Shown: positions 1 through 64,000 of the stretch, one piece after another
Numbering within the stretch: the first letter of the stretch is position 1
How the letters are laid out: each line of letters opens with the position of its first letter
Assembly: GCA_039028615.1 (NCBI GenBank)
Contig: JBCCHT010000025.1
Coordinates: 64,001 to 128,000, forward strand
Length of the DNA stretch: 64,000 nt
From: Myxococcota bacterium
GTDB lineage: Bacteria; Myxococcota_A; Polyangia; Nannocystales; Nannocystaceae
Reading direction: 5' to 3'
Translations under genes and position numbers: made by a program
Notes under the pieces: model-generated
Told to the model about the DNA's origin: nothing
What the model saw: the letters and a program-made list of their open reading frames with translations, nothing else
The model's database searches: none

Positions 1-299
1 GGCTCGGGGGGCACGATGAGCCCGTAGCCCTCGGGGGGCTGCGGCTCCTCGGGAATCTCCAGCTCGGGCTCGATGTCGGCGAGCGTCACCGCATCGGCAT
101 CGGGCGTGGGGCTTGGGGGTGCGCCTGCATCCTCGGCCGGGGCCGGTCGGGGGCTCGCCTCCTCGCGCGGCCGGGCGGGCGCCGTGGCCTCGGCCGGAGC
201 GCCCGCAGACGGCGTGGCCGGAGCCGTGCGGGGCTCGGGTTTGTCGCAGGCAGCCAGGAGCAGGCATGCCAGTCCGATCGTCGCGGCTTCGGTGCGCAT
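1..299 (-). CDS. Putative lipoprotein, partial (runs off window start)
   Basis: ATG at 299 on minus strand translates MRTEAATIGLACLLLAACDKPEP... (lipobox LAAC), followed by a Pro/Ala/Glu-rich linker; read manually, not in ORF track. Confidence 0.65.
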   Translation of the reverse strand, partial: MRTEAATIGLACLLLAACDKPEPRTAPATPSAGAPAEATAPARPREEASPRPAPAEDAGAPPSPTPDADAVTLADIEPELEIPEEPQPPEGYGLIVPPE

Positions 300-412
300 G
301 CGGTTCGTGCATAACGTACGCGCCGGGACCGGGGGAAGATTCCGACGAACGCCGCCGCCTTGCGCGATTTCCGCCCCCCCACGAGACCGAGGGGACGTTA
401 TGGTCCTCGCCG

Positions 413-1087
413 ATGCGCCCCTTCCAGCATCCAGCATGGCCCCACGTGCGCGCCGTGTTGATCGCGCTCCACGTCGCGTCGCTGGTAGTGCTTTCCCTGC
501 CCACGCCGTCGACCGTGCACAACAAGGCCCGCTGGAAGACCGCCAACGCGCAGGCCGATCTCGAGCAGATGGCCAAGCGCCTGCGCGGCTGGGGCATCGA
601 TACCGACCGTGAGCGTTTGACCCAGAGCCTGTGGGATCTCGGCGGCGCCTACCTGAAGGTCCAGCGCCCCTTGGTCGCGCCCTTCCACTGGTACTCGAAG
701 CACAGCGGCTCACGGCAGGGCTGGCGCATGTTCGCCAGTCCCCAGCGTCACCCGGCCGAGCTGCACGTCGACATCGAGCTCGATGGCGTCTGGGTGCCGA
801 TCTACCAGCCGCACTCCGACGAGTACGACTGGAACCGCGCCCAGTTCGAGCACAACCGCTTCCGCAAGTTCCTCGGTCGCTTCGCCCGCGGCTTCGTCCG
901 CACCCACTACGACCACGCCACCCGCTGGATCGCCACCAAGGCCGCCCGCGAGCATCCCGAGGCCACGCGGGTGCGGATCCAGCTGTATCGCTACGCCACG
1001 CCCGGGCCCGAGCAGGTCAAGGCCGGCATCCAACCCAAGGGTCGCTACCAGCACCCGCGACGCTTCGATGCGGAGGCCCTGCGATGA
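413..1087 (+). CDS. DUF5819/SdpA-like membrane-anchored protein, partner of HTTM protein
   Basis: N-terminal hydrophobic helix, QGWRMFASP motif; TGA overlaps ATG of downstream HTTM gene (ATGA). Confidence 0.65.
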   Translation: MRPFQHPAWPHVRAVLIALHVASLVVLSLPTPSTVHNKARWKTANAQADLEQMAKRLRGWGIDTDRERLTQSLWDLGGAYLKVQRPLVAPFHWYSKHSGSRQGWRMFASPQRHPAELHVDIELDGVWVPIYQPHSDEYDWNRAQFEHNRFRKFLGRFARGFVRTHYDHATRWIATKAAREHPEATRVRIQLYRYATPGPEQVKAGIQPKGRYQHPRRFDAEALR

Positions 1088-2028
1088 AGTGGCTGGCCGG
1101 GGTCTGGCGTGCCTGGGTGCAGCTGATGTCCACGCGCGAGCGCGGCACCTCGCTGGCCCGCTTCCGCATCGCGGTGGGCGTGGTCATCCTCTACTCGCTG
1201 CTGTCGATGGTCCTCGGCGACATGGTCGAGGTGATGTGGGTCGACGCCGAGTACGGCGGACTCATCCCCACCGACACCAGTCACTGGCTGGTCGCCACGC
1301 TGGGCGGACGCACGCCGACCGTGGCCTGGACGCTCGTGGGTAGCGGCCTGGCCCTCGCCACCGCGATGGTGCTGGGGCTCGGCGGGCGCATCACCGTGTT
1401 CGCAACCTTGCAGGTCTACTACGCGCTGGCCACCGCCGGGAGCACGCTGACCGGGGGCTACGACACGCTCATCACCAATGCCCTATGGCTGCTGGTGTTC
1501 GCCGACACCACGGCCACCCTGTCGCTCGACTGCCGTCTGCGCACCAAGCGGTGGCGCAGCGATCGTCTGGTGATGGCCTGGCCGCGCTACCTGGTCATCG
1601 CCCAGCTCATCGTGGTCTACGGCTGTACGGGGCTGTACAAGCTGAGCCCCGTGTGGACTCCGGGTGGGGACCTCAGTGCGCTCTACTGGGTGTTCCAGGA
1701 GCCCACGTGGCGGCGCTTCGACATGAGCTTCACCGCCGACGTGTTCTGGGCGACGCAGTTCATGACCGGGGTGACGTGGTGGTGGGAGGTCCTGGCGCCG
1801 CTGATGTTCCTCGTCTACTGGTTCCGCTACACCGCGGACCGCGGCGGGCGGCTGCGCGGGTGGGTCAACCGCTATGACCTGCGCAAGCCGTGGGCGGCGA
1901 TTGGGGTGAGCCTGCACCTGGGGATCTTGGTGCTGCTCAACGTCGGACCGTTTTCGCCGATCAGCCTCGCCTACTACTTGTGCCTCATCCCGCCGCGAGC
2001 CCCGGACGAGCCCGCGGAGCCCAGCTGA
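1084..2028 (+). CDS. HTTM domain membrane protein (SdpB / vitamin K-dependent carboxylase-like)
   Basis: SLARFRIAVG start, multiple TM helices, QLIVVYGCTGLYKL and LHLGILVLLNVGPFS motifs. Confidence 0.8.
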   Translation: MKWLAGVWRAWVQLMSTRERGTSLARFRIAVGVVILYSLLSMVLGDMVEVMWVDAEYGGLIPTDTSHWLVATLGGRTPTVAWTLVGSGLALATAMVLGLGGRITVFATLQVYYALATAGSTLTGGYDTLITNALWLLVFADTTATLSLDCRLRTKRWRSDRLVMAWPRYLVIAQLIVVYGCTGLYKLSPVWTPGGDLSALYWVFQEPTWRRFDMSFTADVFWATQFMTGVTWWWEVLAPLMFLVYWFRYTADRGGRLRGWVNRYDLRKPWAAIGVSLHLGILVLLNVGPFSPISLAYYLCLIPPRAPDEPAEPS

Positions 2029-3117
2029 CTACTGGTGGAGCCCCATCCCGCCCATCTCTTCCATGTGCCCGTCTTGGCCGACGAGCTCCATGGGGCGGCC
2101 CATCTGGCGGGCGACCTGGACGGCGTCTTGGAGGCGCTCGAAGAGCTGGCGATGCTCGGGCAGGCCGTACAGCAGCAGCTCGGGATCGGACTTGTCGGTG
2201 CCGATGAGGGTGATGCGGCCGTTGCCCGTGAGGCGGTCGGCGAGGGTCTGGTTGTAGCGGACGTCGAGCACACGCCACAGCTCGAGACCGTCGACCTCGC
2301 GGTTGAGGATGCCGCGCTCGTACTCGACCCGCCGCGCGGTGATCTTGAAGCGGGTGGTCCGGTGGCGCAGGAACACCAGGAACAGGCCGGGCAGCGACGC
2401 CAGGCCGAGCAGCCATAGCGGCCACTTCGAGAAGAACTCGATCTGCATCAGGCCGATCCCGACCGCGACGCCGGCGATGAGCACCAAGATCCAGCGGGCG
2501 TAGGCGCCGGCATGGGCGCTGTGCTTGCCGAGACCTTCGTAGATGGTCTCGGGTTGCTGGTGACCGGTGGCTCCGGCGGGGGCGTGGGCGCGGGGGGCTT
2601 GCGGGGAATTCGGCATGGGGTCTGGACCGGTGGTGGGTGGGGCGGACGATGGATGGCCGTAGCCCGCACCAGCGTAACCCGGCGCGGGCGCAGCTGGCTG
2701 CCCCACGGGCGCACCAACTGGCTGGCCGTGCGGTGGATTCCCATACGGGGCCGCATGCGGCACGTGCATGTGTGGGGGATACGCCGGCGGAACGGCGACC
2801 GGCGGCGACGCGTGGCCATGCGCGGGAGCGGCCGGGTGACCGGGTGCGGCCGCGTGCCCCCCGGGATGCGCGGGGGCGTGACCGGGGGCGACGGCATGGC
2901 CCGCGGCATAGCCGGGCGCGGCATGAGCCGGGGCCGCATGGCCGGCAGGCGCAGCCGGTGGCGCCGCAGGTGGAGGACCGCCCGCATAGCCGGGCGGCAC
3001 CGCGGCGGGGTCGGCCCGCAGCTCCCCCGGCAGGGGAGCAGTCCCCGAGTCCTCGGGTACGAGATGCGACCAACCCGGCGGCTGCCCGGCTCCTCCACCC
3101 GATGGGCCTTGGCTCAT
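2029..3117 (-). CDS. Bacterial PH (bPH_2) domain membrane protein with long Pro/Ala/His-rich N-terminus
   Basis: Two TM helices then FKITARRVEYERGILNR...VLDVRYNQTLADRLTGNGRITL, typical of bPH_2. Confidence 0.8.
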   Translation of the reverse strand: MSQGPSGGGAGQPPGWSHLVPEDSGTAPLPGELRADPAAVPPGYAGGPPPAAPPAAPAGHAAPAHAAPGYAAGHAVAPGHAPAHPGGHAAAPGHPAAPAHGHASPPVAVPPAYPPHMHVPHAAPYGNPPHGQPVGAPVGQPAAPAPGYAGAGYGHPSSAPPTTGPDPMPNSPQAPRAHAPAGATGHQQPETIYEGLGKHSAHAGAYARWILVLIAGVAVGIGLMQIEFFSKWPLWLLGLASLPGLFLVFLRHRTTRFKITARRVEYERGILNREVDGLELWRVLDVRYNQTLADRLTGNGRITLIGTDKSDPELLLYGLPEHRQLFERLQDAVQVARQMGRPMELVGQDGHMEEMGGMGLHQ

Positions 3118-3285
3118 GCCCAGCAGTTTCTCAGACGGGCGCCATCACCGACAAGGGTGGCTGTGCCCGTGTGTGCCCCCGCCGAGCAACGACCGGGCCG
3201 GCCACCACCGATTCGGCGAGCTCCCCGACGACGCGCCCCCGCCCGATTCGGTACCGACCGATTCCTCGGTACCATCGCGTCCACC

Positions 3286-4356
3286 ATGCGTCTGGCTCAT
3301 GCCACGCTCCGCGGCATCGCTCCCTTCGGTGAGCTGGAGGTCGATTTCTGCGACGCCCACGGTGACCCGCGACCGGTCATGGTCGTGCACGGCGGCGCCG
3401 GGGTGGGCAAGACCATGCTGCTCAACGCACTAGCGTGTACGCGGCCGGGGCACATGACGATCGGCAGCAACCTGTGCGCCGCCGATGGCGAGTCTCCGCA
3501 GGTCACCTGTGCCTGGAACCTGGGCGAAGACGAGCCCTCGCGCCCGCATCCGCTGCTCGTGCACACCCCGGGCACGACGCCCGCCTCCGAGGACGCCGCC
3601 ATGCTCCGCCGCGAGCAGTCGCTCTTCGATCGGCGCGCCCGCGAGCAGGGCGGCTTCGTGTTCCTGCTCTTCCCCGCCAACCGCTGGTTCTCGCGGCAGG
3701 CCGTCTCCATGCACGCGCCCCTGCGCAACGTGATGCGGTACGACGTGCGGAGCACGACCTCCCTCGAGCAGAGCAGCCACGCCGACCTCACCCGCGAGAC
3801 CAAGCAAGCCCTGGCCTACGCCGCCATCAGCTCCGCCCTCGTGCCCCGCAGCCAGCGCGAGCGCCACGACGCAGGCGGGCGCGGCCGCATCGACACCCGC
3901 CTGCTCGGCTCGGCCATGCACGAGACAGTCGACACCATGGTCCGCCTCGGCGGGTTTGCCTACCAGGGCCTCGACCCGCTGAGCTTCGAGCCCCGCTTCT
4001 CCAGCCCCGGCGGACGGCAGCTGAGCTTCGACGCCCTGCCCACGCGCACCCGCCACCTGGTGGCCTACGCCGCCATCACCATCCGTACCCTCTTCGCCGC
4101 CTACCCCACCATTGACCCCCGCACCGCCCAGGGGGTCGTGGCGATCGACGATGCCGAGCTGCACCAGGACGCCTCCGTGCTGGCCGAGCTCATCCCCACC
4201 TTGCGGGCTGCGCTGCTCGGCGTGCAGTGGATCTTCACCACCTCGTCCCCTCAGCTCGCCGCCGCCGCAGCCCCCGGTCAGGTCGTCGCGCTGCGCAGGC
4301 TCGACGAAGACGACGAGGTGACCCTCTTTCGCGACGAGCACGCCCGCACGCACTGA
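3286..4356 (+). CDS. ABC/AAA_21-type ATP-binding protein, degenerate motifs
   Basis: Walker A GGAGVGKT, Walker B-like VVAIDDAELH, H-loop-like IFTTSSP. Confidence 0.75.
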   Translation: MRLAHATLRGIAPFGELEVDFCDAHGDPRPVMVVHGGAGVGKTMLLNALACTRPGHMTIGSNLCAADGESPQVTCAWNLGEDEPSRPHPLLVHTPGTTPASEDAAMLRREQSLFDRRAREQGGFVFLLFPANRWFSRQAVSMHAPLRNVMRYDVRSTTSLEQSSHADLTRETKQALAYAAISSALVPRSQRERHDAGGRGRIDTRLLGSAMHETVDTMVRLGGFAYQGLDPLSFEPRFSSPGGRQLSFDALPTRTRHLVAYAAITIRTLFAAYPTIDPRTAQGVVAIDDAELHQDASVLAELIPTLRAALLGVQWIFTTSSPQLAAAAAPGQVVALRRLDEDDEVTLFRDEHARTH

Positions 4357-4377
4357 CGTGCCGCGAGCCCGACCCGC

Positions 4378-5385
4378 TCAGGGTTTGAAGCGGACGTGGA
4401 AGTGGTCGCGGTGACCCTTCCAGTGGCGGATGATGCCGTGGGCGGCACGGCGCCCGTGCGGGTACTGGAAGATGCGGTCGAGCTCGTTGGGGTCGATGCC
4501 CTGGTCGCGGACGTGCTCGTAGAGCAGGCGCTGGAGGTCGTAGTCGACGAAGATGTAGACGACGGCATCGGTGTCGAGCAGGGCCTGCAGCAGCTCCCAG
4601 GTGCGGGCTCGGTCGAGGGTCGTGGCGTTGGCGATGCCGAAGCGGGCGCGCGAGTGATGGAGCACGTAGGCGATGTCGGCGTCCCGGCCTTCGCGGTGGC
4701 TGATGTGCGGCGGGAAGGGGCCGCCGTGCTCGCGGCTGATGTCGCCGATGTGCACCTTGGGCACGGTGCGGCCTCGCGCGTAGGCGTGGATGGCATCGCG
4801 GAGCAGCGCGACGGTACGGGGCGTGGCCCAGGCGTAGGCACCCGCCTTGATCGTGTAGTGCGGACCGGGCGGGAGCTGGATGGCATCCGTCATCGAGCCG
4901 GACAGGCGCAGGTCGTCGACGAGGTCGGGATAGAAGACGTCCTGGGCCGAAAGCTCGATGGGGATCTCCGAGACGCTGAGGTACTCGACTTCACCCGCGT
5001 GGCTCAGCTCGATGACGCCGTCTTCGATGCCCAGCAGCTTCACGCCCTCCCGCAGGTCGTCGCCGGGTCGAAAGTTGGCGATGACCCCGGTGTCGTCGTC
5101 ACGAATCGTGGCGCGAGATTGCGAGGCGTCCGCGGCTTCCATCGTGGCCAGCAGCGCGAGCGGCAAGGTGGTCGGTGGCCAGGGTCGACGGCGCACGACT
5201 TCAGTCGGCTCGGCGGGGCTCGGAGGGCTCGCCTCGGGCTCGGGTACAGGCGGGCTCGCGATGGCCTCGGGCGTAGGCTGGGCGTCCTGCTCCACCGAGG
5301 GGTCCGCCGTCGGTGGCTCGGGCTCGGGATCGCACGCCATGGCCCCCGAAAGCAGCGCGACCATCACCGCGATTCGTGTGCCCAT
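4378..5385 (-). CDS. Lipoprotein: GspC/PilP-like domain fused to penicillin-insensitive murein endopeptidase (MepA family)
   Basis: Signal ending GAMAC; IGDISREHGGPFPPHISHREGRDADI and HRDHFHVRF MepA motifs; LPLALLATM...FRPGDDL...IELSHAGEVEYL resembles the T2SS C HR domain. Confidence 0.8.
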   Translation of the reverse strand: MGTRIAVMVALLSGAMACDPEPEPPTADPSVEQDAQPTPEAIASPPVPEPEASPPSPAEPTEVVRRRPWPPTTLPLALLATMEAADASQSRATIRDDDTGVIANFRPGDDLREGVKLLGIEDGVIELSHAGEVEYLSVSEIPIELSAQDVFYPDLVDDLRLSGSMTDAIQLPPGPHYTIKAGAYAWATPRTVALLRDAIHAYARGRTVPKVHIGDISREHGGPFPPHISHREGRDADIAYVLHHSRARFGIANATTLDRARTWELLQALLDTDAVVYIFVDYDLQRLLYEHVRDQGIDPNELDRIFQYPHGRRAAHGIIRHWKGHRDHFHVRFKP

Positions 5386-5638
5386 GCGGCCGTGCTGCCC
5401 AGTGCTCATCGGTCTTGAGGTCGAGCAAGTCTCGTACCACGACGCTGATCCAGCACCTTCGGCGTGGTCGCCCGAGGCTGGCGGAGCACCGCGACCCTCA
5501 GCCTCCGACACGATGTCACGATCGCACGCGGCCCCCGGGCGAGACGTCATCCGGCTCGCGGGCTCGAATAGGGCCGACATGAAAAAGCGACAACCCCGCG
5601 ATTTTATGTTACGTTTGTGTTACGGAACGATGTCGCCC

Positions 5639-5914
5639 ATGAAACACCTACTCATTGAATCCGTATCGGTGGGCATCGCGATGATTGGCGTCTTGCTGCT
5701 GCATCCCATGACCGCGAGCTCAAATGTCGAGAATCATACGTCTTTGAGCGAATCCCGCGCCCAGCAGGAGTCCGCGCTCTATCTCGACAATGAGCCGCAA
5801 AGCGCGCATTTCGACCTCTCCTCGAAGCGCTGGTCTGTGACCGACGGCGAATCCACCGCATGGCTCGATGCCCGGACGGGCGAGCTGGTCGAGATCGAGT
5901 TCGGGGCGCCGTAA
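5639..5914 (+). CDS. Small hypothetical exported/membrane protein
   Basis: 91-aa ORF with hydrophobic N-terminus, C-terminal AWLDARTGELVEIEF; alternative start 5630. Confidence 0.5.
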   Translation: MKHLLIESVSVGIAMIGVLLLHPMTASSNVENHTSLSESRAQQESALYLDNEPQSAHFDLSSKRWSVTDGESTAWLDARTGELVEIEFGAP

Positions 5915-6075
5915 CGCACTCTTCGACACCGACCGCTCCTTGGCGGCGCCCCGGACCTCAGCGTCCGGCGACGCGAGCCGACGAGGAGCCGGGGTCGGGA
6001 TCGCAACAACAACTCGGGGCGACGGCCAGTACGCAGCCCGGGCGGAAGCCCGGCGCGGGCTGGCATGCGGCCACG

Positions 6076-9366
<3,291 letters not shown>

Positions 9367-9460
9367 TCACGTGATCTCGACGCCCGACCGACCCGCTTGA
9401 AAACGGTACGGAGGACGGTCGCCGCCATGCGGCACGGGCATGTCACCGAGCCCGCCAACG

Positions 9461-11308
9461 CTACCGCTGGGCCGGGGCCACGGCACGAGCAACCAGTGCG
9501 GTCTGGCTGACGGGCACCACCTCCCCAGTGCTTCGATCGGCGAGCTGGAGGGCGTAGGCCGAGTCCTCGCTGATGTCGGCGCAGGCGTCGCGAGCCGGAC
9601 TGCATTCGAAGAACAGGGCAAACGAGGCATCCCAGGCCGGCTCGATGAACCACGAGAGGATCCAGTCACGGGCGAGAGGGCCGTCGAGTCGTTGCGGACG
9701 ACCGGGTCGCGACGCGCCGATGTCCACCGCGTGAAGGCTTCGCTCGCCCGTCTTCGGGTGCACCGCGCTGTACATCATGGTCGCGGGATCGCGCGTGGGA
9801 AAGAAGGAGAACAGAAACGGTGGCGCGGCAGCCCCCACCCGCTGGGACAGGCCCGGCTCGGCCCCCGAGAGATTGGTGCGGGCCAGCTCGTGCTCTTGCT
9901 CGTAGTACAGCCACGTCGAGGTCGGGTCGAACCATGGCCGATCGTGGTTGACCGAAGGCAGGTCGGTGAGCGGCACGGAGGGCCCGAGACCGGAGCCCGT
10001 GTACTCGGCCAGGTGCAGGACATCGGCTCCGGTCGGCATCCGCACGAGGTACAGCAGCCACCGCCCGTCTGGGGACCAGTCGAAGTGCTGGTGGAGGACC
10101 TGGCCGGGCGGGTCGGTATGAACGAGGCTCGCGGGCGATGGCGAGCCCGTCGCCAGATCCACGAAGTAGAGGTCCCCGCCGACCGCAACGCCACTCCAGT
10201 ACACGAGCGCGCTGCCGTCGGGGGCGAACGCGGGGCCCACCAGCCAGGGCCGCTCCGGGGGCACCGTGTCGATGCGGATCGGGTCAGCGGGCGTCGGTCC
10301 GGACAGATCGACGAAGTACAGCGCGTCCGGCAGCTCGGGCGAAGACCAGGGCGTCTCGAGGTAGGTCAGGGCCTGCCCTCCCGGAGCGACACGGGGCTCC
10401 ACCGCACGCCGCTGTGGATCGAGCACGGCGCTGACCCTGGCGATCGAGGCCGGATCGGGAGCGGTGAGCGAGGCGAGATAGACCTCGCCGGGCCCCTGTG
10501 CGGGGTTGGTCGCGAACGCCAACGTCTGACCATCGGGGCTGGGGTGCATGTCGTACAGGTCAAAGGGCGCGTCTTCGTCGTGGGGCACCGTCAACTCGGG
10601 CGCCTCGAGGACCCCGTCCTGATAGATCAACGTGAAGAGAGCCGCGTTGTCCGGCGGTGCGCCCTCGGCATGGTCACGAGCCCAGACGAGAAAGGTCTGC
10701 GTCTGCGGGATGTACTGCTCGATGGACAGCTGCGACGCCGCGGGCAGAGGGTCGACCCCGAAGGGCTGCGAAGCACCGGGTGTATCCGTGGAGATGTTCA
10801 CGACGAAGCACGACGTGTTGGGGTCCTCGTCGTCGCGGGTGCAGTAGGCCACCCCGTGCCCGTCGTCGACGACCTCGATCGAGTGGGTGAAGGTCGTGGG
10901 CGGCAGCGCGGGCGTCAGGGTCTGGGGTGCCGACAGCTCGCCCTCGGCATAGGTGTACAGCAGCGGCTCTCCGAGCCCACGAAACGAGGCGGTGTCGAAC
11001 ACGACAAAGCGTCCTCCACTGGGCTGCGCCCCTTCGGTGGTCTCCTCACCCTCGGACGATTCCTCGACGCCCATGGTGGTGTCGAGCGACCCCGTGCTGC
11101 CGGTCGCACCGACCTGGCCCGTCATCGATTCGGTGCCCGTGCCGAAGACCGTCGTGGACTCCTCCGCCACGCCCGTGGACTCTTCTGGGTCGATCGGGAC
11201 GATGGGGTCGCTGCAGGCCGCCCACGCCAGCGGGCTCGTGAGCGCGAGGGCCTGGAGGGTTCGTCGAACGCAGCGCCGTGACACGCCGAGCAACACTGCA
11301 TGGGCCAT
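9461..11308 (-). CDS. Lipoprotein with TolB/PD40-like beta-propeller
   Basis: Lipobox WAAC, Ser/Thr/Glu linker, repeated PSPDGQTLAF / FAPDGSALVY / WSPDGRWLLY blades. Confidence 0.75.
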   Translation of the reverse strand: MAHAVLLGVSRRCVRRTLQALALTSPLAWAACSDPIVPIDPEESTGVAEESTTVFGTGTESMTGQVGATGSTGSLDTTMGVEESSEGEETTEGAQPSGGRFVVFDTASFRGLGEPLLYTYAEGELSAPQTLTPALPPTTFTHSIEVVDDGHGVAYCTRDDEDPNTSCFVVNISTDTPGASQPFGVDPLPAASQLSIEQYIPQTQTFLVWARDHAEGAPPDNAALFTLIYQDGVLEAPELTVPHDEDAPFDLYDMHPSPDGQTLAFATNPAQGPGEVYLASLTAPDPASIARVSAVLDPQRRAVEPRVAPGGQALTYLETPWSSPELPDALYFVDLSGPTPADPIRIDTVPPERPWLVGPAFAPDGSALVYWSGVAVGGDLYFVDLATGSPSPASLVHTDPPGQVLHQHFDWSPDGRWLLYLVRMPTGADVLHLAEYTGSGLGPSVPLTDLPSVNHDRPWFDPTSTWLYYEQEHELARTNLSGAEPGLSQRVGAAAPPFLFSFFPTRDPATMMYSAVHPKTGERSLHAVDIGASRPGRPQRLDGPLARDWILSWFIEPAWDASFALFFECSPARDACADISEDSAYALQLADRSTGEVVPVSQTALVARAVAPAQR

Positions 11309-11431
11309 GCCCAGCGAAACACCCAGTGACTCGACGCGGGCCGCACACCGTAGGTGCCATCGGTGACGCGTTCCGCGACCCACTCTGCAAAGTTTACGCA
11401 CCCACGGGTCGCCGATGGCAGGATGGGGGCG

Positions 11432-14245
11432 ATGCCGAGGCCGCAAGGCATACGCAGCGCCCGTCGGTGGCGAGCCCTCGTGATGGCCGCCCTCGTGAGC
11501 GCGTGCGGTGAGGCTCCAGAAGCGGAGGCCACTTCCCAGCCCATTGCCACCCGCGACGTAACGCCGAAACCTACGACCGCGGAACCGGTGACGATGGGGG
11601 CCGCCTTCTCCGGCTGCGAGCGGGTTCTCGTGGGCCCGGTGTGCCAGTTTCACCCCGGCAAGCTACCGCTGCGCGTATGGCTGGACCTCGACCCGCGGAT
11701 CCCCGCCTCGGTGCACATCGATGGCCGGCGGATCGACGCCCCCTCGATCCCCGTCGAGGGTGGTCAGCGCTTCGAGATCACGCCTCCCGACGACGCCCGG
11801 CACCTGGAGTTTCGCGCCACCCTCGACGAGGGACCGGGCGTGTTCCGGCTCCGGCTGGCACTGAGCACGCCGCAGAACCAGGTGCTGACCAACCTGTGGA
11901 TCCGCAGCAACGACCCCGCGAAACGGGCCGCGGTGCGCCGCGAACTCGAGACGCTGCCCGACACCCTGAATCCCGACGACCGCGCGGAGGCCCTGACGCT
12001 GCGCGCCGCCTTGGCCCGCGACGCCGAGCTCCAGAGCAACAGCTGGTACGACGAATACGACGACGCGATCGAGGCAGCGCTGAAGGTGGGGCGGCACAGC
12101 GACGCGGCCAACCTGGCGCATCAGGGGTCGTTCTTCGCCCTGCACTTCCGCAACGACGACCAGGCCAGCGAGGCGTGGCTTCGCCGGGCCGCGGAGTATG
12201 CCCGGGACGATCCCGAGCGCCGCATGGCTCAGGCGTACCACGAGGGGTTGCTCGAGCGAGCCCGCGGCAACACCCGGGCCGCCCTTCAGGCCTTCGAACG
12301 CAACGAGATCGAGACCCGCAAGCTGGGCTTGCCCGCCCGAGAAGCCAGCGTGTTGAGCGAGCAAGCCAACCTCGCCACCCGGCTGGGCGCCCACGACCGG
12401 GCGCGCGAGCTGGCGGCGAGAGCCCGGGAGCTCGAGGACGAGCTGGAGCCCGCCACTCGGGCCCAGCTGCGCAGCAACCTGGGGTGGATGATGCTCGAAG
12501 CACGCAGCCGGGGCGTCGCGACCGAAGATCCGCTGCCGCTGCTGACGGCCGCCTACGAAGAGCTCCACCCGGAGGATCCCCTGCGGCCCGACGTGCAGCT
12601 CAACCTGGGCTACGCCGCGATCTTGCGGGGCGATGCCGACGAGGGCCAACGGTGGCTCGACATGGTCGACGCGCCCTCGCTCGATCGCGTGGATGGTCTG
12701 TGGCTTCGTCTGTTCCGCGCCCGGGTCGCCCTGCTGCTCGGCAAGGCGGGCCGAGCCCAACGCGAGCTGCAAGCCCTGCTCGACGGGATTGAGCCCCACG
12801 ACGAGCTCGAGCTGCGCCTGCTGGCGCGAGTGGGCCTGGGGGAGACCCACGAGGCCCTCGGGCGAGCCGATCGGGCGCTGGCCGACTACCGAGCGGCCCA
12901 AGCCCTGCTCGACCGGCAGCTCCCGCGCATCGCCATCAACACGGGTCGCGGGCGCTTCGCGGCGGAGCGCAACGAGAGCACGCGTCGCATGGTCGATCTG
13001 CAGCTACGCCAGGGCGACACGGCGCAGGCGCTGTGCATCGCCCGACGCTCGCGAACTCGCGTGCTCCGAGTGCTCTCCCGGCAGCTCCGCCACCGCGCCG
13101 AGGCCTCGCCCGCCCACCTGAGCGCCCTGCAGCAGTATCGACGGCGCCGCAGCGAGCTCGAGTCCCGCTTCGACGAGAGCTTCACCATGGCCACGATCGC
13201 GGGTGAGCGCGAGCGCCGAGACCTGAAGGCCGCGCTCCTCGAAAACGAGCAGGCCCTCGATCGAGTCCTCGACGCGCTCGGGGCCACCGCTCCCGAGCCG
13301 GTCGCCTGCGAAGACCTACCCGCGCCCGGACCGGGACAGCTCGACCTGCACTACATGCGCCTGGACGACGGCTGGGTGGTCTTCGCTCACGACGACCGAG
13401 AACTCGCCGTGCACCGACTGGGGCCGCTGCCCCTCGACCGTGAGCCGGGGCCGATCGATTTCGATGCCGATCGCCTCGCCGCCTTGGGACAGACGCTGCT
13501 CGGTCCCCACGCGGAGGCCTTGGCCCGAGCGACGCAGGTCCGCGTCATGGCCACGGGCGCGCTGGGTCAGGTGCCCTTCCATGCGCTCCCCGTGGCGGGT
13601 GCGGGCTCGCCTCGGCTGCTCGAGCGCGTGGCGGTCGGGTACGGCCTCGACTTGCCGGGGCCACGGACCGCTGCGGCCGGGGGCTCGACGCTCGCCGTCG
13701 TCGTGGCGCCACCGAGCAACCTCGCCCATGCCCCGGCCGAAGTCGAAGCGATCGAGGCCTCGCTCGCCGCGTCGTTCAGCACGGTGCGGCGCCTGCAAGA
13801 TGGCCACGCCACCGGGCAGCAGGTCCGAGAAGTGCTGCCCCGCGCCACGCTGCTCCACTACGTCGGTCATGCCCGCGCCGAGGGCCTCGAAGGCTGGGAC
13901 AGCGCGCTGCAGCTGGCCCGCAACACCACGCTCGGCATCGGGGACATCCTCTCCACGGACCACGCCCTCCGCACGGTGGTGCTCAACGGCTGCGAGACGG
14001 GCACCGTCGATCCGCAGACCTTGGCGGGCGGCATGAGCCTGGCCCATGCCTTCGTGCTGTCGGGGGCGAGCACGGTCATCGCCACGACCCGGACCGTGGA
14101 CGACGCGGCCGCAGCGGAGCTGATGCGTGCCTTCCATGCCGAGCTGGCCACGGGCGCCACTGCGCTGCAGGCCCTTCGACAGGCCCAACGAGCCCGTCCG
14201 GCCACCGACGAGACCATGCTGCACGCACGCGCGTGGGTGCCCTGA
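11432..14245 (+). CDS. TPR-CHAT (caspase-like) protease with lipoprotein signal
   Basis: RRWRALVMAALVSAC lipobox; TPR-like helices; QVPFHAL, LLHYVGHA (His), VVLNGCETG (Cys), AFVLSGASTVIAT; alternative start 11423. Confidence 0.88.
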   Translation: MPRPQGIRSARRWRALVMAALVSACGEAPEAEATSQPIATRDVTPKPTTAEPVTMGAAFSGCERVLVGPVCQFHPGKLPLRVWLDLDPRIPASVHIDGRRIDAPSIPVEGGQRFEITPPDDARHLEFRATLDEGPGVFRLRLALSTPQNQVLTNLWIRSNDPAKRAAVRRELETLPDTLNPDDRAEALTLRAALARDAELQSNSWYDEYDDAIEAALKVGRHSDAANLAHQGSFFALHFRNDDQASEAWLRRAAEYARDDPERRMAQAYHEGLLERARGNTRAALQAFERNEIETRKLGLPAREASVLSEQANLATRLGAHDRARELAARARELEDELEPATRAQLRSNLGWMMLEARSRGVATEDPLPLLTAAYEELHPEDPLRPDVQLNLGYAAILRGDADEGQRWLDMVDAPSLDRVDGLWLRLFRARVALLLGKAGRAQRELQALLDGIEPHDELELRLLARVGLGETHEALGRADRALADYRAAQALLDRQLPRIAINTGRGRFAAERNESTRRMVDLQLRQGDTAQALCIARRSRTRVLRVLSRQLRHRAEASPAHLSALQQYRRRRSELESRFDESFTMATIAGERERRDLKAALLENEQALDRVLDALGATAPEPVACEDLPAPGPGQLDLHYMRLDDGWVVFAHDDRELAVHRLGPLPLDREPGPIDFDADRLAALGQTLLGPHAEALARATQVRVMATGALGQVPFHALPVAGAGSPRLLERVAVGYGLDLPGPRTAAAGGSTLAVVVAPPSNLAHAPAEVEAIEASLAASFSTVRRLQDGHATGQQVREVLPRATLLHYVGHARAEGLEGWDSALQLARNTTLGIGDILSTDHALRTVVLNGCETGTVDPQTLAGGMSLAHAFVLSGASTVIATTRTVDDAAAAELMRAFHAELATGATALQALRQAQRARPATDETMLHARAWVP

Positions 14246-14279
14246 ACGGGCTCACGCGCGCACGTGGTGTCGTCCGTCG

Positions 14280-15635
14280 TCAGCGAACCCAGACCAGCGC
14301 GTCGCCGTCTCCGACCGCCTCGAACTCGACCGTATCGCCCGGCTCCAGCCCCACGACCAACTCGTGCCGTTGGTGCCCCTGCAGGGAGTCCAAGGCCCCT
14401 ACGCGAACGCCATTGACGAGGATCTGGACCCCTCGAACCGAGACCGCCCCGCCGACGTGCTTGACGGTCATCGAGCTGCGCCCGTCGGTCCGCACGGGCA
14501 CCCGTACCCGGGCGGGACACAGGTACTCCCGACCTCGACCGTCGCTGCGCTCGAGGCTCCAGCGATCGCCCGGCTCCTCGCCGAACGAGTAGTTCTGCAC
14601 GATCTTCGGGCCCGCGACCGGACGACTCGACAAGGTCCGCAGCTCGGACCGAATGGCCGCCAGCGCCTCCAGCACCGTGCTCCACAGCCCCTCGCCGCTC
14701 GCCTCCGCGTCGTCGACCCACCCGAACATGTGGCGGCGCTCGCCGAAGTGGAAGTCGTTGACGTAGGGCGGCACCTCGAACTCTCCGCCGGGCAGCGGCT
14801 TGCGGTCGCGAGTCCACCACGCCCGCGTGATCCAGCCGCCCGGCGACAAGATCAAGTGCACGTCGTTGCAGCCCATGGGCGCCTCGTCGGGATCGCGCTC
14901 GCTGTCGGGCATGGGCTTGCCGTCGCGGGTCCAGTACACGCGCCACACTCGGAACGAGTCACCGTCGCGCTCGAAGTCGATGCCGATGTCGTTGGCGCCC
15001 TCGGGGGCCTTGCGACGCCGCATCTCCTTGCCGTCCTTGGTGTAGACCACCTCCGCACCAGCCGCCACGAACTCGAGGTGGAGGTCGTTGGCCTCGATCG
15101 GGGGTCGCTCGGCCGGGCCATAGCGTTGGCCGTCCCGCGTCCACACCAGCTGAATGTCCTCGGGCGGCTCTTGCTTCGGCCGCCACGGGAAATTCTCGAG
15201 GAGCCCGAAGTGCACGTCGTTGGGCTTCAGCGTCTCGAAGGGAAACTTGATGTCGCCGATCGGCGTGCCGTCGCGAGTCCACCACGCCGCCGTGATGTGA
15301 CCGCCGCCCCGCGGGAGGATCAGGTGACCGTCGTCCGCGCCCTCGGGCGCGGGCTGGGCCCCTCCCTTCATGCGCTCACCGTCGCGAGTCCAGTACATCC
15401 GCCGGATCGACGGCGCCCCTGCCGAGTACAGCTCGAAGTCGAACCCGACGTCGTTGGCTCCCTCGGGCGCGGGGATGGGCTTGCCGATCGGTTTGCCGCC
15501 ACGGGTGAACTGGGCGAAAGCCCCTCCCTGGCCGCCATTGAAGCGCAGATGCAGATCGTTGGCACCTTCGGGGATCCAGTCGATCGGCCTCCCGATGGGC
15601 ATGCCGTTGCGGGTAAATCGAAGTCTGGGGGTCAT
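14280..15635 (-). CDS. Uncharacterised repeat protein, 8 x (W/F/Y)T(R/K)xG...(N/D)DxH repeats plus C-terminal beta domain
   Basis: AAGGA SD upstream of ATG 15635; clear internal repeats in translation; no signal peptide. Confidence 0.8.
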   Translation of the reverse strand: MTPRLRFTRNGMPIGRPIDWIPEGANDLHLRFNGGQGGAFAQFTRGGKPIGKPIPAPEGANDVGFDFELYSAGAPSIRRMYWTRDGERMKGGAQPAPEGADDGHLILPRGGGHITAAWWTRDGTPIGDIKFPFETLKPNDVHFGLLENFPWRPKQEPPEDIQLVWTRDGQRYGPAERPPIEANDLHLEFVAAGAEVVYTKDGKEMRRRKAPEGANDIGIDFERDGDSFRVWRVYWTRDGKPMPDSERDPDEAPMGCNDVHLILSPGGWITRAWWTRDRKPLPGGEFEVPPYVNDFHFGERRHMFGWVDDAEASGEGLWSTVLEALAAIRSELRTLSSRPVAGPKIVQNYSFGEEPGDRWSLERSDGRGREYLCPARVRVPVRTDGRSSMTVKHVGGAVSVRGVQILVNGVRVGALDSLQGHQRHELVVGLEPGDTVEFEAVGDGDALVWVR

Positions 15636-15727
15636 TGCGGGCGTCCTTTTTTGTCGATGACGTGACCCATCGCCCTCGGCCGCCCACACCCGGGCGACCG
15701 AGCCCACGGGTCCGGTTGTGCGGGCCA

Positions 15728-15755
15728 TGGACGGCCACGAGCCCCCGCGTGACGG
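15728..15755 (-). promoter_or_regulatory. Putative ECF promoter CCGTCAC-N15-CGTCCA, copy 1, upstream of repeat-protein gene
   Basis: Minus strand reads CCGTCACgcgggggctcgtggcCGTCCAtgg. Confidence 0.8.
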
Positions 15756-15870
15756 ATCGATTTCGACCCCACCGAGGCCCACGTCGGCCCCGCCCTGCCG
15801 CCGAGGACCGACCACGGATCGAGGCCGTGGCGACCCGAAAACGGCGCTCCGCAATTTTGTTGCCGCGAAG

Positions 15871-15898
15871 CCGTCACATTCGATGACGATCGCGTCCA
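15871..15898 (+). promoter_or_regulatory. Putative ECF promoter CCGTCAC-N15-CGTCCA, copy 2, upstream of subtilase-sigma-antisigma operon
   Basis: CCGTCACattcgatgacgatcgCGTCCA, ending 10 nt before ATG 15909. Confidence 0.8.
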
Positions 15899-15908
15899 GG
15901 ACTCTCCG

Positions 15909-18098
15909 ATGGACCTTCGTCTCCCGTGCGTCTTTGGCTTGGTCGGCTCGCTCGCCTTGGTGGGCTGCCTCAACTCCAATCCTTCACAAACGTCCGCGAC
16001 CGGCCCCGGCGACGACAAGGGCGACGAAGGCACCATCATCGTTCCGCCCCCGCCCCCGCCTCCGCCTCCACCTCCGCCCCCGCCGCCCGTGGTCGAACCC
16101 GCGTGCCCCGGGAATCCGAATCCGACGCGGTACATCGCGATCATGGAGGACCCCGCCGCCTGCGTCGGCACGGAGGAGTGGAGCGCCGCGCCGCTGTTCC
16201 GAGCGCCGGGAACCGGGCTCGCCGTCGGTGCGCCCGGCCCGGTCGAGGTCGAGGCCAAAGCGGCGGCCGAGGCTCAGGTCCCGGCCGAGGTCGAAGAACT
16301 GGAGGCACCGCCCTCGCCCTGGCCGGAGCCCCTGCGGAGCTTCTGCGAGTACGAGTGGCGAGGCGAGACCGAAGTCCCCGGGCCTCCCGAGGTCGATGCC
16401 ATCGAGATCGATCCCGACTGCAATCGCTTGCTGCCCCAAGCCCCCGCGCGCAACACCATCGAAGACGACCGCAAGGAGCTGCGCCGACGGCAGGCGGTCC
16501 GCACCGAACTGGAGCTCGGGTTCCCCGATCGTCGCGGCCCCTCCCCGGTCGTCGCGAACGGACCCTACGTCGCCATCGTCGATACGGCCGACACCACCGC
16601 CCCGGGTGCCCCGACGCCTCCCTATTGGTCCGCCGACCCGAACCGAGCGTCCCAGCGACATGGCCTGATGATGCAGGGCCTGGTCGATGCGGTGCGCTGC
16701 TCCGAAAGCCCCGGCGACACCTGCCGCAACCGACGGTTCACGGTGCAGGCGTTCACTCGCGGCACCATCCCCGGTCAGCTCGGCAGCCTCGGCTCGCTGG
16801 CGCAAGCGCTGAGCGTAGCGATGGTGCAGTGGCAGGCCCAGCCCGACGCCGCCAATTCCGGTCTGGTGATCAACATGAGCCTCGGCTGGGATCTGCTGCC
16901 GTCGGAGGCCCTGGACGACAACCACATGAACCTGCTGCAGAACGGGCCCGACCCGGTCCCCGTGCCCGCCCGCGCGGTGCATGCCGCGTTGGCCTGGGCC
17001 GCCTGCCGTGGTGCGCTGAGCTTTGCGTCGTCGGGCAACGATCGGGGCATTGCGTGCGAGCAGACCGGGGCGATGGGCCCCGCCGCCTGGGAACAATGGG
17101 CCGCCCCCACGGCGGCCGCCTGCACGCCGCACTTCGGGGCGCCCCCCGCCAGCGTCACCGCGGGCAACGGTGCTCGCCTCGTGGCCGCGGTCGGCGGAGT
17201 GGAGATGAACGATCAACCGCTCGCGATCACCCGCCGCGGCAGCCTGCCCACACGAGTCATGTACGCCCACGAGGCGGTCATTGCCGTCGAGGGCGGTGCG
17301 TTCTCCGAGCCCTGGACGGGGACCTCGGTGCCCACCGCCGTGGCCTCCGCCCTCGCGAGCGCCCTGCCCAACCGCGGTCCCACGCCGACCCCCGCCGAGC
17401 GCCTGCAACGCATCGACGCCAGCGGAACGGCGATCGGCAAGCAGGCCGAGCTGTACCCCGGAACCCAGAGCTCCCCGGCCAAGCGCATCGACGTCCGCCA
17501 GGCCTCGGCCTTGGTCCGCCGCTTGGTGCAGCCGCCGAGCGCCCGGCCCCCGAAGGTCGACGAGGCCTTCGCCGCGCTGGTCTCCGGGCACTTCCCCGCC
17601 CCGGCCACGATGCTCGGCGTCAACCGACCGCGGTCGGGAGGCCCCGTCTGCGAAAACGCCGACGTGGACGCCTTCGGCACCAGCCCCGCCCGGCGGCAGC
17701 CCCAAGTCACGGACCTGGCCGCCGCCACCCGGCCGCAGCCCCACGTGCCGATCTGCCCCGACTGCACCATCTTCCGCCCCACGGGCACCACGCAGTACCA
17801 AATGACGGTCGACCTCGAGCCCGAGTACGAGCAGACCCGGATCGATCGAACGACGCTCAGCTTCTTCGACGAGAGCACCAACACCTTCCTGGTCGTGGAG
17901 CTCGATGACACCATCGACCCCGACGCGCTCCAGGTCCTCTCGCTCAATCGCCCGCAGCTGCCGGGCGGGGGCTCGCTCGCCGACTGGCTCGAAAATCGCC
18001 CTGCCGTCGTCAAGGGACGCGTCTCGTTCTCGGTCGACGACGGGAGCGGCAACCCGCCACAGATGGTCAACGAAGAGATCATCATCTCGCGACGATGA
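15909..18098 (+). CDS. S8 (subtilisin-like) serine peptidase lipoprotein
   Basis: Lipobox LVGC, poly-Pro linker; VAIVDT (Asp), RHGLMM (His), VINMSLG, SSGND (oxyanion Asn), TGTSVPT (Ser). Confidence 0.82.
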   Translation: MDLRLPCVFGLVGSLALVGCLNSNPSQTSATGPGDDKGDEGTIIVPPPPPPPPPPPPPPPVVEPACPGNPNPTRYIAIMEDPAACVGTEEWSAAPLFRAPGTGLAVGAPGPVEVEAKAAAEAQVPAEVEELEAPPSPWPEPLRSFCEYEWRGETEVPGPPEVDAIEIDPDCNRLLPQAPARNTIEDDRKELRRRQAVRTELELGFPDRRGPSPVVANGPYVAIVDTADTTAPGAPTPPYWSADPNRASQRHGLMMQGLVDAVRCSESPGDTCRNRRFTVQAFTRGTIPGQLGSLGSLAQALSVAMVQWQAQPDAANSGLVINMSLGWDLLPSEALDDNHMNLLQNGPDPVPVPARAVHAALAWAACRGALSFASSGNDRGIACEQTGAMGPAAWEQWAAPTAAACTPHFGAPPASVTAGNGARLVAAVGGVEMNDQPLAITRRGSLPTRVMYAHEAVIAVEGGAFSEPWTGTSVPTAVASALASALPNRGPTPTPAERLQRIDASGTAIGKQAELYPGTQSSPAKRIDVRQASALVRRLVQPPSARPPKVDEAFAALVSGHFPAPATMLGVNRPRSGGPVCENADVDAFGTSPARRQPQVTDLAAATRPQPHVPICPDCTIFRPTGTTQYQMTVDLEPEYEQTRIDRTTLSFFDESTNTFLVVELDDTIDPDALQVLSLNRPQLPGGGSLADWLENRPAVVKGRVSFSVDDGSGNPPQMVNEEIIISRR

Positions 18099-18154
18099 AC
18101 CTCGGGGCGACGGCTCTCGGACAGGAGGTCGTGATATGGTGCCGTCGCCCGAGC

Positions 18155-18745
18155 ATGACGCCCGAGGAGATCGACAGTGCGTGTCGCGGCGATGGCGACG
18201 CCCTGACCTCCCTGGTCGAGGTTCTGCTACCGGTGATCAAGGTCGAGGTCGTGGTGGCCCTCCAGCAACGATCGGGAGCCCGCGGGCGTGACGTCCGGCA
18301 AGACGTCGACGACTTCGTGCAGGACGTGATGCTGCATCTGCTCGACAACGACGGTCGCGTCCTCCAAGACTGGGACCCCGCGCGCGGGCGCTCGCTGCCG
18401 AGCTTCGTGCGCATGGTGACCCGCCACCGCGTCGCCCGGGTCCTCGAAGGATTCCGCGGCAATCCCTGGAGCACCGATCCGGTCGAGCACGAGGACCTCG
18501 AGCAGCTCCGCGCGGACACCAGCGGCACCTTTCGCCGCCTCGCCTCCCGCGACGAGCTCGCCCATGTGCTCGAGGCCCTGTGGGCACGGCTCGACGCCCG
18601 CGGCCGCGAGCTGTTCCAGCTGCTCTTCGTCGAGCAGCGCCCCACCGCCGAGGTCTGCGAGCGCATGCAGATGACCCCCGCCGCCGTTCGGCAGTGGACG
18701 GCTCGAATGCGCCGAAACCTGCGCAAGCTGGAGGAGGCGGCATGA
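18155..18745 (+). CDS. ECF RNA polymerase sigma factor
   Basis: Region 2 DVDDFVQDVMLHL...WDPARGRSLPSFV; region 4 LFVEQRPTAEVCERMQMTPAAVRQWTARMR; start may be 18095, 18131 or 18155. Confidence 0.88.
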   Translation: MTPEEIDSACRGDGDALTSLVEVLLPVIKVEVVVALQQRSGARGRDVRQDVDDFVQDVMLHLLDNDGRVLQDWDPARGRSLPSFVRMVTRHRVARVLEGFRGNPWSTDPVEHEDLEQLRADTSGTFRRLASRDELAHVLEALWARLDARGRELFQLLFVEQRPTAEVCERMQMTPAAVRQWTARMRRNLRKLEEAA

Positions 18746-19578
18746 CCGGCCCCGAGATCGACGAGCCGATGCTGGACGCGCTGGGCAAGCTCGAGCGCGA
18801 GCGCGCCGCGTCGATCCCCGCGGGGCTCGAGGACTACGTCGCGGGTCGACGCTCGGCCGAGGACGTGCTCGCCGAGGCGCCCCCCGAGGACCGAGAGCGG
18901 GTCCAAGCCATGCTCGACGCCCTCGGCCCCGCGGATCCCGAAGCGCCCCGGGCCTGGGCCACGCGGCTGACCGCTCAGCTCGAAGCTCGAGCCGCCGATC
19001 GAGCGGAGCCCGAAGCCGAACCCCCCATCGACCTGGCCGAACGCCGTCGCTCGCGGGTCGTGGTGTGGACGGTGGCGGCCACTGCCGTGGCCGCGGCCGC
19101 TGTGGCCGTGCTGACCCTGATGCCCCGGGGTCAGCCCGCACCCGAACCCGACGGAGATCCCCCTGCGGTCGGCACCTCCTTGCCCTCGTTCACGCTGACC
19201 GTGCGCGACTCTTCCGTGCAGACGATCCGCGGCGAGCCCGACCTGAGCAAACCCGCCCGCTACCTGCCGACCTCGCAGATCCACTGGGTGCTCAGCCCGC
19301 TACGCCCCCAGGACGGGCCGCTCGGCGTGCGCGTGCTGGCGCAGGACGACCAGGGCGCTCGACGCTTGCTCACCCCGGCCGAGCCGCGCCGACTCGACAA
19401 CGGGGCGATCGAGATCGAGGGTCGCTTGGCCCAGCAGCTCGAGCTTCCCGCCGGCCACTGGACGCTGCGGTTCGTCGTGGGTGAGCAAGCCTCGCTGCCG
19501 AGCGATCCGGCCGCCGTCGATCGGGGTGGCCCGTGGGTCGTCGCCGAGCCGGCCTACGTGGTGCACGTGACCGACTGA
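18742..19578 (+). CDS. Putative membrane anti-sigma factor
   Basis: ATGA overlap with sigma gene; about 105-aa N-terminal domain, one TM (VVVWTVAATAVAAAAVAVLTLM), C-terminal beta-rich domain. Confidence 0.7.
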   Translation: MTGPEIDEPMLDALGKLERERAASIPAGLEDYVAGRRSAEDVLAEAPPEDRERVQAMLDALGPADPEAPRAWATRLTAQLEARAADRAEPEAEPPIDLAERRRSRVVVWTVAATAVAAAAVAVLTLMPRGQPAPEPDGDPPAVGTSLPSFTLTVRDSSVQTIRGEPDLSKPARYLPTSQIHWVLSPLRPQDGPLGVRVLAQDDQGARRLLTPAEPRRLDNGAIEIEGRLAQQLELPAGHWTLRFVVGEQASLPSDPAAVDRGGPWVVAEPAYVVHVTD

Positions 19579-19675
19579 TCGGCACCGCCCACGCGGCGCC
19601 ACGAAGGAGCGATCCAGCCCGGCTCTTCGCAGGTCGGTGGGTCGCTCGTTTTTTTCACCCTCCGCGGTCACGACC

Positions 19676-19703
19676 CCGTCACGCCAGGGCCTGTCGCCGT
19701 CCA
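19676..19703 (+). promoter_or_regulatory. Putative ECF promoter CCGTCAC-N15-CGTCCA, copy 3, upstream of gene at 19829
   Basis: CCGTCACgccagggcctgtcgcCGTCCAtgg. Confidence 0.8.
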
Positions 19704-19828
19704 TGGAGGCGTAACCCCCCGGGCTCGCCGCTGGACTCCCCACCGCGGCGGGCCTCCGCCCGGGCGTGCGCCGCCGTACGACGGCGCACGCTCTGTCCCC
19801 CCCAAAAAAAAACAAAGAGAGACCGACA

Positions 19829-20980
19829 ATGGCGAAAGGCCGCACCTGGTGCATCGACTTTCAAACCGCCGCGACCAAGGCGGGCGACGTGAGCGTGAAG
19901 TATCGCGTCAAGCTCCCCAACGGCATGATCCAAGAGCTCAACGGTAGCTGGCAGGGCTACCCGATCGGCATGACCCCCGACGCGAAGGCGACCCGTTTTT
20001 TCAGGCGCCTGTCCACCGATCCCAACATGAGCTCGCTGGTCAACGTGTCCCGGGCCGGCAATACCGTCTGCTTTCAGCTCAAGGACGGCGCCCCCTACGA
20101 CGACATCGAGGGCATCGAGGTCGGCGACGAGACGGGACAGATCATCCACACCTACGACGATCCGCCGCCCGCCGACACCTCGCCGCTCGGGCCCCTCGAC
20201 ACGGTGCGGCTCGTGCTGTCCCCCAACGGGCGTCGCTCCGCCGAGGGCGGCAACGTGTGGCTGGGCATCGGCGTCACCGCCCCGCTCGTCTGCGTGCCCA
20301 CCCGACCCGAGGGCGGACGGCTCGACGTGGCCGCCGTGATCGAAGCGATCGTCAGAGCGTTCAACGAGGCGTACGCGGAGCTCGGCTACGAAGCCGCCCC
20401 CGGCAACGACGGCGAGGTCATCATCCCCGAGGTCCCCTGCAAGCTCGGCGTCCGCGGAGGGACCGACGACCCCGACCTGAGCTCCTCGCTCGGGCTGGTC
20501 AACCCGGCGGCGGGCGGCTTCGAACGGCCCTTCTCCAAGGCCGACGCGCTTCGGGCCGCCTTGGAGGTCATCGACGCCCGACTGCGCCGCACCTTCCCTC
20601 ATACCGCGGCCGGGGCCGGCATGGTGACCGGAGAGATCGCCCTGCAGGTGGTCGGCGGGACCGTGGCCGCGTGCCCCAACCCTTACGACGACGTCATCGC
20701 GGAACTCGAGGGCATCAAGGGCACCCTCGAGCGCCTGAAGAAGGGGCGCACCGACGCCCAGAAGAAGGCGCTCGAAGAGGCCCGCACCAAGATCCAAGAG
20801 GCGATCGACGGCCTCGAGAAGATGCGCGACTCCGACCCCAACGCGCCGAGCGAGGGTGACATCCAAAAGGCCCTCCGCGACGCGGCCGACAAGATCGACG
20901 AGGCCAACCCCAACCGCCGCAACGGCTCGCTGCGTCGCCAGGCCGACGCCCTGAGGGACATCGAGCGCAACCTGTTCTGA
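19829..20980 (+). CDS. Uncharacterised protein with C-terminal helical/coiled-coil domain
   Basis: 383-aa ORF, GC3-biased codons, A-rich leader, no signal peptide. Confidence 0.8.
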   Translation: MAKGRTWCIDFQTAATKAGDVSVKYRVKLPNGMIQELNGSWQGYPIGMTPDAKATRFFRRLSTDPNMSSLVNVSRAGNTVCFQLKDGAPYDDIEGIEVGDETGQIIHTYDDPPPADTSPLGPLDTVRLVLSPNGRRSAEGGNVWLGIGVTAPLVCVPTRPEGGRLDVAAVIEAIVRAFNEAYAELGYEAAPGNDGEVIIPEVPCKLGVRGGTDDPDLSSSLGLVNPAAGGFERPFSKADALRAALEVIDARLRRTFPHTAAGAGMVTGEIALQVVGGTVAACPNPYDDVIAELEGIKGTLERLKKGRTDAQKKALEEARTKIQEAIDGLEKMRDSDPNAPSEGDIQKALRDAADKIDEANPNRRNGSLRRQADALRDIERNLF

Positions 20981-21025
20981 TTCGTTTCCCGTCCCCCCGG
21001 GAACCCCGACCCGGCGTGCCGTCCC

Positions 21026-21056
21026 CCGCCCCCGTCCGCATACGAACGGGGGGCGG
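21026..21056 (+). terminator. Possible GC-rich terminator hairpin
   Basis: ccgcccccgt...acggggggcgg imperfect inverted repeat after stop 20980; no adjacent U-tract. Confidence 0.35.
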
Positions 21057-21198
21057 CGCGTCGCGGGCTTTGGTGAAGAAAAAATTCACACCGATCGAGT
21101 CGGTCGTGAATAGGAATGCGATCGGCGGGGCACTCCCTAACGTCGCCTCGCGTCGCGCGTCTCGTGGAGCCGTGGCCGCAGGTGCGGGAGTCAGGCCC

Positions 21199-22005
21199 AT
21201 GAACGATCATCATCCGCGGCTTCATCGAGCCGCAGGACTCGCCCTCGTGCTCGGCGGGTCGGCGCTCGCCGTCCTCGCGGGCGCATGCGACGTAGACCCG
21301 GCCGCGCGCACGGGCGGCCTCGTCGCCGAGGACCAGACGCGCATGCACGTCTCGGAGCTCCCCGACGGGGCGAGCGGCGATTCCTGCGTCGCGCGCTGCG
21401 GAACCTGGACCACGGGCGCCACGTGCCAGTGCGACGACGAGTGTGGCGAGTACGGAGACTGTTGCGACGACCTCGAGGTCCTGTGCACCGAGGACGATGG
21501 CGGCGTGGCCAAGGACCCCCTGGCCGAGTACTGCTACGACGTCGTCGACGAGCTATGGGACGGCATCGCGGACGAAGAGGCGATGCTCGAGGCGATCAAC
21601 GAGCGTCGCCAGCACGAGCAGGACTGCGGCACCGAAGGGGTATTTGCCCCCGCACCACCGCTGAGCCTCGATCCCTCCGCTCAGTGCGCCGCCCGCAATC
21701 ACAGCATGAACATGGCGAAGTTCGATTTCTTCGCCCACAACGATCCCGAGGGTCGACGCGTGAAGGACCGGCTCGATCTCGCGGGCGAGAGCTTCATGAG
21801 CGTGTGGGGCGAGAACATCCACGGTGGCTCCCCCACGGCCGAGGAGGCCGTCGATTCATTGATCAAGAGCGATGGCCACTGCGCCAACATCATGAGCCCC
21901 GACTTCACTCGCGTGGGCGTTGGCCATCACCCCGGTCCTACCGTCCACCCCGTCACTGCCGAGCCGCTGCATCACCTTTGGACTCAGGTGTTCTGGAGCC
22001 CCTAG
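21199..22005 (+). CDS. Lipoprotein with somatomedin-B-like domain and CAP (SCP) domain
   Basis: Signal ending LAGAC; SCVARC...CQCDDECGEYGDCCDDLEVLC; AARNHSMNM...FFAH...GENI...SDGHCANIM...WTQVF. Confidence 0.88.
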   Translation: MNDHHPRLHRAAGLALVLGGSALAVLAGACDVDPAARTGGLVAEDQTRMHVSELPDGASGDSCVARCGTWTTGATCQCDDECGEYGDCCDDLEVLCTEDDGGVAKDPLAEYCYDVVDELWDGIADEEAMLEAINERRQHEQDCGTEGVFAPAPPLSLDPSAQCAARNHSMNMAKFDFFAHNDPEGRRVKDRLDLAGESFMSVWGENIHGGSPTAEEAVDSLIKSDGHCANIMSPDFTRVGVGHHPGPTVHPVTAEPLHHLWTQVFWSP

Positions 22006-22152
22006 AACACCGAGCGTCGAGACTTGGGGCCATGAAGCCTGCGACCGAGGTCTCAGCCCCCCGACAGGCTGGCCTTGAACGGGCCACAACGAGCCAATTT
22101 CGACATTTTTAGATGGATCGGACGACGTCGCGACATCCACGGATGGTTGGTG

Positions 22153-23037
22153 ATGCTTCGTTCGATTGGACTCCGAGGTTCGGCCTGGTTTTGTTTGTGT
22201 CTCGCGCTCGCGTGCACGCGAGAGAACCCAGCGTTCAATGACGACGCCGAACTCGGCACCACCGCCGCGAGCGAGGCCGGGGGCGGGGTCGGGGGCGCCG
22301 ACGGTGACACCGCCGCGCCCATGGGCTCCGACTCGGCGGCCACGAGTGGCGGCGGCCAAGGCATGACCGGCGACGGCGCGGCCGACATGACCGGCGCAGA
22401 CGAAGGCTCGAGCGGAGACCAAGTGCCGCCGCCGGAGACCACGGGCGAGGTCGAAGAACCAGCCGGTGTCTTGTTCGTGAACTTCGACGGCGTGACCCTG
22501 GCCTTCGGCCTCGACAACGCGACCACCAACACCTCCGAGATCGCCGGTCGCTTCGCCGGCCTGCCCCTGGCTCCCTTCGGCCGCGGCCCGCAGCAAGAGG
22601 AGATCATGGACCGGCTGCACGAGATCTGGGACCCCTTCAACGTCGAGGTCACCGACGAGCGGCCCGAGTCGGGGAACTTCGCGATGATCGTCGTGACCCC
22701 GACCAACCCCTTCGGCTTCGAGGCGCTCGGCGTCGCCAGCCAGGATTGCGGGAACGGGAACCCGAACAGCGTGGGCTTTGCGTTCTCCAGCGTCGACGCT
22801 CAGATCTCCACCGACGTCGTCGCGCTGGCGGTGAGCCACAGCGCGGGGCGGGGCTACGGACTCGAGTCCGTCGAAGGCGAGGACATCATGAGCGGAGACC
22901 CGATCCCCGGGGTCATGTTCACCGAGCCCTGCCGAGCCCTCGCGCAGCAGCCGATGTGTGGTCAGCACCAGGACTTCTGCCCCCCCGGACAGCAAAGCTC
23001 CGCGCTCGAGCTCGAAGCCGCCCTGCCCTGGCGCTGA
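22153..23037 (+). CDS. Lipoprotein with degenerate metzincin-like domain
   Basis: Lipobox ALAC; LFVNFDGVTL...PFNVEVTDERP...DCGNGNPNSVGF; HSAGRGYGLES in place of HExxHxxGxxH; IMS Met-turn. Confidence 0.7.
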   Translation: MLRSIGLRGSAWFCLCLALACTRENPAFNDDAELGTTAASEAGGGVGGADGDTAAPMGSDSAATSGGGQGMTGDGAADMTGADEGSSGDQVPPPETTGEVEEPAGVLFVNFDGVTLAFGLDNATTNTSEIAGRFAGLPLAPFGRGPQQEEIMDRLHEIWDPFNVEVTDERPESGNFAMIVVTPTNPFGFEALGVASQDCGNGNPNSVGFAFSSVDAQISTDVVALAVSHSAGRGYGLESVEGEDIMSGDPIPGVMFTEPCRALAQQPMCGQHQDFCPPGQQSSALELEAALPWR

Positions 23038-23206
23038 GTCGGCCGCGGTCGAAGACGAGGTCGGTGATCGACCTACCTCTTCGGAGGTGGTGTCACCGTC
23101 GCCCTACAACCGGGTACATGCCAAACGCAGTTTGGGCCGCCTGGCACTCGCCCCGACGGCCGTTGTGCGTTGAACGACCCTGGTTTTGATCGGATAGTGA
23201 GAGCGC

Positions 23207-24226
23207 ATGGTCGTCGACATCGGCACCGGTCGCATCGTGGCCGCAGCCTTCCTCGCGCTCGGGCTCTCCGGTTGCGCCGAGGAGGTCGACATCCCCATCG
23301 ACGCCAAGATCCAGGCGCCTCGGTTCTATCCCGGGGAACACGCCCCCACGATCGGCTTCGACATCATCGCCTCCACCCCCGAGCTGCAGGCCCAGGTCTG
23401 CTCGGGCGCCCTGCAGGTCTGGGTCGAGGTCTTCAATCCCGCCACCGCCGAGTGGGATCACGTGCTGCACACGGGCGTGTCGATCTCGTGCAGCAGCGAG
23501 CCAGCCAACGTCTCGCTCGTGGCCGACAACAGCGGCTCCCAGGAAGAGGTCCTCGAGCTCACCCAGGAGTCCGTCATGCAGTTCGTCGACGACATCATCG
23601 ACGGCGGCGGCAAGATGGGCCTCACCCGGGTCAGCACCGGGTCCGAAGTGCTGACCCCGCTGACCCACGAGTACGACGTGCTCACCGACGCGGTCGACAA
23701 CCTCTTCGTCAACGACGGGTGGACCGCGCTCTACGACGGCATCCGCATGGCCAACGGCAGCCTCCAGCAGTACGTCGCCGACTCGATCGACGAGGACGAC
23801 CTGTGCATGGACGGCGGCCGGCGTTCCATCGTGGTGTTCACCAACGGCCGCGAGAACAACTCGGCCGACGAGATGAACGCCAACTACTCCGACGGCATCG
23901 ACACCACCTACGAGGACGTCTTGAACCTCACCGTGGGCGACGTCACGACGCCTATGTACATCGTGGGGCTCGGCGACAACACGGATCCCGTTTTCCTCCA
24001 GGAGCTCGCCGACGAGACCAACGGCCACTACCTCGCCGTCGATGCGGCCGACGATCTGCCCGAGGCATTCGGGCTCGTGTCCGGCTACGCCACCGAAGGG
24101 GCGAGGATCTGCGCCGAGCTGACGGAAGTCTGCGGTCCGACCCAGGTGCGGATGAGCTACACCCTCGACGGCTGGGCCACCTACGTCGGGCCCAAGTACT
24201 TCGCGGTCGACGTCCCCTGCGCCTGA
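23207..24226 (+). CDS. vWA domain lipoprotein
   Basis: Lipobox LSGC; LVADNSGS MIDAS, TALYDGI, IVVFTNG, LQELADETNGHY. Confidence 0.88.
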   Translation: MVVDIGTGRIVAAAFLALGLSGCAEEVDIPIDAKIQAPRFYPGEHAPTIGFDIIASTPELQAQVCSGALQVWVEVFNPATAEWDHVLHTGVSISCSSEPANVSLVADNSGSQEEVLELTQESVMQFVDDIIDGGGKMGLTRVSTGSEVLTPLTHEYDVLTDAVDNLFVNDGWTALYDGIRMANGSLQQYVADSIDEDDLCMDGGRRSIVVFTNGRENNSADEMNANYSDGIDTTYEDVLNLTVGDVTTPMYIVGLGDNTDPVFLQELADETNGHYLAVDAADDLPEAFGLVSGYATEGARICAELTEVCGPTQVRMSYTLDGWATYVGPKYFAVDVPCA

Positions 24227-24344
24227 ACCCCATCGGTTTCGTGCCTTTCCGCGGGGTCGAGCGGCCCGGTTTCGACCCCTCATTAGATTCACGGAAACCC
24301 ACCGCCCCCTGCGACGTGGGAGGAGGCGGAGCGGAGATTCACGC

Positions 24345-25160
24345 ATGAACTCACGATGGCAACTATGGATCGCAGCGGGCCTGCTCGCGGGCTGCAAGAC
24401 CACCGCGGCCCCCTCGAGCACCGCGCCCACCGACGCGCAGGCCCAGGCCGAGACCGCCGACGACGGACAATCCGAGCTGGCTGCGACCGATGCTCGTCGG
24501 CACGAGGCCGCCCTGGCCGAGGATCAGCAATTCCTCGCCGACCACGGTGACGACCCCGAGCAGGCCGCGCAGGTCCTGCAGGCCACCGTGCGCATCGGCA
24601 AGTCGCAGGCCGCCCTGGGGCGCCACGACGAAGCCAAGGCCAGCTATCGCGACGTCATCGCCCGCTTCGAGGCGGCCGGATTCAACAGCTCCGAGGCGGA
24701 AGCCGACGCTCCCGCCGAGGCCACCTTCCTGCTCGCCGAGTATGCCCTCGAGGACGTCCTCAACCTACAGCTCACGGGCGACGGCGAGCTCCTCGAGGAG
24801 AGCACCCGCCTGCTCATGGACGCACTCGTCGACGCCTCCGGGAAGTACGACGCCGTGTTCCCCTATCGACGCATCGACTGGGCCCTCGCCGCCATGGTTC
24901 GCAAAGGCCGGGCCTTCGAGGAGGTCGCGATCAAGGTGCGGGCGCATCCGGCTCCGTCGGAGCTCGAAGAGCAAGACGCGATCGAGGCCTATCACCGCAT
25001 CGTCGACGACTTTGCCACGCGCCTCGATCACAAGGCGGTCGAGCTCTATTCCGAGACGGTGCTGCGGGGTAAGGAACTCAGCATCGACAACGAGTGGACT
25101 CGATCCGCGCAGGAGCACCTGGCCGGGCTCCTGCCGCCCGGCGACGCCGATCAGTCGTAG
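24345..25160 (+). CDS. TPR lipoprotein resembling the C-terminal part of AgmU/GltD-type proteins
   Basis: Lipobox LAGC; TPR helices; KAVELYSETVLRGKELSIDNEWT C-terminal pattern. Confidence 0.7.
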   Translation: MNSRWQLWIAAGLLAGCKTTAAPSSTAPTDAQAQAETADDGQSELAATDARRHEAALAEDQQFLADHGDDPEQAAQVLQATVRIGKSQAALGRHDEAKASYRDVIARFEAAGFNSSEAEADAPAEATFLLAEYALEDVLNLQLTGDGELLEESTRLLMDALVDASGKYDAVFPYRRIDWALAAMVRKGRAFEEVAIKVRAHPAPSELEEQDAIEAYHRIVDDFATRLDHKAVELYSETVLRGKELSIDNEWTRSAQEHLAGLLPPGDADQS

Positions 25161-25202
25161 CGGCTCGCCTCGCGACGGGCGGGCCTCATGCCGGGGCTGA
25201 GT

Positions 25203-26810
25203 TCACGACACCCGGGGTCGGCGACTCAGCCCATGCCACGCGCTGCCCATGAGCCAGATCCCCAGGCCCCCCGCCGTCGCCCACCACAGCCACAGCCAGT
25301 CCGGGAACACAACCGTCAGCGCGGCGGACACCACGAAGGTCACCGCCGGAATGAGCATGCGGGGCAGCAGCACCGCCATCGCGCCCAGGAACAGCGCGAA
25401 GGTCAGCAGGGCCAGGCTGACCGTGGCCCGCAGGGGGAGCTGGAGGTACCAGCCCAGCGACGGGAAGGCGACCATCGCCGTCGACAACGCCAACATCATG
25501 CCGTTTTGGGTTCGGCTGACCAGGCTCATCGGTCGTCGACGCTGACTCCGGGCGCGTCGATGGATCGCGGTGATGATGTAGCCGAGGACGCAGGACGAAG
25601 ACACCACGCACAGGGTGAGCAAGAACGGATAGGCGACGTCGAGGTCGGCCGGCAGGACGTACTCTTGAGCGTAGATCGCCGCCCCGAGGTTGATCAGGCC
25701 GACGATGAACGACGCGACCACCCGGGAGCGCACGCCCACCCGCAGGTCGACGTGACGCCGAAGATCGACGATCTCCTGGTCGGCCATCGATCCCAGCAAT
25801 CGCCGCAACTTCCTCAGCAACACCTCCATCGATGGCCAGCGCCGATGGGGCTCGGAGGACAAGCCGCGCAGCAGCACCCGCCGTAGCTCGCGGGGCACCA
25901 GGCTTTCGGGCGGCGGAGGCTTGATGGTGTCGCTCGTCATCGCCTCCATCAGCTCGGGAATCGAGCCGCCGGGGAAGGGCCGCTCGCCGTAGACCGCCTC
26001 GTACAGCGAGACGCAGAAGCTGAACTGATCGCTGAGCACCGACGCGTCGTGCCCGGCCATCTGCTCCGGCGGCATATAGGCCGGCGTCCCGAGGATGGCC
26101 CCCGTCTGGGTGAGCGACACATCGAGCGGCACCGATCGCTGCGCCGCCGAGCGCACGCGCACCACGACGCTGGGCACGCTCTCGTCCGCGTCCGCCCCGT
26201 CGCGTCGCGCCAGGCCGAAGTCCAAGACCCGCACTCGGCCGTCGTTGTCGACGACCACGTTGCCGGGCTTGAAGTCGCGGTGCACCAAGCCTTTGGTATG
26301 CGCCGCCGCCAAGCCTCGCCCCGCTTGCAGGTACAGCTCGAGGCACTCGGTCCAGTCGGGGCAGGTGCCGCTGTCGTTCTGCCACTGGCGCAGGGTCTGG
26401 CCCTTCACCAGCTCCATGACCAGGAAGATCTTCTCGTCGACCTCTCCGACCTCGAAGACCTGCACCACGTTGGGGTGAGAGAGCTTGGCCATGGCCTGCG
26501 CCTCCCGCTTCAGGCGTGGCCCGTGGTTGCCGACCGGGTCCGTGTGCAGGACCTTGATCGCCACCTGTCGGTCGAGGACGTCGTCGTAGGCCTTGAGCAC
26601 CACGCCCATGGCTCCCTCGCCCAGCTCGTCGAGCACGATGTAGCGACCGAAGCGGCGCACCGTCGGCTGGGCGAAGAGCGCCCCGAGCACCTTGGCGCGA
26701 CGAGCCTCCTGCACGGCCGTGATCTCGCGGGGCTGATTGGGCACCATCCGCATGGGGTGGATGTCCACTTCGATCGTGCTCTGCTCTAGATCGACATCTT
26801 CCACGGCCAA
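25203..26810 (-). CDS. Ser/Thr protein kinase with C-terminal multi-TM domain
   Basis: GEGAMG, VAIK, HRDFKPGN, DFG, GTPAYMPPE; about 6 hydrophobic helices at C-terminus; start uncertain. Confidence 0.92.
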   Translation of the reverse strand: MAVEDVDLEQSTIEVDIHPMRMVPNQPREITAVQEARRAKVLGALFAQPTVRRFGRYIVLDELGEGAMGVVLKAYDDVLDRQVAIKVLHTDPVGNHGPRLKREAQAMAKLSHPNVVQVFEVGEVDEKIFLVMELVKGQTLRQWQNDSGTCPDWTECLELYLQAGRGLAAAHTKGLVHRDFKPGNVVVDNDGRVRVLDFGLARRDGADADESVPSVVVRVRSAAQRSVPLDVSLTQTGAILGTPAYMPPEQMAGHDASVLSDQFSFCVSLYEAVYGERPFPGGSIPELMEAMTSDTIKPPPPESLVPRELRRVLLRGLSSEPHRRWPSMEVLLRKLRRLLGSMADQEIVDLRRHVDLRVGVRSRVVASFIVGLINLGAAIYAQEYVLPADLDVAYPFLLTLCVVSSSCVLGYIITAIHRRARSQRRRPMSLVSRTQNGMMLALSTAMVAFPSLGWYLQLPLRATVSLALLTFALFLGAMAVLLPRMLIPAVTFVVSAALTVVFPDWLWLWWATAGGLGIWLMGSAWHGLSRRPRVS

Positions 26811-27117
26811 AAATCCCCCTAGACCATCAGTGTAACGGCGACACCGATTGACTGAGCGATTTCACGACTTTTCGCCAATTGGGCACCTGGTCCTTTTGGG
26901 CAATTCGATCGCCATGGCACTTCACCGCGAACCGAATGCTCGATTGGGTAACAAAGAGGGAGTCAAAGCTCCGCGGTGACGCACTCACCCTTGGGCACCC
27001 GAGGATGCCCGGGACTGACGAATGCACAACCAGACCACGCTGCAAGCCTCCATCGTCTCCGTTCACTCGGGAAGCCCGCCTGCACCGTGGCGCACCGCTC
27101 CCCGTATACTCGTCGCC

Positions 27118-27747
27118 ATGGGCGATGGTGAGTTGCTGCTGGCATGGCGCGACGGCGATCGCGCGGCCGGGGAAGAACTGTTCGAACGCCACTACCCCAC
27201 GGTGGAGCGGTTCTTTCGCAACAAGGTCTCGGAGCCCGACGAGCTCATTCAGCGGACCTTCCTCGCCTGTACCGAATCGGCGGCCCGGTTCCGTGGGGAC
27301 TCCAAGTTCCGCACCTTCTTGCTGGGCATCGCGTTCAACGTCCTGCGTACCTTCTATCGACAACTGCAGCGAGACCGAGGCCTGGACTCCATCCACGAGA
27401 GTTCCGTGGCCGATCTGGGGCAGACCCCGAGCCGGGTCGTGTGCGCCCGCGAAGAGGAAGAGCTGCTGCTCGCCGCCCTGCGACTGCTGCCGTGTGAGCT
27501 CCAGGTGCTGATCGAGCTTCGCTACTGGGAGAACCTCAAGCACGACGAGCTCGCGGAGATCCTCGAGCACCCGCGAAGTACCATCAACTCCAAGCTCCGC
27601 CGCGCTCGCAAGCTCCTCGACGAGGGCATGCGGACGCTGGCCCGAACCCCGCAGGTCTTCGACAGCACGGTGGGCAACCTCCAAGAGTGGGTCGAGCAAC
27701 AGCGGCGCCGGGGACCCCTCGGGCCCGGCAGCACACAGGAGTCCTAG
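27118..27747 (+). CDS. ECF RNA polymerase sigma factor
   Basis: ELLLAWRDGDRAAGEELF, ELIQRTFLAC, FRTFLLGIA, LRYWENLKHDELAEILEHPRSTINSKLRRAR. Confidence 0.92.
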   Translation: MGDGELLLAWRDGDRAAGEELFERHYPTVERFFRNKVSEPDELIQRTFLACTESAARFRGDSKFRTFLLGIAFNVLRTFYRQLQRDRGLDSIHESSVADLGQTPSRVVCAREEEELLLAALRLLPCELQVLIELRYWENLKHDELAEILEHPRSTINSKLRRARKLLDEGMRTLARTPQVFDSTVGNLQEWVEQQRRRGPLGPGSTQES

Positions 27748-27751
27748 ACCG

Positions 27752-30730
27752 ATGGATGAGCACGGGAGCCTCGAACGCAAGCTCATCCGGGTCGGTCACA
27801 CCCCCGCGGACGAAGACGCCGACGCCGACCGCAAGCGCGGGATCATGGCCCGCATCTTCGGCGATCCGGCGCCGCCGCGTCGCATCGGACGCTTCATCGA
27901 CCTCGGGCTCCTGGGCCACGGCGCCATGGGTACGGTGCGACGGGCTTACGACGAGCACCTGGCCCGCGAGGTCGCGATCAAGGTCATCCGACACCGGTCG
28001 ACCCAAAAACGCCGCGACCGGCTCCTGCGAGAGGCCCAGGCCCTGGGGCAGCTGTCTCACCCGAACGTGGTGCAGGTCTACGAGGTCGGGGAAGTCGGCG
28101 AGGAGATCTTCATCGCGATGGAGCTGGTCGACGGGGTCTCGCTCGAGCAGTGGCAGGGCGAACGTCACGCCTGGCGGGCGTGCCTCGACGTCTACCTGCA
28201 AGCCGGGCGGGGACTCGCCGCCGCCCATGCCAAGGGTCTCATCCACCGCGACTTCAAGCCCGCCAACTGCATCCGCGACACCGAGGGTCGCGTGCGCGTG
28301 CTCGACTTCGGCTTGGTGCGGGCCGTCGACGCTCCGGTGTCTCCAAACGGCCGCCGCCAGAAGCTCGCCGACTCGCTCGATCCCCCGTCGTCGCTGGGAG
28401 GCACGGCCCCCTCCCACCACGGTTCCGGCACGGGCTCGTCCTCGGAGGGGTCGATGCTGGCGGTGCAGCTGACGGCCGACAACGCGGTCGTGGGCACGAT
28501 CGCCTATATGGCCCCCGAGCAGCTCGTCGGTGATGACGCGGACGCGCGGAGCGACCAATTCAGCTTCTGCGTCGCGCTGTACGAGGCGCTGTACGGTCAC
28601 CCACCCTTCGGGAGCAATCCTCAGAGCACCCTCCAAAAATTGGCCATGGGGCAACGGATCAAGCCCGCGACGGCGTCGACGCGGGCCGTTCCCCGCTGGC
28701 TCCACCGGGTGCTCGAGCGAGGCCTGGCCGCCGACCCCAGCGAGCGATGGCCATCGATGAACGCGCTGCTGCAGACGCTGGAGCGCCAGCCGCGGGCCGC
28801 CACCGTGCGACGAGCCTCGGTGTTCACCGCGGTCGTGGCCGCGGTCGGATTTTATGGGGCGTCGGCCTACGGAGAGGCGCAGTGCGACCACGACTCTCGG
28901 CGTGAAGCCTTGTGGGGCGAAGCGCAGCGGCAACACGTCCGCGAGGCCATGCACGCCACCGAGCTCCCGTACGCGGACGAGACCTGGGAGACCATCGACC
29001 GCCAACTTCAGGTCCGCACCACGGCGTGGGCCGACGCCGCACAGAGCGTTTGTCGGGCTAACGAAGCGCGACCGGAGCCCGTCGCCAACTCGGTGCAAGA
29101 CCATTGCCTCGAGCGGGAGCATGACGCCCTCGCGAGCTACGTCGAGCTCGTCTCGGCCTCGAACCCCGACACGGTGCGGTACGCGGTCGACATGGTGGCG
29201 GCCCTGCCCTCGCTGGAGGGCTGCGCCCGGGCCCTCGAGCTCGATGGTCCGCGGGCCATCGCGGGCACGGCCGACTGGGCAACGACCCTCGACGTGGCCC
29301 GCAGCTTGGACCGCGCGCGGCTGCTCGAAGCGGCGGGCCAGCTGGGCGAAGGGCTGTCCATCGCCTCCGATGCCGCCGCTCGGGCCACGGCGCTCGGTCC
29401 CCGCTGGTCGGCCGAGGCACAGCTGGTCGAAGGCCACCTGCTCATGAGCGACCACCAAGCCGAAGCCGCCGAGACCAAGCTCCGCGGCGCGCTCGGACTG
29501 GCGGCGGAGCACGGCTTCACCGATCTGAGGGTCGACTCGGCCGCCACGCTCGGTCATGTGCTCGGGGTCGAGCAGGGCAAGACCCAGGCCGCCATGGAGC
29601 GCCTGGACTCGCTCGAGACGACGCCGGGGATTTCCGATCGCGCCCGGGCCCTGGTGTGGACCCACCGCGGCAACGTGACCTCGAGTCGCGCCGAGTGGTC
29701 CGAGGCGGAAGGCCACTACCGGCAAGCACTGCAGCTGCTGGAGGCCGAACTCGGCCCCTTCGACCTCGGCCTGATCGAGGCCCTGGATGGGCTCGCCACC
29801 GTGCTCCGCAGGCAAGGAAAGCTGGACGCCGCCCTCGAGTTCCGAGCACGGGCGGTGCAGATCCACGAGCGGCTCCAAGGCGCGGATCATCCGGCCACCG
29901 CGTTCACCCGGGCGAACCAAGCCGCGATCGACCTCGACCAGGGCAACGCTCAGCGGGCAAAGCAAGCGCTCGAAGACGCGATCTCGACCTTGGAGCGGAC
30001 CCTCGGATCGGAGCACGGCGATCTCGCCTCGCCGCACAACACCCTCGCCATGGTCTTCGCCGAGCTCGGCGACCACGCCCGAGCCGAGAGCGAGTTCCTC
30101 ACCGCCATCCGCATCTGGAGCGCAACGAAGGGCCCCGACGACGCGATGGTCGCCCTGGCGCGGTTCAACCTCGGTCACTTCCTGAGCGAGCGCGGCCAGA
30201 CGACCAAAGCCATCGAGCAGCTGAGCGTCGCCGCGGAGATGTTCGACCGCGCCGATCCGTCGGACGCGAGCGTACGGGGCTACGCGCGGGCGCAACGAGT
30301 CCTGGGCAAGGCCCACCGCGCGGCCGGAGACACGGCCAACGCCGACGAGCACTTCCGGCTCGGTCTCGCCAAGCTCCGCCGCCACGGCCTCGAGTTCGAC
30401 CCCATGACCGCTCGCATCCTCAATGGGCTGGGTCGGACCGCGCTTCGACGCGGCGACGCAGCGGAGGCGGCCGACGTGCACCTGCGGGCGGTGAGGGCCT
30501 ACGACGCCCTGCTCGAAGGTGACGAGCGAGACCGGCAGGTCGCACGAACGCGCCTCTACGTGGCCGAGGCGCTCGCGCACCAGCACCAGCGCAGCGACGC
30601 CCTGAAACAAGTCGATCGCGCCATCGCGCTGTACGAGCGGCTGCTCGCCAAAGACGCCTCGTCGGCGGTCGCCCAGCGACGCCTCCGCGAGGCCCGACAG
30701 CTCCGCAGCCGGATCGCCTCCGCGCCCTGA
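27752..30730 (+). CDS. Ser/Thr protein kinase with TM and TPR repeats
   Basis: GHGAMG, VAIK, HRDFKPAN, DFG, GTIAYMAPE; TPR repeats; starts 4 bp after sigma gene. Confidence 0.92.
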   Translation: MDEHGSLERKLIRVGHTPADEDADADRKRGIMARIFGDPAPPRRIGRFIDLGLLGHGAMGTVRRAYDEHLAREVAIKVIRHRSTQKRRDRLLREAQALGQLSHPNVVQVYEVGEVGEEIFIAMELVDGVSLEQWQGERHAWRACLDVYLQAGRGLAAAHAKGLIHRDFKPANCIRDTEGRVRVLDFGLVRAVDAPVSPNGRRQKLADSLDPPSSLGGTAPSHHGSGTGSSSEGSMLAVQLTADNAVVGTIAYMAPEQLVGDDADARSDQFSFCVALYEALYGHPPFGSNPQSTLQKLAMGQRIKPATASTRAVPRWLHRVLERGLAADPSERWPSMNALLQTLERQPRAATVRRASVFTAVVAAVGFYGASAYGEAQCDHDSRREALWGEAQRQHVREAMHATELPYADETWETIDRQLQVRTTAWADAAQSVCRANEARPEPVANSVQDHCLEREHDALASYVELVSASNPDTVRYAVDMVAALPSLEGCARALELDGPRAIAGTADWATTLDVARSLDRARLLEAAGQLGEGLSIASDAAARATALGPRWSAEAQLVEGHLLMSDHQAEAAETKLRGALGLAAEHGFTDLRVDSAATLGHVLGVEQGKTQAAMERLDSLETTPGISDRARALVWTHRGNVTSSRAEWSEAEGHYRQALQLLEAELGPFDLGLIEALDGLATVLRRQGKLDAALEFRARAVQIHERLQGADHPATAFTRANQAAIDLDQGNAQRAKQALEDAISTLERTLGSEHGDLASPHNTLAMVFAELGDHARAESEFLTAIRIWSATKGPDDAMVALARFNLGHFLSERGQTTKAIEQLSVAAEMFDRADPSDASVRGYARAQRVLGKAHRAAGDTANADEHFRLGLAKLRRHGLEFDPMTARILNGLGRTALRRGDAAEAADVHLRAVRAYDALLEGDERDRQVARTRLYVAEALAHQHQRSDALKQVDRAIALYERLLAKDASSAVAQRRLREARQLRSRIASAP

Positions 30731-31226
30731 GCACTACCGCCGACGACGAATCGAGGGCGCAACGGTGAGGCCACCGCTGTGCCCTCGGCTCGTTGGTTCG
30801 CCCTCCTCCAGCCGCGCATCGGCACGCGAAATCGTCGACGAGAAAAAAGATGAAAAAATGTGCGTCAACGCCCGACACTCTCCTCATTCGCGACACTCCC
30901 TAGTTGAAGGGGTCGCGAACCCAGCGACCGGGGGAACCAATGCCAGCGTGGTCTGCCACCGCGGCATGGCATCGAACAATCTGACATCGGGCGACGCGAG
31001 TCGTCTGCGTAGATCGACTGCCCCCTGTCGATGACTTGGATAGACCGTGATTTGGATTAGTGCAGCGTCGCGCCCCTCGAAACGCAGCACCCGTTCCTCG
31101 AGCCGAGACACACGATAGCCCCATTCCTCAATCGATAGCCGTGTGACCTGATGGAAGCCATGGCGCGGGAGATGGTCCCGCGCCGCTTCGAGGCGTTGGT
31201 GCTCGAGCTCGCAAGGACGCGAACTG

Positions 31227-32567
31227 ATGAGCACGAAGGACAACCACAAAACCCCCACTCCCTTCTCGACCATTGCCCGCCATTGCCTCCCCGTAGCTCT
31301 GGCCATCGGTGCTCTCGCTCCCCTCGCCGTGAGTGCCAATGCGCCGGCCGACGACGTCGTCACCATGAGCACGAGCGACACCACCACCTGCGCGTCGACA
31401 GCCTCGGGCAAGGCCAAGTGCTGGGGCGCCAATGATGCCGGCCAGCTCGGTCGGGGCGACACCATGCCCCACGGCGACGACGAGCCGCTCACCGAGCTCG
31501 CCGCCATCGACCTGGACGGGTTCGTCGTGGACGTTCAGACCAACGGGCGACAGACCTTCGCCCTCATCGAGGACGGGCGCGTGTTCGCCTGGGGTGACAA
31601 CGGCAACGGTGAGCTCGGGCTCGGGCACACCCAGACGATGGGCGACGACGAGCCCATCAACGAGACGGAATTCGTGGTCGACCTCGGTGGGGCCGCCGCG
31701 ATACAGCTGGCGGTCGGGGATGGCTTCGCCTGTGCCTTGCTCGAGGACGGCGCCGTGCGGTGCTGGGGTGCCAACGATGTCGGGCAGCTCGGCTACGGCC
31801 ATACGGACACCATCGGCGACGACGAGACCCCCGCGAGCTCGGGCTCGGTGTCGCTGTGGGTCGGCGCCGTCCAGATCACCGCAGGCGCCGACCATGCCTG
31901 CGCGCTGCTCGACAACGGGCACGTGCGCTGCTGGGGGCTCAACGACGCGGGCCAGCTCGGCTACGGCCACACGGACACCATCGGCGACGACGAGCGACCG
32001 GGGGACCGAGGCCCCATCCCGCTGGGGGACGACGGCGTCGTGGAGCTGGTGGCGGGTGAGCGCCACACCTGCGCCCGCTTCGAGACCGGCGGCGTTCGCT
32101 GCTGGGGCGCCAACGAGTTCGGGCAGCTCGGCTATGGCCACACCGACTCCATCGGTGACGACGAGTGCCCCGCCGTGGCGGGCGACGTCGCCATTGGAGC
32201 CCCGATCGTCGCGTTCGACGCTGGTGCGAGGCATACCTGTGCCATCTCGAGCGAGGGCGGCCTGTACTGCTGGGGCGATGGCCTGGACGGGCAACTCGGC
32301 TACGGCACCGACGACGACATCGGTGACGACGAGTCGCCGCAAATGGCCGGTAGCCTCGATCTGCAGGGGCACCTCGCGACGTCCGTGTTCATCGGCCCGA
32401 CCGCGTCGTCGACCTGTGTGCGGCTCGAGGACGGCCACGTGCGCTGCTGGGGTCTGAACGACCTGGGTCAACTCGGCTATGCCGACACCGAGACGCGGGG
32501 AAACACACCTTCGACCACGCCCGGCCGAATTCCCGACGTGGTCGTGGCCGACGACGACGATGACTAG
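31227..32567 (+). CDS. Secreted RCC1-repeat beta-propeller protein
   Basis: Signal peptide ending SANA; seven CWGxNxxGQLGYG-type repeats, six with GDDE inserts. Confidence 0.9.
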   Translation: MSTKDNHKTPTPFSTIARHCLPVALAIGALAPLAVSANAPADDVVTMSTSDTTTCASTASGKAKCWGANDAGQLGRGDTMPHGDDEPLTELAAIDLDGFVVDVQTNGRQTFALIEDGRVFAWGDNGNGELGLGHTQTMGDDEPINETEFVVDLGGAAAIQLAVGDGFACALLEDGAVRCWGANDVGQLGYGHTDTIGDDETPASSGSVSLWVGAVQITAGADHACALLDNGHVRCWGLNDAGQLGYGHTDTIGDDERPGDRGPIPLGDDGVVELVAGERHTCARFETGGVRCWGANEFGQLGYGHTDSIGDDECPAVAGDVAIGAPIVAFDAGARHTCAISSEGGLYCWGDGLDGQLGYGTDDDIGDDESPQMAGSLDLQGHLATSVFIGPTASSTCVRLEDGHVRCWGLNDLGQLGYADTETRGNTPSTTPGRIPDVVVADDDDD

Positions 32568-32622
32568 CCCCTAGCCACCGCAAAGGCACCCGCGCCGCGG
32601 CCGAAGGCGTATGATCCACACC

Positions 32623-33240
32623 ATGGCCAGCGACACCGAGCTGCTCACCGCATGGCGCAACGGTGACGGCACTCATGGCCAGGAACTTTGTCTGCGGTAC
32701 ATCGACGCGGTCGCCCGCTTCTTCGCCAACAAGCTCGGCGACCAGACCAACGACCTCGTCCAGGAGACGTTCAAGGCGCTCGTGGAGGGGCGAGACCGGA
32801 TCAGCGACGACACTCGCTTCCGCTCCTATCTGTTCGGCATCGCCTACAACGTGCTCAAGCAGCACCTCAAGCGACGCTATCGCGCCCCCGAGGACCTCCA
32901 ATCTCGCTCGCTCCAAGACCTCGCGCCGGGCGTCGAGACCATCCTCCGGGGCGCCGAGCAGCTGCGCCTGCTCAAGGCGGCCCTGCGTCGCATCCCGCTG
33001 CAGCACCAAGTCGCGCTCGAGCTGCGTCACTGGGAAGAGCTCTCCAGTGCGGAGATCGGCGAAGTCCTCGGGGTGGCCCCCTCGACCGTCCGTACCAACC
33101 TGGGTCGAGCTCGAACCCTGCTCGAGGCCGAGCTCGAGAAGGAGACGACCCACCTCGAGGCGGTCCAGAGCACCATCTCCAATCTCGACGCGTGGGCCGA
33201 AGAGCTCCGCGACGTCGTGAACCAGGGCAAGGCTTCGTAG
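32623..33240 (+). CDS. ECF RNA polymerase sigma factor, paralog of 27118
   Basis: ELLTAWRNGD, DLVQETF, FRSYLFGIA, LSSAEIGEVLGVAPSTVRTNLGRAR; alternative start 32611. Confidence 0.92.
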   Translation: MASDTELLTAWRNGDGTHGQELCLRYIDAVARFFANKLGDQTNDLVQETFKALVEGRDRISDDTRFRSYLFGIAYNVLKQHLKRRYRAPEDLQSRSLQDLAPGVETILRGAEQLRLLKAALRRIPLQHQVALELRHWEELSSAEIGEVLGVAPSTVRTNLGRARTLLEAELEKETTHLEAVQSTISNLDAWAEELRDVVNQGKAS

Positions 33241-33246
33241 CGCCCG

Positions 33247-33284
33247 AAAAAACGCGGCCTTCGTCGCCGAAGGCCGCGTCCTTT
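33247..33284. terminator. Intrinsic terminator between convergent genes, likely bidirectional
   Basis: Perfect 12-bp stem ACGCGGCCTTCG/CGAAGGCCGCGT, A6 on the left, CCTTT on the right. Confidence 0.8.
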
Positions 33285-33303
33285 CGTGGGTGCTCCGCCC
33301 GCG

Positions 33304-36300
33304 CTAGCGGTTGAGGCCCAGGTCCTTGCGCAGCTTCAGGTACGGGATGCTGACGCTATAGCCGACCAGGTCGCGGATGCGGTCCTTGAACGGCACCGCC
33401 ATGCCCTCGTCGCCCTGCTGGGTCAGCACGCGCGCGGAGGCGTCGATGCTGTCGCAGAGCACGAAGCCAGCGCGACCGGCCGTGTACGCGACGCCCTGCA
33501 CCCAGCCCTTGAGATCGGGCTCGCCCTTGTCGAGCACCTTGCGGGCGAGGGTCCCGAGCTGATCGACCTGCGCCGGGGTCATGAACTTGCCCAGGTGCTT
33601 GGCGAGGCGCTCGGCCTCGGCGTTGGAGTCGGGCGGCGCCTCCATGCCGGCCAGGACCGCGGCCCCGTAGAACACGTGCCGCAGGCTGACGATGGAGGGC
33701 AGCACGGAGGCGAGGACGTGCCCGGGGCGAACCCGCGAGATGGCGCCCGCGGCCCGGAACTTGAGGCCGACCTCGCTCTGGTCGATGAGGGTGTCACGCC
33801 CGGCGAGCACGGTGGGGAACACCCGCCGCCGATCGCCTTCACCGTCGCACAGGGCGTCGATCCGTAGGCCGCCCGGCTCTTTGCGTCGCGCGAAGTAGTC
33901 GGGCGCGGGCACTTCGTAGATCTGCGCGGCGTAGGCGAGGTAGCGCGCCAGCGGATCCTGCGACTTCATGCTGAGCTTGGCCCGCTGGTCTCGCTCGATG
34001 GAGTGATGGGCGTGGGTGTGCCCCTCGCGAGCGGCGACCATCGGCCACACGATGGAGAAGATCTCGGTGATCCGAGGATCTTGGAGCGGGTGGTACAGGT
34101 TCTTGCGCCACTGCTCGCGGTTGACGACGCTACGGATCTGCGGCTCCTTTTCCGCGACGGCGTCGGCAAGGGCCTGCTCGGCTTCGTTGGCCTGCTTGAG
34201 GAAGGCCAAGGTCCGCGCGACGGAGGTGGCGCGCGTTCGGTTGCCTCGCTTTTCGTACAGCTCGACCAACCGGTGGTAGACGGAAAACTCCATCGGGTCG
34301 TCGTTGATCAGGGCATGCGCCTGCGAGATGGCCTTGTCGACCTCGTCGGAGCCGAGCGAGATCGCCAGGTCCATGATCTTCACGCGGCGCTGGCGGGCCT
34401 GCGGGTCCTTGTCGGAGCCGAAGCGCACCGCCTGCGAGAACGCAGCCAAGGCCGTCTTGGCGTCGCCGAGCTTCTCCTCGTAGACCTCGCCCAAGCGAGC
34501 GAAGAGCTCGACGCGGTCCTTCTTGGGCGCGTCCTTGGGCAGCGACTTGAGCCGGCCGCGGAGGTGCTTGGCCAGCTCCTTCCAGGCGCCCTTCTTCTCG
34601 AGCTGGTCGGCGATGCCGCGGAAGGCCTTGACGTGCATGGGGTCGGCCTCGAGCACGCGGCGAGCCCACGCGACGAAGCCGTCGGAGTCGGCGAGCTGGT
34701 CGCGGAAGATCGCCGCCCCCGCGTAGAGGTACTTGGCCCGCATCGAGTCGGCGTCCTGGGCGTCGACGAGCAAGTCGAGCACCCGGGTGACGTCGCGCCA
34801 GCGACCCGCCTTGGTGAACGCGCTGAGCAGCTCGTGCAGCACGGCGGGATCGGTGGGCCCCATCTCCATGATGACCTCGAGGGTCCGCGCCGCGTCCTCG
34901 GGCGCTTCGAGCTCGGTGGTCTGGATCTGGGCGATCTCCTTGAGCAGGGCGATGCGCTCGTCGTGGACCGCGGCCTGCTCTTCGCCGTCGAGCTTGGCCC
35001 CGCGCTTGGCGAGCAGCTCGGCCAGCCGTTGCTTGGCCTTGACCCGACCGGCCGCGTCCTCGGCCAGCTCGACGAGCTTGTCGATGGCGGCCCGGTTCTC
35101 GCCGTCGATGTCGAGCGAGCGCTCGACCAGCTGCACGGCCTTGGGTCGCTCGCCCATGCCCATGCGCGCGGTGGCCATGAGCAGGTAGGTCTGCGAAAGC
35201 TCGGCCGGGGCGATCTTGTCGGCCCCGCCCAGCACGACGGACTGGTAGCTCTTGAGCGCGTCTTCCCAGCGCTCGGCGTTCATGTCGATCTCACCGAGCA
35301 GGCGTAGGACGTCGAAGTTGGTGGCGTCGGCATTGCGCGCCTTCTCGAGGTACTCGCGCGCGCGGTCGGGCTGCTCGACGGCCAGGGCACAGCGCCCGGC
35401 GACCGACAGCGCGCGCACGTTGAGCGCCTTGTCGTCGCGGGCCTGCGAGCGGACCTGAGCGACCCAGGTCTGCGCGATGGGCCAGGCCCGCACCATGTCG
35501 CCCTCGGCCACGAGGTGGTCGACGAGCATGCCCGTCGCCTCGCGGTGGTCGGGGTCGAACTCGACGAGCTCTTCGAGCAGGGTCAGCCCCTTCTCGGGCT
35601 GGCCCAGGGTCTCGAGATAGACCTTGGCCGCGTCGAAGAGCAGCGAGACCTTCTCGGCCCGGTTGGGGTGAGCCCGACCGGCGGACACCTGGGCGACGAT
35701 GGCCTTGAGCGGCTGGTCCTGCTGCCGGTAGAGGTCACGCAGCGCGAGCCAGGCGTCGTAGAGCGAGGGATCGAGCTCCACCGCCTCTTCGAGCGCCTCG
35801 AGGGCGCCCGCCTGCTTGCCGATCTGCTCGCGCAGCTGGCCACCCCGCCACAGCAGCGCGGCCTTGCGCTTGGGGTCGATGCTGTCGTCGTCGACCTGCT
35901 GGCGAATGAGGGGGCCGGCCTTGTCGAACTGCTCGCGCGCCAGGTAGCGCTCGAGCAGCTGGTCGCGCCAGCGGTGATCCTCGGAGTCCAGGGCGGTCAG
36001 CGCCTCGAGAGCCTCGATGGCGGCGTCCTCGTCGGCGAAGCTGCCCTCCTTGCGCAGGTCGAAGACCTTGCTCCACGCGTCCACGCGCACGGAGGTGTCG
36101 GCGTCCTTGCTGCCGCCGGCCCGCATGAGCAGGGCGCTGAGGTCGTCGAAGCGATCGTCGCGTCGGTACCAGCGCTCGAGGGCCTCTGCCGCCTCGCGCA
36201 CGACCTCGTGCTCGAAGCCGAGCAGCTCCACCACGCGCTCGCGAGCGGTGGCCGCCCGGGGCTTGCCGTCGGGCTCGGCGTCGAGGTGCCGCGCCTGCTC

Positions 36301-38517
36301 GGCCCACAGGGCCGCCTGATCGTCCTTGCGATCGCTCAGCTCGGCCAGCGACTCCAGCGCAGCGATGAGCGCCGTACGACGAGCCGCGTCGCCGTCGGCC
36401 AGCCCCCGCAGGAGCTCGACCTGCATGCGCACCGAGTCGGCATGGGCCGGGTCGACGTCGAGGATCTTCTCGAGCTGCGTGATGGCGGCGGCCGGATCCT
36501 TCAGCTGCTCGGCGGCCAGCGACGCCGCCTCGCTGCGAAGCTCCACGATGGTGGCCGCGTCGTCGGTCGCGCCCGCGCGCTGATCGAGCAGGTCGACCAG
36601 GCTCTCCCAGTCTTCGAGCTCGCGCGCGAAGGTCTCGGCCGACTCCAGCGCCTCGGCGTGCCCGGGCTCCTCTTCGAGCGCGGCCCGCAGGGTGGCGAAG
36701 GCCCCCTCGACGTCGCCGAGGTCGTCGTGCAGCACGGTGGCCGCGTCGCGCAGGCTCTGGGCCTTGTCCGCGCCCTCCTGGTGCTCCGCGAGGTTGAGCA
36801 ACGCGCCCACCAGCTCGGCCACCTGACCCGCCTTGCGATGCAGCGGCACCACGGCGGACAGGGTGGCGGCGTCCGCCTCGATGGCGATGGCCTTCTCGTA
36901 GGCGACGAGAGCTCGATCCGAGGCGCCCAGGTGCTCGGCGTAGGCCTGGCCCAGCGCCGCGTACAGGCGGGCTTGATCGGCGGGCTGCGGCGCCCGCTCG
37001 GCCACGATTTCCATGCTGTCGGCGAGCGGACCCCACTGCCCGGTCACCTCGGCCAGCCGCTGCAGCTCGGCCACCAGGGTGACCTGCTCCGCGACGGGTA
37101 CCTCTTCGATGAGGCTCTGGACCTCGCGCAGCGCACTGCCGGGCGCGCTCAGCTTCTGCTCGTAGGTCTCGACCAGCTCGCGGCGCAGCGCGATGCGATC
37201 GGCCTGAACCTCGACGAGCTTGACCCGCAGGCCCAGCACCTCGGCCACCTGATCCCAGCGTCCGCCCGAGCGGGCGTCGGCCTCGATGCGCGCGATGGCA
37301 TCGAGCGCCTCGCGGTGGGTCGGCTTGCGGTCGAGGATCTGGCCCCAGGCGTCGAGATCGTCGGCGTCGTCGGGAATGATGATCGGCTGCGAGCCCGCGG
37401 CCGCGACCGGCTGGGCCTCGCCCGGAGTGGAGGCGATCTTCTGGGCCCGGGCGGCCACCGCGGCCACGTCGGGGCGCTCGGACGCATCGGGATGCATGGC
37501 CTCGGCGAACAGCTCGTCGAGCCGCGGGTCGAGCTGCATCGTGCTCGGCCGCACCAGGGCACCGACGGCATCGCGGCCGGTCACCAGGCGGTACAACAGA
37601 GCGGCGAGCGAGTAGGTGTCACTTCCCGGCGTGGCCTCGCCGGCCAGGCGCTCCGGGGCGACGTAGCCTCGCGCCACGTCGGCTGGGCTCGGCCCGACCA
37701 GACCGCCCAGACCAAAGCCGCGCAGCACGGGACCGGCGGGCGCCATGCTCACCAGGTCGGGACCCACCGCTCCGTGGCAGACCCCTTGCTCGTGGGCGGC
37801 GGCGAGGCCCTTGCCCAGCGGCTCCACGATCGCCAGCGCGTCCTCGAGGGACTGCGGCGCGTCGGCCAGGCTCTGCGACAGCGGCTTGCCCGGGCTCGCG
37901 TCGCGCGTGACGGCAACCGCGTGGCCCTCGGTCTCGACGGCGCGATAGCCCGCCGCGGCCGGCACGGTGATCGACTCGAGCTTCTTGACCTGCTCGGTCA
38001 GCGCGCTCGCCTCGGCCTCGGACACGCCGCGGCCCAGTCGCTCGACGTCGTGCTCACCATCGTCGGTGCTGGTCGCCAGCACCACGATGCCGCCCGCCCG
38101 CGCCCGAACGGCGCGAAGCTCCGTGCCCTCGGCCACCAACGCCACCGCGGCGTCCAGCTCGGCCGCCGCCTTCAATCCGTCGGCGCAGGCCTCGGCCTCG
38201 CCGCGTGCCCACGAGGCCCACGCCAGGCCCAGGCGCGCCAGGCCGGCCACCGCTTCGCGATTCTCCAGAGCGGCAAAGCAACGCGCCGCCAGCTCGTCGT
38301 GACCGCCATCGACCAAGGCCGTGCCCGCCCGAAGCAGGGTGTCGTCGGATTCTTTGGCGAGCTCGTCGGCGGACAACGCCTCGACTCGCTGCGCGACCAC
38401 GCGGGACGGCACGACGTGCGCTGCATCGGCTCGGCGAGACAGGCCCGCCGTACGCTGCATCAGCTCGGTGCCTTCGGTCTGGTTTTCGTCCTGGGTATCC
38501 TCGGGTGTATCGACCAT
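33304..38517 (-). CDS. Large TPR protein with N-terminal pseudokinase, AgmK/GltI-like C-terminus
   Basis: HGAVGPDLV and LRGFGLG (degenerate HRD/DFG), GYVAPE, SDTYSLA; long TPR array; RAGFVLCD...YSVSIPYLKLRKDLGL terminus. Confidence 0.85.
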   Translation of the reverse strand: MVDTPEDTQDENQTEGTELMQRTAGLSRRADAAHVVPSRVVAQRVEALSADELAKESDDTLLRAGTALVDGGHDELAARCFAALENREAVAGLARLGLAWASWARGEAEACADGLKAAAELDAAVALVAEGTELRAVRARAGGIVVLATSTDDGEHDVERLGRGVSEAEASALTEQVKKLESITVPAAAGYRAVETEGHAVAVTRDASPGKPLSQSLADAPQSLEDALAIVEPLGKGLAAAHEQGVCHGAVGPDLVSMAPAGPVLRGFGLGGLVGPSPADVARGYVAPERLAGEATPGSDTYSLAALLYRLVTGRDAVGALVRPSTMQLDPRLDELFAEAMHPDASERPDVAAVAARAQKIASTPGEAQPVAAAGSQPIIIPDDADDLDAWGQILDRKPTHREALDAIARIEADARSGGRWDQVAEVLGLRVKLVEVQADRIALRRELVETYEQKLSAPGSALREVQSLIEEVPVAEQVTLVAELQRLAEVTGQWGPLADSMEIVAERAPQPADQARLYAALGQAYAEHLGASDRALVAYEKAIAIEADAATLSAVVPLHRKAGQVAELVGALLNLAEHQEGADKAQSLRDAATVLHDDLGDVEGAFATLRAALEEEPGHAEALESAETFARELEDWESLVDLLDQRAGATDDAATIVELRSEAASLAAEQLKDPAAAITQLEKILDVDPAHADSVRMQVELLRGLADGDAARRTALIAALESLAELSDRKDDQAALWAEQARHLDAEPDGKPRAATARERVVELLGFEHEVVREAAEALERWYRRDDRFDDLSALLMRAGGSKDADTSVRVDAWSKVFDLRKEGSFADEDAAIEALEALTALDSEDHRWRDQLLERYLAREQFDKAGPLIRQQVDDDSIDPKRKAALLWRGGQLREQIGKQAGALEALEEAVELDPSLYDAWLALRDLYRQQDQPLKAIVAQVSAGRAHPNRAEKVSLLFDAAKVYLETLGQPEKGLTLLEELVEFDPDHREATGMLVDHLVAEGDMVRAWPIAQTWVAQVRSQARDDKALNVRALSVAGRCALAVEQPDRAREYLEKARNADATNFDVLRLLGEIDMNAERWEDALKSYQSVVLGGADKIAPAELSQTYLLMATARMGMGERPKAVQLVERSLDIDGENRAAIDKLVELAEDAAGRVKAKQRLAELLAKRGAKLDGEEQAAVHDERIALLKEIAQIQTTELEAPEDAARTLEVIMEMGPTDPAVLHELLSAFTKAGRWRDVTRVLDLLVDAQDADSMRAKYLYAGAAIFRDQLADSDGFVAWARRVLEADPMHVKAFRGIADQLEKKGAWKELAKHLRGRLKSLPKDAPKKDRVELFARLGEVYEEKLGDAKTALAAFSQAVRFGSDKDPQARQRRVKIMDLAISLGSDEVDKAISQAHALINDDPMEFSVYHRLVELYEKRGNRTRATSVARTLAFLKQANEAEQALADAVAEKEPQIRSVVNREQWRKNLYHPLQDPRITEIFSIVWPMVAAREGHTHAHHSIERDQRAKLSMKSQDPLARYLAYAAQIYEVPAPDYFARRKEPGGLRIDALCDGEGDRRRVFPTVLAGRDTLIDQSEVGLKFRAAGAISRVRPGHVLASVLPSIVSLRHVFYGAAVLAGMEAPPDSNAEAERLAKHLGKFMTPAQVDQLGTLARKVLDKGEPDLKGWVQGVAYTAGRAGFVLCDSIDASARVLTQQGDEGMAVPFKDRIRDLVGYSVSIPYLKLRKDLGLNR

Positions 38518-38644
38518 CGAGCTCGTTTCCAGCTAAATCGAAAAAGGTCTGCGGAGCGCCGCGCACAGTAGTACCTCCACTGCCGGATTTCGATGGGCTG
38601 GGACACCCTGTCGAGGCGAGGAAGGGTGGGTTAAGATCGCGTCG

Positions 38645-39847
38645 ATGAACGACAACGCTTCGGGCGGAACCAACTCGGCCGATGTCGCGGAGATCGAGGC
38701 ACTGCTCCCACGACTACGTGAGATACGCCACGACCTTCATCAGCACCCCGAGCTCGGCTTCGAAGAGCACCGCACTCAAGGCGTCGTTCGTACCTGGCTC
38801 GAGGGCCTCGGCTACACCCCACGCGAGTGTGCGGGCACCGGCCTCGTCGCCGATCTTCATCCCGACCGCAAGGGACCCTGCATCGCGCTGCGAGCCGACC
38901 TCGACTGTCTGCCGATGCAGGAAACCACCGACCTGCCCTACCGGTCGGTGCATGACGGCCGCGCCCACAAGTGCGGCCACGACGGTCACACCTCCATTCT
39001 CATGGGGGTCGCGGCCATGCTCGCCAAGCATCGCGCCGAGGTCGCCGGGAACGTCCGTTTGCTCTTCCAGCCGGCCGAAGAGGGCGTTCGCGGCGGCGGA
39101 GCCAAAGTCATGGTGGCCGAGGGCGCCCTCGATGGCGTCGACGAGGTCTACGGCCTGCACAACTGGCCACCCTTTCCCCTGGGCGACGTCCGGGTCTGCG
39201 GCGGGGCCATCATGGCCCAGACCCGGGAGTTCACCGTCACCATCATCGGCAAGGGCGGACACGGCAGCCAGCCCCAAGACTGCATCGACCCCATCGTGGC
39301 TGGTTCCCATCTGGTGGCCGCCCTGCAGACCGTGGTCAGCCGCGGGGTGGGCAGCGACGGCGGGGCCGTGCTCAGCGTCTGCCGATTCACCGCGGGGCAT
39401 ACTCACAACGTCATCCCCGACCGCGCCCTGCTCGAAGGCACCGTCCGCAACTTCGACGACGCGCTGGGCAAGCGCATCGCGGCGCGCATGAAGGAAGTCA
39501 CCGCGGGCGTGGCCTCGGCCTTCGGCGTGCGCATCGAGCTGTCGATGGACGAAGGGTATCCCGTGCTGGTCAACGACCCCGGCTGTGCCCGAGCCGTGCA
39601 CCGAGTTGCCGAGCAGGTGGTCGGGCCCGAGCGCATCAGCGACGCCGACCTGCCCATCGCGGGCGGCGAGGACTTCGCGTACCTCGCCCAGGCCGTGCCC
39701 GGGGCCTACTTCTTCCTGGGCGCGGGGCTGCCCGCGGGCGACACGCCCGGCTGCCACCACCCCGACTTCGACTTCGACGACCGGCTCATCCCCACGGGGG
39801 TCCGCATCTTCCTGGGGCTCGTCCGCGATCGCCTGGCGACTACGTAG
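38645..39847 (+). CDS. M20 family amidohydrolase (hippurate hydrolase-like)
   Basis: HQHPELGFEE, LRADLDCLP, HKCGHDGH, FQPAEEG, GEDF, HHPDFDFD. Confidence 0.95.
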   Translation: MNDNASGGTNSADVAEIEALLPRLREIRHDLHQHPELGFEEHRTQGVVRTWLEGLGYTPRECAGTGLVADLHPDRKGPCIALRADLDCLPMQETTDLPYRSVHDGRAHKCGHDGHTSILMGVAAMLAKHRAEVAGNVRLLFQPAEEGVRGGGAKVMVAEGALDGVDEVYGLHNWPPFPLGDVRVCGGAIMAQTREFTVTIIGKGGHGSQPQDCIDPIVAGSHLVAALQTVVSRGVGSDGGAVLSVCRFTAGHTHNVIPDRALLEGTVRNFDDALGKRIAARMKEVTAGVASAFGVRIELSMDEGYPVLVNDPGCARAVHRVAEQVVGPERISDADLPIAGGEDFAYLAQAVPGAYFFLGAGLPAGDTPGCHHPDFDFDDRLIPTGVRIFLGLVRDRLATT

Positions 39848-39931
39848 ACCTACACCCGGCCGGCTCGCGTCGATTCTCGTGACAACCGGTCGGGGCGGCG
39901 GTGCAATGTCTGTCGCCGTCAACGCCGACCC

Positions 39932-41143
39932 GTGAGCGCCCTCGATTTCCGGACCGTCTACCGACGCTACTACCGCCTCGTCTGGTGGGTAGTGCAGGGC
40001 AGCGGCGTGCCCGAGGCCTGGCGGGAAGACGTGGTCCAGGACGCCTTCGTCGCCATCCACCGCCGCCTGCCCGAGCGCGACCCCGACGATGCCCTGCGCC
40101 CGTGGGTCATCGGCCTGGCCCGCAACGCCGCCTTCACCCACCGCCGCAGCGCCGCTCGCCGCGAGGCTCGCCATGCCGCGGTGCCCACCCCCGACATACC
40201 CACAGCGGTCGACAGCGCCGTGGCCTACCGGCAGGCCTGGGATCAGGTGCACCACTTCCTCGACGGGCTCGACCAGGACCAGCGGGAGGCGTTCGTGCTG
40301 TGCGACCTCGAGGGGCTGCCGCCCGCGGAGGTCGCCAGCACGCTGCGGGTGTCTCGCAACACGGTCTACTCCCGGCTTCGGCTCGCGCGCGGCAAGCTGG
40401 TCGACCACTTCTCCGAGCGACGGCCAGCCCAGCTGCCGGGGTTGCTCCGAGCCGCGCGCACGCAGGGAGGGCCGACGACCGAGCACAAGCGCCGCACCTG
40501 GGCCGCGCTCGCGTTGCAGCTGCCGCTGGCCGAGTCGGTGACCGCCGCGGGCACGGGGATCACGGGAGCCTCGAGCTCGGTGAGCACGGGATTGACCGCA
40601 GTGGCGATGAGCTTGGGGATCTCCGCCGTCGCGGTCGGGGTCATCGCCATCGGAGCGCGGGTGCTGGGCCCGTCGACGCCCACCGAGCGTCCGACCGTGG
40701 CCGAGCGTGCGCCCGATGAGAATGAGCCGCGCCGAAGTGCCCCGACCGAAACGCCGGACGACGCACCGCCACTCGGACCTGCCCCGACCGCAGCTCCACC
40801 CATCGTCGAAGCACCTGCCACCGACACCGCCCCCTCACCGTCCAAGGGCAACCGGGCCAAGCCGACGTCACCCAACACACTCGAAGACGAGGTCGCGCTG
40901 CTGCAGCAGGCCACTCAACGACTGCAAGCCAACGATGCCGTCGGTGCCCTGACGATCCTCGATCGACACGTGAAGCGCTACCCGAGCTCGGACGTGAGCA
41001 ACGAACGCGTCGCCATCCGGGTCCGGGCCCTGTGCGCCAAGGGAGACACCCGCACCGCCGAGAGCGTCGCGGCATCGTTCGTCAGTCGCCACCCCAACAG
41101 CCGACTCGCCGCCTCGCTGAAAGAGCCGTGTCCGAAGCCATGA
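39932..41143 (+). CDS. ECF sigma factor fused to TM/Pro-rich/TPR anti-sigma-like domain
   Basis: EDVVQDAF and NTVYSRLRLAR, then in-frame hydrophobic segment, Pro-rich linker and LEDEVALL...HVKRYPSS...ERVAIRVRALC. Confidence 0.85.
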   Translation: MSALDFRTVYRRYYRLVWWVVQGSGVPEAWREDVVQDAFVAIHRRLPERDPDDALRPWVIGLARNAAFTHRRSAARREARHAAVPTPDIPTAVDSAVAYRQAWDQVHHFLDGLDQDQREAFVLCDLEGLPPAEVASTLRVSRNTVYSRLRLARGKLVDHFSERRPAQLPGLLRAARTQGGPTTEHKRRTWAALALQLPLAESVTAAGTGITGASSSVSTGLTAVAMSLGISAVAVGVIAIGARVLGPSTPTERPTVAERAPDENEPRRSAPTETPDDAPPLGPAPTAAPPIVEAPATDTAPSPSKGNRAKPTSPNTLEDEVALLQQATQRLQANDAVGALTILDRHVKRYPSSDVSNERVAIRVRALCAKGDTRTAESVAASFVSRHPNSRLAASLKEPCPKP

Positions 41144-41155
41144 GCGACGGAGGAG

Positions 41156-41509
41156 TCATTCGCCCGAACCCAGCACCTCGGAGTTGGTCGTCTCGACACG
41201 AAACGGACGACCGCGCTCGTCGGGATTCCAGCCGCCTTCGAGCCCGCGCTCGATGAGCCATTGGATGTGCCGCGGGGTAAAACTCGGATAGTCGTCGGAG
41301 CCACCGCGGTGGCCGGTCGAGTGATCGAGCCACCCGTCGCGGGTCCGTAGCCCGTGCACCTGCAGCACCGCTCCGTCGCCCGGCTCGGCCTGGATGGTCA
41401 GATTGATCCGGTACTCGTCGGTGCCATCGATCTTCGTCGTGGAGAACTGATAGCGATAGCGCCGACCATCGACGGTGATGGGTCGGCTCTTGGCACGGCT
41501 CAAGGTCAT
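41156..41509 (-). CDS. Small hypothetical protein
   Basis: MTLSRAKSRPITVDGRRYRY...FTPRHIQWLIERGLEGGWNP; protein-like composition, fills gap between genes. Confidence 0.7.
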   Translation of the reverse strand: MTLSRAKSRPITVDGRRYRYQFSTTKIDGTDEYRINLTIQAEPGDGAVLQVHGLRTRDGWLDHSTGHRGGSDDYPSFTPRHIQWLIERGLEGGWNPDERGRPFRVETTNSEVLGSGE

Positions 41510-41659
41510 GGTGGCGGTATGGAGTGACCGGCCACGATCGTACCAAAGAGTCGATCCGCAGTCGTTTGCGGCCTCGCAGGCACAATTTGGCCGAACCGAA
41601 CAATGCCGCCTCGAATTTCGAGATACCGGAGTCGTTCGCCCGCGGTCACATTGAATCTC

Positions 41660-42106
41660 ATGTCATGGATTTCTCGTTTGTATACGGTGCTCGTCGTGGG
41701 AGGAGTTGCAGCCACCGGCTGTGACCCCGAGCCCAACGACGACGCGGCCGACACCGCCGCGCCGAGCGGTACGACCGGAAGCGATGCGACCGAAGAGCAA
41801 ACTTCGGCGGTCGCGACCAGCGACGCGGCAACGACCGATGCCGCGACCACCGACGCCGACACGGGAGCGGTGACCGGTCCGGGACCGATGGGTACCACCG
41901 ATGCGGCCGAAGACACGGCCAGCGAAGAGTCGGGCCCGACCGGCGAGTCGTCGACCGGCGAGACCATGACCACGATGGGCGACATGTGCTGCCCGGACGA
42001 GTGTTGGATCGAACCGTGCGAGTGCACGGACGGCTCGTGCTGCTGGCTCGAGCCCCACGTCGACGGTTGCTGCGAACCCCCGCAGGAGCCGCCCGATGGA
42101 GGCTGA
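41660..42106 (+). CDS. Lipoprotein with Thr/Asp-rich stalk and Cys-rich C-terminal tail
   Basis: Lipobox ATGC; tail MCCPDECWIEPCECTDGSCCWLEPHVDGCC. Confidence 0.75.
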   Translation: MSWISRLYTVLVVGGVAATGCDPEPNDDAADTAAPSGTTGSDATEEQTSAVATSDAATTDAATTDADTGAVTGPGPMGTTDAAEDTASEESGPTGESSTGETMTTMGDMCCPDECWIEPCECTDGSCCWLEPHVDGCCEPPQEPPDGG

Positions 42107-42779
42107 GGCCCGCGCGGAGCTGGCTCGCCTGTGGGCCTTTCGGTGTCAGAGCGAGCACGAAGCCCGGGCCCGTTTCGCGTGGCTCGAGCCTCGACTGGCC
42201 AAGCACGATGCACCGAAGTCCGTGGTCGACACGGCCACCCGCGCGGTCGAGGACGAGGCCCGTCATCGTGGATCGTGCGAGACCATGGCGAAGCGCTTCG
42301 GACACCAAGGCCCCACGCATCGCGCCCACGGCCTGCCGCAGTGGGGACCCACCGAACTCACCGAGCGCCAACGGACGCTGTACACCGCGGTCACCATGGG
42401 CTGCGTGATCGAATCCATGAACGTGACGCTGCTGGGCGAGACGCTACGCGTGGCCCAGGACGAACAAACGCTGCGGGTGGTCCGCGAGATCATGCGCGAC
42501 GAGGTCCAGCACGCGCGCCTGGGCTGGGCGTACCTGGCCGCGGTGGCCGACGACGCCGATTTCCTCGGGCCGCTGCTGCCTCGCATCCTGGCCGCGGCCG
42601 CGGGCTCCGAGCTGTCGGAAGAGGCGCCGGAGTACCTCGCCGTGCCCAGCCATGGCCTGTTGCCCGCGAACGAGCTTCGACGGCTGTTCTACGTCACGCT
42701 GCAAGACGTCGTGCTGCCGGGGCTGTCGCTGCACGGCATCGATGTGAGCGCGGCCGAGCGCTGGCGCCGAAGCAACTGA
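42096..42779 (+). CDS. Ferritin-like (diiron carboxylate) domain protein
   Basis: SEHEA, EDEARH, CVIES, RDEVQHARLGW ligand pattern; overlaps upstream gene by 11 bp. Confidence 0.85.
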   Translation: MEAEARAELARLWAFRCQSEHEARARFAWLEPRLAKHDAPKSVVDTATRAVEDEARHRGSCETMAKRFGHQGPTHRAHGLPQWGPTELTERQRTLYTAVTMGCVIESMNVTLLGETLRVAQDEQTLRVVREIMRDEVQHARLGWAYLAAVADDADFLGPLLPRILAAAAGSELSEEAPEYLAVPSHGLLPANELRRLFYVTLQDVVLPGLSLHGIDVSAAERWRRSN

Positions 42780-42922
42780 GGGCCTGCCGACCCCAAAAAG
42801 GGGGGTCGCGGCCCCCATGGAATGACGAATAACGTTCCGAAATTTATCGGAAAAATCGTCCGAGCGACGCAACGATCGCGACACGAGGTCGACAAGGGAG
42901 GTCGAGGCTGCCCGGACGACCC

Positions 42923-43612
42923 ATGTATACGCTGCGCGACTCTCCGTACACCTATCAGGCATGCCACGCCGCCGACGTTCGGCGCCCCCGCATGTCGTAC
43001 CGCTCGCTCGACCCGCGGTGGGCGGTCAGCCTCGCCCGGTCCATGTGTCGCGACGACGACAACCGGCTGGCCATCGAGTCCCTCGTCAAAGATGCCGTCG
43101 GCCATGTCGGCCGCGGTGCCGACCTGCACGAGCGCTTCTCCGAGCTCGTCATCTGTGGCCGCATCGTCCTCAACGAGGTCATGCCGCCCGACGTCTACCC
43201 CCTGTCCGATCCCGCGTTCGAGCCCCCCGTTCCCCTCGTCGAGCTCGACCCCGTAGAGCCTGAGCAGAGCCCCCGCACGTGGTTGTCCATCGAGCTGGTG
43301 CACAGCGCGGGGCTGTGCACCGAGACGGTCGAGCTCGAAGTCCTCACCGCAGATGGTCGCGAGGTCTACGGCCGCATCGACGCCCGGGGCACCTGGCGCA
43401 GCGAGGACATCGACCCCGGTACCTGCACCGTGCGCCTGCTCGAGCACCCCGTGCTCGCCCGTCAGCCCCGGTCGCTCCCGCGGACCCAGCTGCCCCGCGA
43501 GGGTGAAATCGCCTGGGTCGCCGGGTCCGAGCCGCGCCTGGACCTGCGCACCGCGGCGCACCATCGCATCGTCATCATGCAGCCGCCGCAGCACTACTGC
43601 CTGTCGGCGTGA
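42923..43612 (+). CDS. Hypothetical protein with prealbumin/carboxypeptidase-regulatory-like domain, type seen in T6SS loci
   Basis: WLSIELV...TADGREVYGRIDARG...IDPGTCTVRL pattern. Confidence 0.6.
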   Translation: MYTLRDSPYTYQACHAADVRRPRMSYRSLDPRWAVSLARSMCRDDDNRLAIESLVKDAVGHVGRGADLHERFSELVICGRIVLNEVMPPDVYPLSDPAFEPPVPLVELDPVEPEQSPRTWLSIELVHSAGLCTETVELEVLTADGREVYGRIDARGTWRSEDIDPGTCTVRLLEHPVLARQPRSLPRTQLPREGEIAWVAGSEPRLDLRTAAHHRIVIMQPPQHYCLSA

Positions 43613-43660
43613 GCCGCCCCGCTCCTTCGCCTCGCGTTGATACCCTCGGTTCGGCCTCCC

Positions 43661-45040
43661 ATGGTCTCCCTTCTCCCCCGCTGCGTCGCTCGGCCCACCG
43701 TGGCCGGCCTTGTCCTCACCGTGATGGCAGCCGCCGGGTGCACCAGCGCGAACCCGCCGAGCCCTGCCGAGCAGGCCGACCCCGATCCCTCGGGCGCGCC
43801 CCCTCCCCACCCCACCGGGCTCGACATGGACTTCGCCTCGTGGGCCTCCGTGCGCATCGATGGCGAGACCGTCGCGAGCCGCTCCGACGTCTTCGTCCCC
43901 GTCGACCCCGGGCCCCATACCGTCACCGTCGAGACCTCGTGTCAGAAGGTCGAGTTCGAGGTCGATGCTCCCGCCCGTCGGCGCACCCGCATCGGCCTCG
44001 ACCACGCCACCGCGCTGCGCACCGCCACGCTCGAGCTCGAGGTCGCCGGGCCCGAGGGTAAATTGGCGCCCTACCGCGTCCTCCTCGGTGACCGGCAGAT
44101 CGGTGAGACCACGGGTTTTTTCAAGGTCTTGCTGCCCGCGTGCACGAGCCACATCGTCGTCGCCAGCGAGGGCTTCGGGCGCTTCATCGAGGACATCGAC
44201 TTCAGCGCCGACGCCACGCAGCGTCGCACCATCACCCTGGCGCCTGGCCCCGACATGGTGCGCATCGCGGGCGGTGCCTTCACCCCCGGTATGCCGGCCG
44301 ACCTCGAGGTGGAGTGCTACGACCAGCCGCCTCCCCGCCGCCAAGTCGAGGTCCCTGCCTTCGACCTCGACCGCACCGAGGTCACCGCCGCGCAGTGGAT
44401 GGCCTGCCGCGACGCAGGCGGCTGCCAGCCCGACCGCACCAAAGACGGCGTCACGAAGCCCGCCCTGGGGGCCGACGCCAAGGCCTGCAACGTCGTCATT
44501 CGGCCCGGCCGCGCCACGCTCGTCACCGGGCGCGAGGCGTACCCCATGAACTGCATCTCCCAATGGGAGGCCGAGGCCTACTGCGAGTGGGCGGGCAAGC
44601 GGCTGCCCACCGACCTCGAGTGGGAGTTCGCCGCTCGCAGCCGCAACAGCGAGGCCGTGTTCCCCTGGGGCACCGACGACTCGGCCTGCAACAACGCCCC
44701 GCTCGATCCCCAGGTCGCCTGCCAATTCGACGAGGGTGCACTCGCGCCTCCCTGCTCGTTCGCCAAGACGAATACCGAGCAAGGGGTCTGCGACATGGCG
44801 GGCAGCCTCTCCGAGCTCACCCGCTACGCCGAGTTCCCCGGCCGCGACGACACCGAGAAAAAGCGCGAGCTCGAGCGGCTCTTCGGCGCCAGCCACCGCA
44901 GCACCCAGTACACCATGGGCACCAGCTGGGGCAGCGTGAGCGTGTGCGACCAGTTCATCAACGGCCAGTGGAGCACGTGGCACCGTGCGCCGCGCGAAGG
45001 CTTCCGTTGTGCCCGTAGCGTAGACACCTCGACCCCCTAA
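43661..45040 (+). CDS. FGE-sulfatase (SUMF1-like) domain lipoprotein with PEGA-like N-terminal domains
   Basis: Lipobox AAGC; FDLDRTEVT, PMNCISQWEAEAYCEWAGKRLPTDLEWEFAAR, DMAGSLSE, GFRCAR. Confidence 0.88.
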   Translation: MVSLLPRCVARPTVAGLVLTVMAAAGCTSANPPSPAEQADPDPSGAPPPHPTGLDMDFASWASVRIDGETVASRSDVFVPVDPGPHTVTVETSCQKVEFEVDAPARRRTRIGLDHATALRTATLELEVAGPEGKLAPYRVLLGDRQIGETTGFFKVLLPACTSHIVVASEGFGRFIEDIDFSADATQRRTITLAPGPDMVRIAGGAFTPGMPADLEVECYDQPPPRRQVEVPAFDLDRTEVTAAQWMACRDAGGCQPDRTKDGVTKPALGADAKACNVVIRPGRATLVTGREAYPMNCISQWEAEAYCEWAGKRLPTDLEWEFAARSRNSEAVFPWGTDDSACNNAPLDPQVACQFDEGALAPPCSFAKTNTEQGVCDMAGSLSELTRYAEFPGRDDTEKKRELERLFGASHRSTQYTMGTSWGSVSVCDQFINGQWSTWHRAPREGFRCARSVDTSTP

Positions 45041-45128
45041 GACGCCTCCTTCATCGCCCTCGCCCCATTGGCCATCGCTCGCTCCGAGCCGATGGGAGGG
45101 GCCCTCGTACCCGCGAAGCGTTGCGACC

Positions 45129-48100
45129 ATGACCATCTACCGTAATCCCGTCGACGGGGCCAACATCCCCAAACGCCTCCCCTGCATCGATCTCGACCCC
45201 GAGACGGGCAAGCGCATCGGCAACGCGTGCAAGGCCAAGTGGGATGTGTACGAGGGCTCCTCGTTCAACTGTCCCAATCGCAGCGGCAGCGGGCGTTGCT
45301 CCAAGGCCGCCTTCCTCTACCCTCGCAAGCGTCGGAGCAACGGCAAGGACTTCCACTTTCACCAGGGCGTGGACATCGGCCGCACCATGGGCTTGCCCAT
45401 CCGCTCGGTCACCGCGGGCAAGGTCCTCGTCGCCATCGACAAGTGGGAGGGCAGCTGGAGTCACTACGGGCGCATCATCGTCATCGAGTCGAGCACCACG
45501 CCCTACTACTTCCTCTACGCCCACTGTGACACCGTGCTGGTGTCCAAGGGCGACATCGTCAAAGAGCGCCAGAAGATCGGCACCGTCGGCAATACCTTCT
45601 TCAGCAAGAAGTACCCCACGGGCACGTTCAGCTCCGCGCCGCACCTTCACTTCGAAGTGCTGGCGAGCATGAAGTCGAGCTACCTGCGTCGCGAGACGCA
45701 GCTCGGCGAAGACCTCACCCGCGAAGGCGGCAGCGACCAACCCCGGCTCGACCCGCGCTACATCCTCGAGCAGCTCGGCCCCTGGGGCATGAGCGCGGTG
45801 CACGTGCCCACGGGCGGCATGCTCGACCGCGAGCGCGCCGACCTGCTGCACGAGACCATCGAGTCCTCGCCCCACGGCGGCTTCTTTCCCTTCGGCGCGC
45901 ACAACCACTGGCACGGCGGTGTGCACCTGCCGGCCCCGCGCGGCAGCAAGATCGTCGCGCCCTTCGACGCCACCATCGTGGCCGCGCGGCTCGACCCCGA
46001 CCCCGCCACCGCGGTCACGCCCGACGGCAGCACCAACTTCATCCTGCTGCGCCACCAGATCCCCGAGCCCTTCTACGCCCAGTTCCAAGGCGACGCCCCC
46101 ACCGAAGATCCCAAGAAGCCCGGCGGCGCCGCCAAGGAAAAAGACCGCGCGGTGGGCCTCAAGACGCGCTGCGCCAACCTCCCCGACGACGTCCTGGTGG
46201 TCAAGCAACGGCTGCACGACAAGGGCTACTACAAGCCCAGCAAAGAGGCGCACCTCGTCGACCCCTCGCCGGGCTCCACCCTCAAGAAGGCGATCACGGC
46301 GTTCCAAGAGGCCGAGGTCGACGGCATCAAGCCCGATGGCGTCATCGACATCCCGGGCGGCAGCTGGACCGCGCTGCACGACGGCGCGCCGCCCGAGGAT
46401 CCCGAGCCCTCCGAAGAGCCCGAGCCCCAGCCCGACACCCCCACCGACCCCACGCGCGTCGTGTACTCGCTCATCATGCACCTCGACGCGGTGACCATCG
46501 ACGCCAAGCTGGCCAAGACCATCGAGTGGCTCAAAGAGGTCGAGATGGAGACGGATCCGTCCGTCCCCGACCCGGAGGAAGAAGAGGCCAAGAAGGCCAA
46601 AAAGGAGCACGAAGAAGACGTCGCCGAGGCCGAGCACACGCTGTCGGGGGCCGTGGGTGCGCCCAACAAAGACGGCGAAGAAGCGGCGAACGAGCCCGAC
46701 GACGTGACGTGGGTGCAAAAACGCCTCACGCGCTTCGAGTACTTCCACGGCGAGATCGACGGAGTGTGCGACGAGGCGCTCGTGCAGGCGATCCGCGACC
46801 TGCAAAACGACCACCACAACGCGTTCAAGAACGACGACAGCGGTGACGGCCGCGTCGACACCAACGGCGGCACGGTGGGCCTGCTGCGCCAGACCAAGAG
46901 CCAGCTGTTCGGCGGAGGCGGGGGCGGAGGCGGCTCGGTCGACCCGGTGTTCGTGCACCGCACGGCCATCCGCAACGAGCACGGCACGGCGCAGGTCATC
47001 ACCGGGCTCGACATCAAGGTCAGCAGCGGCGACGCCCTGTGGCTGTCCGGGCAGGGGGCGGGCTACAACGCCGACGGCACGGGCACCACGCTGGTCGACC
47101 AGGTCCACTGGGAGATCTTCTCCGAGCACCGCATCGACACCGACTGGGAGGAGCCCATCGACGACGACACGGACGACGTCACCGTCGATGCCGTCGACAA
47201 ACTGCTCGAGTTCATCGAAGAGGGCTCCCCCGAGCTCGAGCAGGACGGCATCCTCACCCCCGACGAGGTTCGGCGCTTCTACGCCAGCGGCCGCGGCGAG
47301 TTCCTGCGCTGGACCCCGTGCCGCTTCGTCAACCAGTGGTCCGTCGACGTCAGCGCAGCGGTGAAGAAGCTCGAAGAAAAGGGCTTCGACACCGACGGCC
47401 TGCCCGAGCGCATGTGGCCGTTCATGTGGTGGAACGACGCCGCCGACGAGCTGCCTTCGAACCGCTTCGTCTGGCACTACAACCCCGTCGAGTTCCTCGC
47501 CCGCTACTCCGAGTTCCTCGCCGCGGCTGGTCCCCCCGAGGACATCGACCCCAAGACGCACCCCACGCTGCGGGTCCGGGTGCTCTTCGACAACCACATG
47601 CCCATGCCCAACGTGGAGGTCGAGCTGCTCTACGGCATCCACGTCAAGCGCACCGTGTTCACCAACGACATGGGCATCGCCCGCTTCCCCGGGGTGGCCG
47701 TGGGCGAGTACGGCGTGCGCGTGGTCGAGCCCGCCCTGGCCCCCGTGGCCGTCGAGCTCAAGCCCGACGAGACCACCGAGATCGACATCGTCACCGACGA
47801 GCCCGGCCCGCCGCCGCCGCGGGGCTCCATCCAGGTCATCGTCCGCAAGCACACCAAGACCATCGCCGGCGACGACATCGAGGTCTGGCTCACCCACCCC
47901 GCGCACGGCCCCATCACCATGGACTTCACCAGCAAGGGCAAGGTGTGGTTCGAGAACATCCTGCAGGGGGAGTACGGCCTCGAGGTCGGCACCGCCGATC
48001 CGGTCGAGATCACCCTCGACAAGAAGAAAAAGAACATCACCGTGGTGCTACCGCCCCCTCCGGGCACGCTGCGGCTCGAGGTCGAGATCGACAAGGCCCC

Positions 48101-48563
48101 GGGGGCACGCCAGACGGTCACCATCACCAAGGACGGCAAAGACCTGGCCAACAAGGAGACCGGCGAAGACGGCGTGGTGGAGTTCGAGCTGCTCGAGGGG
48201 CGCTACAAGGCCTTCATCGGCAAGAACAAGAAGAGCGTCCGGGTCAACGGCCACGAGACGATGAAGTACAAGTGGAAGCTGTCCGCCAAGGACGCGCCCG
48301 AGCCCGCGCCCGAGGAAGAAGAGGGGCGCCTGTCGGTCATCCTGCGGAACTACTACGACGGGGAGCCCGTGACGCCCGCGGTGGTGTTCGTGACCAACAT
48401 GCTCGGAAGCAGCCCCGAGGTGCAGCAGGTCGACTACGACGGGGTGGCCACCTTCGAGCTGCCGCCGGGTGAGTACTTCATCGAGGCGGAAGGGGCGAGC
48501 GCATCGGCGGGGGTCGGCGCGTGGTCGACCACCTGGGTCGAGCTCGAAGTGGACTACGACTAA
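45129..48563 (+). CDS. Multidomain M23 peptidoglycan endopeptidase with two PG-binding domains, second M23-like domain and C-terminal beta-sandwich repeats
   Basis: HQGVD, YAHC, PHLHFEV; WHGGVHL...VHWEIFS; two DDVxxVxxRL...AIxxxQ...DG PG-binding units; no signal peptide. Confidence 0.85.
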   Translation: MTIYRNPVDGANIPKRLPCIDLDPETGKRIGNACKAKWDVYEGSSFNCPNRSGSGRCSKAAFLYPRKRRSNGKDFHFHQGVDIGRTMGLPIRSVTAGKVLVAIDKWEGSWSHYGRIIVIESSTTPYYFLYAHCDTVLVSKGDIVKERQKIGTVGNTFFSKKYPTGTFSSAPHLHFEVLASMKSSYLRRETQLGEDLTREGGSDQPRLDPRYILEQLGPWGMSAVHVPTGGMLDRERADLLHETIESSPHGGFFPFGAHNHWHGGVHLPAPRGSKIVAPFDATIVAARLDPDPATAVTPDGSTNFILLRHQIPEPFYAQFQGDAPTEDPKKPGGAAKEKDRAVGLKTRCANLPDDVLVVKQRLHDKGYYKPSKEAHLVDPSPGSTLKKAITAFQEAEVDGIKPDGVIDIPGGSWTALHDGAPPEDPEPSEEPEPQPDTPTDPTRVVYSLIMHLDAVTIDAKLAKTIEWLKEVEMETDPSVPDPEEEEAKKAKKEHEEDVAEAEHTLSGAVGAPNKDGEEAANEPDDVTWVQKRLTRFEYFHGEIDGVCDEALVQAIRDLQNDHHNAFKNDDSGDGRVDTNGGTVGLLRQTKSQLFGGGGGGGGSVDPVFVHRTAIRNEHGTAQVITGLDIKVSSGDALWLSGQGAGYNADGTGTTLVDQVHWEIFSEHRIDTDWEEPIDDDTDDVTVDAVDKLLEFIEEGSPELEQDGILTPDEVRRFYASGRGEFLRWTPCRFVNQWSVDVSAAVKKLEEKGFDTDGLPERMWPFMWWNDAADELPSNRFVWHYNPVEFLARYSEFLAAAGPPEDIDPKTHPTLRVRVLFDNHMPMPNVEVELLYGIHVKRTVFTNDMGIARFPGVAVGEYGVRVVEPALAPVAVELKPDETTEIDIVTDEPGPPPPRGSIQVIVRKHTKTIAGDDIEVWLTHPAHGPITMDFTSKGKVWFENILQGEYGLEVGTADPVEITLDKKKKNITVVLPPPPGTLRLEVEIDKAPGARQTVTITKDGKDLANKETGEDGVVEFELLEGRYKAFIGKNKKSVRVNGHETMKYKWKLSAKDAPEPAPEEEEGRLSVILRNYYDGEPVTPAVVFVTNMLGSSPEVQQVDYDGVATFELPPGEYFIEAEGASASAGVGAWSTTWVELEVDYD

Positions 48564-48669
48564 AACGACCGGTGGCGGCCCATCGAGGCCGCCACCGCCG
48601 ATCTCGCGAACGAGACTCGACACGCTTCCGCTCCCACCAGCCCAAGGCCGGGGGAGCGGCAGCGCCAGT

Positions 48670-51600
48670 TCACCGCGTACGGCGTCGACGGCCGCGGCGG
48701 AGCAGCAGCATGCCCATCAGCAGCAGGAAGGCGCGCGGGCCTCCGCTGCTGTTGCCGGTCTTGCAGCTGTTGCAGCCCTCGTCCACCGCGGAGGCGTTGG
48801 GCGAGGAGTCCCCGGTGGAGCCGGTCGCCCCGTCGTCCGAGCCGCTGCCCGTGTCGGTGCCGCTGCCCGTGCCTTCGGTGTCGCTGCCCGCGGTGGTGTC
48901 CGCGGGCGACTCGGTGTCGGACCCGGTGCCGTCGGGGGTGTCGGTGGTGCCGTCCGACTCGCCACGGCTGGTGGAGCCGCCTTCGTCGGTCGAGCCGCCT
49001 TCGTCGGTCGAGCCGCCTTCGCTGCTGCCCGACTCGCCCCCATCCGTGGTTCCCGAGCTGCTCGACTCCCCACCATCGGTGGTTCCCGAGCTGCTCGACT
49101 CGCCACCGTCCGTGGTCCCCGAACTGCTCTCGCCGCCCGTGGTCCCCGAGCTGCTCGACTCGCCACCGTCCGTGGTCCCCGAGCTGCTCGACTCGCCGCC
49201 ATCCGTGGTGCCCGAGCTCCCCGAGCTCCCCATCATCCCTTCGACGGTGAACTCGTGGTAGTCGACGTCGGGCGCATCCAGCGGGTGCGTCTGGGCCAGC
49301 TGCGCGACCGTCGAGTCGACGGCCTCGATGTAGTAGTCCACGCCGGGCGGCAGCACGAACGCGGCATCGATCTCCGCCTCGTGGGTGTCGCCGACGGTCT
49401 GCGGCATGTCGACGCTCGTCCACATCCCCATGCCGGAGGTGCGGTAGTAGAGCGTCACGCTGGTCAGCCCGGTGGCGTCGGTGATGTCGGCGGTGACCGT
49501 CACCCCGAAGCCCTCCTCCTGACCGTCCACGATCGGGGTGTGGACGATGACGGGCGGGTCGACGTCGATGGGTCCGACGTCGAAGTCGTAGAGGACACCG
49601 GGTGCACCGAGCGGCGCGAAGCCGGTGTTGGAGCCGCCAAACGCGAGGTCGGTGGCCTGGATGTAGTACTCGACGGCCGGCAGGGCGACCGCGCCCCCGG
49701 GAATCGTGCCCGAGTAGAGACCGCCGCCCACCAGGGGCATGGCGGCCGCCACGAAGGGCCCACCACCCGCGGTGCGGTAGTACAGCAGCACCGAGTCGAC
49801 ACCGGAGGGATCGGCCACGGTGGCCTCGATCGTCACTGGCATCCCCTCGAGCTGACCGTCGGTGATCTCCACGTGGCTGATCGCCGGGGGATCGACGTCC
49901 TGGTCGATGACCTCGACGTTGTGCCAGGTCGCCGGAGCGGTGCCCGGGTCCCACGACTGGTTACCCAGGGTGTCCTGAGCCGAGATGTAGTAGTCGACCC
50001 CGGGCGCCACGACAGAGGGAATCTCCGCCGACCACAGGCCCGCGCCGAAGTTGGTCATCGCGATCTCGGTGAAGACCCCGGCGCCCTCGTCTCGCCACCA
50101 GACCGAGGCACTATCGACCCCGGCCCCGTCGTTGAGCGTGGCCTGCACGACCACGTTCGAGCCGCTGAGCACGGGGCCCATCACCGGCGTATGCGCGATG
50201 GTGGGACCGGCCGTGTCGTTGGTGTCGACCGTGAAGGACAGCGGGGCGCCTGCCCCACCGGCCGGCGCAACGCCGACGTTGGCGGCCGGCGACGCGTCGG
50301 TCGCCAGCACGTAGTACTCCATCAACGGAACCTCGACGTCCCCGGCGGGGATCGTCGCCTCCCAGTTGTCGCCCACCGTGTTCGCGAAGGGCACGGGGCT
50401 GAAGTTGCCGCCCTGCACGCGATAGAAGAGCGTCGCGCTGGCGACCCCGCTCGGGTCGGTGATCGAGGCATCGACGGTGACCGCGACCCCCTCGAGCTGG
50501 CCGTTGGGGACCGGCGCGATCAGGATCGTCGGCGGGTCGACATCGGGCGGCGGGATCACGGTCACGGTGGTGACCGCGGAGGTTCCCGTGTTGAGGTTCC
50601 CGTCCACCGCCTCGGCGTAGATGTCCATCGACGGCGCCACCATGGCCGCACCGGGGATCACCGCGGTGTAGGGCCCGGCCCCCACCGCGGGGACGGAGGC
50701 GTACACGGCCTCGGCCGTCTCTTTGTAGTAGACGGCGACCGAGGTGATCCCGGATTCGGCGTCCGTGGCGTTGATGGTGACCAGCAGGTCGTCGCCCTCC
50801 ACGTGAGGCTCGGCGATCGGCTCGAGGGTCACGACCGGCGCGGTCGTATCGGGATAGATGACCGTGACCGGGTAGTCGGTCGCCGGAGCGCCGACCGGCA
50901 GCACGGACATGTTCCCCAGGCTATCGCTGACGTCGATGTAGTACCCGACGATCACCGTGCCGTCGGGGATCGAGCCCGCCGGAACCGTAGCCTGGTAGTC
51001 GTTCCCGCCGATGTTGGCCATCGGCGCGTCCGCGTACCCGCCACCATCGAGTCGCCACCGCACCACCGCGGTGTCGATCGGCGAGGCGTCGGTGAGCGTG
51101 GCCACCACCACCAGCGGATCGCCGAAGTCCAGCTCGGTGATCGCGGTGTGGGTGATGATCGGCCCCGTCATGTCCGCGGCGATCACGGTGAAGGTGTGCC
51201 AGCTGCTGAACGGGTCGGTGGACACGTTGGCCCCCGGCGACCCGTCGACCGCCTCGATGAAGTAGTCCACCCCCGCCGTGGTGACCGACGCCTCGGGGAT
51301 GCTGGACGTGTAGACGTCCCCGGCCCCCGCGACCATGGCCACGATGGTGAAGGTGGGTGCCCCCGCGATGCGGTAGTGCAGGTTCGCGGCCGTCACCCCG
51401 GAGGGGTCGACGATCGTGGCGCTGATCGGCACCGCCATGCCCTCGGTCTGGCCGTTGGGCACCTCGGTATGGACGATGGACGGGCCATCACCATCGACGG
51501 CGCCCACCGTGAACGAGTGGAACGAGCCCGGGGCCCCCACCGGATCGGAGGAGGAGTTGCCGAGCGTATCGTTGGCCTGGATGTAGTAGTCCACGCCCGG

Positions 51601-54600
51601 AGTCGACACCGCCCCCGAGGGGATGTCGGCCTCCCAGACATCGCCGCCCACGTTCGCCGCGTTGACGAACGAGAAGATCGGCAGCCCGCCTTGGGTGCGG
51701 TAGTAGACCCGCACGAAGGACAGACCCGAGACATCGGTGACCGTCGCGCTCACCGTCACCGCGGCGGCCGGAGCCTGACCGTTGGCGACGGGCGTGTGCA
51801 CGATGACCGGCCCTTCGGCGTCGACCGTGTCCACCGTGAAGGTGTGCACGGACGCAGGCGCACCCGCGGGGTCGGTGCCGAAGTTGGCCGACGTGTCGGA
51901 GGCCTCGATGTAGTAGTCGACCCCGGCTGCCGTCACGTCGATGCCCGGGATCTGAGCCTGCCACGTGTTGCCGCCGATGTTGGCCATGGCCGAGCTGCTG
52001 AACCCGGCCGCCCCGACGTCACGGTAGTAGACGGTGGCTGCCGCCACCCCGCTGGCGTCGATGATGTCCGCGGTGATCGTGACCGGGTTGCCCGCGATCT
52101 GGCCGTCCGCGATCGGCGTGTGGTTCATGGTGGGCGGGGTCGTGTCCGAGCCCGCGCCTTCGACGACGGTGAAGTCGTTGAGGATGATCGGCGCCCCGAT
52201 GGGGTGCGTGCTGACGTTGGGCACCGCGTTGGTGTCCGAGGCCTCGAGGTAGTACTCGATGCCGGGCGGGTTGACGTCCACGGCCGGGATGCTCGCCGAC
52301 CAGACATTGCCGCCGCCGTCGGACATGGCCAACACCGTGTACGGGTCGGCGCTGCCCAGCGTGCGGTAGTAGACGTAGGCCGACCCGACGCCGGTTGCAT
52401 CGGAGATGGTGGCCTGGATGTTGACCGGCGCGCCCTCGTTCTGGCCGTCGACGACCTCGGAGTGCACGATGTCGGGCGGGTTGTTCTCGGTGACGACCAG
52501 GAAGTCCCACACCGCCGCGGCCGGAGCTCCGGCCGGGGTGATGCTCGAGTTGCCGAGCGGGTCGTCGGCGACGATCCAGTACTCGACACCGGCCGTGGTG
52601 ACCGAGGCGCCGGGAATGACGCCGCTGTAGGTGTTGCCGCCAACCAGCGCCAGGGGCACGAAGCCGGCGCAGTTGGTCAGCTCGCCGATCGCCCGGTAGC
52701 AGGCGAAGGCCGAGTTGACGCCCGAGGGGTCGGTAATGTCCGCGACGATCGCGACGTCGTTGCCGGCGATCTGCCCGTCGGGGATCTCGGCATGGATCAC
52801 GTTGGGACCGGTGGTGTCCGCTCCCATGCCCGTGATGTGGGCCACCGTGGTGTCGACGTCGGTGAGCCCGACGTTGTCGGTGACGGTCAGGGTGACCGTG
52901 AAGTCGCCGACACTGTTGTAGGTGTACTGCGGGTTGGGATCGTTGGACGTACCGACTCCGTCGCCGAAGTCCCAGCTCCAGCTGACGATGGTGCCATCGC
53001 CGTCGGTGCTGGCCTCGTTGAAGTTGACCGGGTTACCGACGTCCTCGAACACCTCGACACCCGCATCCGCCACCGGGCGCATGTTCACGTCGAACTGCAC
53101 GCGGTGGTGATCCTCGGCGCCGTCGTTGTCGATGATCGTGATGTAGGCGAACTGCCCGTTGCCGTTGGTATCGAAGGTGTAGTTGGGCGACAGGCCCGCG
53201 ACGACCTCGCCCGTGCTCTCGATCGTCCAGTAGGCGGTGTCGATGGTGCCGTCGGGGTCCACCGCGGCCGAGCCGTCGAGCACGATCGGCTCGTTGTGCG
53301 GCTGAAGCACCGTGTCGGGGATGCCGTCCGCCCGCGGCTCCTGGTTGGCCGCCGGATCGAACTCGAACGCGCCCATGTCGGGGGCCGCCCCGATGGTCCG
53401 CGGGTTGCCCCGGATGTCCAGGGTCGGCAGGTTGGGCGCGGACGGATCACCGCCGTTGACCGCGAGCGACTCGGCCCACACCGCACCGTCCCACCAGCGA
53501 GGGAACGCCTCCCAGTCGTCGTCCTCGATCAGCGGGTCGATGAAGATGTTGCCGATGTTGTTGCTGCCCGAGGGCGCCTCGGCCCGGTTCGAGGTGTCGA
53601 AGAAGACGTTGCTACGGTGTCGCTGGGTCGACGAGGTCTCGCCGTAGATCGCGTAGGTGCGACTGTTGGCGATGATGTTGTTGTAGATGTCGTAGTTGCC
53701 CGACGAGCTCGTGTAGTAGATACCGTAGCGCTGGTTGACGATCGTATTGTTGATGATGTCGAGGTCGTTACCCGAGTTGGTGACCCGGATCCCGTACCCC
53801 GTGCCCGCGTAGTTTGCGTGGGTGATGTACGAGCTGCGGATCGTGCCATCACAGCCCCCCGTGAAGTACATCCCGTAAGCGTTGAGGCCGTCGCCAATGA
53901 TCGACACGCGCTCGATGTCGACGTCGTTCGTCGCGTTGTCCACGTCGGATCCGTAGATGCCGTACGCGTCGACGTAGAGCATCTCGGTATCGGAGATGAC
54001 CGGACCCGAGGGCCCCGTCATCCGGATACCGGTGTTCGGGTACTCGATGCGAACGTTGCTGACGTTGGAGGTACCCGCGTCGAAGAAGCGCAGGCCCTGC
54101 CAGTCGCTGGGCTCGGGGTTGATGGTGTCCGGCGCGAGCGTGATGGGTGCACCGCTGTCGTCGGTGACCAGGGTGCCGCCGCTCAGCACGCGAATCGCGG
54201 ACCGGGAGGAGACCTCGCCGCCTCCCATGTCGTCGCCATCGACCTGGAACAGCAGCACGGACCCCGGCTGTAGCGTCACGGTGGACCCGGTCGGGACGAT
54301 GATGTCCCCTGGGACCTGGTGGCTGCCCGCCAGGAAGGTATGGTCTTCCCAGAAGTAGCCCATCATCGGCACGGTCAGGTGACCAACATAGGGTTCGACG
54401 CCGATATAGCCATCGAGCCCCTGGTTGCGGTTGGGTGATCGCGACGTGGGCCGGTAGTCACCGCCCGCCAGGTCCGCGTACAGAGGGTTGTACCCAAAGC
54501 ACCCACTGCTATCGATGAGCCCGCCGTTGCCCCCGCCATTGCCCCAGCGGTTGGTGTCGTTGCAGTTGACCCCTCCACTGGTCGCCGAGCTCACGTTGTG

Positions 54601-57267
54601 CGTGATCGAGCAGGAGTTGAAGGTCATGGTGCCGCTGAAGGTCCGAGCACCGTACAGGCCGTTACCCACGATGGTGTTGTGGGTGTGGTTCTGAGTCCGC
54701 GCCTCGATCCCCTCTTGCCCGTTGTTGGCGAGGGTGAGGTTCGACAGGTTGGACGTGGTCACGTTGGCGTAGATGCCCTCGGTCCCGCTGTTCCAGACGC
54801 CTCCGACGTCCCAGTTCAGCGTGCTGCCGCCCTGCACGTGGAGCCCGCGCGCCCCGCTGTTCTCGATCGTGACGTTGGTGAGCGTGGGCGAGCCACTGCC
54901 GGTGAGGTAGATCCCGTCCTGCGTACTGTTGGTCACCACCAGATCGGTGAGGTTCAGGTTCGGGGTGTTGGAGTTGATACCCCGGTAGTTGTTGTTGAGG
55001 GTCGTCCCCGTGATGGTGGGACCACCGCCCGTGATGAAGATGCCGGCGTCGCTCGACTCCTCGATGACCGCGTTTTGGATGATGTGGTTGCTCGAACGCA
55101 GGTCGAGGCCGTTGCGCGCGTATCGGATGTTCGTCTCCGAGACGTTGAACGACGGCGACGACGCGATGATGACCAACCCGGTCCAATCGCCGGGCGCGGG
55201 TACGGCCGCCGCCGAGGTCATGTTCGCGAAGTTGGAGACGGTGCCGTCGGCCTCGAGCTCGCCCGCCACGTAGATCTCGACGAGGTCGAGATCGGTACCG
55301 GCCTCGAGCGTGTCGCCGATCACCATCTCGAGCGTCGCCCCCGGCTGCACGGTGACCGTGGTGTCGGGGTGAATGAGCATGTCCCCCGATAGCTGGTAGG
55401 TCGTGTCGGCCGCGAAGACATGATCGACGTACCAGGCCCCGTGGAAGCCGGCCGGGCTCGGTGCGCCGACGTAGTCGATTGCGCCCGCGGCTCCCGTGCC
55501 GTCGAGCGGACTCCACCACCGAGCCGGCGAGCGCTCGGTGGGCTCGAAGTTCCCGTTGGCGGCGTCGACCAGCAGCGCGTCGGCGCGAAGGTTGTCGTAG
55601 ACCCGAGTGCCCGAGGACGGCACGCTGCCGCCCCACCAGACGTTCTCGCGGATGTCGGTGTTGGAGCAGTTGTAGGTCGACGCGCTGAAGACGGTGTTGC
55701 TCGAGAAGAAGACGTTGCGCGTCAGGTCGAGGCAGGTCGACGAGCTGGGATAGTTCCGAATCGCGTAGCTCGTGGCGCCATAGAACGTGTTGAACGAGGC
55801 GACCATCGTGCCGCTGCTCGAGGCGGTCGAGTACACGCCGTACTGGTTCACCCCCGCGAAGATGTTGTTCGTCAGCACCCCCGCCCGCTGATAGTTGATG
55901 CGCGCCCCGGTGTTGAAGTCGGTGATGCTCGAGTTGCTGAGCTGCATCGACCCCGAACCCGAGTACGTGTGGTAGATGCCGTAGTCGCTGTTCGACGCCG
56001 GGTTGCCGGTCATCGTGACCCCATCGACGACGGTCGTGGTGCCCGAGGCCTGCACACCTCGAGCGCAGCCGTTGAGCGTGCCGCCGTTGAGCGTGAACTG
56101 CCCGGAGGTGTTGACGCAGTATCCCGTCGTGCCCCCGCCCGTGGCCGTAAAGTTGTTGACGACCAACGTGCCGTTCGTCTGCAGGAGGCCAGTGGCGTTG
56201 AAGGTCGACACCGTGACGTTGTCGACGGTGTGGTTACCCACGCCCGGAGACGTGAAGCGCAGCGCAGTGTCGGCGTGACGGAGCTCGGCGTACGAGAACG
56301 AGCTCGAAGACCCGCTCTGCAGGATGATGCCCTCCCAGCTGTTGGAGCTCGTCAGCGTCTCGTGCTCGAAGATCACCGGGTTGGCGGCCGTGCCCTGAAC
56401 GTCGAGCGTGCCCTGCACGTCGATGAAGCGGCCCGTATCGCCGGCCCCCATGTGGACCTCGACACCCGCCTCGATGGTCAGGGTCACGCCGGCCGAGATG
56501 GTGAGGTCACCCGCGCCCGGGCCGATGATGTAGGGGCTGCCCGCCAGGTCCCAGGTGGTGTCGACGTTGATCGCCGTGCCGGGAGCCACCGGGGTCATGT
56601 GCGTGACCACGGGACCGATGGTCACGTCGAGGTCGTCGGGCACGGGGGGTGAGCTGCTGCTCGAGCTCGAGTCGTAGTCACTGCCGTCGGACGAATCCTC
56701 GGAGAAGATTCGCTGGCCCACGACGTGGACCTCGGGATTGAGCCCCGCGAGGTCTTCCACCCCGCGGTTGCCGGTCACGATCAGGTCGCCACCGATGAAC
56801 CCGAGCCCACCGAGACCCATGAGCGAGGTCAGCTGATCGTTGTCGACGACGATCAGGTTGCCCTCGATCTCGATGATGCACTCGAGCCCCTCGAGGTCCT
56901 CGAGCTCGGAGGCGAGGATCACCAGATCGCCGGCGATGATGGTGTAGCCCTCGAGCGCCGCCACATCTTCGGCGGTGACCAGCGCGACATCACCCTCGTA
57001 GACCTTGTCTTCGTCGGGGCAGACGAGCTCGCCATCGTCGGACGCGGCCGCATCACTGGCCGTTTCACCGCCGCTCCCCGTGGCCGAGTCGGAGCCCGCG
57101 GTCGTGCCCGTGGACCCCCGCGCGGGCTCGGTATCGACGGTCGCGACCGACGTCGCCCCCGTCGTCGTCCCAGCAGGAGGCACCGCATTGTCTGGCCCGT
57201 CGCACGACAGCAACACACCCAACGAAAGCACCGCGGTTCGCCATGACCGACGCGCAAGCAATCCCAT
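48670..57267 (-). CDS. Giant surface protein: receptor-L-like domain, right-handed beta-helices, PKD domains, 11 Ig-like repeats, MYXO-CTERM
   Basis: LLSC lipobox; L-domain-like leucine repeats; TWDLAGSPYII; DIRGNPRTIGAAPDMGAFE; SWSWDFGDG; GCNSCKTG...LLLMGMLLLRRGRRRR. Confidence 0.9.
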   Translation of the reverse strand: MGLLARRSWRTAVLSLGVLLSCDGPDNAVPPAGTTTGATSVATVDTEPARGSTGTTAGSDSATGSGGETASDAAASDDGELVCPDEDKVYEGDVALVTAEDVAALEGYTIIAGDLVILASELEDLEGLECIIEIEGNLIVVDNDQLTSLMGLGGLGFIGGDLIVTGNRGVEDLAGLNPEVHVVGQRIFSEDSSDGSDYDSSSSSSSPPVPDDLDVTIGPVVTHMTPVAPGTAINVDTTWDLAGSPYIIGPGAGDLTISAGVTLTIEAGVEVHMGAGDTGRFIDVQGTLDVQGTAANPVIFEHETLTSSNSWEGIILQSGSSSSFSYAELRHADTALRFTSPGVGNHTVDNVTVSTFNATGLLQTNGTLVVNNFTATGGGTTGYCVNTSGQFTLNGGTLNGCARGVQASGTTTVVDGVTMTGNPASNSDYGIYHTYSGSGSMQLSNSSITDFNTGARINYQRAGVLTNNIFAGVNQYGVYSTASSSGTMVASFNTFYGATSYAIRNYPSSSTCLDLTRNVFFSSNTVFSASTYNCSNTDIRENVWWGGSVPSSGTRVYDNLRADALLVDAANGNFEPTERSPARWWSPLDGTGAAGAIDYVGAPSPAGFHGAWYVDHVFAADTTYQLSGDMLIHPDTTVTVQPGATLEMVIGDTLEAGTDLDLVEIYVAGELEADGTVSNFANMTSAAAVPAPGDWTGLVIIASSPSFNVSETNIRYARNGLDLRSSNHIIQNAVIEESSDAGIFITGGGPTITGTTLNNNYRGINSNTPNLNLTDLVVTNSTQDGIYLTGSGSPTLTNVTIENSGARGLHVQGGSTLNWDVGGVWNSGTEGIYANVTTSNLSNLTLANNGQEGIEARTQNHTHNTIVGNGLYGARTFSGTMTFNSCSITHNVSSATSGGVNCNDTNRWGNGGGNGGLIDSSGCFGYNPLYADLAGGDYRPTSRSPNRNQGLDGYIGVEPYVGHLTVPMMGYFWEDHTFLAGSHQVPGDIIVPTGSTVTLQPGSVLLFQVDGDDMGGGEVSSRSAIRVLSGGTLVTDDSGAPITLAPDTINPEPSDWQGLRFFDAGTSNVSNVRIEYPNTGIRMTGPSGPVISDTEMLYVDAYGIYGSDVDNATNDVDIERVSIIGDGLNAYGMYFTGGCDGTIRSSYITHANYAGTGYGIRVTNSGNDLDIINNTIVNQRYGIYYTSSSGNYDIYNNIIANSRTYAIYGETSSTQRHRSNVFFDTSNRAEAPSGSNNIGNIFIDPLIEDDDWEAFPRWWDGAVWAESLAVNGGDPSAPNLPTLDIRGNPRTIGAAPDMGAFEFDPAANQEPRADGIPDTVLQPHNEPIVLDGSAAVDPDGTIDTAYWTIESTGEVVAGLSPNYTFDTNGNGQFAYITIIDNDGAEDHHRVQFDVNMRPVADAGVEVFEDVGNPVNFNEASTDGDGTIVSWSWDFGDGVGTSNDPNPQYTYNSVGDFTVTLTVTDNVGLTDVDTTVAHITGMGADTTGPNVIHAEIPDGQIAGNDVAIVADITDPSGVNSAFACYRAIGELTNCAGFVPLALVGGNTYSGVIPGASVTTAGVEYWIVADDPLGNSSITPAGAPAAAVWDFLVVTENNPPDIVHSEVVDGQNEGAPVNIQATISDATGVGSAYVYYRTLGSADPYTVLAMSDGGGNVWSASIPAVDVNPPGIEYYLEASDTNAVPNVSTHPIGAPIILNDFTVVEGAGSDTTPPTMNHTPIADGQIAGNPVTITADIIDASGVAAATVYYRDVGAAGFSSSAMANIGGNTWQAQIPGIDVTAAGVDYYIEASDTSANFGTDPAGAPASVHTFTVDTVDAEGPVIVHTPVANGQAPAAAVTVSATVTDVSGLSFVRVYYRTQGGLPIFSFVNAANVGGDVWEADIPSGAVSTPGVDYYIQANDTLGNSSSDPVGAPGSFHSFTVGAVDGDGPSIVHTEVPNGQTEGMAVPISATIVDPSGVTAANLHYRIAGAPTFTIVAMVAGAGDVYTSSIPEASVTTAGVDYFIEAVDGSPGANVSTDPFSSWHTFTVIAADMTGPIITHTAITELDFGDPLVVVATLTDASPIDTAVVRWRLDGGGYADAPMANIGGNDYQATVPAGSIPDGTVIVGYYIDVSDSLGNMSVLPVGAPATDYPVTVIYPDTTAPVVTLEPIAEPHVEGDDLLVTINATDAESGITSVAVYYKETAEAVYASVPAVGAGPYTAVIPGAAMVAPSMDIYAEAVDGNLNTGTSAVTTVTVIPPPDVDPPTILIAPVPNGQLEGVAVTVDASITDPSGVASATLFYRVQGGNFSPVPFANTVGDNWEATIPAGDVEVPLMEYYVLATDASPAANVGVAPAGGAGAPLSFTVDTNDTAGPTIAHTPVMGPVLSGSNVVVQATLNDGAGVDSASVWWRDEGAGVFTEIAMTNFGAGLWSAEIPSVVAPGVDYYISAQDTLGNQSWDPGTAPATWHNVEVIDQDVDPPAISHVEITDGQLEGMPVTIEATVADPSGVDSVLLYYRTAGGGPFVAAAMPLVGGGLYSGTIPGGAVALPAVEYYIQATDLAFGGSNTGFAPLGAPGVLYDFDVGPIDVDPPVIVHTPIVDGQEEGFGVTVTADITDATGLTSVTLYYRTSGMGMWTSVDMPQTVGDTHEAEIDAAFVLPPGVDYYIEAVDSTVAQLAQTHPLDAPDVDYHEFTVEGMMGSSGSSGTTDGGESSSSGTTDGGESSSSGTTGGESSSGTTDGGESSSSGTTDGGESSSSGTTDGGESGSSEGGSTDEGGSTDEGGSTSRGESDGTTDTPDGTGSDTESPADTTAGSDTEGTGSGTDTGSGSDDGATGSTGDSSPNASAVDEGCNSCKTGNSSGGPRAFLLLMGMLLLRRGRRRRTR
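48970..49216 (-). repeat. Coding tandem repeats in stalk of giant protein: about 6 x 33 bp GTTDGGESSSS and about 3 x 18 bp EGGST(D)
   Basis: Repeated cccgagctgctcgactc(g/c)cc(a/g)cc(g/a)tccgtggt units. Confidence 0.85.
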
Positions 57268-57789
57268 CGTCGTGCTCTAACACCCGCAAAAAACCCTCTC
57301 AAGTGAACCCACGAGCCGGTTTCGGGGCTCTCCTTCATCGTTCGCCCGACGCTTCGCCCCGCGTTCGATCGGGTTGGCACGTGACAACGAGACGAATTCT
57401 CGGAGCGGTTGCCGGTTCGCTGCGCACGGATCCTCGAGTGCCTACACGGGCATTCATCACGAACGCGACGACCGATTCGAACGCCCTCGTACTTTTGGTC
57501 AATTCGTGCAGAAGTGATCGGGAAAGTGCCGAAGCTCTACCGTCGACCCCGTCGTTCGAGCTTGGGACGCTCGTGGATCGATGCGGACCGTCGACCCGCA
57601 TGGCGAAACATTTTTCGCGGGGTGCAACGCCTACAGGTCGGACTCGGATCGAGACCACGACGTGATCGAGCCCTCGCCCCGACGTTGCTCGCATCACGCG
57701 AACGACGACGTCGGAGGGAGGGCTCGCAGGGCATCCCTCCTTCGAGCGCGAGGAGGCACTCGGGAGGGCGCGACTCGGGCTCGATGCCG

Positions 57790-58050
57790 CTAGCGTCGTT
57801 CCGACGGAGCGACCACCGAGATGCTGGTCCCGCGCAGGTCCACCTGGGCAATGGAGATCGAGACTTCGGAACCGTCTTGGAACTCGATCTCCAGGCTGAC
57901 ATCGCGGTCTCCGACCGCGAGCTCATGAAGCCATTCGTGATCACCCGGATCGATGATCCCGGTGCTCGTGTCGTAGGTCCCGCCCCGGAGCAGGACAGTG
58001 GTGCCGTCGCGAGCCTCTGCCGACAGCCGCTGGATGATCTTCGTCGCCAT
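57790..58050 (-). CDS. Small hypothetical protein
   Basis: 86-aa ORF MATKIIQRLSAEARDG..., beta-rich composition, downstream of MpaB-family gene. Confidence 0.55.
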   Translation of the reverse strand: MATKIIQRLSAEARDGTTVLLRGGTYDTSTGIIDPGDHEWLHELAVGDRDVSLEIEFQDGSEVSISIAQVDLRGTSISVVAPSERR

Positions 58051-58129
58051 GGCTGCATGGAACCGCCATGCGCACGACGACGCAACCCCCGTAAGCAGGG
58101 GGCAGGCGCACATCCGCGAGCCTTCTCCG

Positions 58130-59092
58130 CTACGAAGAGCCCGGCCCGTCGCCGCCGCGGTCGATGAGGAACATACCCAGCCGCTCGAGCCCTCGACCGA
58201 AGCGGTCTCGACCCGGCCGCCCCTGCACGCGACGGCGCGCTTCCACATAGGCCGGATGCACCCGCAGGCGGCTCGGCAAGCGCGGGACCACGGCACGCAA
58301 GGTCGCCATCGAAGCGCGATGGATCCGTTGCTCGGTCGCACCATAGGGAAGCTCGTACGCCTCGCGGAGCCCGGGCGGCATCAAGCCCGCGGTGACGATT
58401 TCGAGCCAGCGAAACAAGGGTCGCCGAATCCACTGTGGACTCGACAGCAGAAACCGTCGCATCTCGATCGCGGGCTCGCCCACCGCCAGGCAATCGGACT
58501 GCCACATGCGCTGGTTGTACGCGAGGAAGTCGGCCCAGGTCGGCGGCAGCACGGCCGGGCTCACCCCGAACAGCGCCGCGAAGCGCCACGACTCACGGTA
58601 GTAGGTCTCCTTGTCCTCGTCGCTCAGCGGCCGCACGCACTGCTCGTAGACCAGCACCGAGGTCTCCACGAGGGTGGCATAGACCCACAATAATGCATCC
58701 TCGTCGTTGGCTTCGTAGCGATCGCCCTTCCGCTGCCGCCCCACGTCCTCCGCCACCGAGCCCACCATCCGCTCGTGGATCGCTCGCACGCGTCGCGCCG
58801 ATCGTTCCGCCGCCTCGTACGGCCCGAAGATCATCGCGTACACGTTGTCGAAGGTTCGCTTGAACCGCCCCAGCGGGTCGGTCCGGGTATGCGAGTGCTG
58901 ATCGATCGCATGCGCCACGAACGGGTGAGCCGTCTGCAACAGCGCAGCGCGACCCGCCCCCACGAACACGATGATCTCCCGGTTCAGCCGCCACGAGACG
59001 CTATCGGGCGCATAGATCCCCGCCTCGGGCTCGCTCACCTGCGCGCGCACCCAGGCGAGCCGGGATTCGAATTGATCGCGCTCGACGGTCAT
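58130..59092 (-). CDS. Oxygenase MpaB family (DUF2236) protein
   Basis: PDSVSWRL, GRAALLQTAHP, DPLGRFKRT, VRAIH, YEANDEDALLWV. Confidence 0.9.
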   Translation of the reverse strand: MTVERDQFESRLAWVRAQVSEPEAGIYAPDSVSWRLNREIIVFVGAGRAALLQTAHPFVAHAIDQHSHTRTDPLGRFKRTFDNVYAMIFGPYEAAERSARRVRAIHERMVGSVAEDVGRQRKGDRYEANDEDALLWVYATLVETSVLVYEQCVRPLSDEDKETYYRESWRFAALFGVSPAVLPPTWADFLAYNQRMWQSDCLAVGEPAIEMRRFLLSSPQWIRRPLFRWLEIVTAGLMPPGLREAYELPYGATEQRIHRASMATLRAVVPRLPSRLRVHPAYVEARRRVQGRPGRDRFGRGLERLGMFLIDRGGDGPGSS

Positions 59093-59116
59093 GACCGCGG
59101 CCGCATTGTAGCGGCC

Positions 59117-60526
59117 CTACGTCAGGATCGAGTCGATGAGCCCCGAGTACGCCGACGGGGTGCCCAACACCCGGTCGACGCCATTGGCTGCCAGCAAGGT
59201 CGTATACAGGTCCGTGCTGGAAGCCCCGACGTCGAAGATCTGCCCCGTGCGGATGCGGCCGTTACAGCCGCTGACGGCATGGAACACGCTCTCGAGGTCG
59301 TGCGGCGCCCCGTTGCCCAGCTCGGTGCCCATGGTGATGAGGGCGTTGTCCAGCACGGTGCCGCCGTTTTCATCCGCGTAGTTAGGGTCGTCGAGCAGCT
59401 GGAGGAAGTACACCATCTGGCTGAGCAAGAAGTGGGTATGCCAGCGCATCTCGGTGTTGGCCGCCCCGGGGTTGTAGCTGTGCCAGTACTCGTGGCTGCC
59501 CGCGCTGCCGATGGGATGCGAGGCGTCGGCGAACTGAATGGTCTCGCCGCCGTAGTCCCAAGGCCCTTGTAGGTGCAGCCGCTCGCCCGCGGACTGGAAC
59601 ATCACCATGCCGAAGCGGGTGAGGTCGCAGTGCACGGCCATGGCGTACAGCTCACACATGCGCTGCCAGTAGGTGACCCACTCGTTGACCAACAAAATGG
59701 GCCCGCCCCCGCCTCCGTCGACGTCCTGGCCGTGCAGCAGCGGCAGGGTGCCGGGGTGGTCGGGCAGCTCGCACGCCAGGTCCTCGGGGAACAGCTTCTT
59801 CTCGAGCTCGCGCACCTTGTCGAGGTGGTCGGCGATCTTCGAGCGCGACGAGGCGCCGAGCGGAGAGCCGCTGCCCGTGTAGTGCTGGTACTGGTCGAGC
59901 ACCGAGTCGAGGATGCTGCGCTCGTAGTGTGCCGCCCGCAGATCGTCGGGATCGGTGCTGGTCCCCGCGTCGCCGAAGATCCGATCGAAGAGCGCGTCGG
60001 GGCTCTCGATGGGCACGTCGACCGCGGTGCCGTCTTCCTTCCAGCAGTGCACGAAGCGGGTGAGCGACAGGTCGTTGTCGAGCTTGCGACGGAAGAAGCT
60101 CCCCATCATCAGGGTGGTGACCAGCGTGTCGGGCCCCTGGGGATACTTGGCCGCGAGCAGGGCCTGGTCGACGGAGGGCCCGCCCGCTTCGCTGGTGGTG
60201 GGCGGCTCGACCCCCGTGAAGATTCCGCCACCCCCGTCGAAGTGGTTGTTCTCGGAGCCGTCGCACTCGTACAAGTTCACACCGCGCAAGATCGCCAGCT
60301 TGTCGGCGACGGCGGCCAGCGGTGACATCGGCCCGGACAGGCCCTCGGCCTGAATCTGCTTGGGGATGCCGAGCCCGAAGAACAGGTTGAACGCCCGCGC
60401 GGGCGGCTCGGCCTGGCCCCCGTAGGCGCTTTCGATGCGCATCTCGTCGAGGAAGGGCAGACCGATGGCGACCGTGCCCGCGCCTCGCAGCAGGGTCCGA
60501 CGACTCATGACGTTGCGGTTTCGCAT
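59117..60526 (-). CDS. DUF1552 domain protein
   Basis: SRRTLLRGAGTVAIGLPFL Tat-like leader, PSVDQ, SILDSV, HLDKVRELEK, GTVLDN; adjacent to DUF1592 gene. Confidence 0.9.
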   Translation of the reverse strand: MRNRNVMSRRTLLRGAGTVAIGLPFLDEMRIESAYGGQAEPPARAFNLFFGLGIPKQIQAEGLSGPMSPLAAVADKLAILRGVNLYECDGSENNHFDGGGGIFTGVEPPTTSEAGGPSVDQALLAAKYPQGPDTLVTTLMMGSFFRRKLDNDLSLTRFVHCWKEDGTAVDVPIESPDALFDRIFGDAGTSTDPDDLRAAHYERSILDSVLDQYQHYTGSGSPLGASSRSKIADHLDKVRELEKKLFPEDLACELPDHPGTLPLLHGQDVDGGGGGPILLVNEWVTYWQRMCELYAMAVHCDLTRFGMVMFQSAGERLHLQGPWDYGGETIQFADASHPIGSAGSHEYWHSYNPGAANTEMRWHTHFLLSQMVYFLQLLDDPNYADENGGTVLDNALITMGTELGNGAPHDLESVFHAVSGCNGRIRTGQIFDVGASSTDLYTTLLAANGVDRVLGTPSAYSGLIDSILT

Positions 60527-60529
60527 CGG

Positions 60530-62230
60530 TTACTCCGCCCTCACGTGTCGAAAGCTGTCGTGGGTGACGATGGCGGTGACCAGGGCGTGGTAGGAGCCCC
60601 CGGCCTCGGCCGCCGCGGTGGCGATCTGCTCGGACATGCACGCGTCGTCCAGACCGAGGGGTCGGCCCATCGCAAACTGCAGGGGCTTGCGGACGCCGAC
60701 GCACCAGTCGGCCTGCTCGTTCTCGGCGATCACGTGGGCGAACTCTTCGGTCGTCTCGAACGGAATGCCCTGCCCGGTCGCGGGATCGGTGAGCCACCCG
60801 TCTTGCTGCAGCGGGTTGCCCAGCTCGTCGTGGCTCTGCCAGCGACCGATGCCGTCGTAGGGCTCGAAGGCCCAGCCCATGGGGTCGAACTGGCCGTGGC
60901 AGGCATTGCAGGTGGCGTTCGCCAGGCGCTGCTCGGAGTAGTAGCGCGGCGACTGGCCCGGCTCGAGCTCCCCCATGCTGGTGTCGACCTCGGCCGGCGG
61001 CGCAGCGACGGAGGAACACAGCACACCACGCAGCACGAACAGCCCGCGCTCGACGATGGAGGGCCGGTTGCCGTGCCCGTTGATCGCCTGCACGCCCGCG
61101 TGGGTGAGCACGCCGAGGCGATGCGGCACCTCGGCCAGCGAGTAGCGCTGCCAGCCCTCCCCCGGGTTCTCGATGCCGTAAAGCGCAGCGAGCTGCGGGG
61201 TGGCCCAAGTGAAGTCGGCCGTGAGCAACGCGGTGATCGGCGCTCGCTCTTCCCACAGCAGCTCCTCGGCCACGCGCAGGGTCTCCTCGCGCATGTCGTT
61301 GGCCAGCGCGACGGAAAACTCGGGGTACTGCTCGGGGTCGCGGTTGATGGTGGGCAGCCCATCGAGCGCCAGCCAGTCGCCCACGTAGCGCAGCGCGGTC
61401 TCCTTGGCGCGCGGCTGTGCCAGCATGCGCTCGACCTGCGCCTGCAGCTGCTCGGTGGTGTGCAGCTGTCCCGCCGCGGCGGCCTCGAAGAGCGCGTCGT
61501 CGGGCGAGCTGCTCCACAACAGGTAGGACAGACGGGAGGCGACTTCGTAGTCGCTCAGCTCGCGGAGATCACCCGGCTGCCCGTCGGCGGGCAGCTCGTC
61601 TTCGAGGCGGTACAGAAACTGAGGCGCCTGCAGCAAGGCATGCAGCACCAACGCGGCCCCCGTGCCGAAGCCATCGCCTTCCTCCAGCGCCGCGGTGAAG
61701 TTGCGACGCAGGGACTCGACCTCGGGCTCGAGCAAGGGACGACGCCACACCAGGCGCCCGAGGCTGCCGATGAAGCCGCGCTCGCACTCGGCCGTGAACT
61801 CGGTGCACGCGGCATGGGCGTTGAGCACCGCCAACGGATCGGGCAGCTGCGCCACGATCAGCTCCGCGAGGTCGTGATAGGCCTCGATGTGATCGTAGGT
61901 GACCAGCAGACCGCTGACCTGATTCGAAAACCCTTCGGAGCGCAGGTCGGCGGGCAAGAGCGCTTCGGCGTCGGACGTGATGTCGACCCCGAACATGTCG
62001 TGCACCGTGTTGACGTACTCGACGGTGGTCAGCCGCCGCACGACCGACGCGCCCTGCTCGCTGGCGCAGGCCTGCGGGCCCCCGTCGTCAGTGCCGTCGT
62101 CGTCACCGCCGTCGTCATCGGCGGCCGTGGGGACGCCCTGGCCCGGGTCGCTCGCCGGGTCGACGCCCGAGTAGCAGCCCAGCGCCCCTGCGCCCGCCAA
62201 TCCCCAACCCGCGACGATCCACCGCCGCAT
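60530..62230 (-). CDS. DUF1587/1595/1592/1588/1585 lipoprotein with CxxCH
   Basis: ALGC lipobox; RRLTTVEYVNTVHD, ASRLSYLLWSSSPDDAL, CNACHGQFDPMG. Confidence 0.92.
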   Translation of the reverse strand: MRRWIVAGWGLAGAGALGCYSGVDPASDPGQGVPTAADDDGGDDDGTDDGGPQACASEQGASVVRRLTTVEYVNTVHDMFGVDITSDAEALLPADLRSEGFSNQVSGLLVTYDHIEAYHDLAELIVAQLPDPLAVLNAHAACTEFTAECERGFIGSLGRLVWRRPLLEPEVESLRRNFTAALEEGDGFGTGAALVLHALLQAPQFLYRLEDELPADGQPGDLRELSDYEVASRLSYLLWSSSPDDALFEAAAAGQLHTTEQLQAQVERMLAQPRAKETALRYVGDWLALDGLPTINRDPEQYPEFSVALANDMREETLRVAEELLWEERAPITALLTADFTWATPQLAALYGIENPGEGWQRYSLAEVPHRLGVLTHAGVQAINGHGNRPSIVERGLFVLRGVLCSSVAAPPAEVDTSMGELEPGQSPRYYSEQRLANATCNACHGQFDPMGWAFEPYDGIGRWQSHDELGNPLQQDGWLTDPATGQGIPFETTEEFAHVIAENEQADWCVGVRKPLQFAMGRPLGLDDACMSEQIATAAAEAGGSYHALVTAIVTHDSFRHVRAE

Positions 62231-62443
62231 TGCCACACATCTCACCCTATTACTTACATTGTAGGGAAATGAGGGTGGCGGCAACGTGGATTTGGGGAAA
62301 AATCGGCTCGTCGTCCGCCGTCGGGGTTGGCCAGACCACGCTTGCCACGCCCACCGACGATCGATCCCGCGAAACGAGCGAGATCGCTACGCCGCGGGTC
62401 GTGTCGCGTCGGCCGGCCGAAATCATCTCGGTGGCACGATGGG

Positions 62444-62482
62444 AAAAAAAGAGCCCCGTCGCTTGGGGAGGCGACGGGGCTC
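62444..62482 (-). terminator. Strong intrinsic terminator, minus strand
   Basis: Perfect 12-bp stem GAGCCCCGUCGC/GCGACGGGGCUC, loop CUCCCCAA, followed by U7. Confidence 0.85.
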
Positions 62483-62740
62483 GAACTCGGGACTCTTGTC
62501 TTTTGGGGGATGAGGGGTCGAGTCGCGAGGGCCAATGCTGGACAGCAGCGCTCTATTGGGGGGGGAGGAAGGAGAGTCTGCTGTCGTCGATAGGCCGGGG
62601 ATATAGGCCGCGGGACATTGAACCGCGGCGCGAGGTCCACTGAGCGATTGGTCTAGGTAGACCCGTAAAGGGTCTGACTCGGAGCGGAAGGATTGGGGGG
62701 GGAGGGTTTCCGCTGCGAGTGCCGCTCAGCGACAACGCAG
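62444..62740 (-). ncRNA. Candidate structured sRNA, unit 2, C-rich loops
   Basis: Downstream of repeated promoter-like motif; six hairpins, four with CCCC(C)AA loops; ends at U7 terminator; no convincing CDS. Confidence 0.6.
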
Positions 62741-62745
62741 CTACT

Positions 62746-62781
62746 TAGTGGGATTCGCTCACCAACCGATCACGAAAATCG
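62746..62781 (-). promoter_or_regulatory. Promoter-like motif CGATTTnCGTGATCGGTTG-N11-CCACTA, copy 2
   Basis: Direct repeat of 63103-63138 with 24 identical positions in three blocks. Confidence 0.65.
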
Positions 62782-62789
62782 GAGAAAAA

Positions 62790-63097
62790 AAGCGTGAGCA
62801 AAAAGGCGCCGATTCCGGTCGTAGGGCCCTCTCGACGGGCCCACAGGCCTGATTGGCCTGGAACCAAAAGGAAGACCCAGACCGCGTTGGGGGCTCGCGG
62901 GCTGGGTCGAGGAGGAACGGATTCCGACTGTTGAGCGCGCGTCGGAATCCGGACGGAAATTGGTGCTGCGTGGGGGCTCGCAGCGGGTGCATCGGCCACA
63001 CTGGTTGGGGGCGGCGAGAAGAAAAAACCGAGCGCGAACCCGGGGCCCAGGAAGAGGGCTCGACCGGGCTCGACGCCCAGTGCGGTGACGATGCGAC
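62790..63097 (-). ncRNA. Candidate structured sRNA, unit 1, C-rich loops
   Basis: Downstream of promoter-like copy 1; hairpins at about 63027-63086, 62965-62984, 62918-62951 and 62874-62908; GCCCCCA(A) motif three times; 3' end uncertain. Confidence 0.5.
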
Positions 63098-63102
63098 GGA
63101 GG

Positions 63103-63138
63103 TAGTGGAAACGGCCGATCAACCGATCACGGAAATCG
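63103..63138 (-). promoter_or_regulatory. Promoter-like motif CGATTTnCGTGATCGGTTG-N11-CCACTA, copy 1
   Basis: Direct repeat of 62746-62781, 357 bp apart. Confidence 0.65.
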
Positions 63139-63204
63139 ACATGAAATCCGATTTGAAGTGTTTTTCTTACCGAACGCGCGACAACGAGCGCCTCGAGCCA
63201 CCCA

Positions 63205-63960
63205 CTAGGGCCGCACGCCCTCGAAGATGACGTTGTCGGCCAGGGCCCGGCCCCGCGTCAGTCCGGACTCGTCTTTGATGGTCCAGGCCAATAGAGGGAT
63301 GCCGAGCCGACGCAGCAGCCTCGGCGCGGGCTCGCGCAGCGAGGCCAGCTCGTAGCCCACGTAGTGCGGCCGGACCCAGGGCGCGGCGAGCAAGTGCTGC
63401 ACGATGGGTTTTTCGTGGGGCTTCATCTCCCAGTCCCGCGTGCGGCCGGCCAGCATGCCGCGCGGCAGGTCGGGCGCATGCTGCCGCAGCCAGTGCAGCG
63501 AGCGGGGGTTGAACGACTGCACCACGTAGCGCCCCGGCCAGCGACGCAGCACGTCGAGCACCCCTTGCTCGAGCCGCCCGATGGGGGACTCCGCCTTCAG
63601 CTCCACCACCACCGGGACGCGATCGGCCACGCACTCGAGCACCTGGTCGAGCGAGGGCACACGCTCGTCGCAGCTCGCCAGCTGCAGGCAGGTCAGGTCG
63701 TCGAGCGTGCAATCGCGAACCGCTCCCGGGCGGCCCGTCATGCGCTCGAGGGTCTCGTCGTGGAACACGACCACGCCGTCGTCGCGCGTGCGGTGCACGT
63801 CGAGCTCGATGGGGTAGCCCGCGGCCGCGGCCGCATCGAAGGCGGCCAGCGAGTTTTCCGGCCGCAGCTCGTCGTGCAGGCCACGATGAGCCACCGGCCG
63901 CCGCAGCAGCCACCCTGGCGCGTCTCCGCCCCGAATCAACGATCGCACGCGCGCCATCAT
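63205..63960 (-). CDS. Glycerophosphodiester phosphodiesterase family protein
   Basis: VAHRGL, PENSLAAF, IELDVHRTRD, VFHD, VELK, QSF, AWT. Confidence 0.93.
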   Translation of the reverse strand: MMARVRSLIRGGDAPGWLLRRPVAHRGLHDELRPENSLAAFDAAAAAGYPIELDVHRTRDDGVVVFHDETLERMTGRPGAVRDCTLDDLTCLQLASCDERVPSLDQVLECVADRVPVVVELKAESPIGRLEQGVLDVLRRWPGRYVVQSFNPRSLHWLRQHAPDLPRGMLAGRTRDWEMKPHEKPIVQHLLAAPWVRPHYVGYELASLREPAPRLLRRLGIPLLAWTIKDESGLTRGRALADNVIFEGVRP

Positions 63961-64000
63961 GCGACGGCCCCCCCGACGGGACAATCGCCCGGATCACCGA

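Follow-up and report, generated by a model that had tools for sequence, protein, structure and literature searches.

A candidate caspase-fold site-1 protease encoded with an ECF sigma/anti-sigma pair in a Myxococcota genome

Here, we describe a six-gene locus of a Myxococcota bacterium that probably encodes a sigma switch worked by regulated proteolysis, in which a separate caspase-fold lipoprotein would be the site-1 protease, a subtilase an output or feedback part, and two further genes, orf1 and orf2, cargo. That this envelope protease, a TPR-CHAT protein, acts on the anti-sigma factor of the same locus is well supported by sequence covariation and by a modelled complex, and it is the likely site-1 protease for that anti-sigma. 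The reading names a single predicted scissile bond (R163-G164), two pocket residues (E770 and D891) and natural Arg, Leu and Trp variants within one genome or family, and with it two purified domains would suffice to test whether a caspase-fold enzyme initiates periplasmic cleavage of an anti-sigma. With 1301 S8 clusters at 50% identity (E <= 1e-30) the family is large, and its paralogous protease/anti-sigma/promoter sets could be orthogonal switches. We found no earlier description of this cassette in the literature searched, which was mostly open-access.

Gene content and spread of the cassette

The locus spans positions 11432..20980 of the 64,000-nucleotide stretch analysed here (the window; GCA_039028615.1, JBCCHT010000025.1:64001-128000). 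It opens with the TPR-CHAT lipoprotein gene (11432..14245, plus strand, 937 aa; gene call and Pfam CHAT match), followed by orf1 (14280..15635, minus strand, 451 aa; gene call). A gene for an S8 lipoprotein subtilase (15909..18098, plus strand, 729 aa), assigned by gene call, conservation and fold match, is coupled through an ATGA overlap to that of an ECF sigma factor (18095..18745, plus strand, 216 aa; profile matches), which is joined by a second ATGA overlap to the gene for a single-pass anti-sigma factor (18742..19578, plus strand, 278 aa); orf2 (19829..20980, plus strand, 383 aa; gene call) closes the locus. GC3 is 0.86-0.91 in all six genes. The first-pass annotation had listed the six genes, two lipoboxes, the catalytic residues and the sigma/anti-sigma overlap, all of which were confirmed; the S8/sigma overlap is an addition. 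Because the convergent orf1 separates them, CHAT lies outside the S8-sigma-anti-sigma operon, and the promoter motif described below is absent before it.

A defence role, also put forward in that annotation, was unsupported: PADLOC returned 0 matches for the six genes, and no CRISPR-like array was seen among the 20 largest repeat families listed. A link to a neighbouring Ser/Thr kinase was considered and rejected, as kinases occur at 10 per Mb near cassettes compared to 21 per Mb in the genome.

The core of the cassette is a sigma factor, a membrane anti-sigma and a TPR-CHAT lipoprotein. This genome holds about 12 copies, and CHAT occurs in 55/73 family genomes. Co-occurrence of the core genes with S8, proposed earlier as a check, proved wide: all four are present at 16/23 S8 loci in relatives, sigma and anti-sigma accompany CHAT at 51/57 loci with full flanks, and a further 73 loci place the pair beside 58/74 CHAT open reading frames. 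At 6/20 out-of-family loci, anti-sigma and CHAT are fused in one open reading frame.

The CHAT protease and its membrane partner

The CHAT protein runs from a lipobox (VSAC25, with Cys25 as the predicted lipidated residue) through Ig-like and TPR regions to a CHAT caspase-fold domain, which Pfam PF12770 matches at E 1e-30. Its dyad motifs, HYVGHA and LNGCETG, hold H813 (13868) and C854 (13991), both unchanged in 25/25 aligned homologs, so that the protein stands as first described: a His/Cys-dyad CHAT that is a separate envelope lipoprotein with a gene of its own. Conservation and covariation mark E770 (13739) and D891 (14102), on the plus strand, as putative S1 residues; they were placed on helix alpha1 and loop L5, respectively, by sequence pattern and not by coordinates.

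The sigma factor scores 53.2 bits against TIGR02937 (cut-off 42.9), with the Pfam r4_2 match above and the r2 match below cut-off, and a PDB search retrieved one ECF sigma at E 6e-4. Its partner consists of a cytoplasmic helical N-domain with zero Cys or His residues, one transmembrane (TM) segment (106-124) and a periplasmic beta domain of ~135 aa. Sequence searches gave no solved homolog of the periplasmic domain, and its profile did not match 8rot. Within this domain, conservation, covariation and the complex model point to Arg163-Gly164 (19228..19233, plus strand), in a loop ~40 residues outside the TM helix, as the predicted CHAT cleavage site. The loop residue is Arg in 51/65 sequences, with G, S or A next in 47/51, and the residue after P1 remains small also where P1 is Leu or Trp. 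In this genome the window pair is Arg-type, and the C13 and C7 cassettes are Leu-type.

Covariation of the CHAT pocket with the P1 residue

According to excerpts of a study of clan CD proteases, P1 specificity there is set by alpha1/L1, L4 and L5, and MALT1 uses Asp365 (alpha1) and Glu500 (L5) for Arg (PMC4357240). In a first set of CHAT/anti-sigma pairs, E770 was present in 50/50 pairs with Arg at P1 compared to 1/10 non-Arg pairs, and D891 in 42/50 compared to 0/10; E770 x R163 ranks first among 4536 inter-protein column pairs (phi 0.94). A fresh set returned E770 in 48/49 Arg pairs and brought in a new Trp-Gly lineage, in which E770 is replaced by Ala. Pooled (n = 127 pairs), both residues occur together in 93/106 Arg pairs and 0/21 non-Arg pairs, a count in which L145 was scored as Arg by hand, its Arg being two residues off the aligned column.

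The exceptions comprise five out-of-family Arg pairs without E770 (L198, L199, L207, L208 and L209), three of which also miss D891 (L198, L199 and L207), and three non-Arg pairs that have E770 (L092, L173 and L174). On the tree, built like all others with FastTree, P1 changes independently only 4 times, so that the sign test (median p 0.5) is unable to reach 0.05.

Predicted complex and the fate of the Arg loop

Modelling of CHAT with its anti-sigma, another check proposed at the outset, gave an ipSAE of 0.77 compared to 0.08 for the best control, from alignments composed of Arg-type pairs only; the score mark applied is reached by 116/157 solved complexes and 2/215 mismatched pairs. Model runs share at least 96% of contacts, and the pLDDT of the partner is at least 85. 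CHAT residues 761-765, 812-815, 852-855 and 888-892 contact the anti-sigma, whose interface there includes 155-165, and residues 584-591 form a predicted exosite. The model puts the Arg loop in the CHAT active site, with E770 missing from its listed interface residues. Taken with the covariation, this suggests that CHAT most likely cuts its partner anti-sigma at one specific arginine.

Both lines of evidence report on occupancy of the active site and not on cleavage, and the Arg loop may instead be an inhibitory pseudo-substrate that docks uncut, with S8/CxxC or a foreign protein as the real CHAT substrate and sigma freed by displacement of the complex. The gingipain prodomain, as described in excerpts of PMC4357240, places an Arg in S1 but positions it so that cleavage is disfavoured, and in excerpts of PMC11506125 DdvA catalytic-dyad mutants have no phenotype at rest: repression of sigma persisted in them, and activation was not observed. 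Two CHATs (L101 and L102) with Phe in the His column also keep their anti-sigma. We nevertheless consider a pseudo-substrate unlikely, as the small residue after P1, persisting with Leu or Trp, is expected of a scissile bond, the dyad is retained in nearly all CHAT members, and a cut at this distance from the membrane would expose the helix to RseP, for which the genome has two genes above cut-off.

The subtilase and the CxxC proteins

Whereas the S8 protein has no Pfam match, no meaningful match in a PDB sequence search and only a weak one to the mycosin profile (E 2e-5), its AlphaFold model (pTM 0.71) leads Foldseek to subtilisins (E 1.5e-9, prob 1.00). The triad D225/H251/S473 is intact in 95/96 homologs and the oxyanion Asn (N377) in 96/96; the lipobox, LVGC20, has its Cys20 invariant in 21/21 and is followed by a prodomain-like region. 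The catalytic residues and lipobox noted earlier therefore hold, as does the addition of a subtilase to the system, given the fold and its co-occurrence with the core genes.

The C-terminal residues 609-729 (17733..18095, plus strand) form a PQP-x-P-x-CxxC beta domain that resembles the secreted CxxC proteins standing alone in cassettes that lack S8. Without the CxxC this likeness is lost (prob 1.4%), and two small-protein subfamilies show no significant match to the S8 C-domain (3.5-3.7%). In the discovery set, which the exclusivity count covers, 31/74 CHAT loci encode a small, protease-free CxxC protein but lack S8, and the two never occur together; the Fisher p for this split overstates it, as only 2 changes between S8 and the small protein occur on the CHAT tree. 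A small-protein HMM found 0 members in 73 new loci, of which the S8-less ones were inspected by eye, with a small CxxC gene in 10/26. The piece kept across cassettes is the CxxC domain, which probably partners or modulates its cognate CHAT. The regions upstream of 38 small CxxC genes gave no common promoter motif, so we do not claim these genes as sigma outputs.

The first-pass annotation envisaged an envelope protease cascade on the anti-sigma. Its CHAT step is upheld by the covariation and the complex model; the two-protease part is not, because S8 is absent from about half of the discovery-set cassettes, with the small CxxC protein in its place, and carries a sigma promoter. A subtilase placed upstream or in series, which activates CHAT or cuts the anti-sigma so that both proteases are needed, would explain the intact S8 triad and the S8 genes that adjoin CHAT with no nearby sigma/anti-sigma (L035-L037, L195, L196 and L210); excerpts of bioRxiv 2023.06.23.546230 describe a two-protease cascade in myxobacteria, from SAVED-CHAT to PCaspase, and positive feedback would still be possible from an S8 induced by sigma. 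Such a cascade seems improbable to us, given the S8-less loci, the conserved anti-sigma site that tracks the CHAT pocket, and the sigma-type promoter that S8 genes bear even where they are transcribed apart from sigma. As it carries this promoter, S8 looks, from its upstream sequence, like an output or feedback part.

Promoter motif and cargo genes

The motif CCGTCAC-N15-CGTCCA occurs before orf1 (15728..15755, minus strand), 10 nt before the S8 start codon (15871..15898, plus strand) and before orf2 (19676..19703, plus strand), which bears out the earlier observation that the orphan genes share the promoter motif of the operon. These are the only 3 exact matches in the window, with 0 in any of 100 shuffles; genome-wide the count is 5, where ~0.9 would be expected, and this locus accounts for three. 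The copy before S8 would drive S8-sigma-anti-sigma and hence autoregulation. Across whole relative loci, the relaxed form GTCAC-N15-CGTC is not enriched (7 compared to 11 expected). A family motif, GTCAY-N16-G(T/A)C(C/A)A, came out of the analysis upstream of S8 only and not of the whole-locus search; it precedes 14/64 S8 genes in sense and 0 in antisense, with 0.13 expected, for a pattern widened after the upstream regions had been seen and a count that includes the S8 of the window itself.

The orf1 product, encoded between CHAT and S8, combines two modules built of ~36-aa WTRDG...ANDxH beta repeats, a helix and a C-terminal jelly-roll-like domain, and has no signal peptide. One homolog was found; the orf1 model is of low confidence (pLDDT 52, best Z 8.6), fold matches are generic jelly rolls, and the Atlas gave no usable match. 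The orf2 product, also lacking a signal peptide, has homologs with a conserved ~250-aa N-terminal region and a variable C-terminus. Separately, Atlas leads for orf2 were phage structural-type proteins at 0.90-0.93, with few shared features and a TM-score <0.5, which we record as a lead only.

Neither gene was found in 72 other family genomes or in the other cassette loci examined, so the flanking cargo does vary, as the first-pass annotation had asked. That distribution could be produced by a real core with orf1 and orf2 as chance neighbours outside the regulon, but we find this very hard to credit: the 13-base motif precedes both genes unaltered, with the same spacing and on the correct strand, and a 51%-identical orf2 homolog directly follows an unrelated exported-CHAT/sigma-like/anti-sigma-like cassette (L179, on a 54% GC contig), one of three homolog loci found, the other two being on short contigs. 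By their sequence context, orf1 and orf2 are best described as genome-specific, exchangeable cargo. Of the earlier view that they are induced cytoplasmic outputs, induction fits the promoter motif, whereas 'cytoplasmic' came only from the absence of a hydrophobic segment.

Proposed mechanism

In the switch that we favour, the anti-sigma would tether the ECF sigma to the inner membrane, as family knowledge and gene coupling suggest. Covariation, the complex model and the natural fusions point to the next two steps, in which TPR-CHAT would dock on the periplasmic beta domain through exosite 584-591 and, once activated by a signal, cut after Arg163 seated in an acidic S1 pocket (E770, D891). By analogy with DdvA, RseP would then cleave the truncated anti-sigma in the membrane, and the freed sigma would transcribe the observed GTCAY-N16-G(T/A)C(C/A)A promoters, presumably those of S8-sigma-anti-sigma, orf1 and orf2.

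A tentative extension, which we regard as possible though doubtful, is that the cassettes are paralogous, self-insulated extracellular circuits. The CxxC domain, stand-alone or freed from the sigma-induced subtilase at the PQP linker, would serve as cognate ligand or inhibitor for the TPR-CHAT of its cassette, and that CHAT would cleave the anti-sigma encoded with it at a P1 residue (Arg, Leu or Trp) that has co-evolved. If true, a multicellular myxobacterium would have a dozen cell-to-cell channels working in parallel, each caspase-gated, wired for feedback and fitted with interchangeable output genes.

Comparison with known systems

In the DegS/RseA/RseP scheme, a site-1 cut outside the membrane is followed by a site-2 cut by RseP, release of sigma and autoregulation. 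Unlike there, every cassette here encodes a predicted site-1 enzyme of the clan CD cysteine proteases; a genome can contain as many as a dozen or more such paralogous protease/anti-sigma pairs, and the P1 residue differs by lineage. This general scheme of anti-sigma proteolysis also appears in excerpts of PMC11506125, the study of DdvA/DdvS from Myxococcus xanthus (PDB 8rot, 8rw5), which shares with our locus an ECF sigma, a single-pass anti-sigma, a periplasmic TPR-CHAT with a His/Cys dyad and a site-1 cut proposed for CHAT, after which RseP would act. Compared with solved structures, the CHAT domain of the family profile matched 8rot alone (E 3e-8), and the six fused out-of-family relatives have the order of DdvA. 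As far as those excerpts describe it, DdvA has its CHAT fused to the anti-sigma, a helical scaffold and a zinc-binding domain, and DdvA/DdvS controls a CBASS/CRISPR island, whereas the window encodes a separate CHAT lipoprotein, an anti-sigma with a ~135-aa periplasmic beta domain, an Arg-Gly loop and no evident zinc ligands in its N-domain, an added S8/CxxC partner, and nearby promoter copies only before S8, orf1 and orf2, with no sign of a CBASS or CRISPR regulon in the genes and repeat families examined.

In type III-E Csx29/Csx30/CASP-sigma and type III-B SAVED-CHAT/PCaspase/PCc-sigma, CHAT likewise cleaves a protein associated with sigma or sets off a cascade of proteases, but these modules, in the excerpted text, operate in the cytoplasm and respond to CRISPR RNA or cOA (bioRxiv 2023.06.23.546230). 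The window CHAT is an exported protein, no Cas genes are seen around it, and its score against the Csx29 profile NF041237 is 16.7 bits (cut-off 300).

ECF54 also places a sigma gene beside TPR-CHAT and subtilase genes, with proteolytic control proposed, and is described in the excerpts at hand as 100% actinobacterial, with no anti-sigma, a carboxypeptidase-regulatory-like gene at +1 and a GTATCAG/CTCC promoter (PMC7826278; PMC8999054). Anti-sigma and promoter set our cassette apart: its +1 gene is a single-pass membrane anti-sigma with no carboxypeptidase-regulatory-like Pfam match, and its promoter is GTCAY/G(T/A)C(C/A)A. By analogy, the locus would function as a version of DdvA/DdvS with CHAT and anti-sigma split apart, in a gene set resembling that of ECF54.

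A probable CHAT-gated sigma switch

The cassette is a real, widespread and new form of CHAT-gated sigma switch. Gene coordinates in the window, which belongs to a 12.3-Mb genome of about 69% GC, place six genes where the first-pass annotation had put them: the TPR-CHAT lipoprotein (CHAT; 11432-14245, + strand), the convergent orf1 (14280-15635, −), the subtilase lipoprotein (S8; 15909-18098, +), the ECF sigma (18095-18745, +), the single-pass anti-sigma (18742-19578, +) and orf2 (19829-20980, +). The ATGA overlap already noted between sigma and anti-sigma is present, and a second one at the S8/sigma junction couples all three genes. The catalytic residues ascribed to the two proteases also hold. 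CHAT matches Pfam PF12770 (E = 1e-30) and its H813/C854 dyad is invariant in 25 of 25 homologs; S8 has no Pfam match, and its AlphaFold model (pTM 0.71) resembles subtilisins (E = 1.5e-9), with the D225/H251/S473 triad intact in 95 of 96 homologs.

Other genes in the window include a Ser/Thr kinase with TPR repeats (5860-9366, +), with no kinase enrichment around cassettes, and, divergent from CHAT, a PD40/WD40-like beta-propeller protein with a lipobox-like N-terminus (9461-11281, −), which has two paralogs in the genome and was not seen next to 23 S8 loci of relatives. A CAP/SCP-domain protein with a somatomedin-B domain lies immediately 3' of orf2 (~21199-22005, +), and further on are a protein with ~57-aa RCC1-like repeats, named by eye (31227-32567), and a 2865-aa protein with ~108-aa repeats (48670-57267).

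Distribution and co-occurrence

The source genome holds about 12 related cassettes, one interrupted by a contig end. The CHAT family profile finds matches in 55 of 73 genomes of the host's family and, at E 1e-40, in 0 of 16 genomes sampled from other families; the S8 profile has matches in other families too (17 of 250 genomes) and recovers 1301 protein clusters at E ≤ 1e-30.

The expected co-occurrence of the four core genes is borne out at 16 of 23 S8 loci in relatives; three others carry CHAT and S8 only and four S8 only, three of the latter on short contigs. Starting from CHAT (74 loci, after removing one kinase-TPR false positive from 75 rows), sigma and anti-sigma lie within 3.2 kb in 51 of the 57 loci with full flanks, a cut-off that the window cassette fails because orf1 intervenes. 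At 73 further loci, 58 of 74 CHAT ORFs have sigma and anti-sigma, 42 of these 58 together with S8, and 20 S8 loci from other families include CHAT in 17 and all four parts in 12. Anti-sigma and CHAT form a single open frame in six of these 20 (L192, L194, L198, L199, L202 and L207, all from other families of the class), and such fusions therefore put both in one compartment, in a DdvA-like order.

A second, different ECF sigma adjoins 14 of 168 loci (L047, L060, L079, L080, L082-L085, L089, L090, L096, L098, L135 and L149; 7 per Mb compared to 2 per Mb in the source genome), mostly small-CxxC cassettes from the host's own genus. At another locus, L043, the cassette is split into several frames and a transposase-like gene (by eye) interrupts sigma. 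Adjoining one cassette of the source genome (G000:C1:371794-375178) are six or so ~110-aa paralogous genes in a row, which may encode Reb/killing-trait-like proteins.

A predicted cleavage site covaries with putative CHAT pocket residues

Members of the anti-sigma family have a single TM helix (at a hydropathy of 1.6 or more in 61 of 65) and a periplasmic beta domain. R163, the predicted P1 residue, is kept in 51 of 65 within an otherwise variable loop. In 47 of these 51 the residue after it is G, S or A, and a small one still comes next where the position holds Leu, Gln, His, Asp or Phe. Pairing each CHAT with its adjacent anti-sigma, we found E770 in all 50 Arg pairs and in one of the 10 others; for D891 the counts are 42 of 50 and 0 of 10. 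These are the top two CHAT columns, and E770 × R163 ranks first among 4536 inter-protein column pairs. A fresh set has E770 in 48 of 49 Arg pairs, the sole exception being a gene fragment, and contains a new Trp-Gly lineage with Ala at the E770 column. When 127 full-length pairs are pooled, 93 of the 106 with Arg have both acidic residues and none of the 21 without it does; L145 was assigned to Arg by hand as its Arg sits two residues off the aligned column.

The tree has only four changes at P1, too few for a sign test to reach 0.05. Counter-cases are five out-of-family Arg pairs without E770 and three non-Arg pairs with it; in the fusions L198, L199 and L207 the Arg loop is retained and both acidic pocket residues are lost. 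The sequence pattern puts E770 on the helix that follows the first strand and D891 immediately past the fifth, so that they would occupy the alpha1 and L5 positions, described as setting P1 specificity in clan CD, for example by Asp365 and Glu500 of MALT1 for Arg (PMC4357240).

Among individual loci, the S8-type cassettes L170 and L172 (Trp-Gly site, E770 to Ala) are a candidate natural specificity switch. In the CHATs at L101:5015-7864 and L102:4847-7843, Phe takes the place of the catalytic His, the E770 column holds Arg and the loop is Gln-Gly, so both CHATs are possibly inactive or re-specified; L101:9884 combines Arg at the E770 column with Asp at P1, like true caspases.

Predicted complex and probable switch mechanism

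Structure prediction points to binding of CHAT to the anti-sigma periplasmic domain. CHAT 73-937 with anti-sigma 144-278 scores an ipSAE of 0.77 (best control 0.08). Of the solved complexes, 116 of 157 attain the mark on this scale, as do 2 of 215 mismatched pairs, counts that apply roughly to the custom alignments used here (49 rows, Arg-type pairs only). Runs share at least 96% of contacts, with a partner pLDDT of at least 85. On the CHAT side the modelled interface comprises 761-765, 812-815, 852-855 and 888-892, loops that carry both catalytic residues and D891, together with 584-591, with E770 absent from the residues listed; on the anti-sigma side it comprises 148-165, 174-190 and 218-224. 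Confidence is highest for the contacts of CHAT 584-589 with anti-sigma 183-188 and 222. The nearest solved homolog of CHAT is DdvA, and a sequence search found no solved homolog of the anti-sigma domain. The model supports CHAT–anti-sigma binding, with cutting and blocking indistinguishable in it.

Taking these lines jointly, we infer that CHAT probably cuts the anti-sigma at R163-G164, after which RseP, encoded by two genes in the source genome, would act and the released sigma would drive S8, orf1 and orf2.

S8 as a candidate sigma target

The motif CCGTCAC-N15-CGTCCA has three exact copies in the window, 5' of orf1, S8 and orf2 (0 in 100 shuffles; 5 copies genome-wide compared to about 0.9 expected), which corroborates the promoter motif reported to link the two orphan genes to the operon; none precedes the window CHAT. 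A related pattern, GTCAY-N16-G(T/A)C(C/A)A, broadened after inspection of the regions upstream of the S8 genes, precedes 14 of 64 S8 genes in the sense strand (antisense 0; expected 0.13), some of them in transcription units separate from sigma. In a length-based scan none of 151 CHAT ORFs and none of 31 small genes had it upstream. With this pattern upstream, S8 reads as a sigma target.

The first-pass annotation had instead cast S8 as part of a dual-protease cascade, a reading that the data do not support. About half of the cassettes are S8-less, their slot usually taken by a small secreted CxxC protein: 74 CHAT loci, 23 of them chosen via S8 and with 26 small proteins chosen by eye, have S8 in 30, the small protein in 31, both in 0 and neither in 13. 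Only two changes on the tree are needed for this swap. The C-terminal end of S8 is a PQP-x-P-x-CxxC beta domain that retains both Cys in 92 of 96, and to which the main small CxxC family aligns in HHalign (probability 88%, score 35.8, compared to 16.7-19.0 in 20 controls with CxxC retained and the remainder scrambled); the alignment is lost once CxxC is removed and is weak for other small subfamilies. S8 protease activity thus reads as dispensable in about half of the cassettes and an obligatory two-protease cascade is unlikely; S8, or its CxxC domain, may plausibly provide feedback.

Cargo genes

Neither orf1 nor orf2 turned up in 72 further genomes of the host's family or in the other cassettes retrieved, and in the closest relatives (L031-L034 and L054) CHAT and S8 are contiguous. 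The product of orf1 contains ~36-aa beta repeats arranged in two modules and has one homolog, with a different C-terminus, whereas that of orf2 has five, with a common N-terminal region and variable C-termini. Atlas leads for orf2 point weakly toward phage structural-type folds, and PADLOC returned nothing on the locus genes. In P0002 the orf1 repeat module is joined to another C-terminal region with a DSQAS motif, retropepsin-like by eye and with no Pfam match. In the orf2 homologs P0005, P0006 and P0008, ANDLH...WTxxG motifs occur in a C-terminal domain, and the likeness to the orf1 repeats is weak (best pairwise E 8e-5).

At L179 (54% GC), one of three metagenome orf2 loci, the homolog directly follows an exported TPR-CHAT cassette, made up of a CHAT that retains E770 and D891, a sigma-like protein, a membrane anti-sigma-like protein (Arg-Ala loop, by eye) and a DUF4394 protein. 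Neither its sigma nor its anti-sigma fits the profiles of the window cassette family, which makes L179 a distinct type of cassette that shares the layout. L179 also shows a repeated promoter-like motif of its own, GAAACCTTTT..AGATTTCG.CATTAA, seen by eye before the anti-sigma-like and DUF4394 genes (L179:4031-5600).

Comparison with known systems

A search of the literature collection available found no paper describing this cassette. CRISPR-linked CHAT modules are described as cytoplasmic (bioRxiv 2023.06.23.546230). The ECF54 sigma group has a similar gene set, but is actinobacterial and, as characterized in the cited accounts, has no anti-sigma and another promoter (PMC7826278; PMC8999054), whereas the window cassette has an anti-sigma and its own promoter. 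Closest in its way of working is DdvA/DdvS of Myxococcus xanthus, where a periplasmic TPR-CHAT built into the anti-sigma is proposed, rather than shown, as the site-1 protease ahead of RseP (PMC11506125); the window cassette falls outside that system because its parts are split, its anti-sigma is different and no defence island was seen with it.

Follow-up and report, generated by a model that had tools for sequence, protein, structure and literature searches.

A bipartite motif in three copies as the probable promoter set of an ECF sigma factor encoded with a CHAT protease and a subtilase in a member of the Nannocystaceae

The window analysed here, a stretch of 64,000 nucleotides from one contig of a myxobacterial genome of the family Nannocystaceae, encodes an ECF sigma factor within a cassette of protease and anti-sigma genes, together with two flanking genes that we call orphan A and orphan B. 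Three exact copies of CCGTCAC-N15-CGTCCA, described in an earlier note as the promoters of a local ECF regulon, are located around these genes. The features are as follows.

11423..14245, plus strand: TPR-CHAT caspase-like protease with lipobox LVSAC and His816/Cys857 dyad motifs (Pfam CHAT, E 1e-30)
14280..15635, minus strand: orphan A, 451 aa, no signal peptide
15728..15755, minus strand: promoter copy 1, -35 CGTCAC at 15754-15749, conserved A at 15728; predicted to drive orphan A from a +1 at about 15718, leaving a leader of 83 nt
15871..15898, plus strand: promoter copy 2, -35 CGTCAC at 15872-15877, conserved A at 15898; predicted to drive the subtilase-sigma-anti-sigma operon from a +1 at 15908, one base ahead of the ATG
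15909..18098, plus strand: subtilase (S8) lipoprotein, 729 aa, lipobox Cys20
18132..18140, plus strand: extended -10-like TGATATGGT, which may serve the sigma gene as a basal housekeeping promoter
18155..18745, plus strand: ECF sigma factor of 196 aa, whose Arg179 corresponds to RpoE Arg171, reader of the -31 base pair
18742..19578, plus strand: candidate anti-sigma factor, 278 aa, single-pass; overlaps the sigma stop codon
19676..19703, plus strand: promoter copy 3, predicted to drive orphan B from a +1 at about 19713, leaving a leader of 116 nt
19829..20980, plus strand: orphan B, 383 aa, no signal peptide

The same protease and sigma genes recur as paralogous cassettes in this and related genomes. 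The CHAT dyad motifs are present in 43 of 51 cassette CHAT proteins. In the subtilase the Asp-His-Ser triad and the oxyanion Asn (Asp225, His251, Ser473 and Asn377) are invariant in 27 aligned homologues (of 38), and profile searches match mycosin and subtilisins; Pfam S8 is found in 25 of the 27 aligned members, the window subtilase itself being without such a match. The sigma factor consists of regions 2 and 4 only (Pfam r2 and r4_2; TIGR02937 above cut-off). The pattern TGnTAnnnT, represented here by the extended -10-like element, precedes 16 of the 52 cassette sigma genes, where the background is 9.4%; scans for the sigma-70 consensus and for terminators were not informative. We infer that the candidate anti-sigma factor, which has a helical N-terminal part, a membrane span near residues 106-126 and an outer domain with an invariant Arg163 as candidate cut site, binds the sigma factor encoded at 18155. 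Its alignment contains no conserved Cys/His zinc site, and a profile search returned no solved-structure match.

Orphan A separates the CHAT and subtilase genes, which adjoin in the closest paralogues. Its eight hairpin repeats of about 38 aa form an unnamed all-beta domain (about 140 aa) twice over, followed by a C-terminal part; searches found no Pfam or NCBIfam family and no Atlas match. The best fold match reaches Z 8.2 with an rmsd of 3.5, followed by NAD-kinase beta domains at Z 6-7, and at this level the matches do not define a clear fold. The N-terminal domain of orphan B is predicted to resemble insertion domains of phage tail sheath or nozzle proteins, and its C-terminal part is a four-helix bundle with generic helical-bundle matches; its Atlas matches are all under 0.9. 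The term orphan, used in the earlier note, proved too strict, as there are 81 distant relatives of A and five of B. Neither gene was found in the 72 other family genomes searched, so the conservation of their promoter sites cannot be checked.

The three copies are real and all intergenic, and each is aimed at a start codon (15635, 15909 and 19829, respectively), as the earlier note had described. Copies 1 and 2 are arranged back to back, 115 nt apart, and copy 2 ends 10 nt before its ATG. ATGG follows copies 1 and 3, whose spacers are identical at 10 of 15 bases, and the likeness among copies ends at the motif edges. The window was expected to contain 0.03 exact copies, and none of 100 shuffles reached three; when up to two mismatches are allowed there is no excess (nine matches against 5.7 expected, with nine of 100 shuffles reaching nine). 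A scan of the whole genome (12.27 Mb) for the exact pattern recovered five matches, of which three are the intergenic copies at this locus. The two further matches lie antisense to coding genes and were dismissed. Seventeen alternative spacer lengths gave zero to three genome-wide matches apiece (mean 1.0). A look-elsewhere test covered 5754 upstream segments with at least two neighbours within 6 kb and any 7+6 bipartite word with a spacer of 12-20; three segments share such a word in only two neighbourhoods, this one and one on contig C8. Five other genomes of the genus contain zero to two scattered matches each and no cluster.

Comparison of the paralogous cassettes gave a conserved frame, YGTCA-N21-A-N-G, of which the three copies are one spelling. 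Within 300 nt upstream, this frame accompanies 23 of 38 subtilase genes, 13 of 53 anti-sigma genes, 9 of 52 sigma genes and none of 51 CHAT genes, against a genome background of 3.2%, and 12 other spacers of the frame are found before zero to seven of the 38 subtilase genes. The strict frame is absent upstream of the remaining 15 subtilase genes. Since the frame was defined by eye from loci up to L070, the counts for those loci are partly circular, and related loci are not independent; among loci fetched afterwards (L083-L099), five of 14 subtilase genes have the frame. No frame of the family lies in 11100-11520, upstream of the CHAT gene, consistent with the absence of the motif there in the earlier note and with the zero count among paralogous CHAT genes, where the gene calls were our own and starts called too late might conceal sites. 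The TPR-CHAT lipoprotein is likely a constitutive sensor. CGT, which the earlier note gives as frequent in ECF -10 elements, is not what the family conserves in that element: CGTCC is how this cassette spells it, and what stays constant across the family is YGTCA, an A 22 nt later and a G 24 nt later. At frame positions 18-21, sites resemble each other more within cassettes (2.24 of 4) than between cassettes (1.53 of 4; p 0.005).

The base after YGTCA tracks one sigma-4 residue, 39 of 45 sites from 31 cassettes having the base most common for their residue (permutation p 5e-5). Sites of sigma factors with Asp (10 of 12) or Tyr (13 of 15) carry G, and those with Asn (11 of 12) or Ser (3 of 3) carry T; Arg occurs with C (1 of 1), and His with one A and one T. 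Arg is found at this position in one of 62 cassette sigma factors and in one of the 16 family-like sigma factors of this genome, that of the window, whose three motif copies all carry C at -31. It is also present in P0001 (95%) and P0002 (76%), relatives of this sigma factor. Two Pfam profiles align Arg179 on RpoE Arg171, and only these anchors fix the register, direct RpoE alignments (MAFFT, hhalign and ungapped sliding) being ambiguous or giving another register. In RpoE, Arg171 forms a bond with the G across from C-31 (PMC1540707), the same pairing of Arg with C as here, and mutating the equivalent residue switches -31 specificity (PMC7776599). For the held-out loci L083-L099 the -31 base was predicted correctly at eight of eight core sites, all eight predictions being G, the commonest base. 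The Arg-C pairing rests on one lineage, and C also occurs at 31 in three cassettes with other residues (L036, L038 and L053), where the matches are probably background.

As to the -10 element, region 2.3-2.4 of the sigma factor is identical or nearly so to that of C11, L034 and L035, which have GTAGA where this cassette has GTCCA, while the distant L058 sigma factor (44% identity) also has GTCCA; the spelling is therefore not accounted for by sigma-2. Closer orthologues with DNA context were not recovered: none exceeds 68% identity in the 72 family genomes, a search of genome_contigs gave none, and metagenome_contigs gave 11 distant matches. Of three DNA sequencing runs compared with the locus, just the possible source sample spans it.

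The -31 register places +1 at frame position 32. An in-frame start codon lies at positions 32-33 in 11 of 38 subtilase genes, against zero to two for four control spacers, a count made with a relaxed -35 that was chosen after the C29 clade had been seen. In these cassettes the predicted +1 coincides with the subtilase start, so that the mRNA is likely leaderless, and the nearly leaderless transcript proposed for copy 2 agrees with a predicted +1 that adjoins its ATG. Copy 2 is a fixed-spacing bipartite motif upstream of the sigma factor's own operon, with -35 bases that suit the reading residue of sigma-4 (Arg179 with C-31), and it likely confers autoregulation on that operon as well.

Taken together, the frame, the residue-base match, the start codons at the predicted +1 and the absence before CHAT genes support the proposal, made from sequence, that the motif is the target promoter of the sigma factor encoded at 18155. 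We consider it quite probable that all three copies are targets of this sigma factor; it is predicted to read their -35 CGTCAC with Arg179 and would in this way drive its own operon and both flanking genes without cross-talk from sister sigma factors. The regulon was called local, which is mostly right, as the three copies are clustered; a likely fourth site on contig C86 suggests that it may not be strictly so, and that site lacks significance by itself (the genome contains 11 matches to the strict pattern, seven of them inside genes).

That these ECF promoters are read by another sigma factor of the genome, from a sister cassette or of the ECF41 type, seems improbable to us. The genome has at least 16 family-like sigma factors, and in its -10 spelling the motif is similar to sites of the Asn/Ser clade (L058). 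The sister sigma factors, however, have Asp, Asn or Tyr as -31 reader and G, T or A in their own sites, and copy 2 occupies the place of the paralogues' own promoters. The words GTCAC and CGTC match the ECF41 consensus TGTCACA-n16-CGTC (PMC3426412), and there is one ECF41-like sigma factor, below the family cut-off; but ECF41 sites separate the two words by 17 +/- 1 nt, compared to 15 here, and the vicinity of the ECF41-like gene has no such site.

Two further explanations are still less probable. CGTC occurs twice in every copy, 21 nt apart, or two helical turns, as in a direct-repeat operator bound by a transcription factor such as a response regulator; yet paralogous cassettes have GTAGA, GACAA, GCGAA or GTAGG as second half with unchanged spacing and place, which makes the CGTC repeat incidental, and the cassette contains no other regulator gene. 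Equally doubtful is the idea that the copies are relics of a local duplication of a promoter fragment, with only copy 2 working and the flanking genes outside the regulon: it would account for the shared spacer bases and ATGG of copies 1 and 3 and draws on the uncheckable conservation of the flanking sites, but similarity stops at the motif edges, every copy is aimed at a gene, and six other cassettes (C1, C32, L047, L049, L050 and L069) also have sites in their own spelling ahead of flanking genes.

The cassette is similar to ECF54 contexts and to a split DdvS/DdvA. DdvS/DdvA of Myxococcus xanthus comprises an ECF sigma factor, a single-pass anti-sigma factor and a periplasmic TPR-CHAT part, for which proteolytic release has been proposed, and DdvS has four clustered mapped promoters, GTAA-n16-CGT, one with +1 inside an annotated ATG (PMC6061681, PMC11506125). 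The spacing here is equal, with GTCA-n16-CGT in place of GTAA-n16-CGT. In contrast to the fusion of TPR-CHAT with a zinc anti-sigma factor in DdvA, CHAT is here a separate lipoprotein, and its gene stands apart from the anti-sigma gene in all cassettes mapped; a subtilase is added, and the targets are not CRISPR or CBASS. In ECF54 (PMC7826278, PMC8999054), genes for a subtilase and a TPR-CHAT protein accompany the sigma gene together with a conserved +1 gene, and protease control has been proposed; subtilase and TPR-CHAT genes likewise stand beside the sigma gene here. ECF54 is described as 100% Actinobacteria, without an anti-sigma factor, with a carboxypeptidase-regulatory-like +1 gene and a promoter GTATCAG/CTCC, whereas our homologues are named Nannocystaceae, the +1 protein is single-pass without a carboxypeptidase-regulatory-like Pfam match, and the promoter has CGTCAC and GTCCA. 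Against that description the cassette is set apart by two lipoprotein proteases and the frame YGTCA-N21-A-N-G. Like ECF41 (PMC3426412), it combines -35 GTCAC and -10 CGTC words with a tiny local regulon, but the spacer is 2 nt shorter than in TGTCACA-n16(+/-1)-CGTC, and while ECF41 sigma factors have a fused C-terminal domain and no anti-sigma factor, the sigma factor here is 196 aa with a stop overlapping a membrane-partner gene. In Csx29/Csx30/CASP-sigma of type III-E CRISPR (PMC10028731, 10.1101/2023.06.23.546230), too, a TPR-CHAT protease has the partner of a sigma factor as its target; that system is cytoplasmic and RNA-activated, whereas this one is exported and lacks Cas genes. Literature searches on the cassette and its promoter turned up DdvA, ECF54 and CRISPR-linked systems and nothing else, with no paper that joins Nannocystaceae, ECF and CHAT; ECF classification datasets may contain the group.

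The arrangement suggests a protease-gated switch. The housekeeping extended -10 would supply basal sigma and anti-sigma factor, with the membrane anti-sigma factor holding the sigma factor. The constitutive periplasmic TPR-CHAT lipoprotein would sense a protein cue and cut the anti-sigma factor, probably after the invariant Arg163, a position to which we give about an even chance, and intramembrane proteolysis would then free the sigma factor. Freed sigma factor would fire the three promoters, yielding leaderless subtilase mRNA, more sigma and anti-sigma factor, and orphans A and B, and would probably also make the C86 surface protein. The cassette likely derives from a duplicated C11-type cassette in which sigma-4 then changed from Asp to Arg, the promoters underwent matching changes (G to C, and in the -10) and two new target genes were captured.

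About half of ECF sigma factors regulate three promoters or fewer, often nearby (PMC7776599, PMC1540707), and local ECF regulons are common. Compared with the specificity code given there, the code here can be read from close paralogues of a single genome, with a -10 part that the residues checked do not explain. The readable paralogue promoter code is an addition to what is known: with promoters spelled unlike those of sister sigma factors, near-identical protease-gated switches would run separate small gene sets. For a widespread CHAT-subtilase-sigma cassette, promoter, start site and reporter read-out can now be predicted and a candidate cut site named, and the reporter would allow a screen for the activating signal of a periplasmic TPR-CHAT protease, still unknown for DdvA (PMC11506125). 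The paralogues form a natural series for duplicated sigma factors becoming orthogonal, including a -10 switch beyond the known code.

A broader reading, speculative and rather unlikely to hold in all its parts jointly, is that Nannocystaceae-type myxobacteria possess a diversifying surveillance array in which a genome has as many as a dozen paralogous switches, each of the exported CHAT-protease/subtilase/anti-sigma/ECF type, insulated by a one-residue/one-base change at -31 and their own -10 spelling and using leaderless mRNAs, in which the new copy captured tail-sheath-like and beta-repeat effectors for anti-phage or cell-to-cell conflict. This reading takes the domains of orphans A and B as fused in other organisms. 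Pairwise BLAST between orphan A and orphan B relatives is weak (E 0.001 and 0.28). A/T runs of at least 6 precede 10 of 45 family sites, against a background of 3.6%, as a hint only of CarD-CarG dependence.

The motif CCGTCAC-N15-CGTCCA is present in the window as three exact copies, at 15728-15755 on the minus strand (copy 1) and at 15871-15898 and 19676-19703 on the plus strand (copies 2 and 3), as the earlier note had reported, against 0.03 expected. The genome-wide pattern scan it had proposed returned five exact matches in 12.27 Mb, of which three are the window copies and two lie inside genes in antisense orientation; the motif halves at other spacer lengths gave about one genome match each. 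Since the pattern had been picked after it was seen, we also searched for any word of 7+6 bases, spaced by 12-20 nt, common to three upstream segments within 6 kb, and two neighborhoods among 5754 anchors passed this look-elsewhere test, the window and one on contig C8. No clustered copies of the motif were found in the five other genomes of the genus. The C8 neighborhood (22500-25000) carries a second three-copy bipartite motif, CGTGACGGAA-N13-GGAGAA, preceding a gene that by eye resembles another ECF sigma and two similar lipoprotein-like genes, and is likely a second local ECF regulon.

The copies lie within a cassette of six genes, with gene starts called by our own home-made gene caller:

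11423-14245, leftmost gene, TPR-CHAT protein bearing a lipobox and the motifs of a His/Cys dyad
14280-15635, minus strand, orphan A, right of CHAT
15909-18098, subtilase, a lipoprotein, right of orphan A; Pfam alone misses this protein, but its triad and oxyanion Asn are invariant in an alignment of 27 of 38 homologues
18155-18745, ECF sigma of 196 aa, right of the subtilase
18742-19578, candidate anti-sigma, a single-pass protein, overlapping the sigma gene
19829-20980, rightmost gene, orphan B

We mapped related cassettes across 55 loci taken from family genomes; homologues bearing names are from Nannocystaceae, and the closest of the named loci belongs to Paraliomyxa miuraensis. The window genome itself encodes eight close and at least four distant sigma/anti-sigma/CHAT cassettes, five of them with a subtilase. 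Ser/Thr kinase-TPR genes (5860-9366 and 25203-30730) and a further ECF-like gene of the kinase-paired kind (27022-27747) flank the window cassette.

A frame first noticed by eye, YGTCA followed after 21 nt by A-N-G, was found upstream of subtilase, sigma and anti-sigma genes in the related cassettes. It occurs within 300 nt upstream of 23/38 subtilase, 13/53 anti-sigma and 9/52 sigma genes, compared with 3.2% of 9365 genome genes, and of 5/14 subtilase genes in later-fetched loci; other spacers before subtilase genes gave 0-7/38. It precedes none of 51 CHAT genes, in agreement with the lack of a motif there in the earlier note. CCGTCAC-N15-CGTCCA is thus one spelling of a frame shared by the family. 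The strict frame is absent before 15/38 subtilase genes. Bases 18-21 vary by clade (GTAG, GACA, GCGA, GTCC), being more similar within cassettes than between them. An extended -10-like word before 16/52 cassette sigma genes (9.4% background) is likely their basal promoter. In many cassettes (L049, L051, L052, L054, L055, L058, L061, L062, L097-L099 and contig C40) a frame site located where the sigma gene ends is directed at the anti-sigma gene alone, which is likely negative feedback; the window cassette has no such site.

The base directly after YGTCA tracks one residue in the recognition helix of sigma-4: G goes with Asp (10/12) and Tyr (13/15), T with Asn (11/12) and Ser (3/3), and C with Arg (1/1 core site), and His is mixed (1 and 1). 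This tally covers 45 sites from 31 of 60 single-sigma cassettes, with a permutation p of 5e-5 in which kin are not independent. All three window copies have C at this base, and the window sigma alone has Arg, both in the set of 62 cassette sigmas and in that of the 16 family-like sigmas encoded by its genome; in 66 database homologues, Arg recurs only in the 95% and 76% relatives. With two Pfam profiles as anchors this residue, Arg179, corresponds to Arg171 of E. coli RpoE, while direct alignments are ambiguous in register. Arg171 bonds the G opposite C-31 in the RpoE structure (PMC1540707), and altering its equivalent alters the -31 preference (PMC7776599). Weighing against this sigma as the reader of the copies, the Arg-C pairing is a single evolutionary event, and C at -31 also occurs at three sites in non-Arg cassettes. 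Likewise, C11, L034 and L035 share region 2.3-2.4 of sigma-2 with the window sigma, identically or almost so, yet their -10 is GTAGA; the distant L058 has GTCCA, like the window copies. In the sigma tree the window sigma groups with the C11 type on a branch of 0.38, versus 0.11-0.13 for its three closest relatives. In C11-type cassettes CHAT adjoins the subtilase, so orphan A and copy 1 were apparently inserted later. Before the subtilase in C29, L038, L040, L041, L085 and L092, CGT(T/A/G)G replaces CGTCA; sigmas of the first four have Val at the RpoE Phe175-equivalent position, possibly a second code position.

The family frame and the Arg179/C-31 match indicate that the copies are likely ECF promoters read by the sigma at 18155, as the earlier note had proposed, and likely constitute a real ECF-driven regulon. 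The three copies are local, but a candidate fourth site lies on another contig. A strict genome scan gave 11 matches, four of them intergenic: the window copies and C86:9385, which has CGTCACGC and GCCGTCCA in common with copies 1 and 3 and lies 58 nt upstream of a gene for a secreted protein of 425 aa that falls just short of the MYXO-CTERM cut-off (19.4 against 20 bits). In this protein (L100:5473-6750) the MYXO-CTERM-like segment sits in the middle, and a second part that resembles a lipoprotein comes after it.

Literature searches for this type of cassette or its promoter found no published description. DdvS/DdvA works similarly with the same promoter spacing (PMC6061681) and ECF54 has the same gene set (PMC7826278, PMC8999054), but the window cassette differs in the defining features of both, and in those of ECF41 (PMC3426412). 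The candidate anti-sigma would hold the sigma at the membrane; most likely, the presumably constitutive CHAT lipoprotein would cut this protein, and intramembrane proteolysis, as proposed for DdvA (PMC11506125), would free the sigma. The cut may fall at Arg163, just outside the membrane, since it is invariant (alignment of 26 of 53 homologues) and Arg/Lys-specific caspase relatives have been described (10.1101/2023.06.23.546230). The induced subtilase would serve as an output or feedback protease.

Neither orphan was found among 72 other family genomes, and no signal peptide was predicted in either. An all-beta domain without a name occurs twice in orphan A (81 relatives, model pLDDT 94), and structure comparison gave no clear fold match for it. 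At 14721-15635 (minus strand) this corresponds to a four-hairpin family of ~140 aa (ANDxH ... WTxDG, 82 representatives) with no Pfam family found; 29/81 relatives have a hydrophobic N-terminus. Orphan B has five relatives, and according to its predicted structure residues 1-112 would be similar to phage tail sheath and nozzle domains (8kee, Z 11.0, rmsd 2.2 over 90 residues, model pLDDT 70). The orphan A profile scores 15.2, 10.5 and 4.7 bits against the C-terminal region of three orphan B relatives, each above all 200 shuffles, a weak sequence-level hint that the two work together. A shared fold does not in itself indicate a function.

If the base after YGTCA is numbered -31, the constant A falls at -10 and transcription would begin at position 32. 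At 32-33, 11/38 subtilase genes, including that of the window (33), have an in-frame start codon, compared with 0-2 for four control spacers, in a test whose -35 was relaxed after the C29 clade had been seen. Because these codons sit at the predicted start site, the subtilase mRNA is likely leaderless. Distant sites in the C1/C32 spelling, CGTCAT-N18-CAA-N-G (C20:186900 and 189230, C43:66780, C24:181730, C56:34770), lie 7-8 nt upstream of secreted or lipoprotein genes and may therefore mark larger leaderless regulons of those paralogues. Family-frame sites also precede small peptide-precursor-like genes at C18:218492-218716 (minus), C30:86148-86387 (minus), C32:46825-47043 (plus) and C21:42914-43126 (plus), one of which has four TTLAIGEE-type repeats and is presumably graspetide-like, and another of which we take to be Nif11-like.

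What the first reader, a model, noticed from the sequence alone, without database searches (positions are those of the whole stretch)
62444..63138. Candidate tandem pair of sRNAs with repeated CCCCC(A)A hairpin loops
Seen: a roughly 970-bp gap with no convincing gene, packed with inverted repeats. Minus-strand loops are CUCCCCAA (62463-62470), UCCCCCAAAA (about 62501-62510), CCUUCCUCCCCCCCCAAU (62555-62572), ACCCUCCCCCCCCAAUCC (62690-62707), AGCCCCCAA (62887-62895) and AGCCCCCA (62971-62978), plus GCCCCCAA at 63005-63012 without a clear stem. The 14-mer CCUCCCCCCCCAAU occurs twice in otherwise unrelated stems. Conserved loops on divergent stems are typical of functional RNA. The array ends in a perfect U7 terminator. 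Established: alphaproteobacterial cuckoo RNAs use repeated C-rich anti-SD loops, and CsrB-type RNAs use repeated loops to sequester proteins. Inference: a possibly undescribed myxobacterial multi-loop sRNA family.
Basis: partly seen in the sequence, partly recalled or inferred. Interest (0 to 1): 0.85.

Follow-up and report, generated by a model that had tools for sequence, protein, structure and literature searches.

The report
Tandem poly-C-loop small RNA genes
Two neighbouring, previously uncatalogued small RNA genes of an uncultured marine bacterium each display several exposed runs of cytosine on hairpin tips, a design known from other bacteria to silence messenger RNAs, but no transcript or target has been seen yet.

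Summary
CCCCCA occurs 6 times on the minus strand of 695 nt against 0.21 expected.

The gap between a GDPD gene and a DUF1592 gene holds two minus-strand RNA genes, unit 1 (about 63095-62862) and unit 2 (about 62738-62444). Each follows a conserved promoter-like motif, TGATCGGTT-N13-CACTA, which has only four sites in the 12.3-Mb genome. Each ends in a hairpin with a U-rich tail.

Unit 2 is present in 6 of 6 same-genus genomes, and the tandem pair in 5 of those 6. Two metagenome contigs also carry both units, one of them cut inside unit 1. Stems show compensatory changes and the C-rich loops are kept. Nothing in Rfam reaches threshold.

My best reading is a new family of C-rich-loop base-pairing sRNAs, working like sX13, 6C and cuckoo RNAs but homologous to none. 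Expression, targets and the strand-specific transcript are untested. Target scans gave no signal above controls.

The parts
63098..63141 (-). Promoter-like motif P1: T-rich stretch, then CGTGATCGGTT, 13 nt, then CACTAC. The core TGATCGGTT-N13-CACTA is 63103-63129.
   Evidence: Exact pattern hit. PWM score 49.9 bits, one of only 4 sites above 18 bits in the genome. The same motif precedes both units in all 5 genomes that hold the tandem pair.
62862..63095 (-). sRNA unit 1, about 234 nt. The 5' end is inferred at about 7 nt after CACTAC, and the 3' end at the tail UUCCUUUUGGUU.
   Evidence: MFE fold and hairpin list. Orthologues occur in G001, G002, G004, G005 and contig L109. Alignments A5, A6 and A9.
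63005..63012 (-). Unpaired GCCCCCAA inside the 5' domain of unit 1.
   Evidence: Unpaired probability of the C-run is 0.98. In the other genomes the equivalent hairpin carries a GCCCCCAAA loop.
62965..62984 (-). Unit 1 hairpin H2, GCUGCG[AGCCCCCA]CGCAGC.
   Evidence: Conserved as GCCGCG[A(N)CCCCCAA]CGCGGC in 5 of 5 genomes (A5).
62918..62951 (-). Unit 1 hairpin H3. The loop start GACGCGCGC is invariant in the four genomes of A6 (GAUGCGCGC in contig L109) and the stem covaries.
   Evidence: A6: 5 of 9 pairs changed on both sides. A9: 5 of 10.
62909..62915 (-). Single-stranded CCUCCUC, an anti-Shine-Dalgarno-like sequence between H3 and the terminator hairpin.
   Evidence: Invariant in 5 of 5 aligned unit-1 sequences (A9). 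G005 lacks this segment.
62874..62908 (-). Unit 1 terminator hairpin with loop AGCCCCCAA (62887-62895), followed by UUCCUUUUGGUU (62862-62873).
   Evidence: The same hairpin plus a UUUGGUU-type tail ends unit 1 in G001, G002 and G005; in G004 the tail is UCCUUUUCG. The same tail type follows terminators of EF-Tu and cold-shock-like genes in the family.
62741..62784 (-). Promoter-like motif P2. The core TGATCGGTT-N13-CACTA is 62746-62772.
   Evidence: PWM score 45.4 bits.
62444..62738 (-). sRNA unit 2, about 295 nt. It has a 5' domain closed by a long-range stem, four further hairpins and a terminator.
   Evidence: Present in 6 of 6 genus genomes and 2 metagenome contigs.
62683..62714 (-). Unit 2 hairpin H1, loop ACCCUCCCCCCCCAAUCC (62690-62707).
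   Evidence: Unpaired probability 1.0.
62607..62629 (-). Unit 2 hairpin H2, GCCGCGG[UUCAAUGUC]CCGCGGC. Its loop is not C-rich.
   Evidence: Absent in G002.
62541..62585 (-). Unit 2 hairpin H3, loop CUUCCUCCCCCCCCAAUA (62554-62571).
62486..62529 (-). Unit 2 hairpin H4, loop GACCCCUCAUCCCCCAAAAGACAA (62496-62519).
   Evidence: The stem covaries, with 5 of 10 pairs changed on both sides.
62444..62482 (-). Intrinsic terminator: 12-bp stem GAGCCCCGUCGC, loop CUCCCCAA, then U7.
   Evidence: Terminator scan. The stem is kept in 8 of 8 sequences, with compensatory changes in G003.

Best explanation
The intergenic region holds two independently transcribed, trans-acting small RNAs on the minus strand. 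They are probably diverged tandem paralogues. Each starts a few bases after a shared, unusual promoter (GTGATC-N17-CACTAA-like, not the canonical sigma-70 form and not sigma-54) and ends at its own intrinsic terminator. Each folds so that runs of five to nine C, mostly followed by AA, sit unpaired in hairpin loops. Unit 1 also carries a single-stranded CCUCCUC. I infer that these C-rich patches pair with G-rich or Shine-Dalgarno-like stretches near the start codons of mRNAs and so block translation or change mRNA stability. This probably needs no Hfq or ProQ, as shown for the 6C and sX13 RNAs.

Shown here: sequence, structure, conservation, covariation, loop exposure, and the specificity of the promoter-like motif.

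Inferred: transcription itself, the 5' ends, the base-pairing mode and all targets.
For: Structure. Folding z-scores are -8.5 and -6.6.

Conservation.
- BLAST found the region in 4 of 5 other genus genomes and in 0 of 35 genomes outside the genus.
- The fifth genus genome, G003, has unit 2 alone at another locus.
- CM R1 scored the 6 genus genomes at 91-138 bits, and nothing else among 73 genomes of the order scored above 35 bits.
- 2 of 80 fetched metagenome loci are further homologues that carry both units.

Covariation.
- A6: 92.6% of cells paired, 9 of 17 pairs changed on both sides, 0 of 500 shuffles as good.
- A3: 94.9% paired, 7 of 23 pairs, 2 of 500.
- A4: 92.4% paired, 6 of 21 pairs, 3 of 500.
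- A10, 8 sequences aligned by the CM: 95.6% paired, 7 of 23 pairs, 0 of 500.

Loops. By my count, there are 7 to 9 loops with a run of four or more C per tandem locus in 5 genomes, on stems of unrelated sequence. All 41 runs of C5 or longer in 11 units have an unpaired probability of at least 0.86 (mean 0.97), against 0.39 for other C.

Strand.
- Both terminator-like sites lie on the minus strand.
- U-rich tails follow the terminal hairpin in all 8 sequences.
- Helices hold 25 G-U cells against 5 A-C cells.
- The motif lies in the same orientation before a conserved protein gene on another contig.

Promoter. The pattern has 0 hits when read backwards in 73 genomes, against 3-5 sites in each genus genome. 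The PWM finds only 4 sites in 12.27 Mb. The conserved RNA stems begin 7-13 nt after CACTAA (A4, A5).

Not coding. Gap runs that are multiples of three number 6 of 37, 12 of 29 and 5 of 29.

Module dosage evolves. G002 carries 2.5 copies of a 73-nt two-hairpin module at 99% identity.

Chaperones. No Hfq or ProQ match in the 96.7%-complete genome.

Precedent. C-rich loops pairing with G-rich sites are documented for sX13 (PMC3771888, passages read), 6C (PMC6486639, passages read) and, proposed but not yet shown, cuckoo RNAs (PMC4615179, passages read).
Against: - Nothing here shows that these RNAs are transcribed.
- No target signal. TTGGGGG is not enriched at ribosome-binding positions (14 in -20..-6, about background). 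GGGGG is only about 1.3-fold enriched there, while GGAGG peaks clearly.
- Exact complementarity of 8 single-stranded segments to 5' windows of 8,146 genes does not exceed the antisense control.
- G6 or longer runs at -24..-3 occur in 54 of 8,598 genes, against controls of 57 and 43. All of these scans rest on my own crude gene calls.
- The opposite strand folds at least as stably in 7 of 10 units, so MFE does not support the strand choice.
- The G-U versus A-C count leans towards the strand on which the structure was derived.
- With 8 sequences the outer stem of unit 2 is only weakly better than shuffles (30 of 500 for pairs changed on both sides).
- G000 unit 1 has a weak hairpin plus T6 at 63028-63043 that could end some transcripts early.
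- The covariation sets are small (4-8 related sequences).
Confidence: 0.55

Rival explanations
1. Protein or RNA sponge. The many identical loops titrate an unidentified factor that binds C-rich RNA, or G-rich RNAs, in the way CsrB/RsmZ titrate CsrA. They would not regulate mRNAs directly.
For: - High and evolvable valency: 7-9 loops with a run of four or more C per locus (my count), plus a 73-nt two-hairpin module amplified 2.5 times in G002.
- The loop core plus closing pairs, GCG-A(N)CCCCCAA-CGC, recurs like a protein-binding site.
- No target enrichment was found.
Against: - No candidate binding protein is known.
- The only classic sponge partner present, CsrA (1 copy), recognises GGA. I saw no GGA in the C-rich loops on the supported strand (read from the hairpin list, not counted by a script).
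- C-run lengths and flanks vary between loops, from C4 to C9, which suits base pairing better than a fixed protein site.
Confidence: 0.2
2. Plus-strand transcript with G-rich, GGA-containing loops that acts as a CsrA sponge.
For: The plus strand folds as well or better in 7 of 10 units. Some plus-strand loops would contain GGA, for example the complements of the long C/U loops (read). CsrA is encoded in the genome.
Against: - There are no plus-strand terminator-like sites, and both detected sites are on the minus strand.
- U-tails follow the hairpins only in the minus sense in all 8 sequences.
- The conserved motif lies upstream in the minus sense and also precedes a protein gene in that orientation.
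- G-U exceeds A-C by 25 to 5 in helices.
- Most loops would read UUGGGGG, without GGA.
Confidence: 0.04
3. Cis-acting leader of the downstream DUF1592 gene or 3' UTR of the GDPD gene, not free-standing sRNAs.
For: All three features lie on the same strand. Only about 160-215 nt separate the U7 terminator from the DUF1592 start.
Against: - Apart from G000 itself, GDPD lies upstream only in G004 and DUF1592 downstream only in G001, among the 5 other genus genomes examined.
- G003 has unit 2 in a different context.
- Each unit has its own promoter-like motif and terminator.
Confidence: 0.05
4. Structured RNA of some other function (for example a ribozyme-free scaffold, or a processed precursor of several short hairpin RNAs), or a conserved DNA-level element. 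The C-loops would be incidental.
For: No target or partner was found. The hairpin number varies between species.
Against: The C-runs are the most conserved non-stem feature and are always predicted to be exposed. The covariation argues for RNA-level selection.
Confidence: 0.12
5. Small protein-coding genes.
For: Open frames of 60-177 codons exist on both strands, as everywhere in 63-68% GC DNA.
Against: - There is no Pfam hit for 4 ORFs tested in the gap.
- Indels are not in multiples of three: 6 of 37, 12 of 29 and 5 of 29 gap runs.
- Conservation follows the helices, not a reading frame.
Confidence: 0.02

Closest known systems
sX13 of Xanthomonas (Rfam RF02232; PMC3771888, abstract and passages read)
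   Same: Strongly structured sRNA whose apical loops carry CCCC or CCCCC. It represses mRNAs with G-rich motifs near the start codon, independently of Hfq, in a G+C-rich organism without a strong consensus RBS.
   Different: sX13 is 115 nt with three loops and is a single gene. Here there are two tandem genes of about 235 and 295 nt with 3-4 C-run patches each in this genome and C-runs up to 8-9. There is no sequence homology (15.4 bits against a gathering score of 50). Function is untested.
6C / B11 sRNA of Actinobacteria (Rfam RF01066; PMC6486639, abstract and passages read)
   Same: Hairpin loops with long C-runs bind G-rich single-stranded mRNA sites without a chaperone in high-GC bacteria. 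Here too no Hfq or ProQ was found.
   Different: 6C is short, with two functional C-loops, and belongs to a different phylum. No 6C hit appeared even at E <= 10.
Cuckoo RNAs (ar14 / CcsR / NfeR1 group; Rfam RF02344; PMC4615179, abstract and passages read)
   Same: Modular arrays of adjacent hairpins with one conserved C-rich loop motif on highly variable, covarying stems, and a variable module number. The best, sub-threshold, Rfam hit of unit 2 is ar14.
   Different: The defining loop motif CCUCCUCCC is absent from the loops here, which carry C5-9 followed by A. CCUCCUC occurs once, in a linker. The score is 23.8 bits against 58.8. The cuckoo paper treats its family as alphaproteobacterial (keywords and homologue orders in the passages read), and no homology is detectable.
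Pxr sRNA of Myxococcus and Cystobacter (PMC5568312, passages read)
   Same: It was the only myxobacterial sRNA that my literature searches returned. It is a multi-stem-loop RNA with tandem paralogues in some species.
   Different: Pxr is about 100 nt with three stem-loops, is driven by a sigma-54 promoter downstream of nla19, and is restricted to Cystobacterineae. Here no sigma-54-like site lies within 62230-63204 at up to 2 mismatches and the promoter motif is different. I held no Pxr sequence, so no direct comparison was made.
CsrB/RsmZ-type sponge RNAs
   Same: Many repeats of one short motif presented in hairpin loops, with a copy number that varies between species.
   Different: Their motif is GGA, bound by CsrA. 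The loops here are C-rich with no GGA on the supported strand (read, not counted by a script). No partner protein is known.

Membership tests
Cuckoo RNA family (Rfam ar14, RF02344) | Covariance-model score at or above the gathering threshold of 58.8 bits | tested here: not met
   23.8 bits, E 0.096, at window 62447-62588 (-). No hit at gathering level in 9 orthologous loci.
Cuckoo RNA family (Rfam ar14, RF02344) | Each of 2-4 adjacent hairpin loops carries CCUCCUCCC (PMC4615179) | tested here: not met
   The loops carry C5-9 followed by A. CCUCCUC occurs once per unit 1, in a linker and not in a loop (A9). In G002 some extra loops carry GCCUCCA.
Cuckoo RNA family (Rfam ar14, RF02344) | Stems variable with compensatory changes, loops conserved | tested here: met
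sX13 (Rfam RF02232) | Covariance-model score at or above 50 bits | tested here: not met
   15.4 bits, E 8.
sX13 (Rfam RF02232) | Apical 4C/5C loops that repress mRNAs carrying G-rich motifs near the start codon | tested here: inconclusive
   The loops are present and predicted to be exposed. No enrichment of complementary sites was seen at 5' regions. Regulation itself is not testable with these tools.
6C (Rfam RF01066) | Match to the Rfam model | tested here: not met
   Not among the 8 matches at E <= 10 in window 61500-64000.
Pxr | Sigma-54 promoter (TGGCAC-N5-TTGC) upstream | tested here: not met
   None of the 44 window matches at up to 2 mismatches lies between 62230 and 63204.
Pxr | Sequence homology to pxr | not tested
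CsrB/RsmZ-type CsrA sponges | Multiple GGA motifs in hairpin loops | tested here: not met
   I saw no GGA in the C-rich loops on the supported strand when reading the hairpin list; no script counted this. CsrA itself is encoded.
Free-standing bacterial sRNA gene (generic) | Own promoter, own intrinsic terminator, non-coding, conserved structure | tested here: met
   Promoter-like motif, terminators, non-coding, structure. Transcription itself is not testable here.

The most novel reading that the evidence does not exclude
The two RNAs are multivalent decoys rather than mRNA repressors. They would form a CsrB-like sponge system with a new specificity, in which 7 to 9 or more poly-C loops per locus titrate an unknown C-binding protein or G-rich RNAs. 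They would be switched on by a dedicated, still unidentified sigma factor or activator. That regulator's entire regulon would be four promoters in a 12-Mb genome: the two sRNAs and a divergent pair of small genes without family.
Probability: 0.15. Interest if true: 0.8.

Novelty: new member of a known kind. Interest (0 to 1): 0.55.

Why it matters
In my literature searches, regulatory RNAs of myxobacteria were represented only by Pxr. This locus would add a well-defined, conserved sRNA pair with a clear design: exposed C-runs, an anti-Shine-Dalgarno stretch, module amplification, and no Hfq or ProQ found in the genome. It extends the C-rich-loop type of sRNA to another high-GC lineage.

The shared promoter-like motif has exactly four high-scoring sites in 12.3 Mb. 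That gives a rare, directly testable mini-regulon and a handle for finding its regulator.

The limits are that the organisms are uncultured, the family was found only in one genus plus two metagenome contigs, and nothing is known about expression or targets.

Tried and rejected
- Public runs: no RNA holder was listed. The only full holder is a DNA run that may be the source of this DNA.
- RNA.duplexfold target scan: timed out. I replaced it with an exact-complement seed scan, which showed no excess over controls.
- RBS motif profiles and G6+ RBS lists: no enrichment. I did not run Pfam on the 54 G6 candidates because they are at chance level.
- BLAST for paralogues in the own genome: none beyond the locus itself.
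- Hairpin-module pattern GCGA(N)CCCCCAACGC in 251 genomes of the class: outside the genus, matches were about as frequent as the reversed control. All 7 sites inspected in two other genera looked, by eye, like coding sequence with no promoter motif nearby.
- CM hits of 35 bits or less in other genera: the 5 inspected are ordinary terminators after EF-G-, EF-Tu- and cold-shock-like genes, another coding gene and a tRNA, identified by reading the DNA.
- Metagenome scan with the terminator pattern: 108 stretches were found and 80 fetched. 78 of the 80 are generic terminators.
- ESM Atlas on the two small proteins behind the other two motif sites: nothing usable. Pfam gave no hits.
- MAFFT/RNAalifold on the 5' domain of unit 1 (A5) and on the inner hairpin H1 of unit 2 (A4): the poly-C loops misalign the 3' strands, so I did not use those helices for covariation counts.
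- MFE comparison of the two strands: not informative for strand choice.
- Sigma-70 consensus scan: 0 sites in the gap.
- Earlier-scan look-up by place and by sequence: nothing.
Full report
OBSERVATION. On the minus strand these are CUCCCCAA 62463-62470, UCCCCCAAAA 62501-62510, CCUUCCUCCCCCCCCAAU 62555-62572, ACCCUCCCCCCCCAAUCC 62690-62707, AGCCCCCAA 62887-62895, AGCCCCCA 62971-62978 and GCCCCCAA 63005-63012. The 14-mer CCUCCCCCCCCAAU occurs twice, and a 12-bp GC stem is followed by U7 (62444-62482).

The flanks are a DUF1592/PSD-family gene at 60530-62284 (-) (five Pfam domains) and a GDPD gene at 63205-63984 (-) (Pfam 1.1e-28). The longer ORF 63167-63997 is a shadow frame (and its translation).

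The C-runs are far beyond chance. CCCCCA occurs 6 times on the RNA strand of 695 nt against 0.21 expected. CCCCCAA occurs 5 times against 0.04 expected. Neither occurs on the other strand. Only 2 of 69,820 genome windows of 700 nt have 6 or more CCCCCA.

ANATOMY. The minus strand carries two units. Each is preceded by the same roughly 40-nt motif: a T-rich stretch, then (C/T)(G/A)TGATCGGTT, 13 nt, then CACTA(A/C).

Unit 1 runs from about 63095 to 62862. It has a 5' domain closed by a long-range stem, an unpaired GCCCCCAA, and hairpin H2 with loop AGCCCCCA. Hairpin H3 has a loop that starts with GACGCGCGC. A single-stranded CCUCCUC follows, and then a terminator hairpin with loop AGCCCCCAA and tail UUCCUUUUGGUU.

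Unit 2 runs from about 62738 to 62444. It has a long-range stem enclosing H1, whose loop is ACCCUCCCCCCCCAAUCC. H2 has no C-run. H3 and H4 have long C-rich loops, and the terminator loop is CUCCCCAA.

Both halves fold far better than shuffles, with z-scores of -8.5 and -6.6.

CONSERVATION. The genome is a 12.27-Mb, 94-contig assembly, 96.7% complete, and it has no second copy detectable by BLAST. Among 40 relatives, BLAST found the region in 4 of 5 genomes of the same genus and in 0 of 35 others. The fifth genus genome, G003, carries unit 2 alone at another locus.

All five tandem loci show the same layout: motif, unit 1, terminator, motif, unit 2, terminator. A covariance model of the 3' domain of unit 2 (R1) scored the six genus genomes at 91-138 bits. 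Every other hit in the 73 genomes of the order scored 35 bits or less. The five of those that I inspected are ordinary terminators after coding genes or a tRNA.

A metagenome scan with the terminator pattern gave 108 stretches, of which 80 were fetched. Two of the 80 are true homologues, at 77 and 65.5 bits. One carries the complete tandem pair and the other is cut inside unit 1. Both have a -10-like variant, (C/G)ACTCA.

The flanks are not conserved. Among the 5 other genus genomes examined, GDPD lies upstream only in G004 and DUF1592 lies downstream only in G001. The pair is therefore an independent module.

STRUCTURE IS SELECTED. On MAFFT alignments:
- Unit 1 H3 plus terminator (A6): 92.6% of cells paired, 9 of 17 pairs changed on both sides, 0 of 500 shuffles as good.
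- The same region with a fifth sequence (A9): 82.4% paired, 8 of 17 pairs, 6 of 500.
- Unit 2 H4 plus terminator (A3): 94.9% paired, 7 of 23 pairs, 2 of 500.
- The same helices with 8 CM-aligned sequences (A10): 95.6% paired, 7 of 23 pairs, 0 of 500. That alignment leans towards the model.
- The outer stem plus H2 of unit 2 (A4): 92.4% paired, 6 of 21 pairs, 3 of 500.
- The outer stem alone with 8 sequences (A8): weaker, 4 of 13 pairs, 30 of 500.

Slid-partner controls fall to 25-60% paired in all cases. The sets are small and the sequences are related, so these figures are supportive and are not formal probabilities.

The C-loop hairpins themselves align poorly, because the loops are low in complexity. 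The per-genome folds nevertheless show the same loops on unrelated stems. By my count there are 7-9 loops with a run of four or more C per tandem locus in each of 5 genomes. All 41 runs of C5 or longer in 11 units are predicted to be unpaired (at least 0.86, mean 0.97), against 0.39 for other C.

Indel lengths show no triplet bias, so the region is not coding.

STRAND. The minus strand is supported by four observations:
- Both terminator-like sites are on it.
- U-rich tails follow the terminal hairpin in all 8 sequences, and they are of the UUUGGUUCG type also seen after EF-Tu and cold-shock-like genes in this family.
- G-U outnumbers A-C by 25 to 5 in the helices, although this count is biased by how the structure was derived.
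- The motif has the same orientation as it has upstream of a conserved protein gene elsewhere.

Against this, the G-rich opposite strand folds as well or better in 7 of 10 units. This does not support my strand choice; a G-rich strand may simply gain stability from extra G-U pairs (my assumption, not tested).

THE PROMOTER-LIKE MOTIF. The pattern TGATCGRTT-N13-CACTA never matched when read backwards in 73 genomes. It matched 3-5 times in each of the 6 genus genomes. A PWM built from 31 instances finds only four sites above 18 bits in the whole genome, on both strands. Two are the sRNA units. The other two form a divergent pair on contig C3 that drives small genes with no Pfam hit.

In a sister genus (g15), 6 of 8 genomes have one site, followed by a different conserved RNA of about 260 nt that ends in a terminator.

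The conserved RNA stems begin 7-13 nt after CACTAA, which fits a -10 element. GTGATC lies 17 nt upstream. This is not the canonical form, since TTGACA-N17-TATATT occurs upstream of a tRNA in a family member. It is not sigma-54 either. The identity of the regulator is unknown.

MECHANISM. The design consists of exposed C-runs on stable GC stems, an anti-SD-like CCUCCUC in unit 1, extra GCCUCCA loops in G002, and no Hfq or ProQ in the genome. It matches the documented C-rich-loop sRNAs:
- sX13: 4C/5C loops, G-rich motifs near start codons, Hfq-independent (PMC3771888).
- 6C: C-loops binding G-rich RBS regions without a chaperone (PMC6486639).
- Cuckoo RNAs: modular hairpins with an anti-SD-like loop motif (PMC4615179).

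I therefore commit to trans-acting base pairing with G-rich or SD-like sites, at 0.55.

I found no supporting target signal. With my own crude gene calls (8,598 genes), GGAGG peaks at -15 to -9, GGGGG is only about 1.3-fold enriched, and TTGGGGG is not enriched. Seed complementarity does not exceed the antisense controls, and G6+ RBS candidates (54) equal the controls. A small regulon would not show in such global tests, so this result neither supports nor refutes the mechanism.

The main rival is a sponge for an unknown partner (0.2). It is favoured by the valency and by the recent 2.5-fold amplification of a 73-nt two-hairpin module in G002. CsrA is encoded, but the loops lack GGA on the supported strand.

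COMPARISON AND NOVELTY. Rfam gives nothing at threshold. The scores are ar14 23.8 bits against 58.8, sX13 15.4 against 50, and no 6C hit. Nine orthologous loci yielded only a tRNA.

The literature searches were 'myxobacteria/sRNA/C-rich', 'Pxr/sRNA/myxobacteria', a search on Nannocystaceae terms and a search on C-rich-loop terms. They returned no description of such an RNA in myxobacteria; these searches cover only the held library. Supplementary files were not consulted.

Earlier notes of this scan describe sigma-54-driven C-loop sRNAs in other uncultured marine myxobacteria. They share no look-alike sequence with this locus, and this locus has no sigma-54 site. They suggest that the design is recurrent in the group, but I did not check them.

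Verdict: a real, uncatalogued sRNA family, found so far in one genus plus two metagenome contigs. It is a new member of the known kind 'C-rich-loop sRNAs'. It is notable for being a tandem pair, for its high loop valency, and for a very specific shared promoter.

Noticed in passing
G000 contig C3:84906-85139 (locus L017 about 1496-1729), outside the window: The other two sites of the promoter-like motif in the genome form a divergent pair. One side leads, after a 5' UTR of about 190 nt, to a 98-aa protein (MRLI..GTELVR) conserved in G001, G003 and G005. The other side leads to a conserved leader holding GCCCCCACC and then, in G000 and G001, a small ORF. Neither protein has a Pfam or Atlas hit.
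   Followed up: partly
Loci L029-L034 (genus g15 genomes G041, G042, G019, G043, G045, G047): The same promoter-like motif precedes a different conserved RNA of about 260 nt that ends in a terminator. It has C-rich stretches (GUCCCCCCUU, CACCCCACCACCC) and an invariant UCGCGAUGAACGCCG block (alignment A2). No Rfam family was found in the three of these loci that were scanned (L030, L031, L033).
   Followed up: partly
L014 2025-2206 (G002): Unit 1 of G002 contains 2.5 copies, 99% identical, of a 73-nt module of two hairpins whose loops alternate AGCCUCCA and GAGCCCCCAA. This is a recent amplification of loop modules.
   Followed up: yes
G000 contigs C18:about 64000 and about 165700, C23:about 208500, C78:about 16350: A repeated element, GGGGTAGGCGTC..GTCAACAGGGCCCCC..CCCCCCATCGAAGCC, is followed by long C-rich, G-poor intergenic tracts. 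Some of these lie just upstream of genes on the same strand. Its nature is unknown.
   Followed up: no
L069, L071, L073 and window 62862-62873: Intrinsic terminators in this family often end in a UUUGGUUCG-type tail, not a pure U-run. This can be used to recognise terminators in these genomes.
   Followed up: partly
window 62773-62861: The spacer between unit 1 and motif P2 holds further small hairpins (GGGCCCGUCGAGAGGGCCC) and two T-runs (T5, T7). These may be back-up terminators or an A/T-rich upstream element of P2. I did not examine their conservation.
   Followed up: no
window 63028-63043: A weak hairpin plus T6 lies inside the 5' domain of unit 1. It is specific to G000, where the first hairpin loop has lost the GCCCCCAAA seen in the other genomes. 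It could terminate some transcripts early.
   Followed up: no
window 63167-63997: The longest ORF over the GDPD gene is an Arg/Ala-rich shadow frame. The real gene is the 259-aa frame 63205-63984 (-).
   Followed up: yes
L036-L039 (genus g4): A variant motif, TGATCGATTGATCC-N..-GCACTACC, precedes a short hairpin and then a conserved protein gene (MSEMN...) in 4 of 7 genomes of that genus.
   Followed up: no
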